This document shows positions 1-64,000 of a stretch of DNA of 64,000 bases, piece by piece. The position numbers and the translations under genes were made by a program. Numbering within the stretch: position 1 is the first letter of the stretch; each line of letters begins with the position of its first letter. Below the pieces are notes generated by a model that had not been told where the DNA came from, ran no database searches, and saw nothing but the letters and a program-made list of their open reading frames with translations. Origin of the DNA: Pirellulaceae bacterium (GTDB lineage Bacteria > Planctomycetota > Planctomycetia > Pirellulales > Pirellulaceae); the NCBI GenBank assembly GCA_965233625.1, contig OZ247499.1, forward strand, positions 4,884,419 to 4,948,418. The letters are read 5' to 3'.

Positions 1-225
1 GGTGCGCCACCGTGACCGATTCGGCCAGCGGAGACAGCAGGTTGAAATACTCGCCATAACCGCAGCTGGCTTCGTAAGCCACATGAAACGGCTGGTCGAG
101 CGACTTCAGGAAATGCAGCAGTTCCGTCACCGGCCCCAGCTTCACTTCCCGCTGCTTTTTCCCTTGATCGTCGAGCACACATACCGCTACAAACTTTGCA
201 TGAACATCTAATCCAACGTAAAACA
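1..225 (-). CDS. IS110-family transposase, N-terminal fragment; gene continues beyond the window start
   Basis: The minus-strand translation from the ATG at 225 reads MFYVGLDVHAKFVAVCVLDDQGKKQREVKLGPVTELLHF..., which is the characteristic N-terminal DEDD/RuvC-like motif of IS110 transposases (xxVGIDVxKxxxxVCV). The sequence 'gggagg' sits about 6 nt upstream. The reported plus-strand ORF 2..211 is rejected as its shadow. Confidence 0.6.
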
Positions 226-304
226 TCCTGGAAGCCTCCCAAGGTCAAGTGAAAGAATCTGCTAACTTCCACTTTAAGACCGACGGAGGCTTCCTTCATA
301 GTTT

Positions 305-417
305 CGAGGGGCGTTTGATGTGGATGCGAAAACGGGGGTTTTTGGCCGTATTCTGGTGGACTTCAACCGGCGATGCGCTGTTAATTCCGGCGTCCCTTGC
401 TCGCGCTTCGGGTTAGT
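305..417 (+). repeat. 5'-truncated copy of the ~145-bp palindromic repeat element (PRE family); only the right half and right terminal inverted repeat are present
   Basis: The segment 'cgaggggcgtttgatgtggatgcgaaaacgggggtttttggcc...cgtcccttgctcgcgcttcgggttagta' aligns with the inner and right-terminal parts of the copies at 17648, 19952, 48476 and 49497. The left arm 'taacccgaagcgcgagc' is absent, and the IS110 5' flank lies immediately to the left instead. Confidence 0.6.
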
Positions 418-525
418 ATTCTTATTTGAATTTAAGGCTGAATGTGATTTTCAGCCTCAAAGTGTGCAGCTTTAAAACCTGTTGCCAGGTTAGGGTCATC
501 GCTGTTGAGTGAAACAGGAAGTGCT

Positions 526-720
526 TTAGTTGTTGCCGCTTTCTGCGGCGTCTGTGAAGTTGTAGGTCTCGACAATGTCCGCTTCGATCTTCCGGGTGGC
601 GCCGTGCTGCTGTAAGAGCTGTTCGACGCGGTAATTCAGGTCATCCAGTTGATCCAGAATCTCACTTTGGCGGAGATCAATCTCATCAATCATCGAGCCG
701 GGATCTTCGGTATTGGACAT
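526..720 (-). CDS. small hypothetical protein (64 aa), predicted coiled-coil
   Basis: ORF only. No recognisable SD, and it sits between the IS110 fragment and the FKBP gene. Confidence 0.25.
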   Translation of the reverse strand: MSNTEDPGSMIDEIDLRQSEILDQLDDLNYRVEQLLQQHGATRKIEADIVETYNFTDAAESGNN

Positions 721-1064
721 AAAAAAATCACTCGGGTGGGTGTAACTTGCGGAAGGTGGGCAGGCTTTGATGCCCTATCTGGCGGGGTTTGCGTTTTGCG
801 GGCGCTCGCGTTCAAGGTTGGCAGTTTGTATATTTAAGGGGCAGCGAGCTGCGCGTGCCGGTAGCGATAGAACGCTTCTGGCAAGTGTTGCATCGGCTCT
901 AAACCCAGGCCGCTTTGACTTCACACCGTTGCGATTGCGTTAGTCCGCCTGCACATTCTTTACCCTTCACACAGACTTTGCCGGTCGGGTTGTCAATCAC
1001 GCCAAGCGGCCTGCCATCTCTGCCCGGTAAGCATTCCCCACCCCGTTTTCCGCCAGGAAATCTT

Positions 1065-1871
1065 ATGAAACTATTACACATTGCCGCATTTTCCGCCGTC
1101 CTGCTGATGGCTGGCTTCGCACTGGCCCAGGACGACAAGCCTGAAAAAGAAAAGCCCAAGGCCAACAGCAAATACAAAACTGAAAAAGAACAGATGAGCT
1201 ACGCGCTGGGCTTCGATATCGGCCGTACGTTCAAAGAACGCGGCGTCGAGCTGGACGCAGAGCTACTGATCAAAGCCTTCAAGGCAGGCTATTCCGAAGC
1301 AGATTCGGACATGACCCGCGAAGAGCTGGAAGCCGCTTTCCTGGCCTATCAGAAGGCCGCCCGCGCAGCCGCCGAGCAAATTGCCAAAGAGCGCGCCGAG
1401 AAGAACAAAAAAGAAGGCGAAGACTTCCTCGCCAAGAACAAGAAGCGCAAGGGCGTGGTTACCGAGAAGTCCGGCCTGCAGTACGAAATCCTGAAGAAGT
1501 CGAAAGGTGAAACGCCCAAGAAAGACAGCATCGTCAAGGCGCACTATCACGGCACCTTCATCGATGGCGAAGTCTTCGACAGCTCGCTGGGCAAACGCCC
1601 GCTGATCATCCCCGTCAACGGCCTGATCGAAGGCATGAGCGAAGCGCTGCAGAAGATGAAGGTGGGCGAGAAGTGGAAAGTCTTCATCCCCACCGATCTG
1701 GCCTACGGCGCCAACCCCGACCCGCGCAGCCCGATCCCACCAAACGCCGCGCTGATCTTTGAACTGGAACTGCTAGGCATCGAAAAGGCGCCAGCCACCG
1801 GCGACGAACCCGGTGAAGACGCCCCCGCCGACGGCGAATCCGCCCCCGAAGACCTCGGCGACAAAGAATAA
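1065..1871 (+). CDS. FKBP-type peptidyl-prolyl cis-trans isomerase (FkpA/Mip-like), secreted
   Basis: The ATG at 1065 is preceded by 'aggaaa'. The N-terminus is a signal peptide, MKLLHIAAFSAVLLMAGFALA. The dimerisation helix region reads MSYALGFDIGRTF..., and the C-terminal FKBP domain reads LQYEILKKSKGETPKKDSIVKAHYHGTFIDGEVFDSS...IPVNGLIEGMSEALQKMKVGEKWKVFIPTDLAYG. Confidence 0.85.
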   Translation: MKLLHIAAFSAVLLMAGFALAQDDKPEKEKPKANSKYKTEKEQMSYALGFDIGRTFKERGVELDAELLIKAFKAGYSEADSDMTREELEAAFLAYQKAARAAAEQIAKERAEKNKKEGEDFLAKNKKRKGVVTEKSGLQYEILKKSKGETPKKDSIVKAHYHGTFIDGEVFDSSLGKRPLIIPVNGLIEGMSEALQKMKVGEKWKVFIPTDLAYGANPDPRSPIPPNAALIFELELLGIEKAPATGDEPGEDAPADGESAPEDLGDKE

Positions 1872-1907
1872 AGGCAGCGTTCAAACGCCACCATCAGACA
1901 ATCAACA

Positions 1908-1944
1908 AAGCCCCGGTGATATCCATCGCCGGGGCTTTTTGTGT
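1908..1944 (+). terminator. rho-independent terminator after the FKBP gene
   Basis: The hairpin aagccccgg-tgatatccatcg-ccggggctt is followed by ttttgtgtg. Confidence 0.65.
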
Positions 1945-2046
1945 GGCTGGGCCCAGGGGCCGCGTCAGTTTTTTCTAATGCGTTCAGAGAAGGCACGTAA
2001 CTGCGTTTTTCTGTATTTCGGCTTTGCTAGTAAGGGTAGAAAGAGA

Positions 2047-2523
2047 ATGGGTTCTGTCGAAGTCCTGCGAGATCGTCAGTCTGGTGCATTCATTCTAAAT
2101 CCTAAAGGAACCTTTAAAGGCTATGGAGCGTATGTCGGAATCAATCCTTATCGCGAATTGCACAATACGACGCTCAATCAACTCGGGCAGCTCATTGTGG
2201 ATTTACTCGAGCTATCGGGCCCACAGCCATACCATATCAAAGAGTTTGAAACGTATCTTTCCAATAACACAGATGAGGAAACCAAACGGATTCGCGACGT
2301 CTATTTTCCATCAAACAAACGCCATACGACCGGGTCACTCGCAAGAAGATTTGCACACGGAGGTGTCGAATTCAAACCTGGGCAGAAGTCCTGGTTAGTC
2401 TGTTCAGCGGTGTACGACCCAACGGAGCGAGTTCTCAATACAAATGCCGCACGCCGGGTCAAGCTAGCAGGTGGAACCACTGCACTGGGAGCAGCAATTT
2501 CAGAATTGCTTGATGAAGTTTAA
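2047..2523 (+). CDS. hypothetical protein (158 aa) in a low-GC island
   Basis: The ATG at 2047 follows the SD-like 'aagggtagaaagaga'. The local GC (about 47% by eye) is clearly lower than the flanks. No motif was recognised. Confidence 0.5.
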   Translation: MGSVEVLRDRQSGAFILNPKGTFKGYGAYVGINPYRELHNTTLNQLGQLIVDLLELSGPQPYHIKEFETYLSNNTDEETKRIRDVYFPSNKRHTTGSLARRFAHGGVEFKPGQKSWLVCSAVYDPTERVLNTNAARRVKLAGGTTALGAAISELLDEV

Positions 2524-2722
2524 GCACCCGGGCAAGATGGAGTCGGGTTAGGTAAGAAATCCGATTCCCATTCCACAGTCCGTTACGCAGTTCTTAGCTG
2601 CTGCGCCGCATGACCAGAGCTGGGATGCCCCCGGTCCAGCCGGGTGGAAAATCCTGGTGGTTACGATATGGTGGAGAATTGTATAGGGGATCGGTAACAG
2701 GTGCTTTTTCTGAAACATTCCG

Positions 2723-3589
2723 TTGAACGATAAGATTCGAATTTCCCTGCTGCGCGGTGTCTGCCAGCTTCCGGCGTATGTTGCGCATCACCGGGGTTTC
2801 TTCACGCGGGAAGGTATCGATTCATCCGTCAGCATCGCGCCGACTGCGTGGTTGATTCCGGATCAGCTTGCCAGGGGGGAAACGGACTTTGCGGTGATTC
2901 CGTGGACTCGTGTGGCGGTCGCCAGCAGTGAGTCTCCGCTGGTTCTTCTCTCTGGATCAGGCTGTGAAGAGGCGGCGGTGGTTGTGCGGGCGGGTCTGAC
3001 CGTTGATGAGGTGCGGTCCGTCGCAGTGCCCCGCGAAGGTGGCATGAAGGACCTGACCGCCATGGGGCTGCTTGAGAGTCTGAACTGGTCCCGGGACAAG
3101 GTGCAGCAGTTGCGGTTCCCTTCCGGCGACGGCGCCATTATCTGCCTGAACGGCAAAGGCTCTGACGCGGCAAGCATGATCGAGCCCTACGCAACGATGA
3201 TGGAAGTTGTCGCGGGATGTACCGTTGTCCGCCGGACCGGTGACCTCTGGCCGGGGGCGCCTGGCTGCTCTCTGGCGACCAGCGCTGCCATGTTGAAGGC
3301 TGCACCCGATCTTGTGCAACGTGTTGTGAATGCGTACGCCGCGGCCACAACGTACGTACACAACCACCCCACTGAAGCGGCGGCAACCGGCGCCCCGGTC
3401 ATCGGCGTCCACCCTGATATTTTACTTAAGTCTTTGGATGCGAACCGGCCGGACATCAACGCCGTGCGGAACACCGGCGCGATGGATCAGATTCTGAAGC
3501 TGATGCTGGAGTTGGGGTACGTGGATGAAATCCCGCGTGATTATTCCGATCTAAGTTTTCTCGACCGCGCTCAACAGTGTGCAACGTAG
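2723..3589 (+). CDS. NMT1/THI5-like (SsuA/TauA-type) substrate-binding-fold protein, apparently without a signal peptide
   Basis: The N-terminus IRISLLRGVCQLPAYVAHHRGFFTREGIDSSVSIAPTAWLIPDQLARGETDFAVIPW matches the conserved start of NitT/TauT-family binding proteins. The start codon is uncertain, since the TTG at 2723 is the first in-frame start. The stop overlaps the downstream NRPS-like gene. Confidence 0.5.
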   Translation: MNDKIRISLLRGVCQLPAYVAHHRGFFTREGIDSSVSIAPTAWLIPDQLARGETDFAVIPWTRVAVASSESPLVLLSGSGCEEAAVVVRAGLTVDEVRSVAVPREGGMKDLTAMGLLESLNWSRDKVQQLRFPSGDGAIICLNGKGSDAASMIEPYATMMEVVAGCTVVRRTGDLWPGAPGCSLATSAAMLKAAPDLVQRVVNAYAAATTYVHNHPTEAAATGAPVIGVHPDILLKSLDANRPDINAVRNTGAMDQILKLMLELGYVDEIPRDYSDLSFLDRAQQCAT

Positions 3590-6230
3590 CGCACGCGATG
3601 GCGCTGGAAGCCATGAAGGCAAGTCCGTGAAGACCGCCAGACGCATGCGAACCGTTGTCGAGATGTGGAAGGCGGCCGTCGCCCAGCACCCCGGACGGAC
3701 GGCGGTCGTAGACGGCGCCAGTTCGTTGACCTACTGCGAACTCAACAGCCGCGTGCGTAAATGGGAATCGCGGCTGCGGGCGGTGCGGACGGAGACGGCG
3801 TTCGTCGCTTTGCACTTGCCACACCGGGCAGAGAGCATCGCCGCCCTGCTGGGGATTTTAGCTGCGGGGAGGGCGTTCGTAGCTATCGATCCCGCCACAC
3901 CCGTCACACATCGCTGCGCGCTGCTTGATTATGCGCAGGCACGCGTGGTGATCGGGATGGGAAGTCATGCTGACGAATTACGTGACGCGGGATGGGACGG
4001 CGAATTTATAACCGCAACCGGCGCCGACGCAGTTTCGCCTCAGGAAATGGAAGACGGGGCTTGCGATCTGCAAAGCCGGGCGGCGCTTTGTTTCACGTCC
4101 GGGTCTTCAGGGAATCCCAAAGGTGTGGTGACGCCCCACCGCACGTTTGCTTTTGCCGCGCAAAATCTGCATGCGATGTTCGAGTTCCGGCCGGAGGACC
4201 GGCACGCACTGCTGGCTCCGCTGGCGGTCGCATCAACGCATGCGCAGGTTTTTGCACCGCTGGCCGCAGGGGCGACTATCTGTATGTTGGAGGCGCGCTT
4301 GCACAGTCTCTCTCGTCTGGCCGCCTGGCTTCAGGAGGAAGGCGTCACCACTGTACAGACCGTGCCGTCGCTTGCGCGGGCGCTGTTCAGCGAAGCTGCC
4401 AGCGGCGCCGGCTGGCCAGCAATGCGTGCCTTAAAAACCGGTGGCGAGAGCACGACGATCGCGGATGTGCAACTGTTTGAAAGCGTGCTTCCGGAAGGCG
4501 CCACGCTGATTAACGGGCTGGGAATCACAGAGGCCGGCTGCAATGTGTGCTGGTTCCGCCGGCAGAATGGCTCCAAGCTTGGTGGGCAACTTATGCCCAT
4601 CGGAGTTCCTCCAGATGATATTGAAATTGTCATCGAAAACGCCGAAGGCGCCATCGCTGCCTGCGGAGAGCCTGGGCAGATCGTTGTGCGTTCGCCGATG
4701 TTGCCCACCAGCTATTGGCGCGATCCTGCGAAAACCGCCGCGGTTTATCGTGACCTGCCTGAGCGCGAAGGATGGCGTGAACTTCGTACAGGAGACACCG
4801 GCCGCTGGCGCGATGATGGGCAGCTTGAACATCTGGGCCGGTTGGATCAGACCGTGAATGTGCGAGGACACCGGGTCTGCCTTGTCGAAGTCGAAGCCGC
4901 CCTGAATGACACCGGACTACTATCTGGCGCCGTTGCCTTTACGGAAGATTCCGGCAGCGGAACCCGGTTATGTGCAGCGGTTACCTTCCGGCCCGGCGCA
5001 GAGACGGACGATTCAATTCTGCGGAGCAGGCTGGCGCAGAAGCTGCCCGGCTATATGGTTCCCGCGGTGCTCCAGATTGTTGAACGTCTACCGCGTCTCG
5101 AAAACGGAAAAATCGATCGCAGTCAATTTGCTTCCGGCAACCAATCAGCAGCCGTTGAATTGCCGGCGCCACGCGACGCACTGGAACAGACCTTGCATGG
5201 CCTGTTTAGCCGTGCTCTGCAGAAGAAGCCACTGGCACTGGAAGCTTCCTTCTTTGACGAAGGTGGTGACTCGCTGGTTGCTGCGGCTTTGTTCGCATCG
5301 ATTAAGAGAGTGTTTGACCGCGATCTTCCGCTGACCGATCTGGTGGCGCATCCGTCGGTGAAATCCCTTGCGGAACACATGCGTTCAACCGGAACACAGG
5401 CACACCCGGCCATCACTTTGCTGACACCTTACCCGGAGGAAAATGCGCAGAACATTTTCGTGTGGCCTGGTGCGGGTTCCGACACGTTGGCGCTCTATCC
5501 GCTGGCCCGGAATTTAGGCGCCTCGCACGCAATGTACGGAGTTCAACACCGGGGCGCTGACGGGACACGTCAGTACGATCTGACGGTGGAAGACGCAGCT
5601 TCCCGCGGCGTTCAACTTGTACGCCGCGTCCAGCCACAGGGTCCGTATGCGCTTTGTGGCACATCGTACGGTGGACTTATAGCGCTCGAAGTCGCGCGCA
5701 AATTACAGGTGCAGGGTGAGACCGTCAATTTCCTGGCAATGCTCGATAGCTATTCGCCGGGCTACCCGCGGCGACGCGCCGACCTGGGGTTGCGCGACAG
5801 GCTGGCGCTGTGGAGCCGTAAATTCCGGCCGTTCTCTCAGCGGGATAAACCCGGCCTGGCAGTGCTGCGCAAAGGGTTGCATGAGCAATGGCAGCGTTTT
5901 GTTGCGAGGCGGTTCGTCCAGCGACCAGATCCAGACACGGAGCCGCTGCCGATACCTATCCGGTTCCTCTACTTGCAGGAGGCCTGCTTCATTGCCAGCC
6001 GGGCTTACCGTCCTGCCGACTATCACGGAGAGGTCCACTTCTACACGGTTGCAGAGCCTACGAATACGAGGTTCTTTGAACGTGACGCCGCGCATGGATG
6101 GTCCCAATATCTCAAGGGCGCCCTACATATCGAGACCATTCCCGGCAGGCACTCGCAGCACATTAAAGAGCCACACGTGGCCGCACTCGCGGAGAAACTT
6201 CGCAACCGGCTCAATGAGTTACGGGAGTGA
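3579..6230 (+). CDS. NRPS-like single module: adenylation (AMP-binding) - PCP - thioesterase
   Basis: The adenylation core motifs are FTSGSSGNPKGVV (A3), TGD...GRLDQTVNVRGHRV (A7/A8) and NGKIDR (A10). The PCP carries FFDEGGDSL. The C-terminal alpha/beta-hydrolase TE carries GTSYGG (GxSxG). The start is either the GTG at 3579, overlapping the upstream gene, or the ATG at 3645. Confidence 0.85.
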   Translation: MQRSARDGAGSHEGKSVKTARRMRTVVEMWKAAVAQHPGRTAVVDGASSLTYCELNSRVRKWESRLRAVRTETAFVALHLPHRAESIAALLGILAAGRAFVAIDPATPVTHRCALLDYAQARVVIGMGSHADELRDAGWDGEFITATGADAVSPQEMEDGACDLQSRAALCFTSGSSGNPKGVVTPHRTFAFAAQNLHAMFEFRPEDRHALLAPLAVASTHAQVFAPLAAGATICMLEARLHSLSRLAAWLQEEGVTTVQTVPSLARALFSEAASGAGWPAMRALKTGGESTTIADVQLFESVLPEGATLINGLGITEAGCNVCWFRRQNGSKLGGQLMPIGVPPDDIEIVIENAEGAIAACGEPGQIVVRSPMLPTSYWRDPAKTAAVYRDLPEREGWRELRTGDTGRWRDDGQLEHLGRLDQTVNVRGHRVCLVEVEAALNDTGLLSGAVAFTEDSGSGTRLCAAVTFRPGAETDDSILRSRLAQKLPGYMVPAVLQIVERLPRLENGKIDRSQFASGNQSAAVELPAPRDALEQTLHGLFSRALQKKPLALEASFFDEGGDSLVAAALFASIKRVFDRDLPLTDLVAHPSVKSLAEHMRSTGTQAHPAITLLTPYPEENAQNIFVWPGAGSDTLALYPLARNLGASHAMYGVQHRGADGTRQYDLTVEDAASRGVQLVRRVQPQGPYALCGTSYGGLIALEVARKLQVQGETVNFLAMLDSYSPGYPRRRADLGLRDRLALWSRKFRPFSQRDKPGLAVLRKGLHEQWQRFVARRFVQRPDPDTEPLPIPIRFLYLQEACFIASRAYRPADYHGEVHFYTVAEPTNTRFFERDAAHGWSQYLKGALHIETIPGRHSQHIKEPHVAALAEKLRNRLNELRE

Positions 6231-6327
6231 AATCACGTGATGGAGATACTTTTCACAATGGCGGCAGCTTGAACACCGTCGGATATCCGTCTACTGACAA
6301 CTCCACAATTCCAAACCCGAGTCGAGC

Positions 6328-7338
6328 ATGTTTGACAAACTAAAAAGCAGATTCGCTAGAGCCACCCGTCGGCCTCAAAGCGATGTTGAGCCAGGGGACC
6401 TGGAATTTTTCGGACTCAACAATCTGTGCCGCCTGGCGAGGATTAGAAGTTATTGGCAACACCGCCAGGATCTGCGAGACAGGCAGCAGGCCTACGCAAA
6501 CGATCTACCGCAGCTATTGCGTGAAAATGGTGACAGCGGCAGTTCTTCCATTCGCCTGAAAGACGGGTATGCAATCTACACGCGCAAAGATCTACCGCAC
6601 CTGGACCGCGTTTATGAGGAAGCGGAAGAGTTTATCGCATTGCGGGGCGGCAAGCCGCGAGAGCCGGGAAACCGCGCCTTCATCAAAGATCTTATCGAAC
6701 CGGGCGACCTCGAGCGATTTCCGTCGTTCCTCGACTTTGCCACCAGTTCTGCTGTGGTCGAGCCGGTCTGTCACAGCATGAAAATGGTGCCTCGACTTTC
6801 GGACCTGGTGCCTCCTCCGGTCCGCTTGACCGAAAGCACCATCCAGGGCCAGGTCGCGGAAGGCGAGTATTTTACGTCTCAGCTGTTTCATCTGGACTTC
6901 CACGACAAACCGGTTGTTTACGTCATCCTGCTGCTTAGGGATGTAGGCCCCCAGAGCGGTCCTTTCTGCTTCTTGCCCAGCAGCGTTTCCGCCCGGGTTG
7001 CGCGCGAACTGAAGTATGGAAAACGGAACATCCCGTATCGACTGACGGACGAACAGGTGGCGAGCGTTGTTGATGAAGATGAAATCATTAGATTCGAAGG
7101 CAGCCGGGGCGACGTTCTCTTTCTGGAGTCGAACGCATGCTTTCACTTTGGCAGCCGCGACTGTCACGTTCCCCGTTACCAGTTGATGATCGCCTATGTC
7201 AGCCCCTGCCGGACAGACTTCTCCGATCTCTACATGGACCGCAATCATCTGCCAGCTTCCCCTTCAGACTCGCGACTACGGCAGATGCTCTTTCGCAGCT
7301 TGCCCAATCACAGCCGCAAGTCGAAGACTCCGTCGTAA
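6328..7338 (+). CDS. hypothetical protein, possibly a PhyH-like Fe(II)/2-oxoglutarate-dependent dioxygenase
   Basis: HLDFHD (HxD) and a downstream FHFGSRDCH are compatible with a 2-His-1-carboxylate facial triad. The gene lies immediately downstream of the NRPS-like gene on the same strand. The assignment is weak. Confidence 0.4.
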   Translation: MFDKLKSRFARATRRPQSDVEPGDLEFFGLNNLCRLARIRSYWQHRQDLRDRQQAYANDLPQLLRENGDSGSSSIRLKDGYAIYTRKDLPHLDRVYEEAEEFIALRGGKPREPGNRAFIKDLIEPGDLERFPSFLDFATSSAVVEPVCHSMKMVPRLSDLVPPPVRLTESTIQGQVAEGEYFTSQLFHLDFHDKPVVYVILLLRDVGPQSGPFCFLPSSVSARVARELKYGKRNIPYRLTDEQVASVVDEDEIIRFEGSRGDVLFLESNACFHFGSRDCHVPRYQLMIAYVSPCRTDFSDLYMDRNHLPASPSDSRLRQMLFRSLPNHSRKSKTPS

Positions 7339-7578
7339 ACAACTGCCACGCCTTTCGCTTAAAGATTTAGAAACCAGCCGCCGTGCGAAATTGCCGCGGC
7401 TGCCAGCGTGATGAGGATGGCGCCAGAGATGGTCCAGACCAGCATCTTGCGCTTCAGGCAATGTTCTTCATGTTGTTGCTGCATGATTCACGCCTCCGAT
7501 CCACGCGTTTACGACCTTCGATTCCCGTCCGACAGTCTGTTAAGCGCAGACGGTGACGATGTGTTACGGTGGAAGCCT

Positions 7579-7992
7579 ATGGCCACACATCAGCAGTTCT
7601 TAGACGCAATCGCCGCCGCGCCGGATGATCCGGCGCCTTGCTGGATGTATGCGGACTGGCTGGAAGAGCATGGAAATCCGCTATGTCATGCGTGGCGAAA
7701 CGGAATGACGCGCGTTCGATTACGTACAGACTACTCTCGCCTTCACGAGGATGGTGGCAATGGTGATGGGTTTGGCTTTGGCGATGGTATAGGCTCTGGC
7801 TCCGGCGATGGCTCCGGCAATGGCGTTGCCTCTGGCTATGGCTATCCGTTATGTTCTGGCGCTGGCTTTGGCGATGGCGCTGCTTTTGGCTACGGTTATG
7901 ACATTGGTCCTTCTAGTGGGGACGGCTACGGCTACGGCAAAGGCGATGGCGATGGCTTCGGCAATGAAATCAGTGCCGGCTCCTTTAGATGA
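7579..7992 (+). CDS. TIGR02996-like 'repeat-companion' N-terminal domain protein with a Gly/Asp/Tyr-rich low-complexity tail
   Basis: FLDAIAAAPDDPAPCWMYADWLEEHGNPLCHAW matches the planctomycete 'LxAIxAxPDDDxPRLVYADWLEExGDP' signature. The remainder consists of GDGxG/GYGYG repeats. The ATG at 7579 was chosen because the 5' part of the ORF, rich in Cys, looks non-coding. Confidence 0.55.
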   Translation: MATHQQFLDAIAAAPDDPAPCWMYADWLEEHGNPLCHAWRNGMTRVRLRTDYSRLHEDGGNGDGFGFGDGIGSGSGDGSGNGVASGYGYPLCSGAGFGDGAAFGYGYDIGPSSGDGYGYGKGDGDGFGNEISAGSFR

Positions 7993-8079
7993 GCAACACG
8001 CCCGCTCAAAACAAAAGCAGTCACGACCCGGAAGTCGTGACTGCATCGAGAACCTGTTCGTGAGGCTTACCTTCCGCGG

Positions 8080-11000
8080 TTAGGCGGCGGCTAGTTGACG
8101 GCGTTGGCCGGCGGCTGCGATCCATTCCTGCACTTCTGTCAGGTCGGGCTTCTTACCGTTGCGGACAATGCGGATGCCTTCTTTGGTCTGGCAGAAGGGT
8201 TTCACTTTGGCGAACAGCGCGGTGGCCGATTCGGCAGCCAGTTGCGCCGCGGTGGTTACGCCGCATGCGACCAGAATCTGTGCGTCGTGGCCGCGTAGCC
8301 CCGGCGTGCAACAGACCAGTCTGGCCTGCGCCTGCCAGTCGCGGACGTGCGACGCCTTCACGCGCCGCTGGTTCAGCCGGTCGGCAACTTCCACGGCGTC
8401 TGCATTGAGCAGATCGTCCACGGTATAGATACCCACGGCCTCAAGCCGGGCAGCGGTCTTCGGACCAATCGAAGGTGCGGCGGCGATTTCCTGTTCGCGG
8501 CTGAGGTAGAAGCGGAGTTCCGCCGGCTCGGATACCGCCGGTGTGCTCTCGCGGCGGGTGGTTGAACGTGCTTCACGCTCGCGGGAAGCGTACTCCCGTG
8601 CGTCGCGTTCACGGGCGTCGCGTTCACGCCGCTGGCGTTGCCGTTCCGCGCGGCGTGCTTCACGCTGGCGGCTCCCACGTTCGCTGCGACTGCGGTGCGA
8701 ACTACTGCGGGAACTGCTGGAACGTGAACTGCTTGAACGCGAACTGCTCGAACGGGAGCTGCTGCCGTTACGCGTGGTTGCATAACGCGAGTCGCCGTCG
8801 CTGTCTTCGTCGCGGGTCCGCAGCCCTTCATAGGCTTCGTTGCGGAGCCGGCTGTACTGGCTGCTACGATGCGTGCGGCCATTGCGCGAGCTGCGCCAGG
8901 AAGCATGCCGCCACGAAGTACCGCCGCCCTTGATCCAGCGCGTTAAACGGTCGATCTCGGCCGTCGTGCCCGACCGCACCAGACGCGAGCCTTCGGGCGT
9001 TGCGACAAATTCTTCCAGCATCGCCTGCAAGTTGCCTGGACGAATGCTTGCCAGTTGCTGGCCGTCGTAAATCCGGCAGGCGTACAAAATGCGGGCGTCG
9101 TACGAGCGGAGGTTCCGCACTTCGCACATCAGCCGCGACATACCCTGCCAGCGCGAAACCGTCGAGTGCTTCACGTTGGGACGGGAAAGACGTTCAGCCA
9201 GTTCACCGGCATTGGCGTGCAACAGGTCTTCGACCGTATAGACGTCCAGGTCGCGTAACTGGTTAGCGACCGCCGGCTCGAGAAAAGGGATCTGGGTTAC
9301 CTCATCGCGGGTGCGGAGAAAATAACCGTCTTCGTATTGCGTTTCACGCTGCCGGGCCGAAGCCGGTTCGTACTGGCGGTGCACCCGCAGCGGAGCTTCG
9401 TCGCGGTGCAGGTGGTACGGACGTGAAGTGCTGTATCGTAGCTTGTGCGAAAACACGGGTAGTGTGCGGTCGTACTGGCGGACGCCGTAGTAAGGCGTGT
9501 GGTACGAAGCCTGCGGTGTGTCCTGCGGCTGCACCGTATAAAGATACGAATCATCGTAGCTGCGACGCGGTGTATGAGCATGCCGCCGCGATGCGCTCCA
9601 GCGGGGCGTGTAGTGGCTGGCCGGGTGATGATGCGGCAGCGCGCCGTGCCAGGCGTATTCGGGCAGCTTGGCCGTGGTTGTCCGGCGGTACTCACCGTAG
9701 TAGTACGGGCGCTGTGCCGCGCGGTAATCGTATTCGTCCGCCCGGTGATGCGGATAACGCGGCCCAGCGTACGAACGCACGCCACGGGCAGGCGTTGTCA
9801 CGGGCAGGTTACGCACAGGGGCGCCGTACGATTTCATCAGGTCGGCGATCTCACGCTGCGACGTCAGCAGCACAATCTGCCAGCCGCGCGAAGCATAATC
9901 GCACAGCAGTTCCGCAGCCGCCCGGTGGCAGTGCGAGGGCAGATGGCGGAAGGCGTCGTCCAGCAGGACCGGCGGCTGTTGCTGCTGCCGCGAACGGTCG
10001 CTGGCCAAGGCCAGGCAGAGGCTGAGTTTGACCAGATCACGCGAACCGGCCGAAAGCACATTGGCGTTGTGATACATGCCGGTGTTGTCTTCAACGCGGA
10101 TCGAACGGCTGTCGCGATCCACGGTGATCCGCACCAGTTCTCCGCCGGTCAGCCGGTCGAGATTCTGCGATGCTTCCGCCGTAACCGGATGCGTCTGACG
10201 GGTGACGATCCGGCGGAGCGATGCGGCGAAATCTTCGCGGGCGATCACTGCCTGGCGGACGCTGGCGCCAACGCGTTCGAGTTCTGCACGGCAGTGGTCG
10301 ATGCGGTTCTGATGTTCGTTCCAGCGGTGGTGTTCAAAGCGGGCGAGTTCCGCACGGAGCGAATCCAGTTCGGCGTTGGCCGCTTCGATGCTGCGTGCAA
10401 GCTGCGAAGCATGCGTGCGCAGATCGTGCAGATGTTCGCGCTCCAGCGTTTCGCGGCGCTGGGCTTCGTACTCTGGCCAGTGGACATCAGCCGGCTGCAT
10501 GCGGTCGTTGATGTAGTGCCGCTGTGCGGTCAGGCATTCGATCTGACGGGTGGTCTCTTCGATCTTGGCGTGCACGTGATGCAGTTCGCAGTGCAGGCCT
10601 TCGTTCTGAATCACACGCCCGTTGCCACGCATATGCTGGGCAAGGGTGGTGAGTTCCGTCTGCAGCGATTCCAGCACGGGCGTCAGCCGGGTGTACGCAT
10701 CATCGCGGCGCCAGTGGTTGGCCCAGCGGTAGGTGGTGCTGCGGCGGGTCGCCAGTTCGCGGTCGATCTCGTGGGCTTTGCGTTCCAGTTCGGCGCTGTA
10801 GCGTTCTGGATCGTAGTCGTATTCGTCGCGTGCAGCGGGGCGTGACATCTGATCTTCCAGCCGGTCGGCGCGCTGCTGCAAGCTGCTGCGCGAACGGTCA
10901 AGCTGCGCGATCTGATCGTTGAGGAAGTCTACGCACTGCGTTGCGTAACGCGTGGCGGCTTCGTTCTCGCCACGGAGACCTTTCCACCAGTGGGCGATCT

Positions 11001-11778
11001 CTTCTTCAACGCGTTTGATTTCCGCCTCGACACGATGCAGTTCTGCGGTGCGGCTGCGCTGATCCTGTTCGATTACGGCGATCTGATCTTGCAGACGGCC
11101 CCGTGTTGTAACAGCTTCGGCGCGAAGGGCGGCAGCGCTGCGCTGAAGATCGTCCAGCTCAACATGCAACTCGTGGCGCCGGGATTCCAGGTGCTCGACC
11201 TCTGCATCCAGGCTGTCCAGGTGGCGTTCTTCTTCCACCGTGGCTGCGTATTCGTAATAGTGATCGCCGGTGTACGACGTGGTCAGATCGCCGGCGCCGC
11301 GTGCGAGTGTGACGTCGATCAGACGGTCCAGCGAGTATTCTCGCGGGAATTCTACGGCGTAAACGGCCGCGAATTCGGCTTCGTCCATGCCACCCACCCA
11401 GCGCGCTGCGAGATGTTCGCCCGCATCGTAGTGATGGTTGAGCAGGTCGGGCTGATGATGGCGCCCGGAGTAATAGTCTTCGTAGTCGTGCGAAGAGCGG
11501 CTTTCCAGCGTCAGTTCGCCACGCTGTGTGCCATCGTTTACACGGCTGAGCGTTTCCGTACCACGGGGTCCGCTGAGTGTAACGGCGCCGACGGCTTCGC
11601 CCTGGCGTGGCGCCAGAAACCGCAGGCTGGGATCGGCCAGGCCGTACAATACAGCCTGCGTGAAGCGGGCGACGGTTGTTTTCCCGGAGCTTTCCGGGCC
11701 GTAGATAACGTTCAGACCGGCAGCTAAATCATCTAGCTGCAAGCCCAATTCGCTTACATGAATCTGTTGAATTTTCAC
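8080..11778 (-). CDS. SMC/RecF-like ABC-ATPase with a long coiled coil, C-terminal tandem DUF4332-like (HhH-type) domains, and an intervening Arg/Ser-rich tract
   Basis: The GTG start at 11778 is preceded by a perfect SD 'aaggaggg' 8 nt upstream. Walker A is NVIYGPESSGKTTV. A heptad-rich region of about 400 aa follows. The C-terminal head half carries VLLDDAF (Walker B/D-loop) ... SHCH ... VLLTSQRE. Two copies of a domain carrying an 'LIDA'-like motif follow: YTVEDLLHANAGELAERL and YTVDDLLNADAVEVADRL. Between them lies SRSSSSRSSSSRSSSSRSSSHRSRSERGSRQREARRAERQRQRRERDARERDARE. Confidence 0.8.
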   Translation of the reverse strand: MKIQQIHVSELGLQLDDLAAGLNVIYGPESSGKTTVARFTQAVLYGLADPSLRFLAPRQGEAVGAVTLSGPRGTETLSRVNDGTQRGELTLESRSSHDYEDYYSGRHHQPDLLNHHYDAGEHLAARWVGGMDEAEFAAVYAVEFPREYSLDRLIDVTLARGAGDLTTSYTGDHYYEYAATVEEERHLDSLDAEVEHLESRRHELHVELDDLQRSAAALRAEAVTTRGRLQDQIAVIEQDQRSRTAELHRVEAEIKRVEEEIAHWWKGLRGENEAATRYATQCVDFLNDQIAQLDRSRSSLQQRADRLEDQMSRPAARDEYDYDPERYSAELERKAHEIDRELATRRSTTYRWANHWRRDDAYTRLTPVLESLQTELTTLAQHMRGNGRVIQNEGLHCELHHVHAKIEETTRQIECLTAQRHYINDRMQPADVHWPEYEAQRRETLEREHLHDLRTHASQLARSIEAANAELDSLRAELARFEHHRWNEHQNRIDHCRAELERVGASVRQAVIAREDFAASLRRIVTRQTHPVTAEASQNLDRLTGGELVRITVDRDSRSIRVEDNTGMYHNANVLSAGSRDLVKLSLCLALASDRSRQQQQPPVLLDDAFRHLPSHCHRAAAELLCDYASRGWQIVLLTSQREIADLMKSYGAPVRNLPVTTPARGVRSYAGPRYPHHRADEYDYRAAQRPYYYGEYRRTTTAKLPEYAWHGALPHHHPASHYTPRWSASRRHAHTPRRSYDDSYLYTVQPQDTPQASYHTPYYGVRQYDRTLPVFSHKLRYSTSRPYHLHRDEAPLRVHRQYEPASARQRETQYEDGYFLRTRDEVTQIPFLEPAVANQLRDLDVYTVEDLLHANAGELAERLSRPNVKHSTVSRWQGMSRLMCEVRNLRSYDARILYACRIYDGQQLASIRPGNLQAMLEEFVATPEGSRLVRSGTTAEIDRLTRWIKGGGTSWRHASWRSSRNGRTHRSSQYSRLRNEAYEGLRTRDEDSDGDSRYATTRNGSSSRSSSSRSSSSRSSSSRSSSHRSRSERGSRQREARRAERQRQRRERDARERDAREYASREREARSTTRRESTPAVSEPAELRFYLSREQEIAAAPSIGPKTAARLEAVGIYTVDDLLNADAVEVADRLNQRRVKASHVRDWQAQARLVCCTPGLRGHDAQILVACGVTTAAQLAAESATALFAKVKPFCQTKEGIRIVRNGKKPDLTEVQEWIAAAGQRRQLAAA
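8545..8800 (-). repeat. coding low-complexity Arg/Ser (RS) and Arg/Glu/Asp repeats inside the SMC-like gene
   Basis: The translation reads (S)RSSSS x4 followed by an RE/RD-rich stretch. The same DNA on the plus strand gives repetitive ELLERELLERELLERE. Confidence 0.7.
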
Positions 11779-11988
11779 CGCGGTTTCCCTCCTTAGAAGT
11801 CGCTGAAAACATCCTGTTTTTGAAACAACTGAACCTAGGGCGCGGTACGGGTGACTCCGCGACCGGTACAGCCGATGGGAAACTTTAGGCAAAAGCTGAA
11901 TTTTTTTCCAGATCAATCGAATAGCGTCTGCGGTGCGTTTTGCCGCATAAAACAGCCCTTTGAGAACACCTGCTACTTGGAGATCCAC

Positions 11989-12369
11989 ATGGACTACTTT
12001 GACTTCTTCTTTCCAGAACAGGCGCAAGCCGCCCATCTACGCAGACTTGCCAGCCGGCCGACCGCTGTTGTGCGTTCGTCCACAGACGACGGGCAGGCAG
12101 CCGAGATTCAATCGCTGCGGGAAGATGTGAATTTTCTCACGCTCGTCATCGCGGCGTTACTGCGCCGCTCTACCGAGACCATGAGCATGGCCGACGTGCA
12201 GGACCTTCTGACAGAGATCGACGGACTCGATGGTGTCGCCGATGGCGGGCTGGATACCGGCGTGCTGCGCGGCATTCTTGGTGTGCTGAAGGTGCAGAAG
12301 GAAGAAGAAGCAAAGCCAGACCACCCGGCGTTCAACATCAAAACAACACCGCGCTACCGCAACAGGTAA
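11989..12369 (+). CDS. hypothetical small protein (126 aa), divergent from the SMC-like ATPase gene
   Basis: The ATG at 11989 is preceded by 'ggag' 9 nt upstream. No motifs were recognised. The gene ends 7 nt before the miniature PRE copy. Confidence 0.35.
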   Translation: MDYFDFFFPEQAQAAHLRRLASRPTAVVRSSTDDGQAAEIQSLREDVNFLTLVIAALLRRSTETMSMADVQDLLTEIDGLDGVADGGLDTGVLRGILGVLKVQKEEEAKPDHPAFNIKTTPRYRNR

Positions 12370-12375
12370 CCTGGC

Positions 12376-12430
12376 ACACTAACCCGAAGCTCGCGCTCCG
12401 GGTTAGTGCATGATGCGAAAAACTTGTGTA
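12376..12430. repeat. miniature PRE copy (fused termini only) plus the flanking 'gcgaaaaacttgtgta' motif
   Basis: The sequence 'cactaacccgaag-ctcgcgctccgggttagtg' is the left terminal arm fused to the right terminal arm of the 145-bp element. It is followed by 'catgatgcgaaaaacttgtgtat', the same motif that flanks copies A (17648-17669) and D (49642-49664). Confidence 0.55.
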
Positions 12431-12488
12431 TCCCGCGCACTCAGGGCGCGGGGGCGTTGGGACCGCTGCTCTTCTAAGCCTCGTTCTT

Positions 12489-14177
12489 CTAAGCTTCGTC
12501 CGGCGGATCGATCTTGGCGTCCTGTGCGGCGAGGCGTAGCTTGCCGAGGGCGCGGGCTTCGATCTGGCGGATGCGTTCTTTGGTCACGCCCATTTCGGCG
12601 CCGACTTCTTTCAGCGTCTGCGGCTCTTGCTTGTGGTTCAAGCCAAAGCGGCTGACGATGATCTTCTTCTCGCGGTCATCCAGCTTGGAAAGGATACGGT
12701 CCACCTGTTCTTTGCGAAGATGCTGAGCCAGCTCTTGCAGATAAAGGTTGGTGCCGTCGTCTTCCTGGCTGGCGAACATTTCGTCCGTCGACGTGCGGAA
12801 GCGGTCGCGGTGTTTGTACTCGTCCGGAATGGTCCGGGCGAAGTTCTTCATAATCGCCCAGCTGGCATACGTGCTGAACTTGTTGCCGCGGGCATAGTCG
12901 AACTTTTCAACCGCGCGGATCAGCGACATGTTGCCATCGCTTACCAGTGGGAAGAAATCTTCCGTCGGCGAAACGTGCCGCTTGGCGATCGATACGACCA
13001 GCCGCAGATTGGCTTTGATGATCTGGTTTTTCGTGGCTAACGCCTGCGAGTACAGATCTTCAATTTGCTGCATGACCGCGGTTTTCGCCCGCGAGGGGTC
13101 CAGCGTCTCACGCAGTTTGCTGGCTTTGTGCTTCAGATAGTTGAAGCGGCGGAACAGGTGATACTCCTGCTCACGGACCAGCAACGGTGTTTCGTACAGA
13201 GACGCCAGGTACTGTGGCAGCCCGGCCGGAACACGCGTCTTACGTGGTTTGGTTTCCGGTTCTGGCATCGGCGCCAGGATTTCTTCCTCGTTGGCTGCAT
13301 CTTCGAACGTTTCGTTATAGATGTAGTCCAGGGGCAGGTCGAGAATCCGCTTCGCACGGACTTCGTTCACAATACGGTGAATGCTGCCCGGCGTGCGGCA
13401 GTACTTCTTGGCCAGCTTCTCAATGCTATCGCCGCTGCGCATCTGGCGGTGCTGCGAGTAGATGGAGTTTTTGGCTTCCTCTGTGAGGGGGCCGGTCTGG
13501 CCGGGGAAGACCGCCATGGTCGGATGTTCTTCGTCAAACTGCCGGATGGTGTAGCGGATGGTTTCGACGCTGCGGCCCTTGCGGCTTGCGATGCGGCGGG
13601 TGATGTCCGCCGGGCAGCCGCCATCGAGCACCATCTGACGGGCCATCGCGATAATCTCATCGCGGTCTTCGTCCGTCATCTGGCTGAAGCGTTCGCCGCG
13701 TTTGACGCGTTCTTTGTTGTGCTGCTGGAAGTATTCCACGCTGCTCTGCAAAAAGCCTACACGTTTGCGACCACCAAAGATGAAACGGCGGCTGGTTAAT
13801 CCTTTGTCACGCCAGCGCGAAATCGTCTTGGTGGAGACATTAAACATGCGGCTGACTTCGTCGAGCGTCAGCACGGGTTCGGCAATTTCATCCACGCTGA
13901 TATCGGCCGAGTCGGAAAGATCTTCCAGGAACAGCCGCAGATCGTGGTGCGCAACATCGCCCGGGATGGGTTCACCGGCTGCGTTGTCGCCGTCTTCACC
14001 TGCAAACCCGGTCACGCGGAACCGCAGATAGCTGAAAGGGTATTCGCGTTTGGGGTCCAGTTCGCGGAGTAGTTTCTCGGTGCGTTCGAGCTGATCAAAT
14101 TTTGTGTCGCGCGGTGCGTAACGGGTCTGTTCGTCACGCAACTGGCGGATGACTGTGTTTTTGTAATCGGAATGCAT
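12489..14177 (-). CDS. rpoD: RNA polymerase sigma-70 factor (principal sigma, RpoD/SigA-like) with a long N-terminal extension
   Basis: Region 2 is present as LRLVVSIAKRHVSPTEDFFPLVSDGNMSLIRAVEKFDYARGNKFSTYASWAIMKNF. Regions 3 and 4 are present as LDDREKKIIVSRFGLNHKQEPQTLKEVGAEMGVTKERIRQIEARALGKLR. The ATG at 14177 is the MHSDYK start. Confidence 0.9.
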   Translation of the reverse strand: MHSDYKNTVIRQLRDEQTRYAPRDTKFDQLERTEKLLRELDPKREYPFSYLRFRVTGFAGEDGDNAAGEPIPGDVAHHDLRLFLEDLSDSADISVDEIAEPVLTLDEVSRMFNVSTKTISRWRDKGLTSRRFIFGGRKRVGFLQSSVEYFQQHNKERVKRGERFSQMTDEDRDEIIAMARQMVLDGGCPADITRRIASRKGRSVETIRYTIRQFDEEHPTMAVFPGQTGPLTEEAKNSIYSQHRQMRSGDSIEKLAKKYCRTPGSIHRIVNEVRAKRILDLPLDYIYNETFEDAANEEEILAPMPEPETKPRKTRVPAGLPQYLASLYETPLLVREQEYHLFRRFNYLKHKASKLRETLDPSRAKTAVMQQIEDLYSQALATKNQIIKANLRLVVSIAKRHVSPTEDFFPLVSDGNMSLIRAVEKFDYARGNKFSTYASWAIMKNFARTIPDEYKHRDRFRTSTDEMFASQEDDGTNLYLQELAQHLRKEQVDRILSKLDDREKKIIVSRFGLNHKQEPQTLKEVGAEMGVTKERIRQIEARALGKLRLAAQDAKIDPPDEA

Positions 14178-14982
14178 AATGCACCTCTTCCTTTGGGCCG
14201 GCGCCTGAAACCGGACCCGCAGATAACTTAGGCGGCGTTCCCTGCGACTCCCATCGCTCCACCTAAGTCCCATACCTGGGCGTGTGGTCTGTCCCAGACC
14301 ACCGTGACCGGCAGCTTAAAGCTACCGCTGTATTTGCTTCAGCAGCGACGTGGCTGCGAATGATTCAATTGAGCTAAATCGTCGTTGAAATGACTTGTGC
14401 CAAAATGACGTAACGGATGCTTGTTGTGATGAGAATGAGCAAAGGGTGGGCCGGGTGTTCAATTATCTGTGTCTTACAAGACACTTTTGTCCGTAGGGAT
14501 CGATTCCGGCGCGGGGCTTCTACTAGGTATACGCTGGACATCCAGCTTTGTTTCAAATTGTTCGCTGTGTTTCCACTGATTTATTCCCAAAGTCACCGTA
14601 ACACTAACTGCTTCAAACGGTTGCGAGTGGCCGGAATAAACCGGTTTCCGGGTGGAATTTTCCAGGTGACGAGGTCTTCGCCACCTTAAAAAAGACTTGC
14701 TCCGGGTGAGTGTGCTGCTACGCGTTTAATGCAAAGGGTGTTAGTAAACGATGGCAATGAAATCAGCTAGCAATACGTGCTACCGATGGAAACTGCATGT
14801 ACTTTGCGGATGACGTGATGAATGTTTTGGTTGAACTTCGATCGCCAATACCGTCGATGTAACCGTTACATACGACACCTCTGGTCGCAGCCTACTGATA
14901 TTGGCAGGGGTTATTCGCGGCGACCGTGTATTTATTGGACGCATGTGGCGCGTTTCTGGTTACCAGATTGGCGAAAAAAATC

Positions 14983-16302
14983 ATGAAGATTACTAAGTTA
15001 CTGTCCTGCATTACTTTAGCGTTTGTCGCCGGAAGCCTGGCGGCGCCTGTCGCCTGGGGGGCGAAGCTTGACCTCTCGATCAAGCCAGCTAAGGACGAAG
15101 TAACGCTGGTGAACATGGCCATCGAATCAACCGGCCAGCTCAGCATGAACCCCAATAATAAGAAGGTGGTTCAGGCGCCAATGAAGGTGAAGGGCAGCCT
15201 TTATTATGAAGAACGCGTACTTGATACCAATGTGGCCCGCCCGCGCTCCATCCGCTATTACCGCCGCGCTGAGGCCGATATCCGTGTGGGCGAAGCAGAT
15301 GTGAAAAGCTCGCTGGCGCCAGAGCGCCGGTTGATAGTGGCCGCCTGCGAAAAAGATGCAACTTCTATCTTCTCACCCACAACGCCTTTGTTCCGTGAAG
15401 AGATGGATCTGGTGGACGTGCCCGCCAACACGCTCGCGCTGCCAGGACTGACGCCGACGGAGAAACAGGACAAGTCGCAGACCTGGACTGTGAACAACAC
15501 CACGCTATGCCGTCTGCTGCGGCTGGATGGCGTAAGCAAGTCCACCGTTAAAGGCAAGGTGACAGAGACCGCCGGCGCCAGCGCGACGGTGGAAATCGCA
15601 GGTGAACTCAGCGGCGCCGTCGAAGGTGTCGCGACCGAGATCACCCTGAAGATCAAGCTGAAGCTCAATACGGCCAGCCACAGCCCGGACTGGGTGATCC
15701 TGTCGATTGACGAGAAGCGTTCCATCGGCCACGCCCAGCCCGGCTTCGACGCCAAGACCACCATCCGCATGGGCATTGCCACCGCCAAGGGCAAACACCA
15801 CGTAGCCGAAGATCAGATCACCGGCATGCAGCTTGAACCCGCTCCCGGTACTGAGCTGGTCGCCTTCCGTTCGCGCACCGAAGGTTTCAGCATGGTGCAC
15901 GACCGCCGCTGGCGCGTGATGAGCGACTCGAAGAAAGTCACCATCATGCGGATGGTTGATAAGGGTAATCTGGTCGCCCAGCTGAACATCTCGCGGCTAG
16001 AGCCGCTGGAAACAGGTAAGAAGCTGTCCGTGGACGAATTCAAGGCGGACATCCGTGGCGCCCTGAAATCCACGCTGACTGCGTTCAATGAATCGGATGT
16101 GCAGGAGAACGAAGGCGTCCGCACCATCCGCGTGAACGCCACGGGCGAAGCCGGGCAGCTGGCCGTGCAGTGGACCTGCTTTCATCTTTCTAAGGAAGAC
16201 GGCGCGCGTTACAGCCTGGTATTCACTTACGAAGCGAAATACGCAGACCGCTTTGCCGGGCAGGACGACATGATCCGCCAGGCGTTTGAAATTCTCAAAT
16301 AG
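14983..16302 (+). CDS. secreted hypothetical protein (439 aa)
   Basis: The ATG at 14983 leads into a signal peptide, MKITKLLSCITLAFVAGSLAAPVAWG. There are no catalytic motifs. Confidence 0.6.
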   Translation: MKITKLLSCITLAFVAGSLAAPVAWGAKLDLSIKPAKDEVTLVNMAIESTGQLSMNPNNKKVVQAPMKVKGSLYYEERVLDTNVARPRSIRYYRRAEADIRVGEADVKSSLAPERRLIVAACEKDATSIFSPTTPLFREEMDLVDVPANTLALPGLTPTEKQDKSQTWTVNNTTLCRLLRLDGVSKSTVKGKVTETAGASATVEIAGELSGAVEGVATEITLKIKLKLNTASHSPDWVILSIDEKRSIGHAQPGFDAKTTIRMGIATAKGKHHVAEDQITGMQLEPAPGTELVAFRSRTEGFSMVHDRRWRVMSDSKKVTIMRMVDKGNLVAQLNISRLEPLETGKKLSVDEFKADIRGALKSTLTAFNESDVQENEGVRTIRVNATGEAGQLAVQWTCFHLSKEDGARYSLVFTYEAKYADRFAGQDDMIRQAFEILK

Positions 16303-16473
16303 CAGATAAAACCGCTCTGGTTCTGCTTACAAGGTTCTGATACGGTCCGGCCCGCTTATCAATTTCCGGGTAGGGTCCCGGCAACAAGAACCGGCCGTCA
16401 ACGGCGACTGAGGCGAAGTCTGCGGACAGCCCGTCGCCCTGCTCGCAGGCGGCCAGCGTAAGGAGACGCTGAG

Positions 16474-17610
16474 ATGAACCGCGCCAGAACCGTGGCCTGC
16501 TTTCTGCTACTAACGCTGTCCGTATCTCCGCTCGCGGCCCAGGGACCGGGCGGTATTGCCGGCGCCTTGCGGGCGCTGAGCCCGTTTTCGTCTGTTGAGG
16601 CGGATAAGAACAAAACCTACACGCTGACCGATAAGCACGGTCCGTGGCTGATTTACGCAGCCTCGTTCACCGGCGAAGGCGGCGCGAAGCAAGCCAATGA
16701 GCTGGTGTATGAACTGCGCCACGATCATCAGCTAGAAGCGTACATCACCAAGCACCACTTCGACTTTAGCGGCCGGATGACCGGTCTGGGGCTGCAGGAA
16801 GATGGCTCGCAGCAGGTTATGCGTCACCGCCGTAACGTCGCCTTCGACCAGTACGCCGTGATGATCGGCAACTTCAAAGATGTCTACGATCCGCAGGTGG
16901 AAACCACGCTGCAACGCATCAAGCACATGCAGCCTGTTACATTGGACCCGACCAAACGGGAAGTGACTTATCACAGCCTGGGCCTGTGGCGTGAAGTGCA
17001 ACGTCGCGTCAGTCCCAACCGCAAAGTGCGGAGCATGGGTCCGATGCGGGCGGCGTTTGTCACGCGTAATCCGCTGATCCCAGCTTCCTTCTTTGCACCC
17101 AAGGGTCTGGACCCGCTGGTGGTGAAGATGAACCGCGATGTTCAGTTCAGCCTGCTGAAGTGCCCCGGTAAGTACTCCGTGAAGGTCGCAACCTTCCGCG
17201 GCAGAACCACGATGGACACCAAGAAGATTGAACAGCTCATGGCCGCGCCCACCGACAGCAGCCAGCTTGCGGTGGCAGCCCACAAAGCCCACACGCTGAC
17301 CACAGCGTTGCGCAACCGCGGCGTAGAAGCGTACGAATTTCATGACCGGCACGAAAGCATTGTCGCCGTCGGTTCGTTCTCGTCGGTCGGAACCAAACGC
17401 CCCGATGGCAAGATCGAAATCAATCCGGCCGTGCACGCCATTCTGAAATCGTACGGCGCCTCGCAAGTAAACATCCCTGGCCGCGGGCTGCAGGCCCCAA
17501 CGCCGCACAGCTTTGGCAACATCCCCTTCGACATCCAGCCGATGCCGATCGAAGTGCCACGGCATTCAGTAGCCAGCGACTACGCACAGCGTAGCTCCAT
17601 CTTCGAATAG
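16474..17610 (+). CDS. secreted hypothetical protein (378 aa)
   Basis: The SD 'aaggagacg' is followed by the ATG at 16474 and a signal peptide, MNRARTVACFLLLTLSVSPLAAQG. Confidence 0.6.
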   Translation: MNRARTVACFLLLTLSVSPLAAQGPGGIAGALRALSPFSSVEADKNKTYTLTDKHGPWLIYAASFTGEGGAKQANELVYELRHDHQLEAYITKHHFDFSGRMTGLGLQEDGSQQVMRHRRNVAFDQYAVMIGNFKDVYDPQVETTLQRIKHMQPVTLDPTKREVTYHSLGLWREVQRRVSPNRKVRSMGPMRAAFVTRNPLIPASFFAPKGLDPLVVKMNRDVQFSLLKCPGKYSVKVATFRGRTTMDTKKIEQLMAAPTDSSQLAVAAHKAHTLTTALRNRGVEAYEFHDRHESIVAVGSFSSVGTKRPDGKIEINPAVHAILKSYGASQVNIPGRGLQAPTPHSFGNIPFDIQPMPIEVPRHSVASDYAQRSSIFE

Positions 17611-17647
17611 AAGTCCGCGGCATAAGCCCCTTTGGGGCGTTGATATC

Positions 17648-17813
17648 TACACATGTTTTTCGCACCCCACATTAACCCGAAGCGCGAGCGAGGGGCGTTT
17701 GATGGAGTGCGAAAAACAAGGGGTTTTGGCGAACCGACTTCAAGTCGATAGTCTTCTTGACGGGCCATTCGCAGCAACGCGGGACGCCCCTCGCTCGCGC
17801 TTCGGGTTAGTGT
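17648..17813 (+). repeat. PRE copy A: ~145-bp element with perfect 26-bp terminal inverted repeats, plus the flanking 'ctacacatgtttttcgc' motif
   Basis: The left arm is taacccgaagcgcgagcgaggggcgt and the right arm is acgcccctcgctcgcgcttcgggtta. The inner sequence is cgtttgatggagtgcgaaaaacaaggggttttggcg.... Confidence 0.8.
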
Positions 17814-17832
17814 TGTTGTAACTAGACGGTCA

Positions 17833-18831
17833 TTAGCCCTGGACCATCTCGACGATCATCTCTGCGATTGCAGCCGGCGTCTGCGAGTCGTCCATGGGAA
17901 GATGACGGCATTCAGAGAGGCCGCGGAACCATGTGTCCTGCCGGCGTGCGAACTGGCGGGTGCGGATATTCACCGCTTCGCGCATTGAGGCTTCGTCTTC
18001 TCCTGCTTCAAGCGCGGCGATCACTTCGCGGTAACCGACGGCCTGCGAAGCCGTGCGGCCCAGTTCCCCATACTCTTCCAGCAGACCGCGGACTTCCGCC
18101 ACCAGTCCCTCGTCGAACATCTGGTGCACGCGCTGCTCAATGCGGTTGTGTAGCTCCGCGCGGGGCCAGTCCAGCACAAACACTTTGCAATCTTTGGCGG
18201 CCCGGCCTTCTTCAAAATGCGTCTGCTGGTGGCTGATCGGCTGGCCGGTGATCTTATAGACTTCCAGCGCGCGGATGATGCGGCGCGTGTCGTTGGGATG
18301 AAGCCGGGCGGCGGACAGCGGATCGACCTGGTTCAGCCGGTCGTGCAACGCCTGGACACCCACCTGCTTCACTTCTTCCTCCACCGCGCGGCGGAATTCC
18401 CAGTCGGCGGGCGGACCTTCGAACACGCCGCGTAGCAGCGATTTCAGATACAGCGGCGTACCGCCGACAAACAACGGCTGCAGGCCCCGGTCGCGGATAT
18501 CTTTCACCACATCTGCGGCCGCCGCGATGTACTCGGCCGCGCTGAAACTTTCGACAGGTGTGGCGATATCGATCAGGTGATGCGGCGTCTGCGACCGCTG
18601 CTGGGCCGTCGGCTTGGCGGTGCCAATGTCCATGCCCTGGTAAACGGCCATCGAATCGAGCGAGATAATCTCGGCGTTCAGCCGCTGCGCCAATTCCAGA
18701 CCGGTCGACGTCTTTCCGCTGGCTGTGTGGCCCGAAAGGAACCAGCAGTCTTTGAAGGTCTCAGCAACGTCCCGCGACGCACCGGCGCCTGAATTCATAA
18801 CAACATTTCCAGCAAAACCACGCAGCATCAT
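17833..18831 (-). CDS. miaA: tRNA dimethylallyltransferase
   Basis: The P-loop FLSGHTASGKTSTGLELAQRLNAEIISLDSMAVYQGMDIGTAKP and the downstream GGTPLYLKSLL are the MiaA signature. The start is uncertain. The TTG at 18843 sits too close to the 'gaggaa' SD, so the ATG at 18831 is preferred. Confidence 0.85.
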   Translation of the reverse strand: MMLRGFAGNVVMNSGAGASRDVAETFKDCWFLSGHTASGKTSTGLELAQRLNAEIISLDSMAVYQGMDIGTAKPTAQQRSQTPHHLIDIATPVESFSAAEYIAAAADVVKDIRDRGLQPLFVGGTPLYLKSLLRGVFEGPPADWEFRRAVEEEVKQVGVQALHDRLNQVDPLSAARLHPNDTRRIIRALEVYKITGQPISHQQTHFEEGRAAKDCKVFVLDWPRAELHNRIEQRVHQMFDEGLVAEVRGLLEEYGELGRTASQAVGYREVIAALEAGEDEASMREAVNIRTRQFARRQDTWFRGLSECRHLPMDDSQTPAAIAEMIVEMVQG

Positions 18832-18967
18832 CGAACGGGCCAATTCCTCAGCGGCACTGACAAAACTGCCAGCGGCAAGCGGTCTATTTTCACCGGCAGC
18901 GACACATTGTCCACCGCCCTAAGAGGTTAACCGCAAGTGGTTGGCGTCGATCACTGGGGAAACAACC

Positions 18968-19038
18968 GTAGGTCAGGCGCCTGCCTGACGATGAAACGGA
19001 CTCCACTTCAAACGCCGTCAGGCAGGCGCCTGACCTAC
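18968..19038. repeat. perfect 23-bp inverted repeat (gtaggtcaggcgcctgcctgacg / cgtcaggcaggcgcctgacctac) around a 25-nt loop, followed by gggtttttgg; a terminator-like hairpin
   Basis: Read directly from the sequence. About 20-bp direct repeats flank it: ttggcgtcgatcactgggga at 18940-18959 and ttggcgtcaatcactgcgga at 19070-19089. Confidence 0.6.
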
Positions 19039-19085
19039 GGGTTTTTGGCACATCGCACTAGATAATTGGCGTTTGTTGGCGTCAA

Positions 19086-19871
19086 TCACTGCGGAAGCAG
19101 TTCGTGCAAAAGATGCGCGTGCACGCAGATAGCCAGATTGATCGGGTGATGCGTCTGGCGTTCTTCAAAGGCCGTGACCGTGCGATCGGTAATCCGGTGA
19201 TGCCCCACCACGATGCCGATGACGGATTGCTTTGCGTTCTTGTCGCTGCCGGCCGGACGCGTGACGACCACGGCGCCGCTGTCGCCGCCGAAGTTGCTGT
19301 AATTGATCAGAAAGGTAGAGGCCGTGGCGTTGGAACTGGGGGGATAGCTGGCCACGCTGCCACGCCGCAGGACAGGCCAGCCGACGGTGTCTGCTTCAAT
19401 CTTGGCGGGGAAGCAGGGGATGAAGCAGATATCGCCCAGCGAGACGCGTTCCGCTTTGATTTGTTCCTGGCTGCTGATCTGCTCCAGCTCAAAGGGTTGA
19501 ATATCAATCCCGGCGGGAAACGCGAATTTCATCACCGCCAGATCCGCCGTGGCGTGCTGCCGCCACAGAGGCCGCCCATCCATGCGGACGCGGATGGGTG
19601 TTTCCAGACGCTCGTACTGGCCATCTTCCTTCTTCTTGCGCAACACCAGCTTACAGACATCGCGTTTCATATCGTTCATCACATGCGCGGCGGTCACCAG
19701 CATGGCGCCTTCTTTGCCACGCACCACAAAGCATGTCCCCGAAGTGCGCCCGTCCGAAATCCGGAACGAAGCCCGCATCGCGTCCAACGCATCCCCCGCC
19801 GACGCCCCAGAGGTCAAAGCCGCCAGCATCATGAAAGTAAAAACAACAACCGCATGCAATCTCACGGTCAT
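19086..19871 (-). CDS. secreted trypsin-like (S1 family) serine protease
   Basis: A signal peptide, MTVRLHAVVVFTFMMLAALTSGASA, is followed by the catalytic-His context TAAHV and the catalytic-Ser motif GGDSGAVV. Confidence 0.8.
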   Translation of the reverse strand: MTVRLHAVVVFTFMMLAALTSGASAGDALDAMRASFRISDGRTSGTCFVVRGKEGAMLVTAAHVMNDMKRDVCKLVLRKKKEDGQYERLETPIRVRMDGRPLWRQHATADLAVMKFAFPAGIDIQPFELEQISSQEQIKAERVSLGDICFIPCFPAKIEADTVGWPVLRRGSVASYPPSSNATASTFLINYSNFGGDSGAVVVTRPAGSDKNAKQSVIGIVVGHHRITDRTVTAFEERQTHHPINLAICVHAHLLHELLPQ

Positions 19872-19951
19872 GCAAAAATCCTGTCAGTGGAAGTGAACGG
19901 GTTATCAGATGAACGATGGCGGTTAATCACGCTCAGCGGATTTCGCTTGCA

Positions 19952-20096
19952 ACATTAACCCGAAGCGCGAGCGAGGGACGGTTGATTGAGCGCGAAAAAC
20001 AAGGCGTTTTGGCGATACAGGTTCAAATCGAAAATCTTCCTGACCGGCCATTCCTGGGCAACGCGGGGCGTCCCTCGCTTGCGCTTCGGGTTAGTG
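19952..20096 (+). repeat. PRE copy B
   Basis: The sequence runs acattaacccgaagcgcgagcgagggacggttgattgagcgcgaaaaacaaggcgttttggcg...gggcgtccctcgcttgcgcttcgggttagtg. It has the same architecture and orientation as copy A. Confidence 0.8.
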
Positions 20097-20161
20097 TTCA
20101 TTCGCCAAAGCGTGAGAGTTCTGCACCCTTGCCGGTTTGCAATTGTCCAGCTACCAACCGC

Positions 20162-22549
20162 TTAGCTGCGTGTGATGGTTTCGTGCAGATTCAGAATCGC
20201 GCGGGCCAGGGCGGTCCAGGCGGCGAGTTCTGGTTTGGCGATGTCCGCCGGCAATGGCGCCTCGCCGGTCGAAAGCAGCGCGGCTGCGGCGGCTTCATCT
20301 TTGGCGTAACGCTGACGCTGCTGTTTCAGCAGTCCCAACAGAATGTCCGCTTCCGCTTGCGAAGGTGGACGCGATACCGCCCGCAGGAACATCCGCTCGA
20401 TCCGCTCTTTCTCGCTGCTGGCTTCGCGCTTCAAAGCACGTGTAGCGAAGGCGCGGGCCGCTTCGACATAGGCCGGGTCGTTCAACAGCACCAGCGACTG
20501 CGCCGGCGTGTTGCTGCGCGGACGCTCGGCGACGCATTCTTCCCGCGCTGGTGCGTCGAAGGCACGCATCGCCGGATGCCAGAAACTACGCCGCCAATAG
20601 GTATACACGCCCCGGCGGTACAGATCGGCGCCATGATCCTGCACGTACTTGCCATCTTTGTAAAGCTTGTACCAATAGTTGGCCGGTTGATAAGGCTTCA
20701 CGCTGCGGCCGCCCATTTTCTTCGAGAGCAGGCCGCTGATCGCCAGCGCGTTATCGCGGACCAGCTCCGCATCCAGGCGGTAGCGGTTCTGCCGGGCGAA
20801 GAGGCGGTTTTCCGGATCGCGGGCGGCGATCTCCGGCGTGGGGGTCGAACTGCGGCGGTACGTTCCGCTAAGTGCGATCAGCTTCATCATGTGCTTCACG
20901 TCCCAACCGCTTTCCATAAACTCAACGGCCAACCAGTCGAGCAGTTGCGGGTGCGAAGGCCATTCGCCTTGCGAACCGACGTCGTCCAGCGTGCGGGCGA
21001 TGCCCTTGCCCATCATCAGTTTCCACAGCCGGTTCACAAACACGCGGGCCGTCAGCGGATTTTTGCGGCTGGCAATCCAGGCTGCCAGATCCAGCCGCGT
21101 GAGCCGCTCATCGGAATCTTTGCCGCTGCCTAAGAAACCAGGAACGGCGGGCGTAACGACTTCGCCACTGTCGTCCAGCCAGTTGCCACGCGGCAGCACG
21201 CGCATGGTGCGTGGCTTGGTGGTTTCTGTGACCAGTGTTTTGGGCCAAGTCTTGGCGTCCGACGCTTTCTTCAGTTCCGCCTCAAGCTTGGCAAGCTGCT
21301 TGGTCATGGCCTGATGCTGGTCACCGCCCTGCGACGTGTTAGGCAGCTTTTCTTTCAGCGTGGCAATCTCATTTTCCAGCTGTTTCATCTTCGCGATCTG
21401 TTCGCTGGTGGGCATGTGCAACTGCTGCGGATAGCCCACGCCGCGTTCTTTCAGGTCGGCGAAGAATGCGGCGAAGCTGTAGAAGTCGCGTGCGGAAAAT
21501 GGATCGTACTTGTGATCGTGACACTCAGCGCAGCCGAGCGTGGTGCCCAGGAAGATTGCCGATGTATTGCGGACGCGGTCGGCGGCGTAGATGGCCAGAT
21601 ACTCTTTCGGCTGGGCGCCGCCTTCGCTGGTCGTCTGGTTCAGCCGGTTGAAGCCCGATGCGACCTTCCACTTATACTCCTGAAACTTGTCGCCCTTGAG
21701 CATATCGCCTGCCAGTTGTTCTTTGACAAACTGATCGAATGGCAGGTTCTGATTGAAGGCATCAATCACATAGTCGCGGTACAGCCAGACCTCGCGGTGC
21801 GAATCTTTGTGATAGCCCACCGAGTCGGCGTAGCGCACCAGGTCCAGCCAGTACAACGCCATTCGTTCGCCATATTGCGGCGAAGCCAGCAGCCTTTCGA
21901 CAACCCGTTTGTAAGCCGCGGGCGAAGGGTCCGCCACAAAAGCCTCTACCTCATCAGGCGTCGGCGGCAGCCCCGTCAGGTCCAGCGTAACGCGGCGGAT
22001 CAGCGTGCGCGGATTGGCGGCAGGCGCCGGGCGGATGTTCTCCCGCTGAAGACGCTGCAGAATGAAGGCGTCGATATCGCCAATCTTCACACCCGACTCT
22101 GCGGCTGGCTTAACCACGGGCACATCGGGCCGCGCGGGCGGAATAAAGGCCCAATGCCCCTGCCACGGGGCGCCCGCTTCAATCCACCGCCGCAACACAT
22201 CCCGCTGCGCCGGTTTGAGGGAAAGGTGCGATTCCGGCGGCGGCATCAGTTCGTCAGGATCGTCGGAAACGATACGGCGCCAGGCTTCACTATCTTCCAG
22301 CCCGCCGCCAAATGCATCGACAATGCCTTCATGCGTATCAAACCGCATATCGGCTTCGCGCGTACTCTTATCCGGCCCATGACAGCGGAAACAGTTCTGC
22401 GAAAGCAGCGGCCGGATATCACGATTAAACTGCGGCGGCTCAAGCACCTTCTCCGCGGCGCGACAGATATTCAGCGGCAACATGCCCCATGCAAGGACGC
22501 AGACGCCCGCAGAAGCAAGCCGTAATAACGCCACAAAATTCAAATGCAT
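20162..22549 (-). CDS. planctomycete PSCyt1 (cytochrome-c-like) / PSCyt2 (DUF1549) / PSD1 (DUF1553) domain protein, secreted
   Basis: A signal peptide is followed by the N-terminal motif NCFRCHGPDKSTREADMRFD, the characteristic CxxCH-like 'planctomycete cytochrome C' signature. The size (795 aa) and composition are typical of DUF1549/DUF1553 proteins. Confidence 0.8.
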   Translation of the reverse strand: MHLNFVALLRLASAGVCVLAWGMLPLNICRAAEKVLEPPQFNRDIRPLLSQNCFRCHGPDKSTREADMRFDTHEGIVDAFGGGLEDSEAWRRIVSDDPDELMPPPESHLSLKPAQRDVLRRWIEAGAPWQGHWAFIPPARPDVPVVKPAAESGVKIGDIDAFILQRLQRENIRPAPAANPRTLIRRVTLDLTGLPPTPDEVEAFVADPSPAAYKRVVERLLASPQYGERMALYWLDLVRYADSVGYHKDSHREVWLYRDYVIDAFNQNLPFDQFVKEQLAGDMLKGDKFQEYKWKVASGFNRLNQTTSEGGAQPKEYLAIYAADRVRNTSAIFLGTTLGCAECHDHKYDPFSARDFYSFAAFFADLKERGVGYPQQLHMPTSEQIAKMKQLENEIATLKEKLPNTSQGGDQHQAMTKQLAKLEAELKKASDAKTWPKTLVTETTKPRTMRVLPRGNWLDDSGEVVTPAVPGFLGSGKDSDERLTRLDLAAWIASRKNPLTARVFVNRLWKLMMGKGIARTLDDVGSQGEWPSHPQLLDWLAVEFMESGWDVKHMMKLIALSGTYRRSSTPTPEIAARDPENRLFARQNRYRLDAELVRDNALAISGLLSKKMGGRSVKPYQPANYWYKLYKDGKYVQDHGADLYRRGVYTYWRRSFWHPAMRAFDAPAREECVAERPRSNTPAQSLVLLNDPAYVEAARAFATRALKREASSEKERIERMFLRAVSRPPSQAEADILLGLLKQQRQRYAKDEAAAAALLSTGEAPLPADIAKPELAAWTALARAILNLHETITRS

Positions 22550-22745
22550 ACGTCAATCTCACCAACCGCCAGTGCGGGCAAAAACCATGTTCCAAAGTCT
22601 CAGACAGCCACCCCGCCATCCCTCAAACGACTACCTTCAGTATGCTGCGCCACAGGCGAAATCTCAAGTCAGCCTTAGATCGGACTGGCCGGTGGTTTGG
22701 CTGGAGAATTGGCGTGGTCATAAGTACTTCCGCCCCGGCGGGTGT

Positions 22746-25265
22746 TTACTTTATCTTGACCAGACCGTTGGTTTTCCAGTTGCGACTTGTTTCACTGAAT
22801 ACTGTCTGTTTCTTCTTTGTGAGCTGAGAAACTTCTTGTTTTACGAAACGGCTCAGTTCAACTTCGTCAATGACGGAGTCCGTTTCACCATTGTGGGGGA
22901 TATCACCCTTCCCATCCACAAGCACTTTCAACAGCGCCTCGGTAAACGCGCCGTTCTCCCATTCCTTTTTCTCAATACTCACTTGATTCGAAGCAGACGA
23001 CGCCAATACGAAGGCTCCACAATCTTTCCAGACAACGCGTGGATGGTCGCTGTTGGTCAATTCTGTGATGTCGACCGTTGGCACACGCCCGCCCTGGCGG
23101 ATGACATCTGATGAAAAGCACGCGTCAACGAACAACGCCGTTTTGCACTTCAAAGAGTCGTGTACAACACCAGACAGCGTCGATTGCGGAATGCCTTTAA
23201 TGCGCAACGCTTTGGGATCGGTATCGTGTGCAATCAAGTAGTAAACGCCTGTTTTTTTGTCATGTAATCCGTGCCCTGCAAAGAAGATGATGGCAAGATC
23301 TTTCGCCGTTGTTCTCTGTTCTAGCCAGAATAAACCTTCCAGGATCTTATCTTTGGTTGCGTTCTTGTTTGTCAGCTCTCTGACGAAAACGTCCCGGTAC
23401 AAACCCTTTTCTTTCTGCTCTAGCCAGGCATTGCCGAAATCGCGGGCGTCTTTATGCGCGTAAACCAGGTTTCCGCAATGAGCATGTTCTGATACGCCGA
23501 TCGTAAGCACGTACAAATTGGGGAGCGCTGTTTTCGATCCATCGTCGTAGTCGAATGTTGCCGCTGCCACCTGGCTCTTCGCGCCGTTCGATCCGTAAGC
23601 CGTTGCTTCAAGCTGATTCTTGCCTGGATTCAATTCCAGTTCGCCGGTGTAACGGTTGCTGCCCGCTGCTCTTTGCACGCCTTTGACGATCCGGCCATTA
23701 ATTTTAAACTCAACCCTATCAACGGCCTCAGCCGCTTTAGCGCCAGGAACCGTGGGTAGAATCGCTTCAACTTCCGCCTCGATGACATTGTGTTTAAATA
23801 CTTCGCCGCCGGTGGGTCGTAGGAGCCTGGCGCGCGGAGGTTCGTTGAGCAAATCCTGTTTCGTTCGAGGGCTCGCAGGCATGCGAGGGTCATCGGGTAG
23901 CGGTGTTTCATGTTTATTAACGGTGCTGTGGCGGAGCAGCGCTTTTGTCAGACTACGACGGACAAATAAGTCGTCAACAATTAAAGGTTGCTGCAGTTTT
24001 TGATACTGTGCCGCTTCCAGGAATTCGGCTGCTTCATCGCGGTTGCGATTAATATGCCAACCAATCAATTGATCGCCGCGCGACGACGAATCGAAGTAAC
24101 CTGCGGGCGACCAGATCACCCATTCGTCCTGCCTGGTGTAAACAAAGCTCAATAACGGCTCTACATGTGGCGGTCGCGACGCCAGCGTGACATTTGTCTC
24201 GAACTTCGTTTTATTGTTGCGGATCATGCCTAACCTGACGCGCTGCCCGGGACGATACACGCCGCGCAATTTCCGCGACCGGCTTTCGTAAAAAGAAGTT
24301 CCATCGAAGGTCATGATCCGGTTGGTTTTTACGATGGGAGGCACCGACTTTGCTGCCAGGCTACCTTCGGGCACATCAAGCACCTGGTTCCCGCGGAAAA
24401 GAAAGTCGATGTCTCCCACGGGGGCGACGTAATCTAGATTCCAGATACGGACTGCGCCTTCCGTAGAAGCAGTTGCTAATAGCGAGCCGTTAGGGTTCTG
24501 TGCAATCGACGTAATAAAGTTGCGATGCCCCAGGAATTCCCTCAATACCCGGGCAGAACCCCGGCTATCGATAGCGACGCCCACAAGTTGCCCCGTCAGG
24601 TCGCCAGCGATGTAAATAACCTCGTCTGGTTGCTGCCCCCACTTTGGCTGCTTGGGCAAACGCAAAATCGCCGAGATATAGCCAAGACCTCCTTCGCGAA
24701 CGGCGCCTTCTGGTAATGCACCAACCGCGCTGACGGCTGCGGCGTAATTGATTTTGAAGGGCGAATCAATCGGCCTGTCCTGTGGGCGCAGCTGGCGCAC
24801 ATGTCGCGGGTTTACGACCAGTTCATGGGTTAACCGGCCGTAATCATTCCGCTCCCACTTGTTTCCGTCGCGCTCGACGCCAAACAGCAGCCCGTCACCC
24901 GACGGTGTCCAGGCAACCTTATAAATGCGTTCGACCTCGCTGGTGTCAATTACCCAGATAGGTTCCGCGGTGCGTGTATTCCAGACATGAATACCACCAA
25001 GTTTGTCAACACTGACCGCGCGTTTACCATCGGCGCTTGTCGTCACCACAAGCGGTGTCCAGGCGTGCCCGAAATAGGTGCAGATTTTATTTGTTTCATT
25101 GGGTTCGTGACTGCCGTTCTGGTCCTTCTGGTAAACTTGCACCCAGAACCGTGTGCCGGCGGGATTTGCCCGCGTGGAACCACCACGAGCCAGATAACTG
25201 GAACCCGGACCGCTTCGATCCGTGGGAGGCATGTACCACCAGGCCGTTTTGAACACACCGTTCAC
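22746..25265 (-). CDS. WD40-repeat / caspase-like (peptidase C14) domain protein; appears to be the distal part of a gene interrupted by an in-frame stop
   Basis: WD40-like repeats are visible (GHRNFITSIAQNPNGSLLATASTEGAVRIWNL). The C-terminal caspase fold reads LYVLTIGVSEH...DLAIIFFAGHGLHDKKTGVYYLIAHD...TALFVDACFS, giving a His-Cys dyad in the GHG and DAC contexts. The first start is the GTG at 25265, with no ATG for 260 nt downstream of the stop at 25527. Confidence 0.7.
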   Translation of the reverse strand: MNGVFKTAWWYMPPTDRSGPGSSYLARGGSTRANPAGTRFWVQVYQKDQNGSHEPNETNKICTYFGHAWTPLVVTTSADGKRAVSVDKLGGIHVWNTRTAEPIWVIDTSEVERIYKVAWTPSGDGLLFGVERDGNKWERNDYGRLTHELVVNPRHVRQLRPQDRPIDSPFKINYAAAVSAVGALPEGAVREGGLGYISAILRLPKQPKWGQQPDEVIYIAGDLTGQLVGVAIDSRGSARVLREFLGHRNFITSIAQNPNGSLLATASTEGAVRIWNLDYVAPVGDIDFLFRGNQVLDVPEGSLAAKSVPPIVKTNRIMTFDGTSFYESRSRKLRGVYRPGQRVRLGMIRNNKTKFETNVTLASRPPHVEPLLSFVYTRQDEWVIWSPAGYFDSSSRGDQLIGWHINRNRDEAAEFLEAAQYQKLQQPLIVDDLFVRRSLTKALLRHSTVNKHETPLPDDPRMPASPRTKQDLLNEPPRARLLRPTGGEVFKHNVIEAEVEAILPTVPGAKAAEAVDRVEFKINGRIVKGVQRAAGSNRYTGELELNPGKNQLEATAYGSNGAKSQVAAATFDYDDGSKTALPNLYVLTIGVSEHAHCGNLVYAHKDARDFGNAWLEQKEKGLYRDVFVRELTNKNATKDKILEGLFWLEQRTTAKDLAIIFFAGHGLHDKKTGVYYLIAHDTDPKALRIKGIPQSTLSGVVHDSLKCKTALFVDACFSSDVIRQGGRVPTVDITELTNSDHPRVVWKDCGAFVLASSASNQVSIEKKEWENGAFTEALLKVLVDGKGDIPHNGETDSVIDEVELSRFVKQEVSQLTKKKQTVFSETSRNWKTNGLVKIK

Positions 25266-25526
25266 ATGTGGCGGCGGGTAGACCGTATCAAAGTTTTCGC
25301 GGGTCCGGATGATGCGGGCCTGTTCGCGATGATCAATCTTCTTGCCAGTTTTTACGTTGATGATAACGCGGCGTTGCGCAAGGTCGGCGAGAATGTGATC
25401 GTTGTCGATGAAGCCAAAGAAGTCAGAAATGTTCTGGTTCTTGAACTGTTCGTCCGGGTCACGGTAATAAGTCTGTGTCGTTTCTTTGCTTGCGATAGGC
25501 CAAGACTTGACCTGAATTCGACCGCC

Positions 25527-26009
25527 TCAGCCATAGCTCGCGATCCATTTACCATCGGGTGAAAACGCTAAGCGATCGGCGCAACCAATATGGCCTGGAA
25601 GAAGTTCCTCAATCTTCGAGAGATCACGTAGCGCGTACTTGCGTATTGAACCCGCAAATGTGTTATCGCTAACACCCACATACAAATACTTGCTGTCGGG
25701 CGAGAACCGGACTGCGTTGGTACGCCCTAATTTCAGGTAAGGCGCCAGTTGAAAACCCCGGAGCCGGCCAAGCAATGTTTTGTTATTAACATCCCAGACC
25801 CGCACTTCTTTATCACCAGCAACGGCCAGCAGGCTGCCATCACCATTAAGGGCGCAGTCGCGGATACTTCCGCTAGCGAAGCTGCCACTTCTCACAACCA
25901 GAAATGGGTTGTCTTCGGCAGATGCCGTTGAAGATGTGAATGTTTGCAGGACCACGACAGCTACCACTGTCCAGCCTGCAACTAGTTTGTACATCTCAAA
26001 ATGTCGCAT
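25527..26009 (-). CDS. N-terminal fragment: signal peptide plus WD40 repeats; same frame as 22746..25265, separated from it by a single TGA
   Basis: The signal peptide MYKLVAGWTVVAVVVLQTFTSSTASA precedes a WD40 unit, LAVAGDKEVRVWDVNNKTLLGRLRG. The stop TGA (revcomp of 25527-25529) is in frame with 87 downstream sense codons that lead into the GTG at 25265. Confidence 0.6.
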   Translation of the reverse strand: MRHFEMYKLVAGWTVVAVVVLQTFTSSTASAEDNPFLVVRSGSFASGSIRDCALNGDGSLLAVAGDKEVRVWDVNNKTLLGRLRGFQLAPYLKLGRTNAVRFSPDSKYLYVGVSDNTFAGSIRKYALRDLSKIEELLPGHIGCADRLAFSPDGKWIASYG

Positions 26010-26194
26010 GAAATTTCCCGCAACTGCTAACCCGGCACTTCTGGGGAGGCGTAAGACCCCTTGCCGGATGATTTTACTTGGATGCGTGAGGCGCTTCAAT
26101 AAAGGAGGCACTTGCTCTACATCCGTAAATCAATTTGTCAGCGGACAAATTTCAATCCAAAAACGTAAGTAACCGTCGCACGCAGTTTACTCGA

Positions 26195-27460
26195 CTACAA
26201 CTCGTCGGCGCCGGTGAAGTTTGTTACCAGCGCGCGGAGCTTGCGGCGGAGGACGGTGTAGCTGAAGAAGTTGCGGCTTAGCTCGTAGTTGCGGTTGACC
26301 ATCTCTTCGCGGTATTGCTCATCGTTGATCACGCGGCGTACGGCTTCTACGGTTTCGCGGGTGAGATAGCCATCCATCGGGACCACTTGAAAGCCCCGTG
26401 GTTCGATATCGGCGATGTAAATCGAATAGCGGTTTACGAGCACGGGTTTGCGGTAATAGAACGCCTCAAGCAGCGCGTTGCCGAAGCCTTCGTAGAGGCT
26501 GGGGTAGGTGATAAAGTCGGCCACGGCGTAAGCATCGCCCAGCGTATAGACGCGGCGGCCATCTTCGCGGACGCCGCGTTTTTCGTTCACCTGTTCATCA
26601 ATAAATCGCAGGTCCACGTTCTGCCGCTCCGCCATCTCGATCAGCGCGTTGCAGTACTCGTACCCCTCATCGCCGGATGCGTGCGAGATGACCAGTTTGC
26701 AGCGTGGGTCTTTCAGTTCACCCATCAGGTTGATCGAGTGTTCGATGCCTTTGCGCGGCACGACGCGGGTCGGTTGCAGGAACATGATATCGTCGTCCGT
26801 CAGTCCGATATCGCGCCGCAGCGTGGAGGTGTAATCATCCGGCTCTGGCGGTGTGCGTTCAAAATTCAGCACATTCGGCACCAGGATCGAAGACACGCCG
26901 CAACGGTGCGAAAGGTCTTCCTGCGCGAATGAATTGATCGTGACGTGCTGGATTGATGGCAGATCGGGCGGAAACGCCATCGACAGAAAATCGCCTGCCG
27001 AGTTCACCGCAAAGCGATCGCGTTCCCAGTAGAAGTCGTGATGGTGGGCGATTGTCGGGAAGCCGGTCTCCGCAATGAAGTTGGTCAGCGCCACGCCCAA
27101 CGGGATATTCATGGGAATCGTCAACGCGTTCTGAACAATCAGAATGTTGATATCGAACTTCTGGACAAACTTCTGCAGCATGTACTTCAGATGCTCAGCC
27201 AGCGAATACACCAGCCGCGTGACGTTCGGATCGCGCTGCCGCGAGCCGAAGACGTGCCGGTTGATGAAGGCGATGTTCTCGCTGCCGAAGTATGCGGTTG
27301 GCGCCAGCATGCTGATGTCCGGATCGGTATCCAGCACTCCGGCAAACCAGAAGCTGCGGTGCTTATGATCCCAGAGAACTTCCGCCCATTTCGCACTTTC
27401 GAGTGAGACGCCATCCGTGCCGGCGAAACGGGTGGAAACAAAGCCGATGTTCTGTCCCAT
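26195..27460 (-). CDS. GT4-family glycosyltransferase (sugar-phosphate synthase-like)
   Basis: The protein is 421 aa with a C-terminal GT-B donor-binding region, [24 protein letters not shown] (an E-x7-E-like motif). It is the last gene of a three-gene minus-strand operon. Confidence 0.7.
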
Positions 27461-27581
27461 GACGAGGGGCCTTTGTGATAAACGCGCCTTCGTCGCAATA
27501 GCGCGTTGGTGAAAGTGCTAATGTGGCCACGCGATCCATCACGCAACCGTCCGTCCAAGGTGTGTTACTAAGTAAGTGTGT

Positions 27582-28448
27582 TTATGCAATGCACTGCGGG
27601 ATCGATGTTAACTGCGTCACCACGGCGCCGGGTTGGCAGCCTTGCATCCGCGCGTCTTCTTCACGCAGACGTAAGCTGCGCTTGTCGCCTGCAAACAGAA
27701 TCGTCTGCATGCCAGCCTGCTCGGCGGCCCAGACATCGTTGAGCATATCGTTACCCACGAACACAGCCTGCGCGGGCTGCAGATCGTGCGCGGCAAGCGC
27801 TTTTGCCGCGGCGTTGAACATCGTGGCGCCGGGTTTTGATTCGCCGCACAGGTAGGAATAAAATTGCAGATCCGGCAGGAAGCCCAGTTCGTCCAGCGTT
27901 TCATCCACCAGCGCGGGGAACAATTGCCGCGTCATCGCCTGCGCGTTGCTGACAATTCCCAGCTTCAGCCCGCGGCTTTGCAGCGCTTGCAGGCAATCGT
28001 GCAGGCCGGGCATGGTCCAGACCGGATTAACCCGCACTTCATATTCCAGAGCCACGCGCGAAGCATCGATGCCAGCATCCGCCAGGCCGGTCTGCTGCAA
28101 CACGTCTTCCCAGACGGCGACAATATCCACCTCTGGATGGCCAATTCCTTCCGTGCGTTTCTTGTCCTGATGAGCGGCGATGGTCTGCTTGAGAATTCCG
28201 GGCGGTATTTCGCGGACCTTCGCGACACTGGCGCCACACTCCAGCAATGCGGTTTGCAGCAGTTCTTCGCTGGAGGTTCCCGTCTGTAAAGAAATATCGC
28301 CTGCGGCGCTGATTAGCATCGTGCCATAAATATCAAACAGCACTGCCTGAATACCGGGCAACACATCCAGCCGGGGCGCCATGCCGGTGGGCCGTGGCTG
28401 CATGGGCTGGCAGTGGCTGCGAATGATCTCTGAAACGCCGGTAGTCAT
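27582..28448 (-). CDS. HAD-superfamily hydrolase (phosphatase)
   Basis: Motif I is VLFDIYGTM (DxYGT). Motif IV is VFVGNDMLNDVWAAEQAGMQTI (GDxxxD-like). Confidence 0.75.
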   Translation of the reverse strand: MTTGVSEIIRSHCQPMQPRPTGMAPRLDVLPGIQAVLFDIYGTMLISAAGDISLQTGTSSEELLQTALLECGASVAKVREIPPGILKQTIAAHQDKKRTEGIGHPEVDIVAVWEDVLQQTGLADAGIDASRVALEYEVRVNPVWTMPGLHDCLQALQSRGLKLGIVSNAQAMTRQLFPALVDETLDELGFLPDLQFYSYLCGESKPGATMFNAAAKALAAHDLQPAQAVFVGNDMLNDVWAAEQAGMQTILFAGDKRSLRLREEDARMQGCQPGAVVTQLTSIPQCIA

Positions 28449-28481
28449 CGGTTAATGTTGCGCAATAGCGCCTTGCATGGT

Positions 28482-30047
28482 TTACGGTTCGACCCGCACG
28501 GCATGCAGACGCTGCAAATCCAAAAAAGCGTGTAGAAGCTGTTGAGGGGCAATGGCGGTATTTATAGGAGCATCTGTCTCCGCAGCAAATAGTATTCCGT
28601 AAATCCGCTGCAAGTCGGCAGCAGTTGCCGCAAGCGAGTAGTTCTCCCGCACCACCTGCGCATTGGCCGGCACAATCGTCTGCCAGATGGCGCCGTCCTC
28701 ATCAAGCGATTGCCGCATCCACGGATTCAACTGCTGAAGCTGTTGCCGGGCCACATCATCGCCCGCAACACGCCGCACCACCTGCGATTGCATGGCAGCG
28801 GGAAGAACGGCGAAATCGACGGTTGCACCTTCCGTCAGTTTTTCTGCCTGTCGCGCGATGTCTGCGGGCGACTGTTGTCCGTACGCGCTGCAAAGCTGCT
28901 GATTCAAAGCCACCAGGCGGTCCATCAGTTGCTGCCGGCCCACCCATTCAACGGGCACGTGCACCGCCTTGCCCAGATGCGTCAGGTCGAGGCCCTTTTC
29001 GCAGAAGTCGGCCGTGATGTCCGGAATGTTACGGCCAATCAGCGGCTTGCCGGACAACCAGCTTTCGAGAAACACTAGGCCGAAGCCCTCGGCCACGCTG
29101 GTCGTGATGATGCGGTCAGCGGCAGCGATATTCTGCTGAAACGAAAGCTGATCGTTCAGCCCCACTTCAAACAACATCGGCAACGCCAGTTCCGCCGCCA
29201 GCGTCTTCCAACGCGTGTAAGCCGGCGCTTCTTCCTCGCTGGTGGCCGGCAGCGTGATGGCGAAAACATACGGATCGCCCGCAAGAGCGGCCCATAGCAA
29301 CAGTTCGCCGATGTTCTTGCGACGGATCGCACGCACTGGATACAGCATCAAACGCTGCTCTGAACGGAGCCCGTGCACGCGGCGGAACTTGGTGGCGGCT
29401 GCCGCGGCGTCCGGCAGTTCAGCCGGTTGCGGGACGGGGTTAGGCAGCATGTGCATGCGCGAAGTGTCGCCGCCGGCTGACTGAAAAAGATCGCGGTCGC
29501 GGTTGTTCAAAAACGCGTAGTGAATATGCGGCGCCGCGGGATACAACGCGCGGGCATCCGCCTCTGCATGTTCGCCCGCGGCGATGCGCTGATAGTTGGC
29601 TGGTCGCAGGTCTTCGGCAAAGTCGTGAATTTGCAGGAGCAGCCGGTAGCCCGCCGCCGCAAGGTTCCGCAAAGTGCCCGGCAGCGAAAGGTTCTTCACC
29701 ATTGAATGGTTGTGCACATGCAGCAGCGTTTGCCCCGCATCACAACCTGCCGCGGCGAGCGCGCTGGTGACTGCCTGCGTAAGACCCGCGACATCTTTCG
29801 CCGGCTGGCCCTCTGGCTTCGCCTCATCGTAATCCAGCGCGGGAACGCTGCAGAATTCAACCGGCGTTGATGAATCGCCAACCGTTGCCGGCAGCGTTTC
29901 CCAGCCATTACGCCGCCCGCCGTATAGCACCACCACGCTGGTCACGCCCATGCTGTCAGCGAAATGGCAAATGGCCTGCAAATGGCTTTTCATCACCTGC
30001 GTTACGCCGCCACGATTCAGATGATAGTGAAGAATCGCAAGTTTCAT
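28482..30047 (-). CDS. GT4-family glycosyltransferase
   Basis: Carries the GT4 signature SVAEGFGLVFLESWLSGKPLIGRNI (EX7E). The ATG at 30047 (MKLAILHY) is preferred over the upstream M at 30071. Confidence 0.7.
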   Translation of the reverse strand: MKLAILHYHLNRGGVTQVMKSHLQAICHFADSMGVTSVVVLYGGRRNGWETLPATVGDSSTPVEFCSVPALDYDEAKPEGQPAKDVAGLTQAVTSALAAAGCDAGQTLLHVHNHSMVKNLSLPGTLRNLAAAGYRLLLQIHDFAEDLRPANYQRIAAGEHAEADARALYPAAPHIHYAFLNNRDRDLFQSAGGDTSRMHMLPNPVPQPAELPDAAAAATKFRRVHGLRSEQRLMLYPVRAIRRKNIGELLLWAALAGDPYVFAITLPATSEEEAPAYTRWKTLAAELALPMLFEVGLNDQLSFQQNIAAADRIITTSVAEGFGLVFLESWLSGKPLIGRNIPDITADFCEKGLDLTHLGKAVHVPVEWVGRQQLMDRLVALNQQLCSAYGQQSPADIARQAEKLTEGATVDFAVLPAAMQSQVVRRVAGDDVARQQLQQLNPWMRQSLDEDGAIWQTIVPANAQVVRENYSLAATAADLQRIYGILFAAETDAPINTAIAPQQLLHAFLDLQRLHAVRVEP

Positions 30048-30191
30048 ATCAGCCTGGCGGTGGTGGAACACGGTGCAAGTTGTGTGAATCGCAGCGTTGT
30101 AGGCAGCCGCGTTTCACCAACGATTAGACGCCATCGCCGCAAAGACGTGAACCGGGGTGCGAATGTGCCGTTGTACGCAACGATCTGTGAC

Positions 30192-30230
30192 TCCCCTCAC
30201 CCCAGCCCTCTCCCCAGAGGGGCGAGGGGG
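30192..30230. repeat. ~40-bp 'cccctcaccc(c/t)a(g/a)ccctctcccc(a/g)gaggggcgagggg' element, copy 1
   Basis: The sequence is ctcccctcaccccagccctctccccagaggggcgaggggg. The same motif occurs at 40109, 60395 and, degenerate, 49398. Confidence 0.7.
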
Positions 30231-30417
30231 CCAGCACGGTCTCGATGCGAATGTTTGAGACGCCGGGAGGTTCTAGCCCTATAATTCAACGGACGAACAT
30301 ACCGGCAAATTTGTGCAATATTTCTGCGGTGCGGGCGAACTACGTGCGGCTTTGATTTCGCAGATAGGCGGATTGAAGCTGCCTGGGATCCGTGAATTTG
30401 AACAAGGGAGAAGGGTC

Positions 30418-31095
30418 ATGTACTGGTTATTTTTAGGCTGTGCGGTCGTGGGCGGCACCGTACTGGCCTGCCAGACACTGCTGACTTTTATCGGACTGGG
30501 CGGCGATGAAATCGGTGATTTCGACGTAGGCGATGCAGACGCCGGCGGCGGGTTTGACGCCGGCGATTTTGATGTGGATGGCGATGTTGGTGATTTTGAC
30601 GCTGCTGCGGGCGATGCCGATTTCGACGGCGACGGCCTGCACGAAGGCGCCTCACACGGCGGAAGCTGGCTGTTTGGCATCCTTTCGTTCCGCACGCTGG
30701 TGGCCGCGTTTACGTTCTTCGGGCTGGGTGGGCTGACGGCCGACGCCGCCGATCAGACGCCTCTGGTGCAGATTGTGGTCGCGCTGGTGGGCGGCGGCAT
30801 TGCCATGTACCTGGTGCATTGGGTGATGAAACTGTTCAAAACCCTGGGCAACGATGGCACCGTGCAGATTCAGCGGGCACTGGGCCAGACGGCCAAGGTT
30901 TACCTGTCGATCCCCGCCGACCGCCAGGGAGCCGGCAAAATCCATGTAACCGTGCAGGAAAGATTGATGGATTACCCCGCAGTGACGGCCCACAACGAAA
31001 TTCTCCGTACAGGTGCTACGGTTAAGGTGGTGCGTGTCATCGGCGGTAATACGCTGGAAGTCGCACCTATCAAGAAGAAAGAACCCGTCGCGTAG
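30418..31095 (+). CDS. NfeD-like membrane protein (OB-fold C-terminus) with an acidic Gly/Asp/Phe-rich linker
   Basis: An SD 'aagggagaaggg' precedes the start. The N-terminal TM helix is MYWLFLGCAVVGGTVLACQTLL. The central tract reads GDFDVGDADAGGGFDAGDFDVDGDVGDFD. It sits immediately upstream of the flotillin gene on the same strand, the classic NfeD-SPFH pairing. Confidence 0.65.
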   Translation: MYWLFLGCAVVGGTVLACQTLLTFIGLGGDEIGDFDVGDADAGGGFDAGDFDVDGDVGDFDAAAGDADFDGDGLHEGASHGGSWLFGILSFRTLVAAFTFFGLGGLTADAADQTPLVQIVVALVGGGIAMYLVHWVMKLFKTLGNDGTVQIQRALGQTAKVYLSIPADRQGAGKIHVTVQERLMDYPAVTAHNEILRTGATVKVVRVIGGNTLEVAPIKKKEPVA

Positions 31096-31157
31096 CTGCC
31101 ATGCTTACGCGGGTAATACCCATACTCCAAACTCCCTCGCTTCCGGGAAACTGTGAA

Positions 31158-32843
31158 ATGTCAAACGCACTATTACTCGCCGATACGATGCAGGTGCTGA
31201 TTTTCATCGCCATCGGCGGCATCGCTGCGGCGGTGATGTTCTTTGGCTTCGTGCTGTTGTTGATGAAGCAGTACAAACGCTGCCCCAGTAACCGGCTGCT
31301 GGTCATCTACGGTAAGACAGGCCGTGGGCAGGCGTCGCGGACCATTCACGGCGGCGCCGCCTTCGTGTGGCCGCTGGTGCAGGATTACGCCTATCTGAGC
31401 CTGGAGCCGATTCAGATTGAAGTGCCGCTGCGTGGCGCCTTGTCTGCGGAAAACATCCGCGTGAATGTGCCCAGCGTGTTCACTGTAGCCATCGACGTGA
31501 AACCAGAAGTCATGCAGAACGCCGCCGTCCGTCTGCTGGGTCTGACCGTGGGCGAAATCCGCAAGCAGGCAGAGGAAATCATCTTCGGTCAGCTGCGTCA
31601 GGTGATCGCTTCCATGCAGATTGACCAGATCAACCGCGACCGTGAAACCTTCCTGCAGCACATTCAGGACTCGCTGGAGCCGGAACTGAATAAGGTGGGT
31701 ATGAGCCTGATCAACGTGAACATCACGGACATCACCGACGAATCGGGCTACATCGACGCCATCGGTCAGAAGGCTGCTTCGCAAGCGGTCCAACAGGCCC
31801 GTGGTGATGTGGCCGACAACGAGAAGATGGGTGAAACGCGCGTCGCCGCCGCCGAACGCGACAAAGCAATTCAGGTCGCTGCCGCACGCCGCGACATGGC
31901 GATTGGAACGCGCGAGGCGGAACGCGATCAGTCCATCAAGGTCGCCAACCTGGAAAAGGAACAGACCATTGGTGAAAAGCAGGCGTCGTTCCAGCGTGAA
32001 GCAGAAGTGAAAGACGCCGAACGCGGCATGCGTATTCAGGTTGCCGAAGCCGATGCTGCCGCCATCGACGGCGAAAACATCTCCCAGGCCAAAGTCGCCG
32101 CTTCGGAAGCAGAACTGGCAGTCAAGAAGGCGGACGCTTATCAACAAGGTGAAACGCGCAAACGCGAAGCACAAGCGGCCGTGCTGGAAGCCGAATACCG
32201 CGCCATGGCCAAAGCCGCCATCGCTGACGCCGAACGCGTCGAAGCCGAAGAACGCGCCAAGCTGGAGGCGCCCGCCAAAGCGGAAAAAGCCAAGATGATT
32301 GTCGACGCCGAGGCTGACGCAGAGCGTGTCCGCATCGCCGCGAAGGCAGAAGCCGACGCCCTGTTCGCCAAGCTGGATGCCGAAGCCCGCGGTCAGTACG
32401 AAATCCTGGCCAAGAAGGGCGAAGGTCTCCGCGAAATCGTCTCTGCCTGTGGCGGTTCGAAAGAAGCCTTCCAGATGCTGCTGCTGGAACACATGGACAA
32501 CCTGGCCGAAGCCTCGGCCAAAGCCATCTCCAACATCCAGTTCGATAAGATCGTGGTCTGGGAGAACGGCGGCGGGAACGGCAAGAGCAACACGTCGAAC
32601 TTCCTGTCGGGCATGGCCAACTCGCTACCGCCCATGCTGCAAGTGATGAAAGACATCGGCGGCGTGGAACTGCCTGAGTCCCTGATCAAACTCCAGGGCG
32701 AAGAACCCGCCGGCCACGTCGCTTCCACCAACGGCGCCAGCCCCAACGGCCCTAAACCTCGGGCGGAAGCATCGCCTGCGGAAGAAAGCCACGAGAACGA
32801 AGAAGCCGCTAACGAGCCCGACGGCAGCACCGGCCCAGTGTAG
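31158..32843 (+). CDS. flotillin (SPFH/band-7 domain, FloT/YuaG-like)
   Basis: An N-terminal TM helix is followed by the SPFH domain (LLVIYGKTGRGQASRTIHGGAAFVWPLVQDYAYLSLEPIQIEV...). Then comes a long Ala/Glu-rich 'flotillin repeat' coiled coil (EAERD.. AKAEADA..). Confidence 0.85.
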   Translation: MSNALLLADTMQVLIFIAIGGIAAAVMFFGFVLLLMKQYKRCPSNRLLVIYGKTGRGQASRTIHGGAAFVWPLVQDYAYLSLEPIQIEVPLRGALSAENIRVNVPSVFTVAIDVKPEVMQNAAVRLLGLTVGEIRKQAEEIIFGQLRQVIASMQIDQINRDRETFLQHIQDSLEPELNKVGMSLINVNITDITDESGYIDAIGQKAASQAVQQARGDVADNEKMGETRVAAAERDKAIQVAAARRDMAIGTREAERDQSIKVANLEKEQTIGEKQASFQREAEVKDAERGMRIQVAEADAAAIDGENISQAKVAASEAELAVKKADAYQQGETRKREAQAAVLEAEYRAMAKAAIADAERVEAEERAKLEAPAKAEKAKMIVDAEADAERVRIAAKAEADALFAKLDAEARGQYEILAKKGEGLREIVSACGGSKEAFQMLLLEHMDNLAEASAKAISNIQFDKIVVWENGGGNGKSNTSNFLSGMANSLPPMLQVMKDIGGVELPESLIKLQGEEPAGHVASTNGASPNGPKPRAEASPAEESHENEEAANEPDGSTGPV

Positions 32844-33226
32844 CTCTAGATGAAATGAAGCACGGCACGCGCTGCCCGGATGCTGGGCAGGCGCTGCCTG
32901 CGGGATGACGGATTGTGCAGGTCAACCACTATCTATTGGAAGGCCTCTAACCGGCGAATTGCGGCGTCTTCACGGCCGTAACCGGGGAAAAACTCCTGGA
33001 TAGCGAAGTAGCCCCTAAAGGCGGCAACGGGTATACTGACAGTAGAGGGTCGCCTAACCCGCACAGCCGACCCTGTCTACCCGGTTGGCATAGCCACCGC
33101 GTGGCTTCTTTCGTAATATCTGACTGTTCAGGCCTTTAGATAGCGTTGCCTACCGATCTGGCAACCGCCGAGTGCAGAAACGAGGCAGCGACGTCGACCG
33201 GCGTTGCTGCTTGAGGAAAACCCCTA

Positions 33227-35314
33227 ATGTCGAACGAAGAATTCAACGAATTACTACGGCGGATGCCCGAAATTGCAAAGTCCGTCAACGCCTTCACTTC
33301 GGAAGAGATCCAGAAACAAGCCTACGATGCGCTGATTCAGGCATTTCAGGCGGAACAGGCTGAGAAAGGCGAAGCTGAGACTTCCGCCGGAACAACCGCC
33401 AAACCGAAACAGAAACCGGCCAAAGACGCTGCCCCGAAGGGCGTCCAGGACATGCTGGCGATGGCCCGCGCGAATAAGCCCGTTAGCAAAGCGCAAGGCT
33501 CTTCGACTAATGGCAACGGCAAGAAAAAGGCCGCAACCAAGGCGCCTGCCGCTTCAACCACTACGAAGCCGCTGAAAGAAGTGCCTGCTGGCAACGGCAA
33601 AATGGGCAAGCCAAGCCCTGTTGAAGTCTTCAAAGAAACCAGCCAGAACCTGCTCGGTGATATTCCGGAAGAACTGGTCGATAAGACGGATCACTTCGGC
33701 AAAGGCAGCATTCAGCTGCTCAAGCATCACGGCACCTATCAGCAGGACGACCGCGAAACCCGCAAGAAAATGAAGGCGGAAGGCAAACGCGGCAAAGCCT
33801 TCATGTTTATGGTGCGGAGCAAAATTCCGGGCGGTAAGCTCACGTCGGAACAGTTGCTGGCGCAGATCGACCTGGGCGATGAACTGGCGGACAACACACT
33901 CCGCATCACCAGCCGTCAGGGGCTGCAGTTTCACGGCATCGTGAAAAAGGATCTGAAAAAGAGCATCCAGCGGATCAACGAGATTCAGATGTCCACGCTG
34001 GGCGCCTGCGGCGATGTGAACCGCAACGTCATGTGCTGCCCCGGCGCCTACACCGACGCCGCCCATCTTGAAACGCAGGCCCTGGCCGACGAACTTGCCA
34101 GCCACCTGGCGCCACGGACGCGTGCGTATCATGAGGTCTGGCTGAAAGACATGGAAACCGGCGAAAAAGAGCTGGTCGGCGGCGGTACGGAAGGTAAAGT
34201 CATCGAGCCGATCTACGGCGATGTTTACCTGCCGCGTAAATTCAAAATCGGCATCGCCTTCCCGTTCGACAACTGCATCGATGTTTACACGCACGATGTG
34301 GGCCTGCTGGCCATTGTCGAGAAAGAAAAGATCACCGGCTACAACATCATTGTTGGCGGCGGTCAGGGTAATTCGCCCGGCGTCGAGTCGACCTTCCCCG
34401 CGCTTGGTCAGAAGATGACCTTTGTTACGCCCGATAAGGTGCTGGATGTTGTCACCGCCATCGTCAAAGTACAGCGTGACTTTGGCAACCGGAACAACCG
34501 CAAGCAGGCGCGTATGAAGTATCTGATCCACGAATGGGGCTTGAAGAAGTTCAAGGCCAAGGTGGAGGAATACTACGGTAAGAAGCTGCCACGACCTACC
34601 CGCCACGATGTGACCGGCGTCAACGATCACATGGGCTGGGAGGATCAGGGCAACGGCAAAGTCAGCTACGGCCTGAACGTAGAGAACGGCCGCATCAAAG
34701 ACGACGGCGACTTCAAACTGAAAACCGCCATCCGCGAAATCTGCAAGAAGTACAATCCGGGCATCCGCCTGACCGCGCATCAGAGCATTATCTTCACGGA
34801 CCTGGATCCGGCTCAGAAAGATGAATTCGAGAAGCTGCTGAAAAGCCACGGCGTGAAGCTCAGCAGCGAAATCTCGAACGCCCGCCGCTGGTCCATGGCC
34901 TGTGTCGCCTGGCCGACGTGCGGACTTTCGATTACTGAGAGCGAACGCGCGCTGCCGGGCGTGATCGACAAGATCGAAGAGGATATCGCCCGCCTTGGCC
35001 TGACCTCCGAAGAATTCACGATCCGTATGACCGGCTGCCCCAATGGCTGTGCCCGGCCGTACAACTCCGACGTTGGTCTGGTTGGCAAAGCCGCAGGCAA
35101 GTACACGCTGTATCTGGGCGGCCGCCTCAACGGCGACCGGCTGAGCTACATCTACAAGGATCTGGTTCCCGCGGAAGATGTGGCGCCAGAACTTGCCTCG
35201 GTGCTCACGTACTTCAAAAGCGGTCGCAAGAAGGACGAGTCCTTCGGTGACTTCTGCCACCGCAAAGGCAAAGAAGACCTGCTGGCCTGGACGGCTGAAA
35301 ACGCGAAGGCGTAG
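33227..35314 (+). CDS. sulfite reductase hemoprotein (siroheme-[4Fe-4S], CysI/Sir family) with a ~140-aa Lys/Ala-rich N-terminal extension
   Basis: NirA/SiR repeats are present. The two Cys clusters are TLGACGDVNRNVMCCPG and MACVAWPTCGLS...MTGCPNGCARP. SD 'gaggaaaa'. Confidence 0.8.
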   Translation: MSNEEFNELLRRMPEIAKSVNAFTSEEIQKQAYDALIQAFQAEQAEKGEAETSAGTTAKPKQKPAKDAAPKGVQDMLAMARANKPVSKAQGSSTNGNGKKKAATKAPAASTTTKPLKEVPAGNGKMGKPSPVEVFKETSQNLLGDIPEELVDKTDHFGKGSIQLLKHHGTYQQDDRETRKKMKAEGKRGKAFMFMVRSKIPGGKLTSEQLLAQIDLGDELADNTLRITSRQGLQFHGIVKKDLKKSIQRINEIQMSTLGACGDVNRNVMCCPGAYTDAAHLETQALADELASHLAPRTRAYHEVWLKDMETGEKELVGGGTEGKVIEPIYGDVYLPRKFKIGIAFPFDNCIDVYTHDVGLLAIVEKEKITGYNIIVGGGQGNSPGVESTFPALGQKMTFVTPDKVLDVVTAIVKVQRDFGNRNNRKQARMKYLIHEWGLKKFKAKVEEYYGKKLPRPTRHDVTGVNDHMGWEDQGNGKVSYGLNVENGRIKDDGDFKLKTAIREICKKYNPGIRLTAHQSIIFTDLDPAQKDEFEKLLKSHGVKLSSEISNARRWSMACVAWPTCGLSITESERALPGVIDKIEEDIARLGLTSEEFTIRMTGCPNGCARPYNSDVGLVGKAAGKYTLYLGGRLNGDRLSYIYKDLVPAEDVAPELASVLTYFKSGRKKDESFGDFCHRKGKEDLLAWTAENAKA

Positions 35315-35489
35315 TCGGCCCTCGCGGAGTATCGCACCCTCGCCATGAAGGAGAGGGTGCATGAAGTGCCGGGTGAGGACTTCTCTGGCTGTTGCTTTAC
35401 CGTCAGGTGGAAGTGTTCTGCACGTTTCGGTGGGGCAGCGTTTTCCCCCTAGTATCTTTCTATTCGCTGGTTTTCCAGACTGGTGATGA

Positions 35490-36760
<1,271 letters not shown>

Positions 36761-36943
36761 GCTGCCTGGACTCCACGCAGTTCATCCTCTCCCTGCGCAC
36801 AAGCAGAACAATCGCCCGCAAAAAACAAACGATGACCAGAACCCGTTTGACAAAACTCAAGACCGTCGCTCATCTGGCCTCCGGCCATCTTCTCCCCCAA
36901 GGGAGAAGAGCATTTGGAGCCGTCGCAGTCGCGTTCAAAGTTC

Positions 36944-37966
36944 TTATTCGTTGTCCAACGATGATTTGCCGTTGTCGATGGCGTGCATGTTGCCTTCGCG
37001 GAAGGCGTGGGCCATGGCCATGGGTACTTCCGCTTCGGCCAGCACCAGGCGGGCGCGGTTTTCGGCGACTTTGGCTTTGTTTTCCTGCTCGGTAGCCACG
37101 GCTTCAGCACGCCGCTGTTCTGCTTCGGCGCGGGCCACGCGGGTGTCTGCTTCGGCCTGATCCGCTTGCAGGCGGGCGCCGATGTTCTCGCCCACGTCGA
37201 CGTCGGCGATGTCAATGGAAACGATTTCAAACGCGGTGTGTGCATCCAGGCCGCGTTCCAGCACCGCGCGGGAAATCCGGTCCGGGTTTTCCAGCACCAG
37301 CTTGTGATTGTCGGCCGAACCAATGGAAGAAATCACGCTCTCGCCCACACGGGCGATGATCGTTTCTTCGGTGGCGCCGCCAATCAGTTGTTCCAGGTTG
37401 GTGCGGACGGTCACCAGTGCGCGGGCGCGGAGTTCGACACCGTCTTTGGCAATCGCGCTCAGGGTGGTCTTTCCGCTGCGTGATGGATCCGGACAGGCGA
37501 TCACCTTCGGGCGGACGCTGGTCTGCACCGCATCCAGCACGTCGCGGCCTGCCAGGTCGATGGCGGCCGCACGGTCGAAGTCCAGGTCGATCCCGGCGCG
37601 GTGGGCGGCAATGATGGCGTGAATCACGTTCATCACGTTGCCGTTAGAAAGGTAATGCGCTTCCAGCCGCGTGGTGCTGATACCCGTACGGCGGTTGATG
37701 TTCAAACCGGACTGCGCGGCTTTAATCTTGGCCGACACAATCACTTTCGGGTTCACCTGGCGGAAGCCCATTCCGACCAGGCTCCAGATGCTGACATCCG
37801 CGCCGGACATATACGCCTGAAACCAGACGTTGCCGTAACGCAGGAACACGACCAGCAACACGAACGCCAGCAGCGCCATTAAGATGCCAACGCCGACAAG
37901 CAGGATACCAACAAAGCCCGCAATGGGCGCCGCCGCCTGGGCAAGCAGATGTGGTTGGAACGTCAT
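36944..37966 (-). CDS. floA: flotillin-like protein FloA (YqfA/UPF0365 family)
   Basis: An N-terminal TM segment, [28 protein letters not shown], is followed by [29 protein letters not shown]...[24 protein letters not shown]..., which is typical of FloA. Confidence 0.75.
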
Positions 37967-38365
37967 CCAGAAGACTCCGGAAAGTAGTTTCAAACAAACG
38001 CCGCAAGCGGGCGCGCCAAACAAGCGCCGGAAAACGGCCGCAGCGTATCACGAATGATAACCCATCCCGTGGCGCCGTACACCATCGGGCGGGAAAATCT
38101 CCCGCGGTAGTGTCCACTTATCACCGTCAGAAAAAAAGCGGCTGGCGACTAGCGACTGGGCCTAGTGGACGGGTGATTTCGCGTCGGTCCGCGCGGCAGT
38201 TTCCGCATTGCGGATTTGGCGGGAATTCGCCTGCTCTTAACATTCCTTAAGAAGCAGTTGCATGCATTTCGCGCGGGCTTCTGACCCGGCATGCAATCTT
38301 GCTGGCAACCACCCGGTTGTCAGTCGACGGAGCGTACTTTCCCACCTGCCAGCGGAGCTGTCGTT

Positions 38366-40051
38366 ATGACGAAAGAAGTGGAACAAGCCGTCGGAAGATT
38401 TGTCGCCACGCTAGTTGATATTGCTAGCAATGATAGCCGCGTTATGTCCGGCGTGCACGAAATAGCCGCTGCCATTGCCGCCGCCACAAAGTCCGCCCCA
38501 GAAACCGCCCCGGAGCAACCCGCAGCGGACGAAGCAGACGAGAAGACAGGCGATGCCACGCCGCCGTTGACCGTAACCGCACCGCCAGCCGATCCACCGC
38601 CGACGCTTCGCATGGATCAGGCCGCCCGCAAACAACCGGCGCCGGATACCAAAGCAAAACCCGTTTCGCCCAAGTCACGCAAACCTTCGCCCCCGAAGCC
38701 CGATCCGGACGAACCTGTCATTCCCGCACAGGTCGCCGTCGATAGCCTGTGGCCCGCGAAGTCGCCCGATGCCCCTTCGCCTAAGCCAGAGCTGCCCGCC
38801 TCTGCGTACCGGCAGTGGCAGCAATCGGAAACAGAAGACGAATTGCCAGACATCGCCCGCCGTTGCCGCTTGAAAGCAACCGCCGCGCGGTATGCAGGGG
38901 AACGTCGCCAGCGGATGGAAAACGGCGAAGACGTGCACGGTGAGTTTGCCGCCGGAGAGGAACCCTTGCGGGAAGAGGCCGCTGAACTTCCCGCATGCCG
39001 CCTGTGGATGCTGGAACAAGATACGGCGGCGCCCGAATCGGCGTACGACTATGAGCAGATCGCCCGCTGTTACGAGACGCTGGCAGAAGCCGCAGAACTT
39101 ATCTATGCCTTGTGCGAAGACCGCGACCCGCAATATTTCGAGCGTGCTTTAAATCTGCTGGCAGAATCGCAGTCGGCTGTGCGGGTGGCGTCTCTTAAGT
39201 TTGGCGGCCGGACGGATGCGGATCAGGATCTTATCTTCAAGTGGTTGAAGTTCGTCAGTAAGACGGAACAGATTTACATCAAACGCCACATGCGTATTGC
39301 CGACCCGGCCGATCCGGAACTGGCGCCCGGCATTCTTACCCGCGTCCGCACGCTGGGCAAACAGGTTAAAAACGACGCCCGGCAGTCGAAGGTCCGTTCC
39401 AAACGGCTGAAGAAAATCACTTTTATCAGCGGCAAGATTAAAGCCGGCGAAGAGGCCGACAAGCCTAAGCACTGGCGAACGCTTTTTCAGACGATCGACG
39501 ATCTGGTCAACGACGGCGTCCCGCCCAGCAGCCGCGAAATCCGCGACGGCGTGATTGAGATCATTCACGAAATCCCGGAAACCATCAAGAAGATTCCACC
39601 CAACGTGCATCAGGTCATGCGCGAAATCGACAGCTACATCGCCAACCTGGCTGACCACGAAACACCCGCCGCTTCTTCCTCCACCCTTTCACCCCAGGTC
39701 GCGGAAGTTGCGAAGCTGGTCGCGGGGCGCAAGATTCTCTTGATCGGCGGCGACGAGCGGAAGCCGCAGAAGCAGGCCATCGAAGAAGCGTTCGGCCTCA
39801 GCGAACTGGTGTGGTTTGTCACCAAAGAGCATCATCCTGTGCGCGAGTTCGTGCCGCATGTGGCCCGCGACGAAGTGGCGCTGGTGCTGCTGGCGATCCG
39901 CTGGTCGAGCCATTCCTACCGGGAAGTCAACGACTTCTGCCAGCAGTACAACAAGCCGCTGGTCCGGCTGCCCGGCGGCTACAACCCCAACCAGATCGCC
40001 GAACAGGTGCTGACCCAATGCGCGGACCGGTTGCGTGGCGAATCTGTGTAG
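38366..40051 (+). CDS. hypothetical protein: Pro-rich N-terminal half, with a C-terminal small domain bearing ILLIGGDER (possibly DUF2325-like)
   Basis: The ATG at 38366 (MTKEVEQ) is preceded by 'ggag'. No catalytic motifs were found. Confidence 0.5.
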   Translation: MTKEVEQAVGRFVATLVDIASNDSRVMSGVHEIAAAIAAATKSAPETAPEQPAADEADEKTGDATPPLTVTAPPADPPPTLRMDQAARKQPAPDTKAKPVSPKSRKPSPPKPDPDEPVIPAQVAVDSLWPAKSPDAPSPKPELPASAYRQWQQSETEDELPDIARRCRLKATAARYAGERRQRMENGEDVHGEFAAGEEPLREEAAELPACRLWMLEQDTAAPESAYDYEQIARCYETLAEAAELIYALCEDRDPQYFERALNLLAESQSAVRVASLKFGGRTDADQDLIFKWLKFVSKTEQIYIKRHMRIADPADPELAPGILTRVRTLGKQVKNDARQSKVRSKRLKKITFISGKIKAGEEADKPKHWRTLFQTIDDLVNDGVPPSSREIRDGVIEIIHEIPETIKKIPPNVHQVMREIDSYIANLADHETPAASSSTLSPQVAEVAKLVAGRKILLIGGDERKPQKQAIEEAFGLSELVWFVTKEHHPVREFVPHVARDEVALVLLAIRWSSHSYREVNDFCQQYNKPLVRLPGGYNPNQIAEQVLTQCADRLRGESV

Positions 40052-40108
40052 AGAAGCGTTTCCCGTCGTGTCTGCCACTACGGATCGCACCGTGCGGAGA
40101 AAGCCGTG

Positions 40109-40147
40109 CCCCCTCACCCTAGCCCTCTCCCCGGAGGGGCGAGGGGA
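40109..40147. repeat. ~40-bp 'ccctcaccctagccctctccccggaggggcgagggga' element, copy 2
   Basis: Read directly from the sequence, 57 nt after the stop at 40051. Confidence 0.7.
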
Positions 40148-40410
40148 CCAGAAACTGCACCTTCATCTGATCGCCGGTTGGTCGCTCGCTTGCCAGCACT
40201 GCGCGCAGGTTGTTCCGTTATTGCGGCAAATTCGGCTTCTTACCACCAGGAACCATTACAGCGGTTAGGCCTGTTGCGCCGATAGAGAACAAACAACAGG
40301 CGCCTGGAGGTTCTACCTCTGCGCCTGTGTAAACCGTGGGGCATTTGCAAATACATGGCTCTGGCTGTCCGGCAGCGAGGGTCCAATACGCCAGACTGAA
40401 GGTTCAACCT

Positions 40411-41367
40411 ATGCGCATCTTGCCAGGCTGCTTTAGCGCGGCTGGATTCGTCATTCTTGGTTTATCGGCCGCGTTGCTGCATGCACAGCCAGCATCGCCC
40501 GGAGCCGCCGGAGCCAAGATCGAACCGCCCGTCATCACGGCGCTGGCGGTGCAGAGCGGCGGCCCGCTAACGGCGACCGCGGGCGACGATCACTTTGTGC
40601 GTATCTTTAATTCAGAAACGGGCGAACTGGTGCACCGCTTGGCGTCGCACACCGGATGGGTCCGTGCGGTAGCTTTCAGCCCCGATGGCAGCCTGCTCGC
40701 CTCTGGCGGAAACGATCGCCGGTTGCTGCTCTGGCGCCCGACCAACGGCCAGCTGCTGCAGGAAATTGCCGCCCATCGCGGCGCGGTGACGGCCATTGCT
40801 TTCGATCCCCGTGGCGGCAAGGTCGCCGCTGCCGGTTTTGAAGACAAACTGCGGATCTACGACACAACCACCGCCCGGCTGGTGCACGAAGTGGATTGCC
40901 CCTGCAAAGATATCCGCGCCCTGGAATATTCGCCCGATGGCAAAATCATCGCGATTGGCGGACGCGACGGGAAGATTCATCTCTACGATAGCAGCACCGG
41001 AAAAATCCTGCGAAGTGTGGCGGTTCACACCCGCCGCGTGCGGGCCATCAGCTTTGCTCCCGACGGCGCCAGCATCGTCTCGACCGGCGAAGATCGTGCG
41101 GTCCGCGTCACCCCTGTGGCAGACGGCCCTGCCCGCACGCTGCCCCGTCAGAGTGCCAAGATCATGTCACTCTGCTACCTGCCCGGTAACCGTGTAGCAC
41201 TGGGCGGAAGCGACAATGTGGTGCGTGTCTGGGATATCGCCGCCGGCCGGCAGACTCAGAAGCTTGAAGGCCACACGGGAAGCGTTACCGCACTGAAGCA
41301 CAAAGACGGCATCCTGTATTCAGGCGCCTACGATACAACCCTGCGAACCTGGCGTGTCGCTCCTTAA
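40411..41367 (+). CDS. secreted WD40-repeat (beta-propeller) protein
   Basis: A signal peptide, MRILPGCFSAAGFVILGLSAALLHA, is followed by seven or more WD-like units (e.g. GHTGWVRAVAFSPDGSLLASGGNDRRLLLW). Confidence 0.75.
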   Translation: MRILPGCFSAAGFVILGLSAALLHAQPASPGAAGAKIEPPVITALAVQSGGPLTATAGDDHFVRIFNSETGELVHRLASHTGWVRAVAFSPDGSLLASGGNDRRLLLWRPTNGQLLQEIAAHRGAVTAIAFDPRGGKVAAAGFEDKLRIYDTTTARLVHEVDCPCKDIRALEYSPDGKIIAIGGRDGKIHLYDSSTGKILRSVAVHTRRVRAISFAPDGASIVSTGEDRAVRVTPVADGPARTLPRQSAKIMSLCYLPGNRVALGGSDNVVRVWDIAAGRQTQKLEGHTGSVTALKHKDGILYSGAYDTTLRTWRVAP

Positions 41368-41461
41368 GAGCAGCATCCGCCGTTAGCACCGCACACAAGA
41401 AGAACAGCACAGACCTGGTAGGCAGGACGCTTACCGTTTGATTATCGCATGGAGGCGACAG

Positions 41462-44400
41462 ATGAGCTGGCTCCGCAAAATTACACGGAAACTCTGGAAG
41501 AAGCCGGCAGGCAACGCCTGCTGCGATTCCAACGCCAACTCCACCGGGCGCGTCTGCGGGTTCGAAGAGATGGAACCGCGGCGGATGCTGGACGCAGACC
41601 CCATTCAGATCGGCGCCGTGTTCCTGGAAACAGACGACGGCGCCGACACACAGGCCGATGTCTTCGAGATCAGCTTTGAAGGCGGCGCCGCCGGGACGCA
41701 GCTGAAAGAGGTTTATATTGACCTGGATCAGACACCCGGTGGAACGCCCGGTATCTTGCAGGCGCCTGATCTGTTCTTCGACACGGCTGATACTGGTTTT
41801 GGCAGCCGCGAAGCGCATGCGTTTCAGGTCGTTAACGGCGCTGGTGACGGCATCGACAGCGTGCAGGCCGAAGTCGTCGACGGCACCTCGCAGTTGAAGC
41901 TGACGTTCGAAGGCTTCGACGCGGGTGAGAAATTCGTCTTCAGCATCGACGTCGATCACGCCAACCGCACGTTTATCAACGACAACTTCGACCTGCTCAA
42001 TACGGGCAACCCCAACGACCTGACGGCGGCTGAACTTTCCTACATCAACGACAACTCATTTGACTCGCTGGCGTCTGGGCGTGAGTTCGCCACGTCGCAG
42101 TTCCACGCTACCTTCGTGGCGCCCGGCTTTGCCGAGACAACCGGCATGGGCCGTTATGCCGACGATTACAACTTCAACGGAACCACGTTGCAGTTGACCG
42201 GCGATAGCGACACCAACCAGCCCAACCGCACCGACGGTGTGCACTTTCAGCTGGAGCAGGAAGAACTGCCCGTCACTATCAGCGGCCGCGTGTTCCACGA
42301 CCGCGACTTCAACCTGGTGCAGGACGGAACCGGCGCAGATGAAGATCACGGCATCGCCGGCGTTGAGCTATCTCTGCTGAAGCTGAACGAAACCACCAAC
42401 CAGTACGAAGACACCGGCCACACCGCCACCACCGACATCAACGGCGACTATCTGTTCGGCGAAGACCTGGGCCTGGGCTCTGGTACTTACAGTGTGGTCG
42501 AAACACAGCCGGGCGATTATCCGTACAGCGTGGGCGCCATTCCCGGTACGGTTGAAGGCGCCACGTCCGGCGTTGTGGGGCCGTTTGATAACAACGTGAT
42601 CGAACAGATCGTCATCCCGCTGGGCGGACAGGATTCGATCAACAACGATTTTGCCGAAGCCAAGCCGGTTGAGATCAGCGGCTTCGTCTATCACGACCGC
42701 AACGATAACGGCATCCGCGAAACGGGCGAAGAAGGTATCGAAGGCGTCACCATCCGCCTGCTGCCTATCAACACGGTTTCGCTGGAAACGCCGCGCGAGA
42801 TGCAGACCGGCGCCGATGGTTCTTACTCGTTTGAAGGTCTGGCCCCCGGCGAGTACGAAGTTTACGAGATCCAGCAGCCAACCGGTTACATCGACGGTAA
42901 AGACACCGCTGGCAAAATCGGATCGGACACAGTTGGCGTTGCTGGCAACGAACAGATCACCGAGATTTTCCTGCCCAGCGATTCTAAGGGTGTGGAATAC
43001 AATTTCGGTGAGATTCAGGAAGCACGCATCAGCGGCAACGTGCACCTTTCGACGCCCGAAGGCGAATGCTTTGAAGATAACCCCAGCACGCCTTACGTGC
43101 CTATTCCAGGCGTCCGGGTTGAGCTGACAAACCTTGACACCAATGAAGTCCGCCACACGTTTACCGATCAGAACGGCGATTACTCGTTCGACGGTCTGCC
43201 GCCGGGCAACTACAAGGTGGTTGAATTCACGCCGGCAGATGTGCTGGATGGCGGCGCCCGCGTCGGCGAAACGCCTGGTCCTGGCGATGGCATCCTGGAC
43301 CCGGCCGATCCTTCCAACATCATCACCAACATCACGCTAGAGCCCGGCGCCGTCGCCGTAAACTACGACTTCTGCGAGCATCTACCCGCCGAGATTGCCG
43401 GTAATGTCTACCACGACCGCAACAACAACGGCCTGCGTGAAACGGGTGAAGAAGGTATCGGCGGCGTCACCATTATTCTCCGCGACGCTGCGACCGGCGA
43501 CTTCATTTCCGACACCACCACGGAAACTGATGGCTCGTATAAGTTCGAGGGGTTAACCCGCGGCGATTACACGCTCGAAGAAGTGCACCCCACTGCCTAC
43601 ACGGACGGCAAAGATACGGCTGGCACCGTCGGCGGCACGACGCACGGCGTGGCGACGAATGATCTAATCAGCGACGTCCATCTCGACTTCGGCGAGGCGG
43701 GCATCGAGTACAACTTTGGCGAACGTCTGCTGGCGGAAATCAGCGGTAACGTCCACCTCTCGACACCCGATGGCGACTGCTTCGAAGATCTGCCGCAGGG
43801 CGAAGAATACCGCCCCATTGAAGGCGTGCTGATCCGGCTGATCAACGAAGACACCGGCGCCGAGATTACGCAGCTGACGGACTCTGAGGGCAACTACTCT
43901 TTCAAAGATCTTGACCCCGGCACTTACACCGTTGTCGAAACGACGCCGACGGGCTTGATCAACGGCGGGGCACGTGTTGGCGAAACACTGGGCGACGCCG
44001 ACGGCGTGCTCGACGCGCTGCGGCCGGGCGATGCGATCACCAGCATCGAACTAGAGCCCGGCGCCGTTGCCGTGAACTACGACTTCTGCGAGCACGAACC
44101 GGCTTCGATCAGCGGTCACGTGTACCACGATGCCAACAACGATGGCCTGTTCGACAAGATCAACGAAGATCCCATCCCAGGCGTCCGTGTGATTCTTCGC
44201 GATGGCAATGGCAACTTCATTGCTGAACGCACGACCGAAACCGACGGCAGCTACAGCTTTGAAGGCCTGGAAAAAGGCGAGTACATCCTCGAAGAAATTC
44301 ATCCCAATGCCTGGATCGATGGTAAAGACACCATCGGTACGGTCGACGCCATTCCTAACGGCTTTGCTGGCGATGATGAGTTCCTGGCCATCAATCTGCT

Positions 44401-47191
44401 CTACGGCGATGAAGGCGTTGAGTACAACTTTGGCGAACGGCTGCTCGGATCGCTCCGCGGTAATGTGCATCTATCCGACGGTCTGGGCGACTGTTTTGAT
44501 GACAACGTCATCTATCAGCCACTTCCCGGTGTTACCGTTCAGCTGATCGATCAGGCGACCGGAAACATCATCCGCACGACCACGACCGACAATCAGGGCG
44601 ACTACGAATTCGTTGACCTGGAAGCCGGCACCTACACGATTGTCGAAATCACACCGGCCCACCTGCTCGATGGCGGCGCCCGCGTAGGCAACATCGATAA
44701 CGTGGATGTGGGCGTGCTGGAGAACCCCAGCCGGATCAGCACCATCGTGCTGGACCACGGTGAAAACGGTGAAGATTACGACTTCTGCGAACACGAACCG
44801 GCCACCATCTCTGGCTTCGTCTATCACGATCGTGATAACGATGGCCTGAAAGAGACGGGCGAAGAAGGCATCAAAGACGCCATCGTGATTCTCCGCGATT
44901 CGGCGGGCACCGAAATAGACCGGCAGACGACCGGCGATAATGGCGAATACAGCTTCACCGGCCTGAAAGCAGGCGAGTACACACTCGAAGAAATTCAGCC
45001 TTCGGCCTATCTGGATGGCAAGGACACCACCGGCCAGATCGGCGGCAGCGACGTGGGCGTAGCTGGCAACGATGTGATCCAGCAGATTGTTCTGCCCGGC
45101 GGCTCTGACGGCGTGAACTATAACTTCGGCGAACTGCTACCGGCCAGCATCGAAGGTTACGTGCATTCGGACCCGGATCTGAACTGCATCTTCGATATCG
45201 ATGAAGACCCGATCGCAGGCGTGACAATTATTCTCCGCGATGCGAACACCGGCGACATCCTTGCCGATACGGTCACCGACGCCAACGGTCACTATAAGTT
45301 CGACAACCTCGGACCCGGCGAATTCACCATCGAGGAAATTCAGCCCGTAGATTACTTCCAGGGCGGTCAGGTTGTAGGTGTGACCGGCAACGGCGACGCG
45401 ACGGTCGACAACTTCCTGTCGTCCATCACGATCCAGTCGGGCGATGCTCTGGAGAATTACAACTTCTGCGAGATTCCTGCCGGCCGGATCTCTGGCTTCG
45501 TCTTTGTGGACGGCGCCCCGATTCTGACCGACACCGGCGCCCCGCCGAGCGACCTCACCGGCATCCGCGATGGCGTGCTGACCAACGACGATACCCGCAT
45601 CCAGGGCGTAACGCTGGAACTGCGTAACGGTATCACTGGCGACGTGATCAACGGCGAAGACCTGTTGCCCGGCGCCTACCCGAACGGCCCCGTGCAGACT
45701 CAGACCGACGCCAACGGCTTCTACGAGTTCACCGGGCTGCCGCCTGGCAGCTACGCCGTGTACGAAATTCAGCCGGTGCAGTACTTCGACGGTATCGATA
45801 CGCCGGGCACCACTTCCGGCATTGCCGTGAACCCGAATCAACCGCGTTCGGCAGCGGAACAACAATCTATCTTCCTGCTCTCGGAAGATCCTGGCGACGA
45901 CGCGATTATCCGCATCGCTCTGGGAATCGGCGACTCGTCCGAACTGAACAACTTCAGCGAGATCGAGACCACGGTCGGACCGCCGCCGCCGCCGCCACCT
46001 CCACCACCGCCACCACCACCACCGCCTCCACCACCACCGCCGCCACCGGGCACACCGCCCGATGTGCCGCAGGCGCCAACGGCTGCCACTCCGCCGTCGT
46101 CCGTGCTTGCTGTGGCAGGGGGAACCACCGTTTCGACCGTTCGCACCACTGGCGGGTTTGAGTTCAAACCTTACAGCTGGCACCTGAGCGTGATTAACGC
46201 AGGCACCCCGCGTGGTAACGGAGTAGAACTTGCAGAAACCGACACCTTCCAGCAGGCGGGGCACATCAGCCGCGATCGCTGGCAGGCGGAAGACCTGCAA
46301 GGCGGTTCGTTTGAACTGGTCACCGGCTACAACGATCCCGGCAGCCGCGAATTCTCAGAGAAACTGTTTGGCCTCGAAGGCGCCATTCCGGTTTCCGGAG
46401 ACTTCAACGGCGACGGAACCGATGAAGTTGGCGTCTTCCTCAACGGCGAGTGGTTCATTGATATCAATGGCAACGGACGTTGGGACTCAGAAGACCTATG
46501 GGCCAGCCTCGGCGGCGATAAGGACATACCTGTCACCGGCGACTGGGATGGCGATGGCAAAGACGACATCGGTATCTTCGGGCCGCAGTGGTCGGGCGAT
46601 CCGCACGCTATCGAACGCGAACCCGGTCTGCCCGATGCAGACAACGAGCGCAAGATGGTGGACCTCCGCGACGAACTGCTGCGGCGCAAGAACATGCCGC
46701 CACAGCGCGAAGACGCCACCAACGGCCACCGCGTGATGCAGCGTACGCCGGAAGGACGCGTACGGGCCGACGTTATCGACCACGTCTTCCGTTACGGTGA
46801 ACGGCACGATATGCCCGTGGCCGGTGACTGGAACGGCGACGGTATCCGCGACATCGGTATGTTCCGCGATGGCGTGTGGTATCTGGATGTCGATGGCGAC
46901 GGACGCATCAGCTACGCCGACAAACGGATCGAGTTCGGCGCCGCTGGCGACGTGCCTGTAACCGGCGACTGGAACGGCGACGGCATCGAAGATATCGGCG
47001 TCTACCGCAACGGCGTCTGGCATCTGGATGTCAACGGCAACCACGAGCTGGAAGCGGTCGATCGCGTGTTCGAGATGGGCGGCGCCGGCGATACGCCCAT
47101 CACCGGTGACTGGGACGGCGACGGTGTCGACGAACCAGGCATCTACCGCCACGGTCAACACCTGCGGCAAGCCCGTCGCGACGCCAGCTAA
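41462..47191 (+). CDS. giant secreted adhesin-like protein: ~10 SdrD-B/CnaB-like domains in tandem, a poly-Pro linker, and C-terminal FG-GAP/VCBS-like repeats
   Basis: The ATG at 41462 is preceded by 'ggagg'. The N-terminus carries FEEMEPRRMLDADP. Two alternating domain types are seen: ISGFVYHDRNDNGIRETGEEGIEGVTIRLL...GSYSFEGLAPGEY, and ISGNVHLSTPEGECFED...GVRVELTNLDT...GDYSFDGLPPGNY. A run of about 23 consecutive Pro follows. Then come five GDWNGDGxxDIGxF repeats. Confidence 0.85.
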   Translation: MSWLRKITRKLWKKPAGNACCDSNANSTGRVCGFEEMEPRRMLDADPIQIGAVFLETDDGADTQADVFEISFEGGAAGTQLKEVYIDLDQTPGGTPGILQAPDLFFDTADTGFGSREAHAFQVVNGAGDGIDSVQAEVVDGTSQLKLTFEGFDAGEKFVFSIDVDHANRTFINDNFDLLNTGNPNDLTAAELSYINDNSFDSLASGREFATSQFHATFVAPGFAETTGMGRYADDYNFNGTTLQLTGDSDTNQPNRTDGVHFQLEQEELPVTISGRVFHDRDFNLVQDGTGADEDHGIAGVELSLLKLNETTNQYEDTGHTATTDINGDYLFGEDLGLGSGTYSVVETQPGDYPYSVGAIPGTVEGATSGVVGPFDNNVIEQIVIPLGGQDSINNDFAEAKPVEISGFVYHDRNDNGIRETGEEGIEGVTIRLLPINTVSLETPREMQTGADGSYSFEGLAPGEYEVYEIQQPTGYIDGKDTAGKIGSDTVGVAGNEQITEIFLPSDSKGVEYNFGEIQEARISGNVHLSTPEGECFEDNPSTPYVPIPGVRVELTNLDTNEVRHTFTDQNGDYSFDGLPPGNYKVVEFTPADVLDGGARVGETPGPGDGILDPADPSNIITNITLEPGAVAVNYDFCEHLPAEIAGNVYHDRNNNGLRETGEEGIGGVTIILRDAATGDFISDTTTETDGSYKFEGLTRGDYTLEEVHPTAYTDGKDTAGTVGGTTHGVATNDLISDVHLDFGEAGIEYNFGERLLAEISGNVHLSTPDGDCFEDLPQGEEYRPIEGVLIRLINEDTGAEITQLTDSEGNYSFKDLDPGTYTVVETTPTGLINGGARVGETLGDADGVLDALRPGDAITSIELEPGAVAVNYDFCEHEPASISGHVYHDANNDGLFDKINEDPIPGVRVILRDGNGNFIAERTTETDGSYSFEGLEKGEYILEEIHPNAWIDGKDTIGTVDAIPNGFAGDDEFLAINLLYGDEGVEYNFGERLLGSLRGNVHLSDGLGDCFDDNVIYQPLPGVTVQLIDQATGNIIRTTTTDNQGDYEFVDLEAGTYTIVEITPAHLLDGGARVGNIDNVDVGVLENPSRISTIVLDHGENGEDYDFCEHEPATISGFVYHDRDNDGLKETGEEGIKDAIVILRDSAGTEIDRQTTGDNGEYSFTGLKAGEYTLEEIQPSAYLDGKDTTGQIGGSDVGVAGNDVIQQIVLPGGSDGVNYNFGELLPASIEGYVHSDPDLNCIFDIDEDPIAGVTIILRDANTGDILADTVTDANGHYKFDNLGPGEFTIEEIQPVDYFQGGQVVGVTGNGDATVDNFLSSITIQSGDALENYNFCEIPAGRISGFVFVDGAPILTDTGAPPSDLTGIRDGVLTNDDTRIQGVTLELRNGITGDVINGEDLLPGAYPNGPVQTQTDANGFYEFTGLPPGSYAVYEIQPVQYFDGIDTPGTTSGIAVNPNQPRSAAEQQSIFLLSEDPGDDAIIRIALGIGDSSELNNFSEIETTVGPPPPPPPPPPPPPPPPPPPPPPPGTPPDVPQAPTAATPPSSVLAVAGGTTVSTVRTTGGFEFKPYSWHLSVINAGTPRGNGVELAETDTFQQAGHISRDRWQAEDLQGGSFELVTGYNDPGSREFSEKLFGLEGAIPVSGDFNGDGTDEVGVFLNGEWFIDINGNGRWDSEDLWASLGGDKDIPVTGDWDGDGKDDIGIFGPQWSGDPHAIEREPGLPDADNERKMVDLRDELLRRKNMPPQREDATNGHRVMQRTPEGRVRADVIDHVFRYGERHDMPVAGDWNGDGIRDIGMFRDGVWYLDVDGDGRISYADKRIEFGAAGDVPVTGDWNGDGIEDIGVYRNGVWHLDVNGNHELEAVDRVFEMGGAGDTPITGDWDGDGVDEPGIYRHGQHLRQARRDAS
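42250..45500 (+). repeat. in-frame tandem coding repeats, period ~715 bp (pairs of CnaB-like domains), 4-5 units
   Basis: The recurring peptide 'E(I/P)(A/S)(E/S)ISG(F/N/H)VYHD(R/A)N(D/N)NG' starts near 42661, 43381, 44098 and 44803. Confidence 0.6.
45979..46047 (+). repeat. poly-proline codon tract (ccg/cca/cct)n
   Basis: The DNA reads ccgccgccgccgccacctccaccaccgccaccaccaccaccgcctccaccaccaccgccgccaccg, which encodes the continuous Pro run of about 23 residues. Confidence 0.85.
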
Positions 47192-47221
47192 ACTACAACT
47201 GGCAAACGTCAAAAAGAACCA

Positions 47222-47263
47222 ACCGGCGTCACCTGCAACTTGCGGGCGGCGCCGGCTTTTTTA
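47222..47263. terminator. bidirectional rho-independent terminator between the convergent adhesin and VWA genes
   Basis: The hairpin ccggcg-tcacctgcaacttgcgggcgg-cgccgg is followed by cttttttat on the plus strand and preceded by aaaaagaacc, i.e. a T-run on the minus strand. Confidence 0.65.
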
Positions 47264-47287
47264 TGCGCGGGTGTGTTCCGCAATGCA

Positions 47288-48337
47288 TCAGGGTTTAACC
47301 GCTGGCAGTTTCGACACATCCACGTATGCATGCTGGCCGCGGTTCTGCCGGGCAAGCTCTATCAGGAAGTTGTCTTCGGCATCCAGCGGACCATGCCCGA
47401 ATTCAATGGTGTTGATCACCGCAGACGTCCGGTTCAGCCGCCGGATCAGAGCCAGTTCTTCGCTGGTCAAAGGCGGCTCGCGGGCGTCGGTCAGAAAGTA
47501 AATCACATCAGGACTGAGGTTCAGCGCCAGACGCAGCGGCTCCAGATGATACGTATTGCCCTGCGCGGCCATCTTCCGCACAAAGGTGGTGGCCAGCTTC
47601 TTCTCGCGGTCCGAGCCCCACATCATGCGGTTATGCCGCGCGTTGAACGGATTAAAGACGTACGACCGCTCATTGTAAAAGATGATCTGAAACTGGTTCA
47701 TTCTGCCCAGCGGCTCCAGCCCGTTAATCAGCTCGCGCTTCGCCGCGGCGATGGGTCTGCCGCCGAATCCATCCATGCTGCCCGACCGGTCAAAGACAAA
47801 CACGAACTTACTGCCCTGGCTTTGAATACCAAACACGCTGGTCTGAACATCGTTGTTCACCCCTTGGCCGCGGACCTGACCGACCAGTTCACCCGGCGCC
47901 AGATCCCCCGCATCCGGCAACGCCGCTGCCATCGACGCAGCCAGTCCGCCCGTATCTTCCGCCTGCGGAAGAAAGCCCTCCACATCCACCGGCGGCAAGT
48001 CAGCGCTTGGCAGAACGCTCTCAAGCGAAGAGCTACTTGTTGAAGATGCAGCTGCCGCCGCGGTGGAAGCTGCGGCAACAGGCTGCCCCAGATACTGCGT
48101 CTCACCGCTGCTGGATGTAGTCGCCAGCACAATGCCCGCCGCCCGCAACGGCGTACGTTCGGGTGCCGGTGTGGCCATATTCCCCGCAAACAACGCCGCA
48201 GCCAGCACCACCAGAAAATGAAAGCCGCCCGAGAATAACCAGGCAGGCGCCCCGCGACGCGCACCCGTGGCAACAGCCTGCGGATCGCCCGGCGCGCTAC
48301 CTGCGTCTGGCGGAGTCTGATTCACCATCGAATACAT
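47288..48337 (-). CDS. von Willebrand factor type A (VWA) domain protein, N-terminally membrane-anchored
   Basis: The MIDAS motif VFVFDRSGSM (DxSxS) is present. An N-terminal hydrophobic segment, GAPAWLFSGGFHFLVVLAAALFAG, is followed by an Ala/Ser-rich linker. The ATG at 48337 is preceded by 'gggaagga'. Confidence 0.75.
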   Translation of the reverse strand: MYSMVNQTPPDAGSAPGDPQAVATGARRGAPAWLFSGGFHFLVVLAAALFAGNMATPAPERTPLRAAGIVLATTSSSGETQYLGQPVAAASTAAAAASSTSSSSLESVLPSADLPPVDVEGFLPQAEDTGGLAASMAAALPDAGDLAPGELVGQVRGQGVNNDVQTSVFGIQSQGSKFVFVFDRSGSMDGFGGRPIAAAKRELINGLEPLGRMNQFQIIFYNERSYVFNPFNARHNRMMWGSDREKKLATTFVRKMAAQGNTYHLEPLRLALNLSPDVIYFLTDAREPPLTSEELALIRRLNRTSAVINTIEFGHGPLDAEDNFLIELARQNRGQHAYVDVSKLPAVKP

Positions 48338-48475
48338 ACACCCGTTCCTTCCCACCGCCAGCCACAACAGCCGCCAGTGACATTCCCCTTCAATTCGAGT
48401 GTAAAGCCGCCCCGCAAAGCCGTCAAACCAGTTCAGCTATTAGCGTGCAGTTGCGAAGATGCAGCGCGCATTTGC

Positions 48476-48618
48476 ACTAACCCGAAGCGCGAGCGAGGGA
48501 CGCCCCGCGTTGGTGCGAATGGCCCGTCTAAGCTGCTTTCGACTTCATGCGATTTGGCCAAAACACCTTGTTTTCTGCACTAAATCAAACGTCCCTCGCT
48601 CGCGCTTCGGGTTAGTGT
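48476..48618 (-). repeat. PRE copy C, in inverted orientation relative to copies A and B
   Basis: The sequence runs cactaacccgaagcgcgagcgagggacg...gccaaaacaccttgttttctgcactaaatcaaacgtccctcgctcgcgcttcgggttagtg. The inner sequence is the reverse complement of the copy A inner sequence. Confidence 0.8.
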
Positions 48619-48693
48619 GCCAATGCACCTTGTGGGAAAGGTTGGCGTGAAGTGCCGGGTGAGGGCATTTCCCGGCTGCTGGAAAGCGTGGGC

Positions 48694-49263
48694 TCACACG
48701 CTTTGCGCAGTGGCGGCGTTAAAGCAGTGATCAAACAGCAGGCGCCACTCTGCGTGGGCTATGTCGCGGGCCAGTTTTTCGTGCCCGTCGTTGTTGCCTG
48801 CGACAGATTCGACAAAGTCGATAAAGCCGAATGCATCCCAGTCGCCGTTGCCGTCTAAGAATTTGCCGGTTGCATCAACGTCCGCTTCGGAGGCAAGCGT
48901 TCCCGCCAGCGGACCAAGTTTGTCGAACACGGCGTGATCACCCGTGCGGCGGAACCAGTACTTCGCATTGGGATAGTCCGGTTCGCGGCGGTGCATGATG
49001 CCGTGCCAGTAACTGCCCGAAGCCGAGGGAATATCCTGGCTGATGGTGTGCGACTGATCCAGAAAGTTGTGCAGCAGCCACAACCCGGAAATGCAGCACT
49101 GCGCCATCTGATGGTCCACCACATGCAAGCCCGCGAACGCGCTGTCAACCGTCAGCTTCCGCAGCGCGGCCCGGCTGGTTTCGTCAGTGGCGCCAGGGCC
49201 CAGTTCGCACAGGCTGGCGCTCTCGATCAAGTCGGTAACCGGCGCCGGATAGTTGGTCGTCAT
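48694..49263 (-). CDS. hypothetical protein (189 aa), bracketed by PRE copies C and D
   Basis: ORF with no recognisable motif. Confidence 0.45.
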   Translation of the reverse strand: MTTNYPAPVTDLIESASLCELGPGATDETSRAALRKLTVDSAFAGLHVVDHQMAQCCISGLWLLHNFLDQSHTISQDIPSASGSYWHGIMHRREPDYPNAKYWFRRTGDHAVFDKLGPLAGTLASEADVDATGKFLDGNGDWDAFGFIDFVESVAGNNDGHEKLARDIAHAEWRLLFDHCFNAATAQSV

Positions 49264-49397
49264 CGGAATCAGAATGTGAAGCCGCGTTGCTGTAAGTCCA
49301 TCGTTAATCCGTAGGATCGAGCGATGATTGTAGCAAAACGCCTGTCAACTGTATGCCGGTCGTTCTAGCAACGCGTTGATGCAGGACGGATTCTGTG

Positions 49398-49430
49398 CCC
49401 CCTCACCCTAACCTTCTCCTCGAAGGTAAA
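49398..49430. repeat. degenerate copy of the ~40-bp 'ccctcaccctaacc(c/t)tctcc' element
   Basis: The sequence gccccctcaccctaaccttctcctcgaaggtaaagg shares the first ~22 nt with the other three copies and then diverges. Confidence 0.5.
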
Positions 49431-49496
49431 GGTATCTACACAAGTGGAAACCTGAAGAAGGTGAATTAGCTTTAGAACTTTATTCGACGCACTAAA

Positions 49497-49664
49497 CACT
49501 AACCCGAAGCGCAAGCGAGGGGCGCCAGAGTCTGGAGCTAATAGCCCGTCGGGGCAACTCGTTCGATCTGGAATGTAATCGCCAAAAGTCCTTGTTCGCA
49601 GCGGTAAGTCAAACGCCCCTCGCTCGCGCTTCGGGTTAATGTGCGCGAGCGAAAAACTTGTGTA
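49497..49664 (-). repeat. PRE copy D, in inverted orientation, plus the flanking 'cgcgagcgaaaaacttgtgtag' motif
   Basis: The sequence runs cactaaacactaacccgaagcgcaagcgaggggcg...cgccaaaagtccttgttcgcagcggtaagtcaaacgcccctcgctcgcgcttcgggttaatgtg. Confidence 0.8.
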
Positions 49665-49738
49665 GATACCAATGCCAAAGGGTCGAGGGAACCAGATGTG
49701 GCGATTAGATAACGCCACAACGTCGTATGCCGGTCGTT

Positions 49739-50647
49739 CTAAACCGCGGTGGCTGCTTCTTCGTAGCAGACAACCAGTGTGCGGCTTGGCACCGCCAGTT
49801 TCAGCACTGGGGCGAAGTCTTCGTAGCTGGTGTCAACGTGTGACAGTAGCTCTCTAAGCCCAGGGCCGTCCGATGTGTTGATGCGGTTGTAAACGCTTTC
49901 AAACTCTTCGCGTTCGCTCCACATCGGATCGTGCACGGCGGGCAGCAAGGCCGAAAGGCTGACCGAAAGCTCTGGTACGGGCGGCTGCGATGCGGCCAGC
50001 AGGTCGTCCAGGTTCGGGTGCGCTTCGATCAGCACGGCGAATGCCTCGGGCAGACTCCAGCTGCGCGCCATCACGCCAGCTGCGTCAGCATGCGTCCAAC
50101 CGAAGCGTTCCATCTCTAGTTCCGACAGGCGCCGGCGGCCAGCGTCGCGGCCACTCAGCAGCTCTGTGTATTCTTCCGGCATCTCTTTGGCCAGCATCGG
50201 CACGGCCATGTCCTGCAGCAAAGCAGCGGCAAACAGATCTTCGGCGTCTTTCAGTCCCAGCTGTTTGCCCATCGCGCGGGCGAACAGGCCGCGGCGTAGC
50301 GAATCCTGCCACAGGCTCTTCAGTTCAAACGGGCCGCACTTCGGATTGGGCATCAGACTGAATACCGCGCTCCACAAGGCGAAGTTCTTGATCGTACGGA
50401 TGCCAACCAGCGTGATCGCCAGCTTCACACTCGAGATTTCCCGCGAGAAGCCGAAGTAAGAAGAGTTCACAAACTTCAGCACCTGACCGGTCAGGCCCGG
50501 GTCTGCTTCAATCGGTACAGCGAATTCCTGCGGGCCGTTATTGGGATCTTGCGATAGCTCTAACAGGCGGATCGCGCTTTGCGGCAGCGCGGGCAGTTGA
50601 GCATTGGCAAGGACTTCATTGAGCTTCTGTGTTGCGGCTGCATCCAT
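49739..50647 (-). CDS. HDOD domain (HD-related output domain) signalling protein
   Basis: LPALPQSAIRLLELSQDPNNGPQEFAVPIEADPGLTGQVLKFVNSSYFG is the canonical HDOD N-terminus. Confidence 0.8.
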   Translation of the reverse strand: MDAAATQKLNEVLANAQLPALPQSAIRLLELSQDPNNGPQEFAVPIEADPGLTGQVLKFVNSSYFGFSREISSVKLAITLVGIRTIKNFALWSAVFSLMPNPKCGPFELKSLWQDSLRRGLFARAMGKQLGLKDAEDLFAAALLQDMAVPMLAKEMPEEYTELLSGRDAGRRRLSELEMERFGWTHADAAGVMARSWSLPEAFAVLIEAHPNLDDLLAASQPPVPELSVSLSALLPAVHDPMWSEREEFESVYNRINTSDGPGLRELLSHVDTSYEDFAPVLKLAVPSRTLVVCYEEAATAV

Positions 50648-51227
50648 CGTTATGTTCCTATGGCGCCTAGCGGTGGGTCGCCCGTATTTCGCGGTATGGC
50701 TGCCGCCCTGCCCGGTAAGGGAGCTTTACGAATCGAAGACGGCGGACTGCTGAAATCTACGACACAGAATCCGCGCCGTCCAACCAAACTGCTGCGTTCT
50801 ACCGCAGTGCTTGTTTTGAAGCATTTTCGCCGCACGATGGGCTGCAAAATGTGGAGTTTCTGCATCAAATCTTCGCGTTGAAACCAGCAATGAAGCGTTT
50901 CGTAGGCTTCGCCAGCAGTGGCGCGCTGTTTGCCTGTAGATCAGTGCCCCGGCTGATTGCTGCGGCATACGTCGCCGGTTCAAAAAATCCACCGCCGGGC
51001 TGGAATAATCGCTGCGAACAGAGCCTTCCGTAAAACCCGCTCAGATATCACACGGACGGGGAAACTAACACGTTCCCACGTCAACTTCCTGCAATTACTA
51101 TCGGTACGGACACCCGCAGAATTCGTCGAACGCAAAACGTCCGCAGACCATCACATTGTGGACACTCCGACACTATTTTCATTCGCCTCTTAACCGGTCG
51201 AAGCTGCCGGCTAGTCAATATCCTGCC

Positions 51228-54200
51228 ATGCAACAGCCGTCACCCACTGAAAACAATCCGGGCGCCTCTTTCCCTCTCCAGGTAAGCACGGAACAATACC
51301 CATTCTTGCGCGACCATCAGGTGCAAGAGGCAACGCTACTTCCGGGCGCCTTGTATGTGTCAGTAGCGTCGGAGGCGTTTATCGCTGCCAGGCAGGATAC
51401 GAACAACGCTGAGGTGTTGCAGTTAACGCAAGTGAACTTCCTGCGGCCACGATCACTCAGCGGCACGGAACAGGTAACGCTGCAGGCCAACGATGTGCAG
51501 CCGCAACCCAACGCACCGCTGTGCCAGGGTTCTGTCACTGACGGTGAAAACACCCTGGTCGAATTTTACGCAGCCGCGCTACCGGCGCCTTCTATCAACC
51601 GCCTGCCGGCGCCTGCTATTTTAGAACAGGATGTCTCGTCCGCCTTTTACCAGCGGCTTCAGGAAGTAGGCAACCAGTACGGCGCGGCCTTTCAACCGCT
51701 GCGCAACTTACAGACCAAACCGGAGCAGGCTGCTGCCACGGTGATGGTTCCTGCCCCTGCGGCGCCGTTACGAATCCACCCGGTGCTGATCGACGCCCTG
51801 GTGCAGACGCTTGCGGCCTGCGTGGCCGAACCCGAGGGCCCCTATCTGCTATCCGCCGTCGCGAACATCGAATTAGATCTACGGGCGTTGCAAAGAGCGT
51901 TGTCCACCGGCGGCACGTTGCATAGCATTGCGGCCCGGAAGAGCAGCCACGAAGACGCGTCGCAGATAACGGGCGACGTGCAGCTGCTTGCCGCCAACGG
52001 TGAAGTGCTGATCGCCATGCAGGATGTCTCGCTGGTCTACCCGCAGGCAAAGCCACCAGAGCAGCGCATTGGCATTGCGGCCACGTTTACCGCCGAACCA
52101 CTGGCCGACGCCGTTGCATTCTGGGGCGCGCACTTTCAGGCGCCGTTGCAGGCTTCCTTCGCCCCGTACAACCAGGTGCATCAGCAACTGCTCGACCCGG
52201 GCAGCGTGCTTGCCCACCCGCAGAACGCGGCCAACGTCCTTCTGTTCTGCTGGCAGGACTGGGTCCAGAAAGCCTTCCGTCCGCTTACCGCCGACGAGAC
52301 GGCCCGGCAGCGTGTTGAAGCAGAACACGCCACGAAGAAGCTACCCGCGGGTATTCAGGTCGCCCATCTCAATCCGTACGAAACCGATTACGTCTTCAAC
52401 GAGATCTGGGTCGACCGCTGTTATTTGAAGCACGGCGTCTCGCTCGAGGATTGCCAGTGTGTGCTCGACATCGGCGCCAACATCGGACTGTTTTCGCTAT
52501 TCGTAAAACAGCACGCGCCGGATGCGAAAGTTTACTCGTTCGAACCATCGCCCCGTGCCCATGCGGCCCTTACCGCCAACGCGGAAATGTATGGCGGCGG
52601 TTCTATCACGCCGTTGCCGTGCGGCGCCGGAGAGCACGATGGCCACGCGACCTTCACCTTTTACGAGGCATCTTCCGTCTTCTCCAGCTTCTACGCTGAC
52701 GCGGGCGAAGATCACGCGGCGGTCGAAGCCATCGTTGCCAACATGGTGCGGACATCGCTGGGCGAAGACGCGGCACAGGACGCCATCGACGCGGCCGTTG
52801 CCAGTTTTATGAACGGCCGCATGAACAGCCAGACACTCCAGTGCGAGCTACGCAATGTTTCCAGCATCATCCGTCAGCACAACATCGACCGCATCGATCT
52901 GCTGAAGCTGGATGCGGAGAAAAGCGAACTGCCCGTGCTACGTGGCATCGCCGATGAACACTGGCCCATGATCCGGCAGGTTGTCGTAGAAGTTCACGAC
53001 CGCGAAGGCCCTGTGCTGGCGGAAGTGCAAAGCATTCTCGAAAGCCGTGGCTTTGAAGTGGCGGTGGAAGAAGAAACCTTGCTGCATGGCTCCGGGCTAT
53101 TCAACGTTTTTGCGATCCGCCCTGGGCAGAACAAAACCGCTGCCCAGAAGCAGCAAGACGCGGCAGATGTTTCCGCCCGTGTGGAAGAATTCGTCGCCAA
53201 CCTGCAAGCTTTCGCCTCGACCAATATCACGCCCTTGCTGCTAATGAGTTGCCCGCCGCATGGCGAAGAGGGAAGCAGCGCCGACCATCAGCAGGTAGAA
53301 AGGCAGATCGCCGCCGCGCTGCAACCTTACCGCCATATTCAATTGCTTACGTCGCAGGAGATCAGCCAGCTTTACCCGGTTGCGGAAATTCACGACGCGC
53401 AAGCCAATGCCCTGGGACATGTGCCTTATACCAGTGGCTACTTCACTGCGCTGGGCGCCTGCGTCGCCCGTCACTGGCTGAAGCATCGCGCACCGGCGCC
53501 CAAGGTGATCGTCCTGGACTGTGACCAGACCTTGTGGGGCGGCGTCTGTGGCGAAGACGGCGCCAGCGGCGTCACGCTCGATGAACATCGCATCGCTTTC
53601 CAGCAGCGGATGGTGGAGCTGATGAACCAGGGGCTGCTGCTGGCCGTCTGCAGTAAGAACACGCCGGCGGATGTCGAGGCCGTGTTCAACGGGCGTGAGA
53701 TGCCGCTCAAACGCGAACACTTCACCGGCTGGAAAGTGAACTGGAATGCGAAGTCGCAGAACCTGCACGAACTTGCCGCGGAGCTGAACCTCGGCCTGGA
53801 TAGCTTCATCTTCATCGACGACAACCCGCTGGAATGCGCCGACGTAGCTGCCAACTGCCCCGGCGTGCTGGTGATGCCATGCCCGGCGGAAAGCCGCGCA
53901 ATCCTACCCATGCTGGACCACGTCTGGTCGCTCGACCTTCAATCCAGCAGTGACGAAGACAGCCGTCGCACGCAGATGTACCGCGACGAAGCCAGCCGGC
54001 AGCAGGCCCGCGCGGCGGCGCCGACGCTCAAGTCGTTCATCGACAGCCTGCAATTACAGGTCCGCATCGCGCCCGTCACTCCCGCTCAGTTACCGCGTGC
54101 GGCGCAACTTACGCAACGCACCAATCAATTCAACGCATCCACCATCCGCCGCAGCGAAGCGGAACTGCAACAGCTTCTGGACAACGGCCACAGCGTGCAC

Positions 54201-55001
54201 ATGGTTCACGTGCAGGACCGCTTCGGCGATTACGGCGACACCGGCCTGTTGATCTTCCAGATAGCGGCCGGCGTGCTGCATGTAGACACGCTGCTTCTTA
54301 GCTGCCGCGTTCTGGGCCGCGGCGTAGAGCATCAACTGCTCGCGCACCTGGGACGCATCGCCATGGAACAAGGCGCCACGCGGATTGAAATCCCGTTCGA
54401 GCCGACAGAGCGGAACCAACCAGCCCGCGACTTCCTCGCTTCGCATTGCATTGGCCAGCCGTTTACCACCAGCGCAGAATCCGCCGCCAGCGTGCAGTAC
54501 AACCCGCAAGCAGCCGCCACGGCGACGGCCGCACCACTTCCACAACAACAACCCTCACGGCGTCAGTTGTTCAACGAACCGCTTGCGCAGATCGCCACAG
54601 AGTTGCAGACCGTTGAGCAGATCAGCCAGGCGACGCAGGCAACGCAGCGGCGCCCGCGGCCCGCCGAATTACCCGCCGAGACGCCGCCTGCCAACGACCT
54701 GGAACGGAACATCGCTGCCATCTGGTGCGAACTGTTGAAGCTCGAAAGCGTCGGCGTGTGCGACGCGTTTAAAGATGTAGGCGGCACCTCGCTGCTGGCT
54801 GTTCAGTTGATCGCCCGGCTGAAGTCGTCGCTGGATATCGACCTGCCTGTTGTGCAACTTTTCGAACGCCCCACCATCCGCCAGATCGCTGCCTACCTCA
54901 GCAACTCCGCTGACAGCCAGCCTGCGGAAGACGCCGCCGCCACAGCCCGCGACCGCGCCAGCCGCCGTAAGGCCCGCGCCGCATCCCGCCGCCGCGGGTA
55001 A
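51228..55001 (+). CDS. PKS loading protein: PKS-type dehydratase (DH) - FkbM-family methyltransferase - FkbH-like (HAD phosphatase-type glyceryl transferase) - ACP
   Basis: DH motif: LRDHQVQEATLLPGALYV (HxxxGxxxxP). FkbM motif: VLDIGANIGLFSLFV. FkbH motif: VIVLDCDQTLWGG (DxDxT) with FIFIDDNPLE. Carrier protein: AFKDVGGTSLLAVQLIARL. The first ATG is at 51228; the reported ORF start at 51156 is a TTG. Confidence 0.8.
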   Translation: MQQPSPTENNPGASFPLQVSTEQYPFLRDHQVQEATLLPGALYVSVASEAFIAARQDTNNAEVLQLTQVNFLRPRSLSGTEQVTLQANDVQPQPNAPLCQGSVTDGENTLVEFYAAALPAPSINRLPAPAILEQDVSSAFYQRLQEVGNQYGAAFQPLRNLQTKPEQAAATVMVPAPAAPLRIHPVLIDALVQTLAACVAEPEGPYLLSAVANIELDLRALQRALSTGGTLHSIAARKSSHEDASQITGDVQLLAANGEVLIAMQDVSLVYPQAKPPEQRIGIAATFTAEPLADAVAFWGAHFQAPLQASFAPYNQVHQQLLDPGSVLAHPQNAANVLLFCWQDWVQKAFRPLTADETARQRVEAEHATKKLPAGIQVAHLNPYETDYVFNEIWVDRCYLKHGVSLEDCQCVLDIGANIGLFSLFVKQHAPDAKVYSFEPSPRAHAALTANAEMYGGGSITPLPCGAGEHDGHATFTFYEASSVFSSFYADAGEDHAAVEAIVANMVRTSLGEDAAQDAIDAAVASFMNGRMNSQTLQCELRNVSSIIRQHNIDRIDLLKLDAEKSELPVLRGIADEHWPMIRQVVVEVHDREGPVLAEVQSILESRGFEVAVEEETLLHGSGLFNVFAIRPGQNKTAAQKQQDAADVSARVEEFVANLQAFASTNITPLLLMSCPPHGEEGSSADHQQVERQIAAALQPYRHIQLLTSQEISQLYPVAEIHDAQANALGHVPYTSGYFTALGACVARHWLKHRAPAPKVIVLDCDQTLWGGVCGEDGASGVTLDEHRIAFQQRMVELMNQGLLLAVCSKNTPADVEAVFNGREMPLKREHFTGWKVNWNAKSQNLHELAAELNLGLDSFIFIDDNPLECADVAANCPGVLVMPCPAESRAILPMLDHVWSLDLQSSSDEDSRRTQMYRDEASRQQARAAAPTLKSFIDSLQLQVRIAPVTPAQLPRAAQLTQRTNQFNASTIRRSEAELQQLLDNGHSVHMVHVQDRFGDYGDTGLLIFQIAAGVLHVDTLLLSCRVLGRGVEHQLLAHLGRIAMEQGATRIEIPFEPTERNQPARDFLASHCIGQPFTTSAESAASVQYNPQAAATATAAPLPQQQPSRRQLFNEPLAQIATELQTVEQISQATQATQRRPRPAELPAETPPANDLERNIAAIWCELLKLESVGVCDAFKDVGGTSLLAVQLIARLKSSLDIDLPVVQLFERPTIRQIAAYLSNSADSQPAEDAAATARDRASRRKARAASRRRG

Positions 55002-55049
55002 ATCGCAGCATGTCTGTAAGCTTTCCCACTGCTTTCAACCAGAACAACT

Positions 55050-58000
55050 ATGTATCAGCCAGGTGAATTTGATATTGCCATCATCGGACTCGCCGGGAAG
55101 TTTCCCGGTGCGGATTCCGTAGATGCGTACTGGCGGAATCTGGTGGAAGGCCGCGAATGCATCCGCTTCTTTTCCGATGAAGAACTCGACCGCGCCGGCG
55201 TGCCGCGCGAGATTTATCAGCGGCCCGGATACGTCAAAGCGGCGCCGGTGATCGAAGGACCCGGCCTGTTCGACGCCCGCTTCTTTGGCTACTCGCAGCG
55301 CGATGCAGAGCTGATGGACCCGCAGCATCGCGTGTTCCTGCAATGCTGTTATCACGCGCTGGAAAACGCGGGCCATACGGCTGATGGCTTCGACGGGCGA
55401 GTCGGTGTTTACGCCGGCTCTGCGATGAACACTTATTTTCTCTACGCGAATCTTGCCGAGCGGTTTGCCGAAGATTATCTGCCGACGCTGCTTGCCAGTG
55501 ACAAAGATTTTCTTTCGACACGTGTCTCGTATCAGTTGAACCTGACGGGACCCAGCCTGACCATTCAAACCGCTTGTTCAACTTCGCTAGTGGCGGTTCA
55601 CACCGCGTGTCAGAGCCTGATTAACGAAGAATGCGATATGGCGATGGCCGGTGGTGTTTCCATCCGCGTGCCGCACATCGCAGGGCATCAGGCAGAGGAG
55701 GGCAGCGTGTTCTCGCCCGATGGCCATTGCCGCCCGTTCGATGCGAGCGCCGCCGGCACCATCTTTGGCAGCGGCGCCGGCGTGGTGGTGCTGAAACGCG
55801 CGATAGATGCCGTGGCTGATGGTGACACAATTATGGCAGTCATCAAAGGCTCAGCCGTGAACAACGACGGCAACCGCAAGTCCGGCTACACGGCGCCCGG
55901 TGTCGAGATGCAGTCGCGGGCCGCGATTGAAGCCTATGCCGCCGCCGGGATTGAACCAGCGATGATCTCGTACATCGAAGCGCACGGCACCGGCACGTAT
56001 CTGGGCGACCCGATTGAAGTCGCCGCGCTTACTTCGGCCTTCCGCACGCAGACGCAGCAGCAACAGTTCTGCCGCATTGGCTCGGTGAAATCCAACATCG
56101 GCCACCTCGACGCCGCTGCCGGTGTCGCGGGGCTGATCAAGACCGCACTCGCCCTGAAGCACCGCACGCTGCCGCCCACGCTGCACTACACCACGCCCAA
56201 TCCGCAGATCGACTTCGCCACGTCGCCGTTCATCGTCAACCACCAGCTAACACCGTGGGCAACATCCAGTGCCGCGGATGATATCCGTTACGCTGCGGTC
56301 AATTCATTAGGCATCGGCGGCACGAATGCGCATCTGGTGCTGGAAGAAGGCCCGCGTGTGGAAGCTGCCTCACCAGGCGCAGAGCGGCCGCAACTGCTGG
56401 TTCTTTCCGCCAGAACAGAAACAGCGCTCGACGCCACGGCTGCCAAGGTTGTGTCACACCTGGTGGAAGACGGGACAACGTCGCTTGCCGATGCAGCCTT
56501 TACGTTACAGACCGGCCGCAACCGCATGGAGCACCGCCGCAGCGTTGTGGTGACGGACCGGGACGATGTTGAACTGCTCGCGGGTCAGCCCCGCGCCGCC
56601 AACCGGCTGGACAACCCGGACGTGATCTTCATGTTCCCCGGCCAGGGCGCCCAGTACGCTGGCATGGCCCGCGGCTTGTACGAACAAGACGCAGAATTCA
56701 AACGGCAGATCGATACGTTTCACGATCAGTTACTGGCCGAAAACAACATCGACTTACGCGGCGTTCTGTTCCCTGCCGCGGGTGAAGAACAGCAAGCTGC
56801 CGAATTGCTGCGGCGGACGCATGTAACGCAGCCCGCGTTGTTCGCCATTGAATACGCGCTGGCGCGGTTGTTGATGCGGTGGGGCGTTCAGCCCGCGGGC
56901 GTTACCGGGCACAGCGTTGGTGAATATGCGGCGGCGTGTATTGCTGGAGTGATGCAGCCGGCGGATGCGCTACGGCTGGTCGCGCTGCGCGGCGCCATGA
57001 TCAGCGAACTGCCTGAGGGCAAGATGCTGGCTGTTGCGTTACCGGGTGAAGCGGTGCAAGAGCGGCTGGACGCGCGGCTGGAACTTGCGGCCATGAACAG
57101 CCCCGGCGCCAGCGTCGTGGCAGGCGACGCTGCGATGGTGGACGCGTTTGAAGCGGAACTAAGCAACGCCGGCGTGCCGTGCCAGGTTTTGCGGACCTCG
57201 CATGCGTTTCACTCCGGCATGATGGCGCCGGTCCTAGAAGACTTCCGCGCGGCGGTTGAAAAGGTGCAACTCCGCCCCGCGCAACTGCCTATTTATTCCA
57301 CTGTCACCGGCGCCACGGCTGATCCCGCGGCCTACGCGCAGCCGCAGTTCTGGGTGGATAACATCCGGCAGCCCGTGCGGTTTTCAGAGGCCGCGGCGGA
57401 ACTTCTGAAACAACCCAACCGCGTGCTGCTTGAGACCGGCCCCGGCCAGACGCTCAGCGGTTTCATCCGCGAACAACCGGGCCACAACCAGCATCATGTG
57501 ATATGCACGTCGCTGCGCCATCCGCGCGAAGACGCTGACGATTACGCATTTCTACTGCGGACCCTCGGCAAGCTATGGGAGGCGGGTGTCACACCCGATT
57601 GGCAGAACATTCACGGAGCCAACCGGCAACGTGTGCCCCTGCCGGGATATGTTTTTGACAACGAGAATTACTGGCTCGCGCGCAGCACAACCGTAGGCAG
57701 CACTTCAACGACTACGACGCCGGCGGAACCATCTGAACCCGCCGCGCGGCCACAGATCCCGCGCCGGCCTGTCCCGCAGTGGCTCTACAAACCGAAGTGG
57801 CAAGCCGCTGAAACCGGTGCGTCTGACGAACCTTCGACCCTCATCAACCGCAGTACGGACAGCACCTGGCTGGTGTTTGGCGGGCGTGAATGGCTGCCGC
57901 AGGAAACGGCGAATGTTGTGACGGTTAAGCCGGGTGAGATGTTCCAGCAGATCAGCCGTCACGAATATCGCATCAACATCCATGCGGCGGAAGACTACCG

Positions 58001-60326
58001 GAAACTGCTTTCGTCGCTGGAAGAAAGTGACATACTTCCGTCACATGTACTGCATACCTGGATGACCGGGGAGGATGTGGAAGACGCACAGGAACTGCAA
58101 CGTGGGCTGAATAGCCTGACTTTCTTTACGGCAGCTACCGGCAATGTCTGCCCGCTTCATCAGCTTCAACTCTTCACGATTACTCACAAGGCGATTCCCG
58201 CCACACAGGATGACATCGTCCTTCCCGCCCGCGCTGCCGCAATCGCCTGTTGCAAGCTGATTCCGCAGGAGCACCCTGGCGTTGCGTGCCGTCACATCGA
58301 CCTGCCGGATGACATAAACGCGTCACACCGTTCTTACGCGTTGCAAAAGATGCTCGCACAAGCTGCAGCCCTTGATGGCGGATCATACGCCTACCGTGAC
58401 GGAAAGCTGCTGACTGAATGTTTTGAACCGTGCGAAGCTCCATCCGCCGGGGTAACAAAGCGTCTACGCGATGGCGACACGTATCTTCTGTTTGGCGGTC
58501 TGGGCGGTATTGGTCTGACTCTTGCCCGTGAGATTGCCCGGCAGGTGCGTGCGAATCTGGTGCTGGTTAGCCGTGGACCGTTACCGTTGCGGGACGAAGC
58601 TTCGCCGCGTGACTTGAAGAAACTCAAGATCATAGATCAGATCCGCGCCGCCGGGTGTCAGGTTCTGACAGTTCAGGGCGACGTCAGCCGCAGCGATTCT
58701 ATTGCTCAAGTGCTACAACAGACGGCTGACCATTTTGGCGCGGTGCACGGGGTGATTCATGCGGCGGGCGTGAGTGGGCCGCTGCGGCCGCTGCAGCAGA
58801 GTTCGCAGGAGGATATCGCGGCCTGCATGCCAGCAAAATTGCACGGTGTAGCGCTGCTGGAAGAATTGCTGGCGGATCAGCCGCTGCGGTTCATTCTTGG
58901 ATGTTCAACCATTGGCGCCACGTTGCATCATCACCGGATTGGTGAGCTGAGTTATCTGGCCGCCAACATGGCGCTGGACGCGTTTCCGTTTCATCAACGC
59001 ACGCGTGGCGATGGCGTCTTCCGGCAGACGATTCAGTGGGATGAGTGGAGCGAAGCGGGAATGGCGGCGGACCTTGCCGCTTCGGGTGGTAACCCGTCGT
59101 CTCCGCTGTTTGATATCGAAGACACGATTTCCCCGGAAGAAGGCGCCAAGGCGTTTGCGGCGGCGCTGGCGACGGATGAGCCGCGCGTTATTGTTTCGGT
59201 GCATGACCTGATAAAGCGTCTTGCCACCGCGGACGCGTCAGAGAGCCATACGGAAGCATCTCAGCAGGCCGCAATTTCTGCTTCAGCGGCGAGTGACACT
59301 ATTGCGTCACTGACGCAGATCTGGTCGGAACTGCTGGGAGCCAGAGATATCCGCCCGGGTGATGACTTCTTTGAACTGGGCGGTAGTTCCTTGCTGGCGG
59401 TGCGGATGAATTCGCAGATTGCCGACAGACTTGGCAAGAAGCTGCCCGTCGGTTCGATCCTTGAACTGCGGACGATTACGCGGCTTGCGGAATTGATCGA
59501 TGGCGGGCAGAAGAAATCGCATCCTTCGCTGGTGGCGATTCAACCCAAGGGCGCCCGCCCGCCGTTGTTTTTGATGCATGCCGCGGGCGGCAACGTGATG
59601 TTCTACCGGCAGCTTGCCGCACACCTTCCTTCGGACCAACCGGTTTATGGGCTTCAATCGCAGGCACTGATCGATGGCGAAGCCACCTTCCGCAGCATCG
59701 AAGAAATGGCCAGCGGGTACGCAGCAGCGATGCTCGCGATGCAACCAGATGGACCCTATCTAACCGGCGGATATTGCATGGGCGGCACCTTGGCGCTGGA
59801 GGTCGCACAGCAGCTGCGGCAGCGTGGTAAAGAAGTGGCCGTCGTAGCGATGTTTGAAACTTACAACTGGGAGAAGTGTAAGCGCCGCAAGCCGATGAGC
59901 GGCGGACGCTTCTGGCTTGAGAAGGTTTACTTCGCGCTTCGCAACGTGTTTGCAGCAGGTAGCGGCGCCTCGAAATTTGTGCGGGAGAAACTAAGTGTCG
60001 TCGGTGCGCGGCGGAAGGTGTGGCGGGGAGAACTCCAGCGTAAAGTGCATTCCGCGCAGGCCAGCGATCAGCAGATGCTGGCGCAGCTCTGGGAGAATAA
60101 CGACCGGGCCGCCATGCAATATCGCCCGCAGCCTTACGATCTGCCTGTGACGATCTTCCGTCCGGAGGTGCGGCACGCTGTGTTCCGCGATTGTGAGTTC
60201 GACCAGGTCAACTGCCACATCGAAACGCTGCCCTGCTTCCCGGCCGCTATGATGCTGGAGCCGTTTGTCGCAGAACTCGCCCGCCGGTTGAACCAGCGCA
60301 TCGAGCAGGCGATTCCGACAGCGTGA
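55050..60326 (+). CDS. type I polyketide synthase module KS-AT-KR-ACP-TE, with a Cys-type thioesterase
   Basis: KS: TACSTSLVAVHTACQSL, EAHGTGT, NIGHL. AT: GHSVGEYAAAC. KR: LLFGGLGGIGLTLAREIA ... SYLAANMALDAF. ACP: FFELGGSSLLAVRM. TE: GYCMGGTLALE, where Cys replaces Ser in GxSxG. The ATG at 55050 lies 49 nt after the upstream stop. Confidence 0.9.
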   Translation: MYQPGEFDIAIIGLAGKFPGADSVDAYWRNLVEGRECIRFFSDEELDRAGVPREIYQRPGYVKAAPVIEGPGLFDARFFGYSQRDAELMDPQHRVFLQCCYHALENAGHTADGFDGRVGVYAGSAMNTYFLYANLAERFAEDYLPTLLASDKDFLSTRVSYQLNLTGPSLTIQTACSTSLVAVHTACQSLINEECDMAMAGGVSIRVPHIAGHQAEEGSVFSPDGHCRPFDASAAGTIFGSGAGVVVLKRAIDAVADGDTIMAVIKGSAVNNDGNRKSGYTAPGVEMQSRAAIEAYAAAGIEPAMISYIEAHGTGTYLGDPIEVAALTSAFRTQTQQQQFCRIGSVKSNIGHLDAAAGVAGLIKTALALKHRTLPPTLHYTTPNPQIDFATSPFIVNHQLTPWATSSAADDIRYAAVNSLGIGGTNAHLVLEEGPRVEAASPGAERPQLLVLSARTETALDATAAKVVSHLVEDGTTSLADAAFTLQTGRNRMEHRRSVVVTDRDDVELLAGQPRAANRLDNPDVIFMFPGQGAQYAGMARGLYEQDAEFKRQIDTFHDQLLAENNIDLRGVLFPAAGEEQQAAELLRRTHVTQPALFAIEYALARLLMRWGVQPAGVTGHSVGEYAAACIAGVMQPADALRLVALRGAMISELPEGKMLAVALPGEAVQERLDARLELAAMNSPGASVVAGDAAMVDAFEAELSNAGVPCQVLRTSHAFHSGMMAPVLEDFRAAVEKVQLRPAQLPIYSTVTGATADPAAYAQPQFWVDNIRQPVRFSEAAAELLKQPNRVLLETGPGQTLSGFIREQPGHNQHHVICTSLRHPREDADDYAFLLRTLGKLWEAGVTPDWQNIHGANRQRVPLPGYVFDNENYWLARSTTVGSTSTTTTPAEPSEPAARPQIPRRPVPQWLYKPKWQAAETGASDEPSTLINRSTDSTWLVFGGREWLPQETANVVTVKPGEMFQQISRHEYRINIHAAEDYRKLLSSLEESDILPSHVLHTWMTGEDVEDAQELQRGLNSLTFFTAATGNVCPLHQLQLFTITHKAIPATQDDIVLPARAAAIACCKLIPQEHPGVACRHIDLPDDINASHRSYALQKMLAQAAALDGGSYAYRDGKLLTECFEPCEAPSAGVTKRLRDGDTYLLFGGLGGIGLTLAREIARQVRANLVLVSRGPLPLRDEASPRDLKKLKIIDQIRAAGCQVLTVQGDVSRSDSIAQVLQQTADHFGAVHGVIHAAGVSGPLRPLQQSSQEDIAACMPAKLHGVALLEELLADQPLRFILGCSTIGATLHHHRIGELSYLAANMALDAFPFHQRTRGDGVFRQTIQWDEWSEAGMAADLAASGGNPSSPLFDIEDTISPEEGAKAFAAALATDEPRVIVSVHDLIKRLATADASESHTEASQQAAISASAASDTIASLTQIWSELLGARDIRPGDDFFELGGSSLLAVRMNSQIADRLGKKLPVGSILELRTITRLAELIDGGQKKSHPSLVAIQPKGARPPLFLMHAAGGNVMFYRQLAAHLPSDQPVYGLQSQALIDGEATFRSIEEMASGYAAAMLAMQPDGPYLTGGYCMGGTLALEVAQQLRQRGKEVAVVAMFETYNWEKCKRRKPMSGGRFWLEKVYFALRNVFAAGSGASKFVREKLSVVGARRKVWRGELQRKVHSAQASDQQMLAQLWENNDRAAMQYRPQPYDLPVTIFRPEVRHAVFRDCEFDQVNCHIETLPCFPAAMMLEPFVAELARRLNQRIEQAIPTA

Positions 60327-60394
60327 CAGCGGGTAAATCGCTGTGCTAAACGCTTCAAGCGGGGCGGTCGTGTTGAGATTGGCTGGATGCGGAG

Positions 60395-60434
60395 CCCCCT
60401 CACCCTAACCCTCTCCCCGGAGGGGCGAGGGGAC
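60395..60434. repeat. ~40-bp 'cccctcaccctaaccctctccccggaggggcgagggga' element, copy 3
   Basis: Read directly from the sequence, 70 nt after the PKS stop. The spurious ORF 60387.. translates it as PLTLTLSPEGRGD. Confidence 0.7.
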
Positions 60435-60569
60435 GAGATGCTGCGCCTGGTTAACGTCGCAACATTGAGTTCATCGTTGCGGACCAGCAATTGTTTGCTT
60501 CGTAACACTGGCTCTTATACACTCGCCAGCCAGGGTAACGTGTTCATTACATCATTTGACGAGGCGGAT

Positions 60570-61451
60570 ATGACGACGCGACTGCTTGCCTGCTTGTGCC
60601 TTATTCTTGTCACTGCTGCCACCGCCTACGGTGAAGAGCCGGCTGGCGGTGCGTTGAAAATCGCCTGGAAGGACAATTACCTTTCGATCTTTGGCGACTT
60701 CCCCGGCAAAGAAATGCGGACGCATTACCTGGAGGCTTACTGCCGCCCCGGCTCGACGGACCGGGACTGGGGCGAAACGGTGATTAAGCACCGCGCTGAA
60801 CTTCTTTCTGCCAGCGAAGATGGTCGCGTGATTAAACTTCGCGATACGCTCGCCGACGGCGTGATTGTGGAGCACGTGATTACGGCGGGCGATGGCGAAG
60901 TGGACTTCCGCCTGACGGCGACGAATCCGACCAGCAAGGCCTCGCAGGCGCATTGGGCGCAGCCTTGCATCCGTGTTGATAAATTCACCGGCGCCGGTCG
61001 GGAAGACGCCCGTGTTCTGGTGCCGAAGTACGCCCGGCAGTGCTTCATTTTTCTCGATGGCGAACTCACGCGGCTGCCGACGCGCCCGTGGGCGGATAAG
61101 GCGCGCTACATTCCCGGGCAGGTTTACCGGCCCGCCCATGTGCCTGCTGATGATGTGAACCCGCGGCCGGTCAGTTCACTGACGCCCTCCAACGGGCTCA
61201 CAGGCGCGTTTACTGCCGACGGTAAACAGTTGATGGCGGTCGTCTGGGAGCCTTACCAGGAACTGTTTCAGGGCGTCATCGCCTGCATACACAGCGATTT
61301 CCGCCTGGGCGGTTTGAAGCCCGGTGAGACCAAGAAGATCCGCGGCAAGATTTATATCATGCCGGCGGATATCAAAGCGTTGGTCAAACGCTACGAAGCG
61401 GACTTCCCGGAGCAGGTAAAACAAGCTGCTGCGAGCCGGGATGATTCGTAG
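60570..61451 (+). CDS. secreted hypothetical protein (293 aa)
   Basis: The ATG at 60570 is preceded by 'gagg'. The signal peptide is MTTRLLACLCLILVTAATAYG. Confidence 0.6.
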   Translation: MTTRLLACLCLILVTAATAYGEEPAGGALKIAWKDNYLSIFGDFPGKEMRTHYLEAYCRPGSTDRDWGETVIKHRAELLSASEDGRVIKLRDTLADGVIVEHVITAGDGEVDFRLTATNPTSKASQAHWAQPCIRVDKFTGAGREDARVLVPKYARQCFIFLDGELTRLPTRPWADKARYIPGQVYRPAHVPADDVNPRPVSSLTPSNGLTGAFTADGKQLMAVVWEPYQELFQGVIACIHSDFRLGGLKPGETKKIRGKIYIMPADIKALVKRYEADFPEQVKQAAASRDDS

Positions 61452-61468
61452 TTAGCGGCGACGTCAGA

Positions 61469-62755
61469 CTAACTGCGTTGATCGACAGGTACAAAGTCGC
61501 GTTCGGTGGGGCCGGTGTAAACCTGACGCGGGCGGCAGATACGTTTGCCGTCTGAGTTGTGCATTTCCACCCAGTGTGCGATCCAGCCCGGCAGCCGGCC
61601 GATGGCGAACAGCACGGTGAACATCTGCACGGGGATGCCCAGCGCGCGGTAGATCACGCCGGAGTAGAAGTCAACGTTCGGATACAGTTTGCGTTTAACG
61701 AAGTACTCGTCATTCAACGCGACTTCTTCCAGTTGCTTGGCGACGTCGAACAGCGGATCGTCAATCTGCAGCTTCTCAAGCAGCTTGTCGCAGGCGGCTT
61801 TGATGATCAGCGCCCGCGGGTCGAAGTTCTTATAGACCCGGTGACCAAAGCCCATCAGGCGGAAGCCGTCGTCTTTGTCTTTGGCCATGTCCACGTATTT
61901 TTTGACGTTGCTGTCATCTTCAATGATGGTTTCCAGCATGTTGACCACTGCCTCGTTGGCGCCGCCATGCAGCGGTCCCCACAACGCACAGATACCGGCG
62001 GCGACCGAAGCAAACAGGTTGGCGTCGGCAGAGCCGACCATCCGCACGGTGGACGTGCTGCAGTTCTGCTCGTGATCGGCGTGCACAATCAGCAGCATGT
62101 TTAATGCGTTGACGAAATCGGGGTCTATTTCATAAGGCTCCGTCGGAACGGCGAACATCATCTGCAGGAAATTTTCGCAGTAGGAATAGTCGTTCTGCGG
62201 ATATACAAACGGCTGCCCGGTCGACTTCTTGTAGCTGTAGGCGGCAATGGTGGGCAGTTTGGCCAGCAGCCGGTGAATGGAAACCTCGACCTGCCGCTCG
62301 TCGTGCGGGTTGAGCGAATCCTGATAGAAGGTAGACATGGCGCCGCAGACCGAAGACAGGATCGCCATCGGGTGCGCATCACGTGGAAAACCGTTGTAGA
62401 ACGACCGCATGTCCTCGTGGATCATGGTGTGCTTACGGATCGAATCCGTAAACTTCTCCAGCTCATCGCGTGTCGGCAGTTCGCCGTAGATAAGCAGATA
62501 CGAAACTTCGAGAAAACCACAGTTGGCGGCAAGCTGTTCAATCGGATAACCACGATATCGCAGGACGCCCGTCTCGCCGTTGAGGAACGTAATCGCGCTG
62601 CGGGTGGAGCCGGTGTTCACATACCCTTCATCCAGGGTGATCATGCCCGTCTGGCCGCGGAGCTTCGAGATATCGAGGGCCTGCTCGTTCTCGACTCCGG
62701 TGACAATAGGGAATTCAATTTCCCGTCCTTCAAGATTCAGCTTGGCTGCGGGCAT
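61469..62755 (-). CDS. gltA: citrate synthase
   Basis: The catalytic region reads LLIVHADHEQNCSTSTVRMVGSADANLFASVAAGICALWGPLHGGANEAV...GFGHRVYKNFDPRA. An 'aagga' SD lies upstream of the ATG at 62755. Confidence 0.9.
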   Translation of the reverse strand: MPAAKLNLEGREIEFPIVTGVENEQALDISKLRGQTGMITLDEGYVNTGSTRSAITFLNGETGVLRYRGYPIEQLAANCGFLEVSYLLIYGELPTRDELEKFTDSIRKHTMIHEDMRSFYNGFPRDAHPMAILSSVCGAMSTFYQDSLNPHDERQVEVSIHRLLAKLPTIAAYSYKKSTGQPFVYPQNDYSYCENFLQMMFAVPTEPYEIDPDFVNALNMLLIVHADHEQNCSTSTVRMVGSADANLFASVAAGICALWGPLHGGANEAVVNMLETIIEDDSNVKKYVDMAKDKDDGFRLMGFGHRVYKNFDPRALIIKAACDKLLEKLQIDDPLFDVAKQLEEVALNDEYFVKRKLYPNVDFYSGVIYRALGIPVQMFTVLFAIGRLPGWIAHWVEMHNSDGKRICRPRQVYTGPTERDFVPVDQRS

Positions 62756-63051
62756 ACGAGTATCCTTGTCCACGTCTCAAGTGTTTCCACCACGGCGGCT
62801 TGTTAAACCAGTCTGCACAACCGTTACAGGAACATTAGTTTTATAGATCGGGTGACAATAGCTACCGGCAAATCACCGGCAGCAAACCGCCCGAGGGTGC
62901 TTCAGTTGCTTTCACGATGTTTTGTCTCGCAGTTTAACCGTCGCAACGCACCACGGCAATTCGGCGCCGGTAAAAACCAGGGGCCGACCTGGTTCATGCA
63001 TTTCCAGGAATATCTATCAGCTGGTCTGGTTTTGAACGACCACGCAGGTGC

Positions 63052-64000
63052 TTAACCTGGCTCGCGGTTGGAGGCGTCTTCGATCTGTGCTGGATCGAGT
63101 TCTTTGACTTCGGGCTGGCGTTTCTTGCGTGTCTTGACGGGCACCATGGATTTCATGGATTCGCGTTTGCCGAAGCACAGCAGGCGGTCGCCCGGCTCGA
63201 GGACGCGGCTTGATTTTGGGTTCGGAATCACCACGTTGCCGCGGTAGAGCGTGAGGACGTTGATGTCCTTGTCGGCAAAGGCGGCGTCGGTGATGGTCAT
63301 GCCGACGAAGTGCGAACCTTCGGGCACGATCAGTTCGCAGACGCCATATCCGCGGCTGACGGTCAGACGCTGACGGATATCCATCTCCGGGAAATCGACA
63401 TGGGCGGCGCAGTATTCCACCACGGCGCCGGCGATATCTTTGCCGGTCGCGCGTTCGATACCTTCCAGCCCCGGCGAGCTGTTGACTTCCATCACCTGCG
63501 GGCCTTTCAGCCCTTCCAGCATGTCCACGCCTGCGACCTGCAGACCCATAATCTGCGCGGCGCGGACGGCAGTCTCGCTGTATTGTTCGTCCAGTTCAAC
63601 GGCTTCCACACTGCCGCCGCGGTGCACGTTGCTGCGGAACTCGTCGCCTTGGGCCACGCGCCGCATGGCGCCGACAACACGGTCGCCTACGACGAAGGCG
63701 CGGACGTCGCGGCCTTTGCTTTCGGACACAAAGTTTTGCAGCAGCACGTTCTGACGGGCCGACTGAAGCGTCTCGATAATTGCTTCGGCCACCTTCAGGT
63801 TGTCGGCCAGAATCACGCCTACACCCTGCGTGCCTTCCAGCAGTTTAATGATCACCGGGGCGCCGCCAGTGCGTTCGATCGAAGGCAGCACGTCCGCACG
63901 GTCGCGGACAAAGGTGGTCTTCGGCATGCCGATGTTGTGGCGGCTCAGAATCTGCATGCTGCGCAGCTTGTCGCGACTGTTCGAGATGCCATTGGAAGAG
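63052..64000 (-). CDS. rimK: RimK-family ATP-grasp ligase with a C-terminal TrkA-C-like domain; N-terminus lies outside the window
   Basis: SRDKLRSMQILSRHNIGMP...GGAPVIIKLLEGTQGVGVILA...DEFRSNVHRGGSVE...QVMEVNSSPGLEGIE closely parallels E. coli RimK (ARDKLRSMQLLAR..). The reading frame stays open up to position 64000. Confidence 0.8.
   Translation of the reverse strand, partial: SSNGISNSRDKLRSMQILSRHNIGMPKTTFVRDRADVLPSIERTGGAPVIIKLLEGTQGVGVILADNLKVAEAIIETLQSARQNVLLQNFVSESKGRDVRAFVVGDRVVGAMRRVAQGDEFRSNVHRGGSVEAVELDEQYSETAVRAAQIMGLQVAGVDMLEGLKGPQVMEVNSSPGLEGIERATGKDIAGAVVEYCAAHVDFPEMDIRQRLTVSRGYGVCELIVPEGSHFVGMTITDAAFADKDINVLTLYRGNVVIPNPKSSRVLEPGDRLLCFGKRESMKSMVPVKTRKKRQPEVKELDPAQIEDASNREPG

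What the first reader, a model, noticed from the sequence alone, without database searches (positions are those of the whole stretch)
1..417. IS110-family element sits exactly where a PRE copy loses its left arm, suggesting PRE-targeted insertion
The repeat at 305-417 has the complete right arm and inner sequence but no left arm.
The 5' flank and ATG of an IS110 transposase (minus strand, ATG at 225) lie in the position where the left arm should be.
IS110 and IS1111-group elements are known to insert site-specifically into REP-like palindromes in other bacteria.
This would be the same behaviour with a planctomycete repeat family.
Basis: partly seen in the sequence, partly recalled or inferred. 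Interest (0 to 1): 0.55.

Follow-up and report, generated by a model that had tools for sequence, protein, structure and literature searches.

The report
RNA-guided insertion sequence inside a palindromic repeat
A mobile element of the IS1111 type (IS110 family) has landed in one arm of a 145-base palindromic repeat at the site that two related elements also use, a well-known behaviour of this family seen here with a repeat family I did not find described.

Summary
Window 1-226 (minus strand) encodes the first 75 residues of an IS110-family DEDD transposase, and 227-304 is its 78-nt left end. Window 305-417 is a copy of a 145-nt palindromic repeat (PRE) that lacks only the outer 20 nt of its left arm. 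Four intact copies lie elsewhere in the window.

About 20 related elements from genomes and metagenomes all begin with the same motif, AAACTATG(A/T)AGGAAG. This places the IS terminus at base 304, exactly where PRE homology breaks.

Two metagenomic relatives sit at the same nucleotide of PRE-type arms. For L017 both junctions are visible: cctcg|IS|ctcacgcttcgggtta. Its right flank is the arm piece missing from the window.

The clade has IS1111 architecture: a short left end, sub-terminal inverted repeats and a long right end. The right end encodes a conserved RNA whose two hypervariable segments match each element's own flanks (84% against 35% for non-cognate pairs). L017's guides fit the window's PRE site.

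PRE-targeted, RNA-guided insertion is therefore well supported. It is not proven for this copy: its right end and guide RNA lie upstream of the window, and the source genome could not be retrieved.

This is a new member of a known kind, of modest interest.

The parts
1..226 (-). 5' part of the IS transposase gene. It covers 75 codons, with ATG at 226..224, and runs off the window start.
   Evidence: Translation. PF01548 DEDD_Tnp_IS110 over model positions 1-60. It is 44-55% identical to the N-termini of about 20 full-length relatives, three of which were shown to carry PF01548 plus PF02371.
227..304 (-). Complete non-coding left end (LE, 78 nt) of the IS. On the minus strand it reads AAACTATGAAGGAAGCCTCCGTCGGTC...GGGAGGCTTCCAGG, followed by the ATG.
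   Evidence: The terminal motif AAACTATG(A/T)AGGAAG(C/T)CTCCGTC begins exactly at the boundary in L002-L005, L013 and 27 metagenome loci, with unrelated sequence upstream of it. LE lengths in relatives are 76-90 nt. The leader folds as one hairpin, z -5.0.
282..294 (-). Left sub-terminal inverted repeat GGAAGCCTCCGTC. In the leader RNA it also pairs with the Shine-Dalgarno region at 231-241.
   Evidence: In the 14 relatives with both ends, its partner lies near the right end as GACGGA(A/G)GCTTCC.
304..305 (.). IS/PRE junction. In transposase orientation it reads ...CAAACGCCCCTCG|AAACTATG...
   Evidence: PRE homology stops at 305 and IS homology stops at 304. L017 has the identical junction cctcg|AAACTATG.
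305..417 (+). Truncated PRE copy. It keeps the inner 9 nt of the left arm (305-313), the inner region, and a slightly degenerate right arm (391-419, CGTCCCTTGCTCGCGCTTCGGGTTAGTAT).
   Evidence: nhmmer aligns it to profile positions 21-143 at E 9e-12. It has no long stem, z 0.04.
17669..17813 (+). Intact PRE copy. Each arm carries the site GCCCCTCG^CTCGCGCTTCGGGTTA.
   Evidence: (30-bp stem, z -8.7).
19952..20097 (+). Intact PRE copy.
48474..48618 (-). Intact PRE copy, with its inner sequence in the opposite orientation.
49496..49642 (-). Intact PRE copy, with its inner sequence in the opposite orientation.

Best explanation
An IS1111-type member of the IS110 family (DEDD transposase) integrated into the left arm of a pre-existing PRE copy. 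The site, in transposase orientation, was between ...GCCCCTCG and CTCGCGCTTCGGGTTA..., 20 nt from the outer tip of the arm.

The window shows the left junction, the 78-nt left end and the first 75 codons. The rest of the transposase gene, the roughly 350-nt right end and the detached 20-nt arm tip should lie just upstream of the window.

Target choice is most likely made by a seekRNA/bridge RNA encoded in the right end. An internal loop of that RNA carries two guide segments of about 8 nt. The 5' segment is complementary to the top strand of the right flank. The 3' segment is identical to the left flank, so it pairs with the bottom strand. The recombinase then joins a circular IS intermediate to that site without target duplication.

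Shown here: the junction, the IS terminus, the repeat family, and the guide/target logic and same-site insertions in relatives. Inferred: that this copy's unseen right end carries guides of roughly NAGCGCGAG and NCCCCTCG, ends in ...CTTCCTCATGGACG, and is followed by the missing arm tip.
For: (1) The terminus coincides with the break. About 20 related elements all start with AAACTATG(A/T)AGGAAG(C/T)CTCCGTC, preceded by unrelated DNA. In the window that motif ends at base 304 and PRE homology starts at 305. PRE covers only 1.1% of the window.

(2) The same site is used by relatives. L017 reads cctcg|IS 1467 nt|ctcacgcttcgggttacga, a 15/16 match to the missing arm piece. L025 reads acgtctcccttg|IS|cttgcgctgcgggctagt, a PRE-like arm matching 15/18.

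(3) Guide RNA. The last 190 nt of 14 complete elements give a consensus structure of 55 pairs, 14 of them with compensatory changes. Two hypervariable segments lie in one internal loop. Those segments match the element's own flanks at 183/218 positions (84%), against a mean of 35% for 162 non-cognate pairs. L017's guides TCCCCTCG and TAGCGTGAG fit the window's PRE site at 7/8 and 7/9.

(4) The clade is site-specific and makes no duplication. The four Thalassoglobus copies sit at CTAGAGCAGTTTG^CTCTACC of a 106-nt repeat, and empty copies of that repeat are present nearby.

(5) The architecture matches published IS1111 features: a short LE, a long RE, sub-terminal IRs, and the top-strand complement lying 5' of the bottom-strand match (PMC11187229, PMC11208160).

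(6) REP-specific IS110-family elements are documented (PMC1525189, PMC12288879).
Against: - The right junction, the guide RNA and any sister copies of this particular IS were not seen. The source genome is absent from the DNA collections, and the window holds no second copy.
- The two relatives with PRE-type targets are only 36-37/75 identical to the window's transposase N-terminus. Shared targeting therefore rests on the identical left junction, not on close kinship.
- No protein with this N-terminus is in the 5.8-billion-protein collection, although the neighbouring FKBP protein of the same genome is (P0010). This copy may be annotated as a pseudogene or be a fragment.
- The truncated PRE is the most diverged copy.
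- L017's left flank is only 5 nt long because the contig ends there.
Confidence: 0.8

Rival explanations
1. Chance hit. The IS prefers some other target, or has none, and landed in a PRE by accident.
For: Only one copy is visible and its own guide RNA is unseen. Individual members of the clade do sit in imperfectly matched sites, for example L036 with a right-guide match of 4/8.
Against: PRE is 1.1% of the window. The junction is identical to L017's, and L017's guides specify this very site. L025 uses the equivalent position. All multi-copy members examined are site-specific.
Confidence: 0.08
2. The IS did enter a PRE or lie next to one, but the arm tip was later lost by an IS-mediated or unrelated deletion or rearrangement. 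Alternatively, the IS itself is now a 5' fragment. In either case the far junction is not flanked by the missing half.
For: No annotated protein with this N-terminus exists in the protein collection, although the neighbouring gene's product does. The PRE copy is unusually diverged and about 12 nt shorter inside. IS110-family recombinases can also catalyse excision and inversion (PMC11208160).
Against: The 75-codon ORF is intact and keeps the conserved GLDVH and YEAS motifs. The left end is complete and folds like its relatives.
Confidence: 0.1
3. The PRE-like segment 305-417 is part of the mobile element itself, so the true IS end lies beyond 417. A variant of this idea is that PRE is a non-autonomous derivative of this IS.
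For: Nothing beyond the adjacency of the two.
Against: All relatives end at AAACTATG, with unrelated DNA outside it. PRE arms share no similarity with the IS ends. Intact PREs occur without any IS, and no IS sequence occurs elsewhere in the window.
Confidence: 0.02

Closest known systems
ISPpu9 / ISPpu10 (Pseudomonas putida KT2440), ISPa11, ISPsy8, ISRm19/22: REP-specific insertion sequences (PMC1525189; PMC12288879)
   Same: They insert at a fixed position inside a repeated extragenic palindrome. For ISPpu9 the cited paper names the IS110 family and describes a small-RNA gene (ssr9) downstream of the transposase gene. ISPa11 is treated as an IS1111-family member with a seekRNA in PMC11187229.
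   Different: The target here is a 145-nt element with 29-bp terminal inverted repeats and a conserved inner region, not a 35-nt REP. The host appears to be a planctomycete, judged only from the relatives found. Only one copy was seen, and its RNA was not seen.
IS1111-family elements with a demonstrated seekRNA: ISEc11, ISKpn4, ISPst6, ISPa11 (PMC11187229)
   Same: The non-coding region lies downstream of tnp and there are sub-terminal inverted repeats. Two short target matches occur in a structured RNA, with the top-strand complement 5' of the bottom-strand match. Guides are naturally re-directed between relatives. Insertion makes no target duplication.
   Different: The terminal extensions beyond the inverted repeat are about 10 nt on the left and 9 nt on the right in this clade, by my reading. 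The paper reports 7 and 3 nt. Transposase identity to those elements was not measured here. No experiment was done.
IS621 of E. coli and its bridge RNA (PMC11208160)
   Same: It has a DEDD recombinase, a REP target, and a bispecific RNA with a target-binding loop and a donor-binding loop. The base next to the crossover co-varies in L017 across the target (CTCG), the right end (GGACG) and the RNA (ATGGACG).
   Different: IS621 belongs to the IS110 group, with its RNA in a long left end. Here the left end is 78 nt and the RNA is in the right end, which is the IS1111 group layout.
[quoted passage not shown] They are cited in PMC11187229 as Partridge and Hall 2003, a paper I did not read.
   Same: They are IS1111-type elements that insert inside one arm of another element's terminal inverted repeat.
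   Different: Their target is a transposon end rather than a short non-coding repeat family.
ERIC/IRU, BIME and MITE-type long palindromic intergenic repeats (from general knowledge; PMC3184786 was listed by the search but not read)
   Same: PRE is about 145 nt, intergenic, occurs in either orientation, and has a long imperfect hairpin with a conserved interior.
   Different: There is no sequence similarity to any described family: Rfam gave no hit and a literal sequence search of the paper library found nothing relevant. The genome-wide copy number and the way PRE spreads are unknown.

Membership tests
IS110 family (DEDD transposases) | N-terminal RuvC-like DEDD domain (Pfam PF01548) | tested here: inconclusive
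   The window fragment of 75 aa scores 19.7 bits against a 29-bit cut-off, covering model positions 1-60 of 155. The first D (GLDVH) and the E (YEAS) are present. Relatives that are 44-55% identical pass at 60-81 bits.
IS110 family (DEDD transposases) | C-terminal Transposase_20 domain (PF02371) | not testable with these tools
   The domain lies upstream of the window and the source genome is not retrievable. It is present in the relatives L017, L003 and L001.
IS110 family (DEDD transposases) | Site-specific insertion without target-site duplication | tested here: met
   This was met in relatives only. The Thalassoglobus empty site CTAGAGCAGTTTGCTCTACC compares with the filled site ...GTTTG|IS|CTCTACC. 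L017 reads CCTCG|IS|CTCACGC, against the PRE sequence CCTCGCTCGCGC.
IS1111 group | Sub-terminal inverted repeats | tested here: met
   The left repeat GGAAGCCTCCGTC is in the window at 282-294. Its partner GACGGA(A/G)GCTTCC is seen near the right end of 14 relatives. The window's own right repeat is unseen.
IS1111 group | Short left end, with the long non-coding region downstream of tnp | tested here: met
   The window LE is 78 nt. Relatives have an LE of 76-90 nt and about 320-345 nt after the stop codon. The window's RE is unseen.
IS1111 group | A seekRNA/bridge RNA in the right end with two target matches, the top-strand complement lying 5' of the bottom-strand match | tested here: met
   This was met in 14 relatives: a conserved structure with 14 compensatory pairs, and 84% cognate against 35% non-cognate guide-flank matching. 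The order of the matches agrees with PMC11187229. It is not testable for the window copy.
REP-targeting insertion sequences | Several copies of the same IS at the same position of different copies of a palindromic repeat | not testable with these tools
   Only one copy of this IS is visible. The feature is met by proxy: L017 and L025 sit at the same PRE-type position, and four Thalassoglobus copies share one position in another repeat.
REP elements in the strict sense | A 20-40-nt GC-rich hairpin in hundreds of copies, associated with a RAYT transposase | tested here: not met
   PRE is 145-147 nt with 29-30-bp arms and an inner region of about 87 nt. Copy number and the presence of a RAYT are unknown. 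PRE works as a REP-like target but should not be filed as REP.

The most novel reading that the evidence does not exclude
The guide-specified site GCCCCTCG^CTCGCGCT occurs in both PRE arms in inverted orientation. The window also holds a 33-nt mini-palindrome made only of the two arm tips (12377-12409). PRE might therefore be more than a passive landing pad. It could itself be rearranged or mobilised (inversion, internal deletion, dispersal) by the IS1111-type recombinase and its RNA, which would make it a non-autonomous partner of an RNA-guided recombinase. A weaker version is that the clade tracks lineage-specific repeat families by re-programming its guides. At least three repeat or hairpin targets are seen (PRE, the 106-nt Thalassoglobus repeat and the marine CACTGTCGG hairpin), among six distinct target classes.
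Probability: 0.05. Interest if true: 0.6.

Novelty: new member of a known kind. Interest (0 to 1): 0.3.

Why it matters
The result adds a planctomycete-type example to the established rule that IS110/IS1111 elements use an RNA guide to settle in harmless repeated palindromes. It also defines a widespread clade with recognisable ends (AAACTATG...CTTCCTCATGGA(T/C/A)G) and readable guide positions.

In practice, the guides of such elements can be read to predict their targets and to discover host repeat families. The PRE site could also serve as a natural safe-harbour target if this recombinase were developed as a tool.

It does not change current understanding of the mechanism.

Tried and rejected
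- **Retrieving the source genome.** The goal was to read upstream of position 1. A protein search with the 75-aa N-terminus gave 9 hits, the best 52% identical and none from the source. The genome-contig scan gave relatives at 49% or less. Exact look-ups of three window proteins were 'not on record'. The neighbouring FKBP protein does exist in the protein collection on a 7,813,638-nt contig (P0010), but no accession or DNA could be obtained.
- **Second copy of the IS in the window.** None was found.
- **Rfam.** A search of the window and three complete relatives gave no family at gathering score, so neither PRE nor the right-end RNA is a curated family in that release.
- **PRE arms elsewhere.** There are none in the 356 kb of fetched loci and none in viral contigs. 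A literal search of the paper library returned only two unrelated antimicrobial-resistance papers.
- **Orthologous empty site.** The closest syntenic locus (L044, 71% nt identity) has neither PRE nor IS. It shows only that PRE is lineage-specific, not the pre-insertion state.
- **Junction promoter.** I considered a promoter formed by the invariant TTGAC of the right end together with the left end. By my own count no good -10 hexamer lies at 17-18 nt spacing, so I make no such claim.
- **PRE as a derivative of the IS.** Rejected, because the ends share no similarity.

Full report
**What is at 1-417**

On the minus strand an ORF starts at ATG 226..224. It reads MFYVGLDVHAKFVAVCVLDDQGKKQREVKLGPVTELLHFLKSLDQPFHVAYEASCGYGEYFNLLSPLAESVTVAH to the window edge. 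It matches the first 60 of 155 positions of Pfam PF01548 (DEDD_Tnp_IS110) at E 7.7e-4. This is below the curated cut-off because only 75 residues are available.

The ORF is 44-55% identical to the N-termini of about 20 elements recovered from genomes and metagenomes. The three full-length proteins I tested carry PF01548 and PF02371 well above cut-off.

Bases 227-304 are the non-coding left end.

**The repeat family**

The arm core CGCTTCGGGTTA occurs 11 times in the window with at most 1 mismatch, against 0.3 expected. These hits define four complete elements at 17669-17813, 19952-20097, 48474-48618 and 49496-49642. The last two have the inner sequence in the opposite orientation.

Each complete element is 145-147 nt. 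The 29-nt terminal inverted repeats are ACATTAACCCGAAGCGCGAGCGAGGGGCG and CGCCCCTCGCTCGCGCTTCGGGTTAGTGT. They fold into 29-30-bp stems with z -7.2 to -8.7.

A profile of the four copies aligns window 305-417 to profile positions 21-143 (E 9e-12). It finds no other truncated copy. Exactly the outer 20 nt of the left arm are missing, and homology breaks between 304 and 305. This copy no longer forms the long stem. It is also the most diverged copy, at 60-65% identity.

**Where the IS ends, determined independently of PRE**

The source genome could not be retrieved, so I used relatives:
- Botrimarina (L001);
- four copies in a Thalassoglobus MAG (L002-L005);
- a Planctomicrobium MAG (L013);
- 27 metagenome loci found with the left-end motif.

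Nearly all of them begin with AAACTATG(A/T)AGGAAG(C/T)CTCCGTC (L001 and L006 carry diverged versions), and the DNA upstream of the motif is unrelated between loci. The distance from this terminus to the start codon is 76-90 nt, and in the window it is 78 nt. In the window the motif's first base is 304. The IS terminus and the PRE break therefore coincide to the nucleotide.

The 78-nt leader is also structurally complete. It folds into one hairpin (z -5.0) that pairs the sub-terminal repeat GGAAGCCUCC with the Shine-Dalgarno region. The same fold is kept through sequence changes in L017, L002 and L028.

**The other junction, seen in relatives**

Fourteen relatives have both ends, and the right end finishes ...CTTGACGG(A/G)GCTTCCTCATGGA(T/C/A)G. 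Two of them bear directly on the finding.

- **L017** is a 1507-nt metagenome contig. It reads cctcg|AAACTATG...1467 nt...CATGGACG|ctcacgcttcgggttacga. Its left junction is identical to the window's (cccctcg|AAACTATG) and its first 27 IS bases are identical. Its right flank matches the arm piece missing from the window, CTCGCGCTTCGGGTTA, at 15 of 16 positions.
- **L025** reads acgtctcccttg|IS|cttgcgctgcgggctagt. This is the equivalent point of a diverged PRE-like arm, with the right flank matching 15 of 18 positions.

**The clade is site-specific**

The Thalassoglobus element (1446 nt) lies in each of the four loci at CTAGAGCAGTTTG^CTCTACC. That site is 13 nt inside a roughly 106-nt repeat with terminal inverted repeats CTAGAGCA...TGCTCTAG. 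The outer flanks differ between copies.

Uninterrupted copies of that repeat occur in the same loci: L002 3006-3111, L004 18039-18144, 16826-16931 and 14918-15020, and L005 around 6252-6357. Comparing empty and filled sites shows no target duplication.

Seven marine copies sit at the 3' foot of a hairpin CACTGTCGG-N5-CCGACAGTG. Other sub-groups share their own targets.

**How the target is chosen**

The last 190 nt of the 14 complete elements align well except for two hypervariable blocks. RNAalifold predicts 55 pairs, 14 of them with compensatory changes. The two variable blocks form the two strands of one internal loop closed by an apical hairpin. A second module follows that contains GAAUGGA(U/C)G.

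The 5' block is the reverse complement of the element's right flank. The 3' block equals its left flank. Cognate matching is 183/218 positions (84%), against a mean of 35% for 162 non-cognate pairs.

This is the published arrangement for IS1111-family seekRNAs: the non-coding region lies downstream of tnp, and the top-strand complement lies 5' of the bottom-strand match (PMC11187229). It also matches the published layout of IS1111 bridge RNAs in a long right end (PMC11208160).

L017's guides, TCCCCTCG and TAGCGTGAG, fit the window's PRE site at 7/8 and 7/9 positions. In L017 the base before the crossover is C in three places: the target (CTCG), the right end (GGACG) and the second RNA module (AUGGACG). 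Most relatives have T at all three. The window's flank also ends CTCG.

**Interpretation**

The window shows the left junction of an IS1111-type element that integrated into a PRE arm at GCCCCTCG^CTCGCGCTTCGGGTTA, most likely directed by its own right-end RNA. Both arms of every intact PRE carry this site.

REP-specific IS110-family elements are well documented: ISPpu9, ISPpu10, ISPa11 and others (PMC1525189, PMC12288879), and IS621 (PMC11208160). This is therefore a new member of a known kind. The target repeat family was not found in Rfam or in the paper library.

**Limits**

- The right junction, guide RNA and sister copies of this particular IS were not seen.
- The relatives that share its target are only 36-37/75 identical in the visible part of the protein.
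- No protein with this N-terminus is in the large protein collection, although the neighbouring FKBP protein of the same 7.81-Mb replicon is. The copy may be annotated as a pseudogene or be incomplete.
- A syntenic metagenome locus (L044) has neither PRE nor IS. This shows that PRE is lineage-specific but gives no exact pre-insertion state.
- L017's left flank is only 5 nt long, and the Thalassoglobus loci contain N-run scaffolding artefacts.

Noticed in passing
window 12377-12409: There is a mini-palindrome, CACACTAACCCGAAGCTCGCGCTCCGGGTTAGTGC. It is made only of the outer tips of the two PRE arms, with no inner arm halves or interior. It could be a deletion derivative or the ancestral core of PRE.
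   Followed up: partly
window 30186-30245, 40103-40162, 49372-49426, 60389-60448: A second, unrelated palindromic repeat family is present, with the sequence ...CCCCTCACCCTAACCCTCTCCCCGGAGGGGCGAGGGG... (repeat finder families D8/D10). One copy lies about 70 nt from the PRE at 49496.
   Followed up: no
window 230-294 (minus strand); also L017, L002, L028 left ends: The IS leader folds into a hairpin that pairs the left sub-terminal inverted repeat with the Shine-Dalgarno sequence (z -5.0 in the window). The pairing is kept by compensatory changes in relatives. It probably blocks translation of read-through transcripts.
   Followed up: partly
L002 3006-3111, L004 14918-15020 / 16826-16931 / 18039-18144, L005 ~6252-6357: A Thalassoglobus MAG carries a roughly 106-nt repeat family with terminal inverted repeats CTAGAGCA...TGCTCTAG. 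This repeat is the exclusive target of the related IS in that genome.
   Followed up: yes
L018, L019, L031, L034, L040, L041, L043 (TARA and other marine contigs): Marine members of the clade are all inserted at the 3' foot of a conserved hairpin, CACTGTCGG-N5-CCGACAGTG. Most contigs break inside the IS, which suggests the element is multi-copy there.
   Followed up: partly
L044 9253-9288 compared with window 1-525: In a syntenic metagenome contig (71% nt identity from window 557 onward) the two genes are separated by only 36 nt. Neither PRE nor IS is present there or anywhere in 20 kb.
   Followed up: yes
window 42400-47200: Long in-frame tandem coding repeats are present, with periods of about 141 nt and about 710 nt (repeat finder families D1-D3, D6, D7, D13). 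They probably belong to a large repetitive surface protein.
   Followed up: no
L003 9824-9923, L004 11376-11462, L005 ~9825-10060: Runs of N are flanked by duplicated IS-end segments in the Thalassoglobus MAG. These are scaffolding artefacts at a multi-copy IS, not biology.
   Followed up: yes

Follow-up and report, generated by a model that had tools for sequence, protein, structure and literature searches.

A chromosomal Planctomycetota gene for a predicted Rad50-branch ATPase with tandem DUF4332 domains and an Arg/Ser-rich linker

Mre11-Rad50 complexes contact DNA through their heads, their coiled coils, and the partner subunit. SbcE (YhaN) of Bacillus subtilis has a role in double-strand break repair and lacks a CxxC motif (PMC2811018), and RecN of Escherichia coli is degraded by ClpXP by way of short C-terminal signals (PMC10714372). 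In the published literature, we found no paper describing the architecture analyzed here, an ATPase of this type followed by tandem DUF4332 domains. It is encoded in the window, a 64,000-nt stretch of the genome of a Pirellulaceae bacterium.

A stand-alone gene and its family

The gene is a complete coding sequence of 1,232 amino acids plus stop codon on the minus strand (8080..11778), within a maximal ORF at 8080-12036; an identical protein is present in a public collection (P0001). As the preliminary description had noted, a Shine-Dalgarno sequence precedes the GTG start: it reads AAGGAGG, lies 9 nt upstream (11788..11794, minus strand), and is identical in two relatives (loci L081 and L082). 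The GTG, the Shine-Dalgarno sequence, and a noncoding leader of ∼150 nt are kept in the two closest relatives, and the indels upstream of the GTG in that comparison do not come in multiples of three, evidence for the GTG at 11778 as the start. The leader, a conserved 5′ leader or promoter region (11779..11925, minus strand), shares ∼80% identity with the sequence upstream of the gene for P0002, and this similarity persists although the P0002 gene has a different upstream neighbor. In a predicted fold, a UUUCCCU-like stretch of the leader pairs with the Shine-Dalgarno sequence (in three sequences, without real covariation). Downstream, a consensus scan located a strong intrinsic terminator-like hairpin with a 12-bp stem, seven GC pairs, and a T-run (8017..8044, minus strand), 36 nt 3′ of the stop codon. 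The gene is real, stand-alone, chromosomal, and monocistronic, with its own Shine-Dalgarno sequence and its own terminator. The divergent small ORF reported beside it (11989..12369) exists, but its association with the gene did not hold in relatives: it was absent beside the closest relative examined and in 80 inspected loci, and it had no Pfam match.

A survey of the fusion, proposed at the outset, returned 1,475 representatives with E ≤ 1e-30. The best 150 of these all have E values below 1e-153 and for the most part align over the full profile, giving a family of at least 150 mostly full-length representatives at 50% identity. At least 515 genomic matches were confirmed, and all 80 inspected loci belong to Planctomycetota; this is a large uncharacterized family, seen here only in that phylum. 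No neighbor gene is conserved across the 80 loci and the window. Even relatives 72% and 68% identical to the window protein have different neighborhoods (a divergent nuo operon in L081 and other flanking genes in L082). Linker lengths cluster by genus and neighbors are shared only within a genus, a pattern that, together with the restriction of the loci to Planctomycetota, looks like vertical inheritance rather than an island. Ser/Thr kinases adjoin the gene in 6 of the 80 loci, probably by chance, since planctomycete genomes encode many such kinases.

ATPase head and coiled coil

Structure prediction and profile comparisons identify residues 1-660 as a probable ABC ATPase of the Rad50/SbcC/YhaN class, with a coiled coil splitting the head. 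AF2 modeled the N-terminal half of the head (residues 1-172; 11263..11778, minus strand) with pLDDT ∼90 and the C-terminal half (residues 545-660; 9799..10146, minus strand) with pLDDT >90. A profile built from the fusion family only matched both Rad50 lobes in the PDB (E 9e-9 for the N lobe and 9e-7 for the C lobe), and one that included YhaN-type relatives matched SbcC at 1.9e-25 and Rad50 at 6e-23. Foldseek on the AF2 model ranked Rad50 best (E 2.6e-14), then LmuB, SMC, JetC, and SbcC. Nonfusion relatives found with the family profile are mostly PF13514/AAA_27 proteins (E 8e-50 to 2e-11); the window protein itself falls under the Pfam gathering thresholds (22.8 bits against 40 for SMC_N, 20.1 against 22 for AAA_27). 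The HMM check suggested in the preliminary description, which had called the protein SMC/RecF-like, found an SMC-superfamily ABC fold, but the profiles group it with the Rad50/SbcC and YhaN/SbcE (AAA_27) branch and not with canonical SMC or RecF. Within the Rad50/SbcC branch, we take the ATPase part to be a divergent YhaN/SbcE-like protein.

Between the head halves, AF2 predicts an antiparallel coiled coil (residues 173-544; 10147..11262, minus strand) with helices at 173-312, 324-355, 361-426, 435-524, and 531-544, an apex near 313-360, and a break at 427-434. The coiled coil previously proposed is therefore present, at ∼370 rather than ∼400 residues. Whether it contained a hinge had been left to structure prediction; the model has a coiled coil without a hinge domain, hinge families are absent from the Pfam matches, and the coiled coil holds no CxxC zinc hook.

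The earlier claim of a complete ATPase held for the fold but not for all of the catalytic motifs. Walker A (GPESSGKTT, residues 27-35; 11674-11700) retains its GK[ST] in 72 of 81 relatives, and the window protein also carries a signature-like LSAGSRD (residues 575-581; 10036-10056) and a Walker B PVLLDD (residues 603-608; 9955-9972). The H-loop reported earlier is contradicted by Gln641 (9856-9858, within TSQRE), which occupies the position where YhaN-type relatives have His. Across the 81 relatives, the S.G of the signature is kept in only 13, His occurs at the H-loop in 12, and the residue after Walker B is acidic in roughly half, and the canonical ATP-sandwich mode of hydrolysis may not apply to the whole family.

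DUF4332 domains, linkers, and tail

Pfam found two matches to DUF4332 (E 1.8e-35; 122 bits, with a cutoff of 23.2), and the copies share 38% identity across 130 residues (E 1e-31), bearing out the two DUF4332/HhH-type domains first described. Copy 1 (residues 822-951; 8926..9315, minus strand) matches in two stretches and has an AF2 pLDDT of ∼90; copy 2 spans residues 1090-1225 (8104..8511, minus strand). Each domain is built around an (HhH)2-like core, and solved structures matched, at low rmsd, about half of a DUF4332 domain at most. The hairpins of copy 2 look canonical (SIGPKTA and LRGHDAQ), whereas copy 1 lacks the hairpin glycines (IPFLEPAVA, against APSIGPKTA in copy 2). The protein ends in a conserved tail, A-x3-R-x-L-x-A-A-COOH, here AGQRRQLAAA (8083..8112, minus strand). 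All 81 sequences compared end in Ala; 78 of them also have Ala at position −2, 73 have Leu or Ile at −4, and 76 have Arg at −6. In the background set, an AA ending occurs in 13 of 667 ORFs.

Two disordered linkers accompany these domains. Linker 1 (residues 661-821; 9316..9798, minus strand) is rich in Arg (14%), Tyr (14%), Pro (10%), Ala (9%), and His (9%), and its pLDDT is <50 from residue 665 and over residues 1-29 of the modeled fragment; in most relatives, it is instead rich in Pro, Ala, and Val. The linker between the copies opens with a disordered Ser/Arg tract (residues 952-1032; 8683..8925, minus strand; pLDDT <40) that includes (SRSSS)n and has part of its coding sequence in an imperfect 15-bp tandem repeat (8711-8764; 3.6 copies, 84% match by TRF). 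An Arg/Glu/Asp block follows (residues 1033-1074; 8557..8682, minus strand), predicted as one long isolated helix (fragment residues 251-292, pLDDT 62-83), in which a perfect 15-bp repeat of 1.9 copies (8600-8628) encodes RERDA-RERDA. Both the (SRSSS)n and the RE/RD stretch described at the outset lie within residues 952-1088, which hold 19 RS/SR dipeptides.

Arg plus Ser makes up as much as 74% of a 50-residue window and 57% over 100 residues, compared with a maximum of 0.48 and a 99th percentile of 0.46 for 50-residue windows in 667 conserved neighboring ORFs of planctomycete loci; the tract is far outside the local protein background. The preliminary description, which held the tract to be exceptional, was right about its composition, but the tract is the extreme of a bias shared by the relatives examined and no one-off. 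The intercopy linker averages 18.7% Arg and 13.9% Ser in relatives, and in 80 of 80 sequences its Arg content exceeds that of linker 1, although these sequences are phylogenetically related and the P-values therefore overstate their independence. Its net charge is +15 here (family mean +9.6). Tract-length variation, raised earlier as a check, is evident across relatives (linker lengths of 59 to 206 residues), and both length and sequence of the tract differ even among relatives 68-72% identical; the P0002 linker additionally holds a (GHSND)n repeat, and that of P0003 holds two Ser/Arg runs. The bias recurs across 80 relatives, and the Arg/Ser linker is neither an artifact nor peculiar to this genome.

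Candidate function and related systems

The function that we infer, with middling confidence, is that of a Rad50-branch ATPase with tandem HhH domains, from a chromosomal monocistronic Planctomycetota family, that anchors, bridges, or tethers DNA. ATP bound at the conserved Walker A would drive head-head engagement of a homodimer, which would form or gate a DNA-binding surface as in Rad50/SbcC. The HhH domains would contact the DNA backbone in a sequence-independent way, with copy 2 as the stronger candidate because it keeps the glycine hairpins, and the positively charged linker would add electrostatic affinity and reach. In combination, these elements could let the protein hold DNA segments together, for example in double-strand break repair or nucleoid organization. 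With its many serines, the linker is a plausible phospho-switch, and by analogy with ClpXP control of RecN, the invariant Ala-Ala could plausibly serve as a degron for a protease or as a tail that binds a partner. A DNA-handling ATPase with nucleic acid-binding tails, as proposed in the preliminary description, remains the best reading of the candidate function. Set against it are the H-loop Gln, the missing glycines of copy 1, and the subthreshold SMC_N and AAA_27 scores; an adjacent Mre11/SbcD-like partner, as in SbcCD and SbcEF, is also missing.

Another reading is a structural protein that compacts nucleoids or bridges DNA, with ATP as a conformational switch at little or no turnover and a protamine- or RS-like linker controlled by Ser phosphorylation; its Tyr/Arg-rich linker 1 (14% of each in this clade) might drive condensates. 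Walker A is widely kept (72/81) while the signature, post-Walker B acid, and H-loop are mostly degenerate, the cationic linker recurs in all 80 relatives compared, its Arg plus Ser content far exceeds that of neighboring proteins, and Planctomycetota is the only phylum in which the family (at least 515 genomic matches) was found. Kinases adjoin the gene in a few loci, although 6 of 80 is likely chance, and the LSAG and DD kept by the window protein are compatible with hydrolysis. We regard this account as possible though doubtful, and it overlaps the tethering reading rather than excluding it. It is unlikely that the tails bind RNA or proteins instead of DNA and act on RNA or transcription complexes in the manner of the NusA AR domains, the (HhH)2 of the RNAP alpha-CTD, or RS domains. 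RS-type and Arg-rich tracts do bind RNA in eukaryotes, and SR-25 gave a weak compositional match (E 1.3e-3, below threshold); however, Pfam found no RRM, KH, or S1 domain, and copy 2 has the classical GhG-type hairpin for DNA backbones (SIGPKTA). Characterized members of the Rad50/SbcC class, moreover, act on DNA (PMC2811018).

The tract could also lack a specific function, as a neutral low-complexity expansion by slippage of GC-rich 15-bp repeats in a tolerant spacer. The repeats that partly encode it, its divergence among 68-72% identical relatives, the runs in P0002 and P0003, and the 59- to 206-residue range fit this idea. What recurs, however, is composition rather than sequence: Arg is enriched over the other disordered linker in 80 of 80 proteins and the mean charge is positive. 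GC-driven drift alone does not explain the bias, since linker 1 drifts to Pro, Ala, and Val in the same proteins, and we consider neutrality improbable. Least probable is the defense role raised in the preliminary description, in which the protein would be an SMC-like sensor of an antiphage or antiplasmid system (Lamassu LmuB, Wadjet JetC, or a relative) with HhH tails that sense foreign DNA. PADLOC models for LmuB do match (E 3.7e-11 and 2.6e-10; JetC, 1.2e-5), and LmuB and JetC structures are among the best Foldseek matches, but the strongest PADLOC stretches are mainly coiled coil (residues 286-613 and 183-383), and Rad50 and SbcC score above the defense SMCs. No LmuA/LmuC, JetABD, or other conserved neighbor occurs in the 80 loci and the window, which argues against a defense operon, as do neighborhoods that differ between close relatives and the vertical, Planctomycetota-only pattern. 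A DNA-tethering or repair factor is most likely.

Several described systems come closest to the protein. Both C-terminal domains pass the DUF4332 (PF14229) threshold, and their closest known counterparts include the (HhH)2 modules of the RAD51/RadA N-terminal domain, NusA AR1/AR2, and Y-family polymerase thumbs; here they form a tandem duplicate fused to an ABC ATPase, with copy 1 devoid of hairpin glycines. The SR-domain identity claimed earlier stood for composition, with predicted disorder and an adjoining RE/RD block, alongside the RS domains of SR splicing factors, the lamin B receptor, and protamine-like tracts. It failed otherwise: there is no RRM, the unit is SRSSS and not (RS)n, RSRS being confined to a short run, and the tract shows no sign of an SRPK-type kinase or phosphorylation. 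The likeness is compositional and not homologous (SR-25, 18.8 bits against a cutoff of 40).

Like the window protein, RecN is a stand-alone SMC-like ATPase without a hinge domain, and its C-terminal ClpXP signals parallel the L-x-A-A-COOH tail; its coiled coil is much shorter (PMC10714372), it has no HhH tails, profiles favor Rad50/SbcC/YhaN, and RecN is absent among the PDB matches listed. Rad50/SbcC matches both head lobes best, by structure and by profile, and has the same antiparallel coiled coil between head halves, but the window protein lacks the zinc hook and an adjacent nuclease partner, catalytic motifs are partly degenerate in its family, and HhH domains are fused at its C terminus. 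YhaN/SbcE (AAA_27, PF13514), whose members make up most of what the fusion-family profile retrieves, is the closest sequence family. It shares the motifs LSxG(T/S)R, hhhhDD, and Q-hhhh-T, as well as long coiled coils without a CxxC hook (PMC2811018). Compared with YhaN/SbcE, the window protein scores just 20.1 bits against the AAA_27 cutoff of 22, lacks the central hydrophobic domain and a nearby gene for an SbcD-like YhaO/SbcF partner, has Gln for His at the H-loop, and carries ∼570 additional C-terminal residues that make up two DUF4332 domains and two disordered linkers.

The ATPase head and its coiled coil

Taken alone, the 1232-aa product of the minus-strand gene at 8080-11778, which is identical to a protein in the public collection, scored below the Pfam cut-offs for both SMC_N (22.8 bits vs. 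40) and AAA_27 (PF13514; 20.1 bits vs. 22). Single-sequence searches of the PDB likewise returned marginal matches only, and profiles were needed for the assignment. A profile built from ten full-length members of the family retrieved non-fusion relatives at E values of 8e-50 to 2e-11, mostly PF13514 proteins (AAA_27, "YhaN"). Relatives of the window protein such as P0004 carry this domain as well. Against the PDB, the fusion-family profile matched the N-lobe (9e-9) and the C-lobe (9e-7) of Rad50; when YhaN-like sequences were added, E. coli SbcC (1.9e-25) and Rad50 (6e-23) came out ahead of SMC, SMC5, and JetC. The AF2 model of residues 1-700 was confident over the head (pLDDT about 90), and Foldseek searches with it gave Rad50 as the best match (2.6e-14), followed by LmuB, SMC heads, JetC, and SbcC. 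The preliminary description had read an SMC-like ATPase with a coiled coil from the sequence and had proposed checking it by HMMs and structure prediction, including a look for a hinge. SMC_N remained subthreshold and no hinge was found, but the ABC-ATPase fold was recovered by the profiles, by AF2, and by Foldseek. The single-sequence HMMs are weak, and it is the profile searches together with the structure that settle the assignment to the Rad50/SMC class of the SMC superfamily. Judged by sequence, the window protein is a divergent branch of YhaN/SbcE (AAA_27) and not a core member.

The window protein has a Walker A motif of the form GxxxxGK[ST] (GPESSGKTT, residues 27-35), a signature-type motif (LSAGSRD, residues 575-581), and a Walker B motif with the second acid (PVLLDD, residues 603-608) in the Asp-Asp form typical of YhaN relatives. 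The initial claim of a complete ATPase with an H-loop holds for these three motifs but fails for the H-loop His, which is replaced by Gln641 (TSQRE, where YhaN relatives have TCH). We then took a census of these motifs in an alignment of 81 sequences (80 genome loci and the window), scoring the positions of window residues 575-578 (signature), 607-608 (Walker B), and 641 (H-loop). Of the 81, 72 retain GK[ST] in Walker A, only 13 retain S.G in the signature, and 12 have the H-loop His; roughly half carry an acidic residue directly behind the Walker B acid, and Thr, Gly, or Gln is frequent there. The window protein is among the minority retaining motifs. Since Walker A is kept while the signature, the H-loop, and the acid after Walker B are mostly or often lost, many members may be ATP-binding switches, and the alignment suggests that the family as a whole is more like such a switch than a uniformly competent hydrolase.

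In the AF2 model, the head fold is split by an antiparallel coiled coil (residues 173-544). Its N-terminal arm is a single 140-residue helix, the returning arm is interrupted at residues 427-434, and the apex, around residues 313-360, consists of only a short helix and low-confidence loops. We found no SMC hinge among the Pfam matches of the window protein and no CxxC hook in residues 173-544. The apex sequence is hydrophilic (RPAARDEYDYDPERYS...), without a central hydrophobic domain as in SbcE/YhaN; the central segments of the YhaN-like proteins P0012 and P0013 are hydrophobic. Several relatives (P0004, P0005-P0009, and P0010) carry a Cys/His-rich insert (WCxCxDHPH; CRCQEH; CQCPTC; A1 columns about 541-560), which may be a metal-binding site. 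It lies not at the apex but at the break in the returning arm (residues 427-434 of the window protein, window about 10477-10500), and the window protein and its two closest relatives are without it. The window clade also has Tyr/His/Asp-rich loop insertions in the head and apex (residues 96-125, 164-178, and 318-330).

The DUF4332 domains and the Arg/Ser linker

The two DUF4332/HhH-type domains that had been proposed for the C-terminal part were confirmed. Pfam places DUF4332 (PF14229) on two stretches (E 1.8e-35; 122.2 bits vs. a cut-off of 23.2), with copy 2 spanning model positions 1-121 of 122. At 38% identity (E 1e-31), residues 823-952 and 1091-1220 are a tandem duplication. Both copies were modeled at a pLDDT of about 90 or above (AF2) and are of the (HhH)2 type, with Gly-containing hairpins in copy 2; among solved structures, none aligned at low rmsd over more than about half of a DUF4332 domain. 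Copy 2 has the classical hairpins, APSIGPKTA and LRGHDAQ, with P1102, I1104, G1105, L1161, R1162, and D1165 invariant in a ten-sequence alignment. The corresponding hairpins of copy 1, IPFLEPAVA and LRSYDAR, are without glycines.

The linker between the two copies comprises a disordered S/R tract (residues 952-1032, pLDDT <40) and an R/E/D block forming one isolated helix (residues 1033-1074, pLDDT 62-83; both AF2). An imperfect 15-bp tandem repeat (8711-8764, 3.6 copies, 84% matches) encodes the (SRSSS)n part, and a perfect 15-bp repeat of 1.9 copies (8600-8628) encodes RERDA-RERDA. The possibility that the tract is a sequencing artefact was ruled out: analogous S/R tracts of other length and arrangement occur in the two nearest relatives, which come from another metagenome sample and are 72% and 68% identical, and the 15-bp repeat is imperfect with mixed Ser codons. 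The tract is therefore real, as first supposed. In the 72% relative (P0002; 8001-11843 of its locus, L081), the inter-domain linker holds an extra (GHSND)n/(AHSNG)n tandem repeat, which marks this linker as a repeat-expansion hotspot.

Across the 80 relatives compared, the inter-domain linker varies in length (59 to 206 residues) and defies alignment, yet its composition is consistent. It averages 18.7% Arg and 13.9% Ser, compared with 10.6% and 7.3% in the rest of the protein and 7.2% and 8.0% in linker 1, the segment between the head and copy 1; it carries a net charge of +9.6 on average (the window protein has +15). In every one of the 80 sequences, the inter-domain linker exceeds linker 1 in Arg content, a comparison for which the Wilcoxon P-values overstate independence because the sequences are related. 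We argue for selection on linker composition from the shared direction in all 80 and from the contrast with linker 1 of the same proteins. In the window protein, R+S make up as much as 74% of a 50-aa stretch and 57% of a 100-aa stretch. No other sequence examined is as extreme as this 0.74 per 50 residues. The median of the family is 0.46, with 0.5 or more in a third of its members, and the top value in any 50-residue stretch of 667 conserved neighboring ORFs from the same loci is 0.48.

The preliminary description equated the tract with the SR domains of eukaryotic splicing factors. SR proteins are defined by an RRM plus an RS domain (at least 50 aa, >40% R+S, with consecutive RS/SR dipeptides). 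The window linker has the R+S composition, but the protein as a whole falls outside the SR-protein class: Pfam finds no RRM, which eukaryotic SR proteins have, and the repeat unit is SRSSS with one short RSRS run. The SR-25 Pfam match was below threshold. The likeness to eukaryotic RS domains is compositional only, and our literature search on bacterial RS domains found only eukaryotic accounts.

Linker 1 of the window clade (9316-9798, minus strand) is also disordered and is rich in Tyr, Arg, His, and Pro (Y 14%, R 14%); in most relatives it is P/A/V-rich. A composition of Tyr plus Arg is reminiscent of phase-separating disordered regions. With regard to the Ser-rich linker, a gene for a Ser/Thr protein-kinase-like product lies within 1.5 kb of the family gene in 6 of 80 loci, and in three loci from Planctomycetaceae/Fuerstiella it is convergent and directly downstream (L033 13356-14807, L066 14010-15461, and L074 6064-7515). 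Such kinases are abundant in planctomycete genomes, and so the adjacency is probably due to chance.

Gene boundaries, C-terminal tail, and genomic context

The longest possible minus-strand ORF is 8080-12036; the GTG start codon lies inside it, at 11778. The reported GTG start with a perfect SD stood up: AAGGAGG (11788-11794) lies 9 nt 5' of the GTG, and both are kept, along with ~150 nt upstream, in the two closest relatives (loci L081 and L082), where the genes upstream of the family gene differ. Indels 5' of the GTG are not multiples of three, indicating that the upstream sequence is noncoding. These out-of-frame indels, the conservation of GTG, SD, and leader, and the differing upstream genes together support the GTG start. 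The conserved leader occupies 11779-11925 (minus strand) in the window, 7856-8000 in L081, and about 655-869 in L082. A UUUCCCU-like stretch within it could pair with the SD; with three sequences and no real covariation, a consensus fold of the leader was not claimed as a structure. At the other end, a terminator-like hairpin with a 12-bp stem (8044 to 8017, minus strand) lies 36 nt past the stop codon. A promoter scan found no sigma-70-type site, and Rfam models run over 7300-12600 gave nothing meaningful (one snoRNA-model match, E 0.079).

The protein ends in a conserved tail, A-x3-R-x-[LI]-x-A-A-COOH (8083-8112, minus strand). Across the C termini of the window and 80 family loci, all 81 proteins end in Ala and 78 have Ala at position -2; Leu or Ile occupies -4 in 73, Arg -6 in 76, and Ala -10 in 68. 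In the background set, an AA end occurs in only 13 of 667 ORFs. Such tight conservation anchored at the carboxy terminus implies that the free end is recognized. E. coli RecN is degraded by ClpXP via short C-terminal signals (PMC10714372). As RecN is another SMC-like repair protein, a degron is a reasonable hypothesis; the tail is possibly an ssrA/RecN-like ClpXP degron or a partner-binding tail. An ssrA-like degron would be of the L-A-A type, ending in A-A-COOH; here A-A-COOH stands in 78 of the 81, and the Leu is at -4, not at -3. ARAGORN, run on the window and 60 loci for a tmRNA whose ssrA tag could be set against the tail, detected none.

The fusion had seemed rare in word-indexed searches (13 and then 40 matches), a reading overturned by an exhaustive HMM search and a genome scan. 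The HMM search covered 1.84 billion representatives and gave 1475 matches at E<=1e-30; the best 150 of these were all <1e-153, most of them spanning the whole profile at 1000-1600 aa. There are at least 150 mostly full-length representatives at 50% identity, and in species-representative genomes a pattern scan confirmed no fewer than 515 matches. The phylogenetic survey of the SMC+DUF4332 fusion suggested at the outset thus uncovered a large family, and all 80 retrieved loci are from Planctomycetota (Pirellulaceae, Planctomycetaceae, and one MAG labeled Phycisphaera). Databases name its members "DUF4332 domain-containing protein," "AAA family ATPase," or "YhaN." The MAG locus, L011 (WCIL01000008.1, Phycisphaera sp. 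RhM), is the sole locus of the 80 outside the class Planctomycetia; it is much like the Stieleria loci L017 and L024 in length (1618 vs. 1608 aa), linker lengths, and composition, and its label may therefore be wrong.

To compare neighborhoods, we ran tblastn of all window ORFs against the 80 loci and clustered the ORFs all against all. No neighbor gene was conserved beyond the genus in the 80 loci and the window; the matches were only antisense shadow ORFs and genus-level neighbors (sulfatase-like, dipeptidase-like, DUF1559-like, and Ser/Thr-kinase-like, named by eye from representative sequences). The family gene is thus a stand-alone chromosomal gene, apparently vertically inherited. The gene of the 72%-identical relative is divergent from a nuo operon, and the window gene lies among an ORF without a Pfam match (7408-7992), a small ORF, and a sigma-70 gene. 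The small ORF (11989-12369, plus strand, 126 aa, no Pfam match) had been presented as a divergently transcribed feature of the gene, a link that was not upheld: it was not found beside the closest relative examined or in the 80 loci, and is unrelated to the ATPase gene or no gene at all.

The sigma-70 family gene (12489-14273, minus strand) encodes regions 2 and 4 and a ~400-aa N-terminal extension with weak HTH and Mor-like matches. Elsewhere in the window, secondary metabolism is represented by a stand-alone adenylation-PCP-thioesterase protein (3579-6230, plus strand) and by a type I PKS pair (51156-60326, plus strand), in which a DH-methyltransferase-ACP protein is followed by a KS-AT-KR-ACP-TE protein. 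The gene at 22746-25265 (minus strand) encodes WD40 repeats and, C-terminal to them, a caspase (Peptidase_C14) domain. At 31101-32843 (plus strand) lies the gene of a flotillin-like SPFH/Band 7 protein, whose long helical region, rich in Ala, Glu, and Lys, probably accounts for the high AT skew (0.29) in the 32-34 kb bin. The planctomycete-specific families PSCyt1, PSCyt2, and PSD1 are also present, and identify the window as chromosomal DNA of a planctomycete.

Possible function and comparison with known systems

What is established is how the protein is built and which fold classes it combines, that its linker is disordered, which features are conserved in the family, and that no partner gene accompanies it. 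By analogy with Rad50/SbcC, the heads of a homodimer would engage in an ATP-dependent manner. The HhH domains, copy 2 especially, would bind the DNA backbone nonspecifically, and the cationic linker would contribute electrostatically, possibly under phospho-regulation. By analogy with B. subtilis SbcE/YhaN, such a protein might tether or bridge DNA in double-strand-break repair or nucleoid organization. The full reading, which we consider improbable as a whole, is a Planctomycetota-specific SMC-like nucleoid organizer or repair tether in which phosphorylation of an RS/protamine-like linker tunes DNA engagement, an Ala-Ala degron sets abundance, and most heads are ATP-binding switches and not motors. 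If it were true, the linker would be a prokaryotic counterpart of RS-domain regulation.

Planctomycetota have an unusual cell biology, with condensed nucleoids and, in many lineages, FtsZ-independent division; to our knowledge, few lineage-specific DNA-handling factors are known there. We found no description of the family in the literature searched, where DUF4332 itself occurs in a single paper, and no work pairing SMC-like proteins with planctomycete biology. The family is well defined, with several unusual features that do not contradict known principles. It is notable for being large, apparently vertical, undescribed in the literature found, and equipped with its own HhH-type anchors on a cationic tether. 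SMC-like ATPases usually act on DNA through partner subunits (kleisins, Mre11/SbcD, and LmuA). Can a Rad50-like head work without a nuclease partner, via built-in DNA anchors? Does a compositionally recurrent Arg/Ser disordered linker serve a function in a bacterium? Does the invariant C-terminal Ala-Ala reflect proteolytic control as in RecN?

A defense-type SMC-like system, the other role first considered, would find some support in the PADLOC matches to LmuB, JetC, and PbeC. These matches run mainly through the coiled coil, and we rejected them as evidence of defense. Lamassu/Wadjet effector or partner genes (LmuA/LmuC; JetA/B/D) are not among conserved neighbors in the 80 loci and the window. 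The stand-alone, seemingly vertical character of the gene, together with the coiled-coil nature of the matches, argues against defense of this type. The tether reading also has to be set against the named families it resembles. Canonical SMC proteins (Smc/MukB-type condensins) have a hinge at the apex, which the window protein lacks, and no kleisin or KITE partner gene is conserved beside the family gene at the 80 loci and the window; such partners may be encoded elsewhere. Rad50 has a zinc hook and a nuclease partner, whereas the window protein has no hook and, at the same loci, no adjacent Mre11/SbcD gene.

[quoted passage not shown] The window protein shares the absence of CxxC but has neither this central domain nor the SbcF partner of SbcE. 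It is, then, a core member of no named family, and its putative mode is most like that of a Rad50/SbcC/SbcE-type tether with built-in DNA anchors.

Follow-up and report, generated by a model that had tools for sequence, protein, structure and literature searches.

Introduction

The stretch of DNA analysed here, 64 kb in length and called the window throughout, carries a small family of palindromic repeats, and the question raised by this locus is what these repeats are and why their ends should be kept. A sequence-only reading of the window had counted seven copies with perfect 26-bp terminal inverted repeats and had taken them for a MITE-like or REP/BIME-like element maintained by its ends. 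Small palindromic repeats of this sort (REP/REPIN, ERIC, Correia, RPE) tend to be confined to one genus or family, and it is debated for how long they persist and whether the host has in them a parasite or a partner. The most notable property of the present element, which the earlier reading missed, is that its arms are conserved across a whole bacterial class.

Copies of the element in the window

A search of the window for the arm CCCCTCGCTCGCGCTTCGGGTTA, a 23-mer with up to three mismatches allowed, gave nine matches, where 0.00 were expected from 100 shuffles. The matches are paired at 17673/17809, 19956/20093, 48478/48614 and 49500/49638, and a lone arm lies at 393-415. When the window was searched with a profile built on the copies, the total came to six elements, A to F, and not the seven claimed: four full copies of ~147 bp, one 5'-truncated copy and one mini-hairpin of 32 bp (Table 1). 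The interiors of A, B and F run one way and those of C, D and E the other; the inversion of C and D had been read correctly, and E is inverted likewise.

Table 1. Copies of the element and adjoining motif X in the window, with predicted RNA folds and neighbouring genes
Feature	Position	Strand	Structure	Predicted RNA fold	Setting
Copy A, full	17668..17814	+	left arm 17668-17698, interior 17699-17783, right arm 17784-17814; arms are inverted repeat I10 (30 nt, 97%)	-85.9 kcal/mol, z -8.9	between convergent genes 16474-17610(+) and miaA 17833-18843(-)
Copy B, full	19951..20098	+	inverted repeat I14	-80.9 kcal/mol	64 nt past stop of PSCyt/PSD1 gene 20162-22549(-); 80 nt upstream of peptidase gene 19086-19871(-)
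Copy C, full	48473..48619	-	inverted relative to A; I1, 145 nt, 83% complementary to A; I13, 28-nt perfect arms	-80.7 kcal/mol	75 nt past stop of gene 48694-49263(-)
Copy D, full	49495..49643	-	inverted relative to A; I17	-73.9 kcal/mol	96 nt past stop of HDOD gene 49739-50647(-)
Copy E, 32-nt mini-hairpin	12377..12408	-	CACTAACCCGAAGC joined to TCGCGCTCCGGGTTAGTG; outer arm halves only; internal deletion	-21 kcal/mol, z -4.3	81 nt past stop of gene 12489-14273(-)
Copy F, 5'-truncated	305..420	+	left arm gone except CGAGGGG 305-311; right arm 389-420; interior homologous to A and B (nhmmer 275-435, E 1.8e-31)		between partial minus-strand ORF 1-226 and plus-strand gene 915-1871
Motif X by copy A	17644..17663	+	TATCTACACATGTTTTTCGC; 4 nt before 27-nt left arm, 9 nt before TAACCC		
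Motif X by copy D	49649..49668	-	GCGAAAAACTTGTGTAGATA; outer half has inverted partner at 49433-49445		
Motif X by copy E	12415..12431	-	GCGAAAAACTTGTGTAT		

Comparison of the full copies shows that their arms are 91-98% identical and their interiors, of ~93 nt, 58-78% identical, so the description of near-identical ends around a diverged inside is borne out. That the arms are perfect is true of C, over even more than the 26 bp claimed, but not of A (Table 1) or of B and D (93%), and the palindrome is in fact ~27-30 nt long, as its five outer bases, CAYAC/GTRTG, belong to it. Hairpin stability had been proposed as a check, and the predicted folds are very stable: the full copies are predicted to form a stem of ~30 bp, at -74 to -86 kcal/mol as RNA (z -7.7 to -9.0) and about -50 kcal/mol as DNA.

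The two shorter copies, F and E, are decay products. The arms of E had been described as fused directly, whereas an internal deletion has taken the inner halves of both. Placement after gene ends holds for A to E, which are found 19-96 nt past a stop codon, but not for F: its region is divergent, since it lies between a minus-strand ORF and a plus-strand gene, and the copy is near gene 5' ends. The flanking genes are ordinary planctomycete genes, coding for MiaA, a trypsin-like peptidase, a PSCyt1/PSCyt2/PSD1 protein and an HDOD protein; after an identical protein, the next relative of this MiaA is 81% identical.

The second short motif that had been noticed beside several copies is real. As GCGAAAAACWTGTGTAG it occurs three times in the window against 0.18 expected; in its full form it has 20 nt, TATCTACACAWGTTTTTCGC (motif X), and copies A, D and E each carry it ~8 nt beyond the same arm. 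Because the outer half of motif X by copy D has an inverted partner on the far side, a second and larger inverted repeat encloses D. Motif X was found in none of the other genomes examined.

Architecture of the hairpin

Across genomes, the arm pair reads CAYAC-TAACCCGAAGCGCRAGCGAGGG, a loop, and then CCCTCGCTYGCGCTTCGGGTTA-GTRTG, with TAAC and GTTA forming the base of the stem. Neighbouring arms no more than 400 nt apart stand in this hairpin order, TAAC outside, in 97 cases, compared with 6 + 4 direct pairs and three pairs in the opposite order. The loop varies from 10 to 139 nt; it is unrelated between genomes and common to the copies within one genome. The total size ranges from 54 to 190 bp across genomes, being 147 bp in the window.

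Watson-Crick pairing of the two arms is 0.87-1.0 over positions -2 to +21, with the exception of position 1 (0.80) and position 14 (0.71); it is 0.49-0.72 at -5 to -3 and 0.74 at +22, and at background outside -5 to +24. The conserved paired zone extends from the five bases outside TAAC (CAYAC/GTRTG) to about two bases inside GAGGG, after which pairing falls to background, and within it the stem is continuously paired, with neither extrahelical bases nor an unpaired central spacer. In three assemblies the outer stem has changed on both sides in a compensatory manner (CTTCG/CGAAG, CTTCA/TGAAG, CATCA/TGATG and AATCA/TGATT). Outer 5-mers that depart from the consensus are complementary at 3.0 of 5 positions, versus 1.77 +/- 0.23 when shuffled. 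These two-sided changes, together with the excess of complementarity over shuffled pairs, indicate that complementarity itself is maintained.

Arm complementarity is thus kept, and the arms stay ~95% identical while the loops drift. Decayed forms exist as well: some 45 solo arms have no recognisable partner, many of these being near a decayed one, and about ten arms stand in short direct tandems. Taken alone, the 27-nt arm CAYACTAACCCGAAGCGCRAGCGAGGG shows by eye no self-complementary stem, the sole candidate, CGC-AA-GCG, leaving a loop of 2 nt; the hairpin is formed by the arm pair only. A GTAG/GGAG tag is absent from the foot of the hairpin, where the outer bases are CAYAC...GTRTG and are paired. 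Apart from the palindrome's own repeats, direct repeats of 2-8 nt that would mark a target-site duplication were found at no boundary offset.

Distribution of the arm among genomes

According to the sequence-only reading, the element would not be a dispersed family if its arms occurred only at the loci of the window. The family is dispersed: in a collection of species-representative genomes, the exact 22-mer TAACCCGAAGCGCRAGCGAGGG is present in more than 105 stretches from at least about 56 other assemblies. Among the matches listed, 104 of 105 are labelled Planctomycetota (Pirellulales/Pirellulaceae, Planctomycetaceae, Isosphaeraceae including Singulisphaera, Gemmataceae and Thermoguttaceae), and the one other label among them is 'beta proteobacterium' (locus L055). 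The partner arm, which played no part in the selection, departs from the 22-mer by a mean of only 0.75-1.75 mismatches in all five groups compared (Planctomycetaceae, Pirellulales, Thermoguttaceae, Isosphaeraceae and Gemmataceae). Near-identity of the arm across at least five planctomycete families is an unusually deep conservation for such an element, and its distinctive trait is that an arm of 22-27 nt is kept across several orders while the rest of the copies turns over. An origin from phages or plasmids was considered and rejected, as the arm is present on only two viral contigs and on no plasmid.

Elsewhere, the junction of the arm with ACGTTTGA, which marks the window-type interior, is shared by three metagenome contigs, one of which (L109) resembles a decayed relative; the 145-bp form is therefore lineage-specific.

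In the papers searched, neither the arm string nor any of its four peptide translations occurs in a relevant context; the only two string matches, both to CGCTTCGGGTTA, were in papers on E. coli and Pseudomonas aeruginosa. A search for planctomycete REP, MITE, hairpin or REPIN repeats returned general REP papers only. Neither a matching paper nor a matching Rfam family was found.

Presence and absence at orthologous loci

Two loci from different Pirellulaceae assemblies (L013 and L059) are orthologous over several kb and share a DUF7133/cytochrome-c gene, with 76% amino-acid identity. In L013, this gene has an in-frame insert of 36 nt (...DLTDSATNPKRERG...) that contains one arm, read as TNPKRERG, and is absent in L059; compared with those paralogues that can be aligned over the region, L013 has the longest loop at this place. 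About 270 codons further on it is L059 that carries arms, in tandem, within a linker (TNPKRKRG-TDD-TNPKRKRG), and L013 has none there. Upstream, between genes, an arm of L013 has no intact counterpart in L059. The direction of these three differences is read from one genome pair, with a paralogue outgroup for the intragenic case only. Arms have been gained or lost between orthologous loci, in coding frame as well as between genes.

Copy number is patchy. The 64-kb window has six elements, other carrier genomes have ~1 further element in every 56 kb, and 56 kb of unselected DNA, taken from Anatilimnocola floriformis and the two closest relatives found, has none. The density thus goes from 1 per 11 kb down to zero over 56 kb. 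No orthologous empty sites were found for the copies of the window; the nearest relatives that could be identified share 75-81% amino-acid identity (JGI sample 3300007643) and are not syntenic.

Search for a mobilising enzyme

All-against-all BLAST clustering, Pfam (run on cluster representatives and on 148 neighbouring genes) and an HUH-Y regular expression found no RAYT, transposase or other recurrent gene next to ~117 elements. Neither the 64-kb window nor the 105 loci, which add up to 674 kb, contained a cognate HUH-Y1 gene; near the elements nothing matched the HUH-Y pattern, which is a crude regular expression, and no arm pair enclosed a transposase in any locus examined. The neighbours are diverse and belong to families common in planctomycetes: the BLAST clusters near the elements comprise ABC transporters, GFO/IDH/MocA, DUF1501, DUF1559 and kinases. 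None is a recurrent neighbour: a single Pfam family accounts for at most 3 of 148 neighbouring genes.

The 189-aa protein encoded between copies C and D was considered as a 'REPtron' candidate and rejected, as it has no Pfam match and no HUH motif. It belongs to a widespread hypothetical family with 3840 homologues. No homologue was found in the 105 hairpin-selected loci plus a few others, and no arms were found at two loci that carry an orthologue of its gene.

Proposed explanation

We consider it probable, at roughly 0.6, that the six copies represent a non-autonomous, hairpin-forming family of mobile repeats of the REPIN/MITE kind, common to Planctomycetia and spread by a putative enzyme that recognises the arms. 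The functional unit is best explained as two ~27-nt arms, one reading CAYAC-TAACCCGAAGCGCRAGCGAGGG and the other being the reverse complement of this. That a version with a loop of ~93 nt, often accompanied by motif X, has multiplied is the best explanation for what is seen in the source genome. The earlier interpretation as a MITE-like or REP/BIME-like element maintained by its ends is supported by the dispersal of the family, its conserved ends and unrelated interiors, the presence/absence polymorphism and the stable predicted hairpin. The element behaves like a REPIN or a TIR-only MITE, but since it lacks strict features of REPs and MITEs (no target-site duplication, no single-arm stem visible by eye, no GTAG, no RAYT or transposase found in the loci examined), 'like' is the right word.

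How could such copies spread? We suggest that they would move by cut-or-copy-and-paste via a hairpin of single-stranded DNA, without duplicating the target. A hypothetical enzyme, supplied in trans, would recognise the arm by its sequence, in a manner resembling the mobilisation of REPINs and REPs by HUH-Y1 enzymes (RAYT, IS200/IS605-type). The constancy of the arms could then reflect the sequence requirement of this enzyme rather than a service to neighbouring genes. Three observations favour a single-stranded, HUH-Y1-style hairpin intermediate over a DDE transposase: the target is not duplicated, compensatory changes are symmetric, and the pairs are strictly polar. We infer this mechanistic step, and the engine of mobility is hypothetical, because no enzyme was found beside the elements or in the window.

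Like the lack of an enzyme gene beside the elements, other observations weigh against the mobile-repeat reading. Near-identity over 22-27 nt across orders could point to a host function. We know of no documented sequence conservation as deep as 22-27 nt across orders in REP, ERIC or Correia elements, and since coevolving pairs of element and enzyme usually drift, deep conservation of the arms is not an obvious expectation of a mobile repeat. In addition, the solo in-frame arms of 27 nt are unexplained by a mechanism that moves hairpins only, unless one arm was later deleted.

A more far-reaching reading is put forward tentatively and rated well below the general one. The arms may mark an ancient, class-wide partnership of a hairpin replicator with a putative planctomycete enzyme that would be conserved and is probably inherited vertically as a single copy. 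This might be a new or highly divergent HUH-Y1 enzyme or another enzyme of single-stranded DNA; it would transfer or copy hairpins with no duplication of the target and perhaps deposit single 27-nt arms in frame in genes.

Alternative explanations

The hairpin could instead be selected by the host as an RNA element, acting as a terminator, a 3'-end stabiliser or an RNase III site, with the arms read by a conserved protein. Deep conservation of the arms would suit such a reader protein. The predicted RNA hairpins are very stable, five of the six window copies lie shortly past a stop codon, and REP elements are reported to stabilise upstream mRNA (PMC3733652). The wider genomic setting argues otherwise. 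With gene context taken from a simple GC3-based caller, which recovers the Pfam-supported genes of the window, the paired elements fall into 34 tandem, 14 divergent and 14 convergent intergenic regions. These numbers fit an expectation of 2:1:1, which indicates that placement is neutral, and divergent regions are as frequent as convergent ones. In tandem regions the hairpins are somewhat closer to the upstream stop (median 57 nt) than to the downstream start (105 nt), but this trend is not significant (19 vs 14, p 0.49). Moreover, hairpins are present inside essential operons, where a strong terminator would be harmful: one operon has a hairpin between nusG and rplK and another between rplK and rplA (L104), and a second has one between gcvPA and gcvPB (L099). 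At a further locus (L072), hairpins flank a housekeeping-type gene of 629 aa on either side.

Signals at the RNA level are likewise lacking. No U-tract follows the stems, and the terminator scan gave nothing above shuffles. When the stem mismatches were oriented by transcription, 19 were G:U and 22 A:C, so there is no signature of the RNA strand. Rfam 15, searched with the whole window at gathering thresholds, returned no match. In a permissive Rfam search with copy A and its flanks, the only model to span the element was MIR8670, a plant miRNA precursor, at 33.5 bits versus a gathering score of 150; we rejected this match as a generic long-hairpin resemblance well under the gathering score. 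The other six permissive matches reached at most 20.5 bits and covered parts or flanks only. The presence of arms in coding sequence and the patchy abundance among relatives also speak against an RNA element. The repeat is not an intrinsic terminator, and the role as terminator or stabiliser that had been envisaged for it is not supported, given the missing U-tract, the lack of a 3'-end preference and the balance of G:U and A:C mismatches. We therefore regard selection at the RNA level as unlikely.

It is less likely still that the arm is a DNA recognition word for a conserved host protein (uptake-signal-like, or serving the nucleoid, segregation or the loading of repair), which would accumulate by recombination and leave inverted pairs as a by-product. 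What is conserved across a class is indeed the sequence and not the position, and solo arms exist, some of them in frame in coding regions. Inverted pairs placed after genes are also known from DUS/USS terminator pairs, as with the DUS of Neisseria. However, an arm of 22-27 nt is far longer than known uptake or architectural words, and the verified case of gain or loss is an insertion of 36 nt, not a set of point changes. The strict polarity of the pairs (97 vs 3 opposite) and the compensatory outer bases mark the hairpin as the unit, rather than independent sites, and the density is low and very uneven. The 9-12 nt core, the high and even density and the origin by point substitution that define DUS/USS do not describe this arm.

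A relationship to integron attC sites is very improbable. TAAC...GTTA would then serve as R''/R' boxes and the loop as the variable terminal structure, and the folded strand would be the substrate of an integron integrase. This would accommodate the TAAC start and GTTA end, the conserved stem base and the free apex of ~10-140 nt, and copies C and D do bracket a single small gene. Against it, the stems have none of the extrahelical bases or unpaired central spacers of attC sites, and single copies are scattered between housekeeping genes instead of forming arrays in one direction, those of the window being in mixed orientation. No integrase or other family recurs nearby, and GTTAGTR matches GTTRRRY at only 5-6 of 7 positions. 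We take this reading to be largely refuted already.

Local segmental duplication, or chance palindromes confined to the region, would agree with the two tight pairs A/B and C/D (2.3 kb and 1.0 kb apart) but is already refuted by the excess of arm matches, by copies spread over 49 kb with unrelated flanks and by the same arms in about 56 other genomes.

Significance

The same arm of 22-27 nt is kept in Pirellulales, Planctomycetales, Gemmatales and Isosphaerales alike; loops, copy number and positions vary freely. If a conserved enzyme stands behind the arms, the family would offer a tractable case of very long coexistence between a replicator and its host lineage, and an undescribed enzyme of DNA hairpins would be indicated in a phylum for which few genetic tools exist. 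Should the ancient partnership prove true, this would be the deepest-conserved bacterial interspersed repeat known, a REPIN-like system across several orders.

There are practical consequences too. The element accounts for many spurious 'hypothetical proteins' with TNPKRKRG, LTRSASEG, PSLALRVS or PRLRFGLV in planctomycete annotations, and it disrupts short-read assemblies. It is conceivable that the arm could be used as a phylum-specific marker or as a target for repeat-PCR.

Comparison with known systems

Several known systems share part of this design. Integron attC sites, which are active as a folded single strand, have a stem base running from ..AAC to GTT.. and a variable apex. The planctomycete element resembles them in its conserved stem base with AAC/GTT and in its variable apex, and differs in having no extrahelical bases, arrays or integrase and in its mixed orientation. 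The ERIC (IRU) sequences of Enterobacteriaceae and Vibrionaceae are imperfect palindromes of ~127 bp, conserved across genera, with size variants due to indels and no known mobilising enzyme, and are reported mainly in transcribed regions. Judged by description, the present family is set apart from them by its phylum and by the conservation of its ends only, where ERIC is conserved as a whole. Correia elements (NEMIS/CREE) are 100-155 bp long, with inverted repeats of ~26 bp and variable or deleted interiors, and have many intergenic copies that are co-transcribed with their neighbours. Inverted arms of 27-30 nt, a small size within the 50-500 bp usual for MITEs and a variable or deleted interior are features that the planctomycete element shares with Correia elements and MITEs. 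Those, however, duplicate their target (TA for Correia) and are limited to a genus, whereas no duplication is seen here.

In Rickettsia, palindromic elements (RPE) are inserted in frame in protein genes at tolerated loops (PMC3733652). In-frame insertion into coding sequence is a likeness, but RPEs are inserted as whole elements of 100-150 bp, while the intragenic pieces verified in planctomycetes are single arms of 27 nt (in a 36-nt insert) or tandem arms.

Other repeats have been described from planctomycetes themselves. Rhodopirellula baltica is reported to have many tyrosine transposases with flanking repeats (PMC3733652). Two of its repeats, GTAG-20 and GTAG-21 (PMC3733652), encode peptides different from those of the present arm and are therefore other elements. 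TIR repeats, or TIRtrons with TIRYT, are long inverted repeats tied to HUH-Y1 genes and are not REPs themselves (PMC3733652). Class 3 TnpA-Y1 enzymes, of Planctomycetes and Acidobacteria, are reported 'principally in Planctomycetes', with atypical hairpins in up to ~600 copies (PMC6006769), and are a literature lead for the mobilising enzyme. Both TIR repeats and the class 3 hairpins are defined by a flanking transposase gene, and none was seen by the present arms. The CnGA 'foot' reported for such repeats, compared here by description only, is unpaired, whereas the CCGA of our arm is inside the stem.

The closest comparison is with the REPINs and REPs of Pseudomonas and Enterobacteria, which are mobilised by RAYT (HUH-Y1) transposases and number tens to hundreds of copies, with singlets as decayed remnants, and which are mostly extragenic, occasionally intragenic and in frame, cause no target-site duplication and apparently persist for long (PMC3337134; bioRxiv 10.1101/2021.07.10.451892; PMC3733652). 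The planctomycete element is like them in that its inverted doublets form a long hairpin (97 pairs vs 13 in other arrangements), its singlets occur as remnants and its target is not duplicated. It is unlike them in that the single arm has no self-complementary stem visible by eye and no 5' GTAG/GGAG tag, in that no RAYT was found beside any copy examined, and in that its loop is free (10-139 nt), where that of REPINs is fixed. While REP sequences differ between genera or families, the arm of the planctomycete element is kept across several orders.

Arms in reading frames and in tandem

The arm, the ~27-nt terminal inverted repeat of the hairpin element, was followed into stretches from other genomes, mostly planctomycete, that were fetched for carrying an exact 22-mer of it. 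Solo arms lie in frame within long ORFs and are read there as TNPKR(K/E)RG or LTRSASEG, while paired hairpins read in frame contribute PSLALRVS or PRLRFGLV. Where a planctomycete ORF seems to be extended at its N terminus, the extra stretch is in many cases probably an untranslated hairpin that ORF calling has absorbed. In L107, L059, L012 and L092, arms are also repeated directly in short tandem runs whose period is 28-44 nt; in the Pirellulaceae locus L059 the period is 33 nt, so that the reading frame is preserved.

One arm-bearing locus, L055 (CAVVXV010000013.1, a 1.72-Mb contig labelled 'beta proteobacterium'), is the only match labelled outside Planctomycetota among the matches listed. 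The arms of its two hairpins are more diverged, and its GC3 is 0.7-0.9; a mislabelled bin or horizontal transfer could account for it.

Surroundings of the window copies

Three hairpin copies, A, E and D, have motif X (TATCTACACAWGTTTTTCGC) just outside one arm, which is the same arm in each. In copy A the motif is also able to pair with GCGAAAAACAAGG within the element. Copy D is flanked on both sides by inverted copies of the outer half of the motif and therefore lies inside a larger palindrome. Motif X did not occur in 105 other planctomycete loci. In other genomes, the word GAAAAAC is ~9-fold enriched within 60 nt outside the arms (flanks of L005, L007, L013, L014, L015 and L054), and it is kept in an orthologous intergenic region with or without an arm (L013:6190-6720 vs L059:900-1420). 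GAAAAAC may be a promoter-type signal and not a part of the element.

The gene between copies C and D encodes a protein of 189 aa from a large family of conserved hypothetical proteins (3840 homologues at E<=1e-10) with a conserved stretch of 21 protein letters; the protein has no Pfam domain, and elsewhere its gene family is not linked to hairpins.

Other repeats in the window

A second repeat family, CCCCCTCACCCTAACCCTCTCCCCGGAGGGGCGAGGGGAC, is unrelated to the hairpin element; of its four copies, one lies ~70 bp away from copy D. It includes a short GC-rich hairpin, CCCTCTCCCC-GGA-GGGGCGAGGG. The window also holds a palindrome of single occurrence with arms of 31 nt (94% complementary) and a loop of 25 nt, which looks like a bidirectional terminator because AAA precedes it and TTTTT trails it.

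The Gly-rich repeats of an ORF at 7408-7992 give rise to a 12/24-nt DNA periodicity at 7749-7966, and a repeat protein of 1917 aa contains three internal repeats of ~714 nt, five DWNGDG-type repeats of 141 nt and a poly-proline tract at 45980-46059.

Positions of the features, in the window unless a locus is named
Feature	Position	Strand	Remark
CCCCCTCACCCTAACCCTCTCCCCGGAGGGGCGAGGGGAC family	30166-30245, 40083-40162, 49372-49426, 60369-60448		
Single palindrome	18960-19046		between miaA and peptidase gene
Repeat ORF	7408-7992	+	planctomycete-type N-terminal domain (…WMYADWLEEHGNP…), then Gly-rich GDGFG/GSGDG repeats
1917-aa repeat protein	41438-47191	+	
189-aa gene	48694-49263	-	between copies C and D
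Motif X	17644-17663, 12415-12431, 49649-49668		copies A, E, D
Motif X outer half, inverted	49433-49445		other flank of copy D
In-frame arms	L013:5630-5770, L059:2660-2860		also L032, L091, L093, L098, L101
Direct-tandem arms	L107:2341-2390		IMG/VR contig

Follow-up and report, generated by a model that had tools for sequence, protein, structure and literature searches.

Results and Discussion

Organization of the WD40-caspase locus

The stretch of DNA analysed (hereafter the window) comprises 64,000 nt of a 7.81-Mb Pirellulaceae genome. Translation of its minus strand from 26111 to 22746 gave a single internal stop, TGA at 25529-25527, ahead of the terminal TAA at 22748-22746, in agreement with an earlier note in which one in-frame TGA was seen to divide a signal-peptide/WD40 ORF from a WD40/caspase ORF. 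At the junction the translation reads LAFSPDGKWIASYG before the TGA and GGRIQVKSW after it. With ATG 26009 as its start codon, the fused protein is 1087 amino acid residues long; the length of about 1120 residues given earlier applies solely to an unlikely GTG start at 26111. The features of the locus are as follows.

22746..26009, minus strand: whole gene, from ATG 26009 to TAA 22748-22746, a 1087-codon ORF with one internal UGA (translation)
25917..26009, minus strand: signal-peptide-like N-terminus, residues 1-31, MRHFEMYKLVAGWTVVAVVVLQTFTSSTASA (read from the translation)
25581..25583, minus strand: Cys143 (TGC), 18 residues before the proposed selenocysteine codon, the invariant partner cysteine
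25527..25529, minus strand: UGA codon 161, proposed selenocysteine; TGA in 11 of 11 loci, aligned to Cys in 23 homologues
25492..25525, minus strand: bacterial SECIS-like element (folding, covariation and RNAalifold)
25525-25521 / 25496-25492, minus strand: 5-bp lower stem of the SECIS-like element
25513-25507 / 25503-25497, minus strand: apical 7-bp stem of the SECIS-like element
25506-25504, minus strand: triloop GUC, the apical loop of the SECIS-like element
25266..25526, minus strand: inter-start stretch, 87 codons from the UGA to the first possible start; coding, with ungapped protein conservation across loci
22803..23507, minus strand: Peptidase_C14 caspase-like domain (Pfam PF00656, 49.5 bits against a cut-off of 21.4, E = 6e-13)
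23273-23271 and 23120-23118, minus strand: caspase dyad, His913 in FAGHG and Cys964 in VDAC (translation)

From the N- to the C-terminus, translation, Pfam and alignment gave a predicted signal peptide, a WD40 beta-propeller region, middle domains and the caspase-like C14 domain. The ORF upstream of the TGA, starting at ATG 26009, contains WD40 repeats and the signal-peptide-like segment, in which a charged start, a hydrophobic core and an ASA motif ahead of ED were recognised by eye in the translation. The downstream part contains WD40 repeats and Peptidase_C14. As previously noted, it has no signal peptide of its own, and its first in-frame start codon is GTG 25265, 87 codons past the TGA. 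All 87 codons are open and encode the remainder of a WD40 blade and a conserved EQF...SD[YF]FGF motif; in total, 926 open codons follow the TGA in the window copy.

The WD40 family (PF00400) was matched with 53.8 and 35.9 bits (cut-off 27), and these Pfam scores, together with the propeller fold in the predicted model of a homologue (P0168, see below), assign the protein to the WD40 beta-propellers. Assignment to Peptidase C14 follows from the PF00656 score and the His/Cys dyad, and a protease role is predicted; His913, Gly914 and Cys964 are each at least 90% conserved among 50 family members. The NCBIfam model NF047832 (caspase_w_EACC1, EACC1-associated caspase) gave 82 bits, below its curated cut-off of 140, and no NTPase domain was found in the protein with Pfam. 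The public annotation of the source genome lists two proteins of 160 and 828 aa. The GC3 of the gene is 0.51-0.58, compared with about 0.70 in its neighbours, and the gene may therefore have been acquired horizontally.

Conservation of the TGA codon in orthologous loci

Orthologues were found by a C-terminal query, a full HMMER scan and a clade profile. When the 399-aa junction region was used in a protein search, generic WD40 proteins dominated and the true orthologues were missed. DNA was available for 11 loci: the window, L001, L004, L005, L007, L087, L088, L089, L090, L091 and L092. L007 comes from a MAG labelled Planctomycetaceae and L089 from a MAG labelled Pirellulaceae, and the others besides the window come from unlabelled metagenome assemblies. 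The homologous codon was TGA in all 11 and never TAA or TAG, with flanking synonymous sites near saturation among these TGA-type loci (pS about 0.75). A check of the orthologues for a sense codon had been suggested; what the orthologues carried was the TGA itself, Cys being confined to a sister clade. The ten other TGA loci were independently assembled, and their protein identity to the window is only about 37%. The products of the upstream ORF fell into 26 distinct 90%-identity clusters with lengths of 124-193 aa (about 155), all ending at the same ...[YWF]G residue.

In the last four TGA loci added to the set the frame remained open for another 912-962 codons, or until the end of the contig. 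The full-length protein aligned collinearly both with TGA-type homologues and with an uninterrupted homologue of 1085 aa (P0125). The codons 3' of the TGA are under the same purifying selection as those 5' of it, with a pN/pS of 0.34 in codons 12-45 after the TGA versus 0.36 before it, which bears out the protein-like character ascribed earlier to the 87 codons up to GTG 25265. In codons 1-11 after the TGA, which are the hairpin codons described below, synonymous divergence was halved, to 0.30. Scans of JGI metagenome contigs with the protein profile and with a TGA-plus-hairpin DNA motif gave no matches.

SECIS-like hairpin 3' of the TGA

The earlier note had proposed a search for a SECIS-like hairpin 3' of the TGA, and such an element was found at 25492..25525. 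In the window its 7-bp apical hairpin begins 13 nt past the UGA, with 20 nt between the UGA and the loop, and the element has a minimum free energy of -11 kcal/mol. The published bacterial SECIS (bSECIS) consensus comprises a loop of 3-9 nt, a stem of 4-16 bp, a spacing of 16-37 nt and a minimum free energy of -7.5 kcal/mol or lower; the window hairpin lies within all four limits, and its loop content follows the pattern of G then U or G. Eight loci, L092 among them, share an identical geometry, with a 7-bp stem and a GUC or GUU loop 20 nt past the UGA. In the three divergent loci the hairpin has shifted register, and the loops, GUC, GGUC (in L091) and GAUUGG, still lie 21-26 nt from the UGA. 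Over the 11 loci the energies ranged from -7.8 to -16.3 kcal/mol, and every hairpin fitted the bSECIS consensus.

In a seven-locus alignment all 49 of 49 stem cells paired, versus 16-43% in slid controls. Compensatory changes were present in three of the seven pairs, the pair 17-33 being seen as UA, CG, AU and UG, and the window lineage showed the paired substitutions A17-U33, G19-C31 and A23-U27. The same hairpin was recovered by RNAalifold. When the geometry was set from the homologues, only one of the 1850 TGA triplets in the window conformed to it, namely the site in this gene (0.24 expected). The folding energy of the 60-nt stretch was no better than that of shuffled sequences (z about 0), so that the support for the hairpin comes from covariation and not from stability. 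A cmscan search of 25300-25700 at permissive E-values matched no Rfam SECIS family and returned only chance snoRNA-like matches; since Rfam matched none of its families here, this is weak evidence either way. A review describes bacterial SECIS elements as too varied for one model.

Cysteine homologues and predicted structural placement of the pair

In the tree the TGA-type clade, within which the window copy has diverged most, is sister to a clade with Cys at the UGA site in the motif AT[YW]GC[DG]G, known from 23 representatives, each standing for one 50%-identity cluster. A conserved Cys aligned to UGA is a signature by which selenoproteins are recognised (PMC1088965). All 26 TGA-type upstream ORFs and all 23 Cys-type representatives keep the partner Cys (Cys143 in the window). 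Outside the two clades, relatives lack this Cys and have Ser, Glu, Val, Ala, Asp or Thr at the UGA site. Both the Cys pair and the switch from Cys to Sec seem to have arisen in one evolutionary event each, and the co-occurrence of Cys or Sec with the partner Cys reflects retention and not recurrent separate gains.

AlphaFold gave a confident model (pLDDT 91) for the Cys-type homologue P0168, a WD40 propeller preceded by a low-confidence N-terminal helix. In this model the two Cys are found within one blade, on its neighbouring antiparallel strands a and b and in opposite register. A Foldseek search of the PDB with the model gave generic WD40 propellers as the best matches. By sequence, Sec161 would occupy the D-1 position of the b-c turn (motif ASYG-U-[DG]G) and Cys143 the R1-2 position, where strand a of that blade begins; D-1 and R1-2 are canonical top-face hotspot positions of WD40 proteins (PMC3419727). 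The primary sequence contains no classical CxxU or UxxC motif. We know of no WD40 domain described as a redox fold.

Selenocysteine, which had been thought unexpected at this position, is supported as the form of recoding because a SECIS-type hairpin with compensatory changes follows the UGA and the sister clade has Cys at the aligned site.

Selenocysteine machinery and genetic code

Some Planctomycetes possess complete gene sets for Sec insertion (PMC4807772). Within the window, none of the 30 genes annotated with Pfam was selA, selB or selD; tRNA-Sec was found neither in these 64 kb nor in 15 loci, and no fetched locus contained selA, selB, selD or tRNA-Sec. A genome-wide reassignment of UGA (genetic codes 4 and 25) was ruled out by TGA terminators, since five other likely genes of the approximately 33 in the window end in TGA. 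The L092 orthologue itself ends at TGA, and no other long gene in the window is interrupted by one.

Alternative explanations

An unlikely alternative to selenocysteine is that a standard tRNA (e.g., for Trp, Cys or Arg) reads the UGA through, with the hairpin as a stimulator, to give a full-length protein without selenium. Such readthrough would account for conservation of both the UGA and the 3' hairpin, for the open frame and for the purifying selection downstream, and fits the lack of Sec machinery genes in the 64-kb window. However, the UGA aligns with the invariant Cys of the sister clade, the partner Cys is retained, and the loop content and spacing of the hairpin match the SelB-type consensus.

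It is very unlikely that the gene is truly split, the 160-aa fragment and the downstream product being made separately by termination and reinitiation and joining into one propeller. The split point is conserved and every public annotation calls two genes, which was part of what the earlier note had named as evidence against a single gene; the other part, an independent and well-supported start for the downstream product, was not found. Across the loci compared, neither a start codon nor a Shine-Dalgarno motif is conserved 3' of the TGA: the first in-frame candidates lie at codon 5, 46 or 88 depending on the locus, gene callers report two genes throughout but with starts that vary between loci, and a Shine-Dalgarno-like motif precedes the downstream start in L001 only. 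Separate translation would also lose the conserved residues between the TGA and the candidate starts, would leave the downstream part without a signal peptide, and would interrupt a WD40 blade between its b and c strands. Nor would it require TGA in particular, yet TGA is present at all 11 loci.

Highly improbable, in our view, is a relic in which the family is truly one of selenoproteins and the source organism has lost Sec decoding or took up the gene without it, so that only the 160-aa fragment is made. The atypical GC3 would fit such a history through horizontal acquisition, and the window copy is the most divergent of its clade. Had the gene long been unexpressed, decay would be expected; yet the 926 codons after the TGA are still open in the window lineage, its hairpin carries lineage-specific paired substitutions and the catalytic His/Cys dyad is intact.

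By default, a lone in-frame stop in an otherwise intact long ORF of one genome would be read as a pseudogene caused by a recent nonsense mutation, or as an error of sequencing or assembly, here at 25527-25529. Both are refuted because the identical TGA is shared by ten other independently assembled loci, 26 clusters of truncated upstream products stop at the same residue and constraint downstream equals constraint upstream; of the three options offered in the earlier note, recoding is the one supported.

Proposed mechanism

The region 26009-22746 on the minus strand is very probably one gene, encoding an exported WD40-caspase selenoprotein of 1087 residues, and what looks like a stop is most likely a conserved codon for selenocysteine, accompanied by its own hairpin signal in the RNA. 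UGA codon 161 would be decoded as selenocysteine by the standard bacterial mechanism, the hairpin acting as a bacterial SECIS that recruits SelB-GTP-Sec-tRNA(Sec) to the ribosome at the UGA, and translation would then run on through the remaining 926 codons. The product would be exported by means of its predicted signal peptide. Sec161 and Cys143 are predicted to face each other on the top, ligand-binding side of one WD40 blade, where they may form a redox-active selenenylsulfide, the equivalent in Cys-type relatives being a disulfide. The likeliest, though speculative, role of the pair would be that of a reactive site or redox switch on the propeller, controlling either the capture of substrates or the C-terminal His/Cys caspase-like protease in its activity. 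That it serves as a selenium-based redox switch or covalent-capture site controlling an extracytoplasmic caspase-like protease is a tentative and rather doubtful proposal.

Relation to known systems and significance

The gene resembles bacterial selenoprotein genes such as the SelB-decoded fdhF of E. coli in having a UGA followed by a hairpin within the coding region with a small apical loop of G then U, in a spacing, stem length and energy within the consensus, and in the existence of Cys homologues. The apical loop of fdhF contains GGUC. Unlike fdhF-type selenoproteins, the host here is a WD40 propeller with a caspase-like protease and is neither an oxidoreductase nor a thioredoxin-fold protein; unlike in classical selenoproteins there is no UxxC or CxxU, the partner Cys being 18 residues away on a neighbouring strand, and SelB dependence is putative. 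To our knowledge, the selenoproteins described so far are nearly all oxidoreductases or proteins with a thioredoxin-like fold.

In the catalogue of 119 prokaryotic selenoprotein families (Zhang et al. 2026, PMC13188914), families "predicted with high confidence" are those with a conserved TGA, a bSECIS and Sec/Cys homologues, and by these criteria the present family belongs with them. Table 1 of that work has no WD40, beta-propeller, peptidase C14 or caspase family among the 119, the BSepDB and deep-Sep papers do not use these fold and family words in their main texts, and NCBIfam release 20 (June 2026) contains no matching selenoprotein model. The family would be an undescribed one, wrongly annotated as two genes in databases.

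Among Planctomycetota, Cys-type and Cys-less WD40-caspase homologues, P0168 and P0125 for example, have the same length (about 1070-1140 aa) and domain order. They align collinearly with the window gene and conserve the caspase His, Gly and Cys; the Cys-type ones differ in that Cys replaces the UGA of the window. Cytoplasmic caspase/NACHT/WD40 (STAND-type) proteins of filamentous bacteria likewise combine C14 and WD40 in one polypeptide, but the window protein has a signal-peptide-like N-terminus and no NTPase domain. The link to cell death or defence drawn in the earlier note found nothing here to sustain it: the protein has a signal peptide, and PADLOC gave no defence-system match past its generic caspase model.

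In every genome and metagenome examined the gene had been called as a pair of hypothetical proteins without relation to each other, one of about 155 aa and one of about 830-950 aa; once the Sec codon is recognised, at least 26 sequence clusters have their annotation corrected. The prokaryotic selenoproteome gains a candidate family from Planctomycetota, a phylum that hardly figures in the selenoprotein literature consulted. The GU-containing loop, kept while the stem changes or shifts register, is a useful example for SECIS search methods. The setting is unusual, with the proposed Sec at the WD40 hotspot D-1 and a cross-strand Cys in a predicted exported protein that has a caspase-like protease, and the three natural states (Sec/Cys, Cys/Cys and neither) make both a redox-gated protease or sensor role and the reason for a Cys-to-Sec switch in a single clade testable. 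If the proposed reading is true, a WD40 scaffold would here be seen in a selenoprotein for the first time, as would a link in bacteria between selenium and a caspase-family protease; in a clade of Planctomycetota the ancestral cross-strand disulfide would have been upgraded to a selenenylsulfide.

Structure of the WD40-caspase gene

Translation of the minus strand from 26111 to 22746 showed a single internal stop, the TGA at 25529-25527 (...LAFSPDGKWIASYG before it and GGRIQVKSWPIASK... after it); the terminal stop of the gene is TAA (22748-22746). On the 5′ side of the TGA a signal-peptide-like N-terminus starting from ATG 26009 is followed by WD40 repeats, and on the 3′ side are further WD40 repeats together with a Peptidase_C14 domain (score 49.5 bits, above the cut-off of 21.4), in which the caspase dyad His913/Cys964 is conserved. 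The earliest in-frame start past the TGA is GTG 25265, with 87 open codons intervening. This retranslation agrees with the earlier note, which had described a gene split by a single in-frame TGA with that GTG downstream; the fused product, put there at about 1120 aa, is 1087 aa counted from ATG 26009. The source genome is publicly annotated with two proteins here, P0310 (160 aa) and P0121 (828 aa).

Conservation of the TGA codon

Homologues retrieved with the downstream part as query (about 32% identity) have predicted products that begin just past the equivalent position (MIRSW... versus RIQVKSW). In their contigs a WD40 open reading frame of 150-160 aa lies directly upstream in the same frame, with one TGA between (FASYG-TGA-DG[EQ]IVIRSW). 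A genome scan added L007, which belongs to a Planctomycetaceae MAG, the HMMER representatives gave L087 and L088, and a search with a clade profile contributed L089, from a Pirellulaceae MAG, and L090, L091 and L092; in these added loci the frame past the TGA is open for 912-962 codons or up to the contig end. The homologous codon is TGA in 11 of 11 loci, and TAA or TAG in none. The profile search also gave products of 124-193 aa in 26 distinct clusters at 90% identity, every one ending at the same residue, with a shared C-terminus ...GHxxC[STA]DRxxFSxDGxxxx[YWF]G. Had any stop sufficed, the codon would have shifted between TGA, TAA and TAG; UGA has therefore been specifically retained. The sequencing error or recent nonsense mutation considered in the earlier note is excluded by the TGA conserved in all these loci, the 26 clusters ending there and a pS of about 0.75 around the codon, where synonymous sites are near saturation.

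Coding character of the sequence past the TGA

In six TGA-type loci pN/pS was 0.34 in codons 12-45 past the TGA and 0.36 in the 60 codons preceding it. The first in-frame ATG, GTG or TTG past the TGA is codon 5 in four loci, where it falls within the stem of the hairpin described below, codon 46 in two and codon 88 in the window, and a Shine-Dalgarno-like motif for a downstream start was seen in L001 only; because neither is consistent among loci, gene callers pick differing starts per locus. The sequence past the TGA is thus predicted to be translated without an independent start. A fixed arrangement of two genes is unlikely, since the TGA breaks a WD40 blade between strands b and c and the fused protein aligned collinearly over its full length with P0125, an uninterrupted homologue of 1085 aa with neither cysteine of the pair described below.

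Hairpin following the TGA

Taking the U of UGA as position 1, bases 17-23 pair with bases 27-33 around a GUC triloop (GUU once) in the window and seven homologous loci. Standard pairs were found in 49 of the 49 cells of a 7-sequence alignment, with compensatory double changes in three of the seven pairs (pair 17-33 occurs as U-A, C-G, A-U and U-G), whereas only 16-43% of cells paired when the 3′ partner was slid by 1-3 columns. None of 500 column shuffles reached the observed covariation score, and RNAalifold independently predicted the same helix. In the three most divergent loci, hairpins in another register, with loops 21-26 nt from the UGA, were located as follows:

L089, 4478-4520: 9-bp stem, GUC loop
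L090, 4469-4510: 11-bp stem, GAUUGG loop
L091, 1858-1900: 8-bp stem, GGUC loop

These are rebuilt from different codons and the loop still begins with G, which suggests turnover of a putative SECIS stem under a constant loop constraint. Synonymous divergence was 0.30 in the 11 hairpin codons versus 0.75 farther downstream, indicating a constraint on the RNA itself.

Published criteria for bacterial SECIS elements are a loop of 3-9 nt with G at the first or second position, usually followed by G/U, an upper stem of 4-16 bp, a UGA-loop distance of 16-37 nt and an MFE of −7.5 kcal/mol or lower (PMC13188914); the window hairpin (GUC loop, 7 bp, 20 nt, −11 kcal/mol) agrees with all four. The geometry defined on the homologues follows one of the 1850 TGA triplets in the window, that at 25529 (0.24 per window in shuffled sequence). 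The hairpin region had no SECIS match in Rfam, and the 60-nt stretch did not fold more stably than its shuffles.

Decoding capacity

No sel genes or tRNA-Sec were found in the 64-kb window or the fetched loci; complete Sec-insertion gene sets are present in some Planctomycetes (PMC4807772). As five further likely genes of the window terminate normally at TGA, and the L092 orthologue itself does so too, any recoding must be local. The WD40-caspase gene (22746-26111) has a GC3 of 0.51-0.58, below the value of about 0.70 in nearly all its neighbours, and a GC content of about 0.52 versus 0.59 across the whole window, suggesting horizontal acquisition or unusual codon usage. A copy that is non-functional in this host is also possible, but the 926 codons past the TGA are intact and the window hairpin carries lineage-specific paired substitutions.

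Neighbouring genes

A gene with an FGE-sulfatase domain lies directly upstream in six TGA-type loci:

L001, 3123-5051: FGE-sulfatase gene
L004, 3479-5395: FGE-sulfatase gene
L005, 2843-4792: FGE-sulfatase gene
L087, 179-2245: FGE-sulfatase gene
L088, 424-2266: FGE-sulfatase gene
L090, 2026-3969: FGE-sulfatase gene

In the encoded proteins this domain is often joined to Sel1 repeats, a protein kinase domain or a weak match to Peptidase_C14. In L088 the FGE-sulfatase/caspase gene, a single open reading frame in the other loci, is split into two overlapping ones (424-1152 and 1109-2266), probably by a frameshift error given the "4x" tag in the contig name; this split contrasts with the clean, conserved TGA of the adjacent WD40-caspase gene. 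Several more caspase-domain genes and a DUF4384 gene are found in L001-L003.

The window copy is without an FGE-sulfatase neighbour. Other genes in the window are:

26195-27460: group-1 glycosyltransferase, upstream of the WD40-caspase gene
20162-22549, minus strand: downstream gene, 795 aa, signal peptide and CxxCH-type motif (CFRCHGPD) at the N-terminus
35526-36683: IS110-family transposase (DEDD_Tnp_IS110 and Transposase_20), flanked by sulfite/nitrite reductase and floA genes
40336-41367: separate canonical WD40 propeller, 343 aa
41438-47191: next, a 1917-aa protein of SdrD B-like, CarboxypepD_reg and SpaA repeats
3579-6230: NRPS-like gene (adenylation, carrier, thioesterase)
51156-60326: polyketide synthase module in two genes (DH, FkbM methyltransferase, ACP; then KS, AT, KR, ACP, TE)

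The 20162-22549 product presumably resembles planctomycete PSCyt/PSD-type proteins, and the last two entries point to secondary-metabolite loci in the window.

Cysteine homologues and placement of the proposed Cys/Sec pair

Among full-length family representatives from an exhaustive HMMER search, 23 have a cysteine aligned to the TGA (...AT[YW]GC[DG]G), and all 23 carry another 18 residues upstream (GHxGC...). This partner, Cys143 in the window, is invariant across all TGA-type sequences. The remaining members lack both: the upstream position is Pro, Gly or His, and the TGA-aligned one Ser, Glu, Val, Ala, Asp or Thr; no family member compared had one of the two residues alone. In a neighbour-joining tree the TGA-type sequences formed a single clade in which the window copy was basal; the Cys-type clade was its sister, and the Cys-less relatives lay apart from both. 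Selenoprotein searches that work independently of SECIS elements use such an alignment of TGA with a conserved Cys as their criterion (PMC1088965; PMC12013277).

In the structure model of the Cys-type homologue P0168 (pLDDT 91, pTM 0.91), Cys139 is within strand a (138-145) and Cys157 right after strand b (151-156) of the same blade, and the a-b hairpin register expected from these strand boundaries would place them opposite each other. In WD40 nomenclature the putative Sec is at D-1, directly before the DHSW-tetrad Asp (ASYG-U-D-G...SW), and the partner Cys is R1-2, both top-face positions that commonly contact ligands (PMC3419727).

Comparison with known selenoproteins

A 2026 table of 119 families of prokaryotic selenoproteins does not include this family, which is also unnamed in the main texts of the BSepDB and deep-Sep papers and was matched by no NCBIfam selenoprotein model; in the NCBI annotation its upstream fragments are hypothetical proteins. 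The analogy with cell death or defence drawn in the earlier note found no support: a signal peptide is present in the protein, an NTPase module is absent, and a generic caspase model was the sole PADLOC match.

The recoding signal is consistent with the standard Sec system of bacteria. Most probably the TGA does encode selenocysteine, with the hairpin as its SECIS, and lies within one gene whose product would be an exported selenoprotein of WD40-caspase type. Both the host fold and the Sec position would be unusual for a selenoprotein, and we propose, speculatively, that the Cys/Sec pair may have a redox or capture function.
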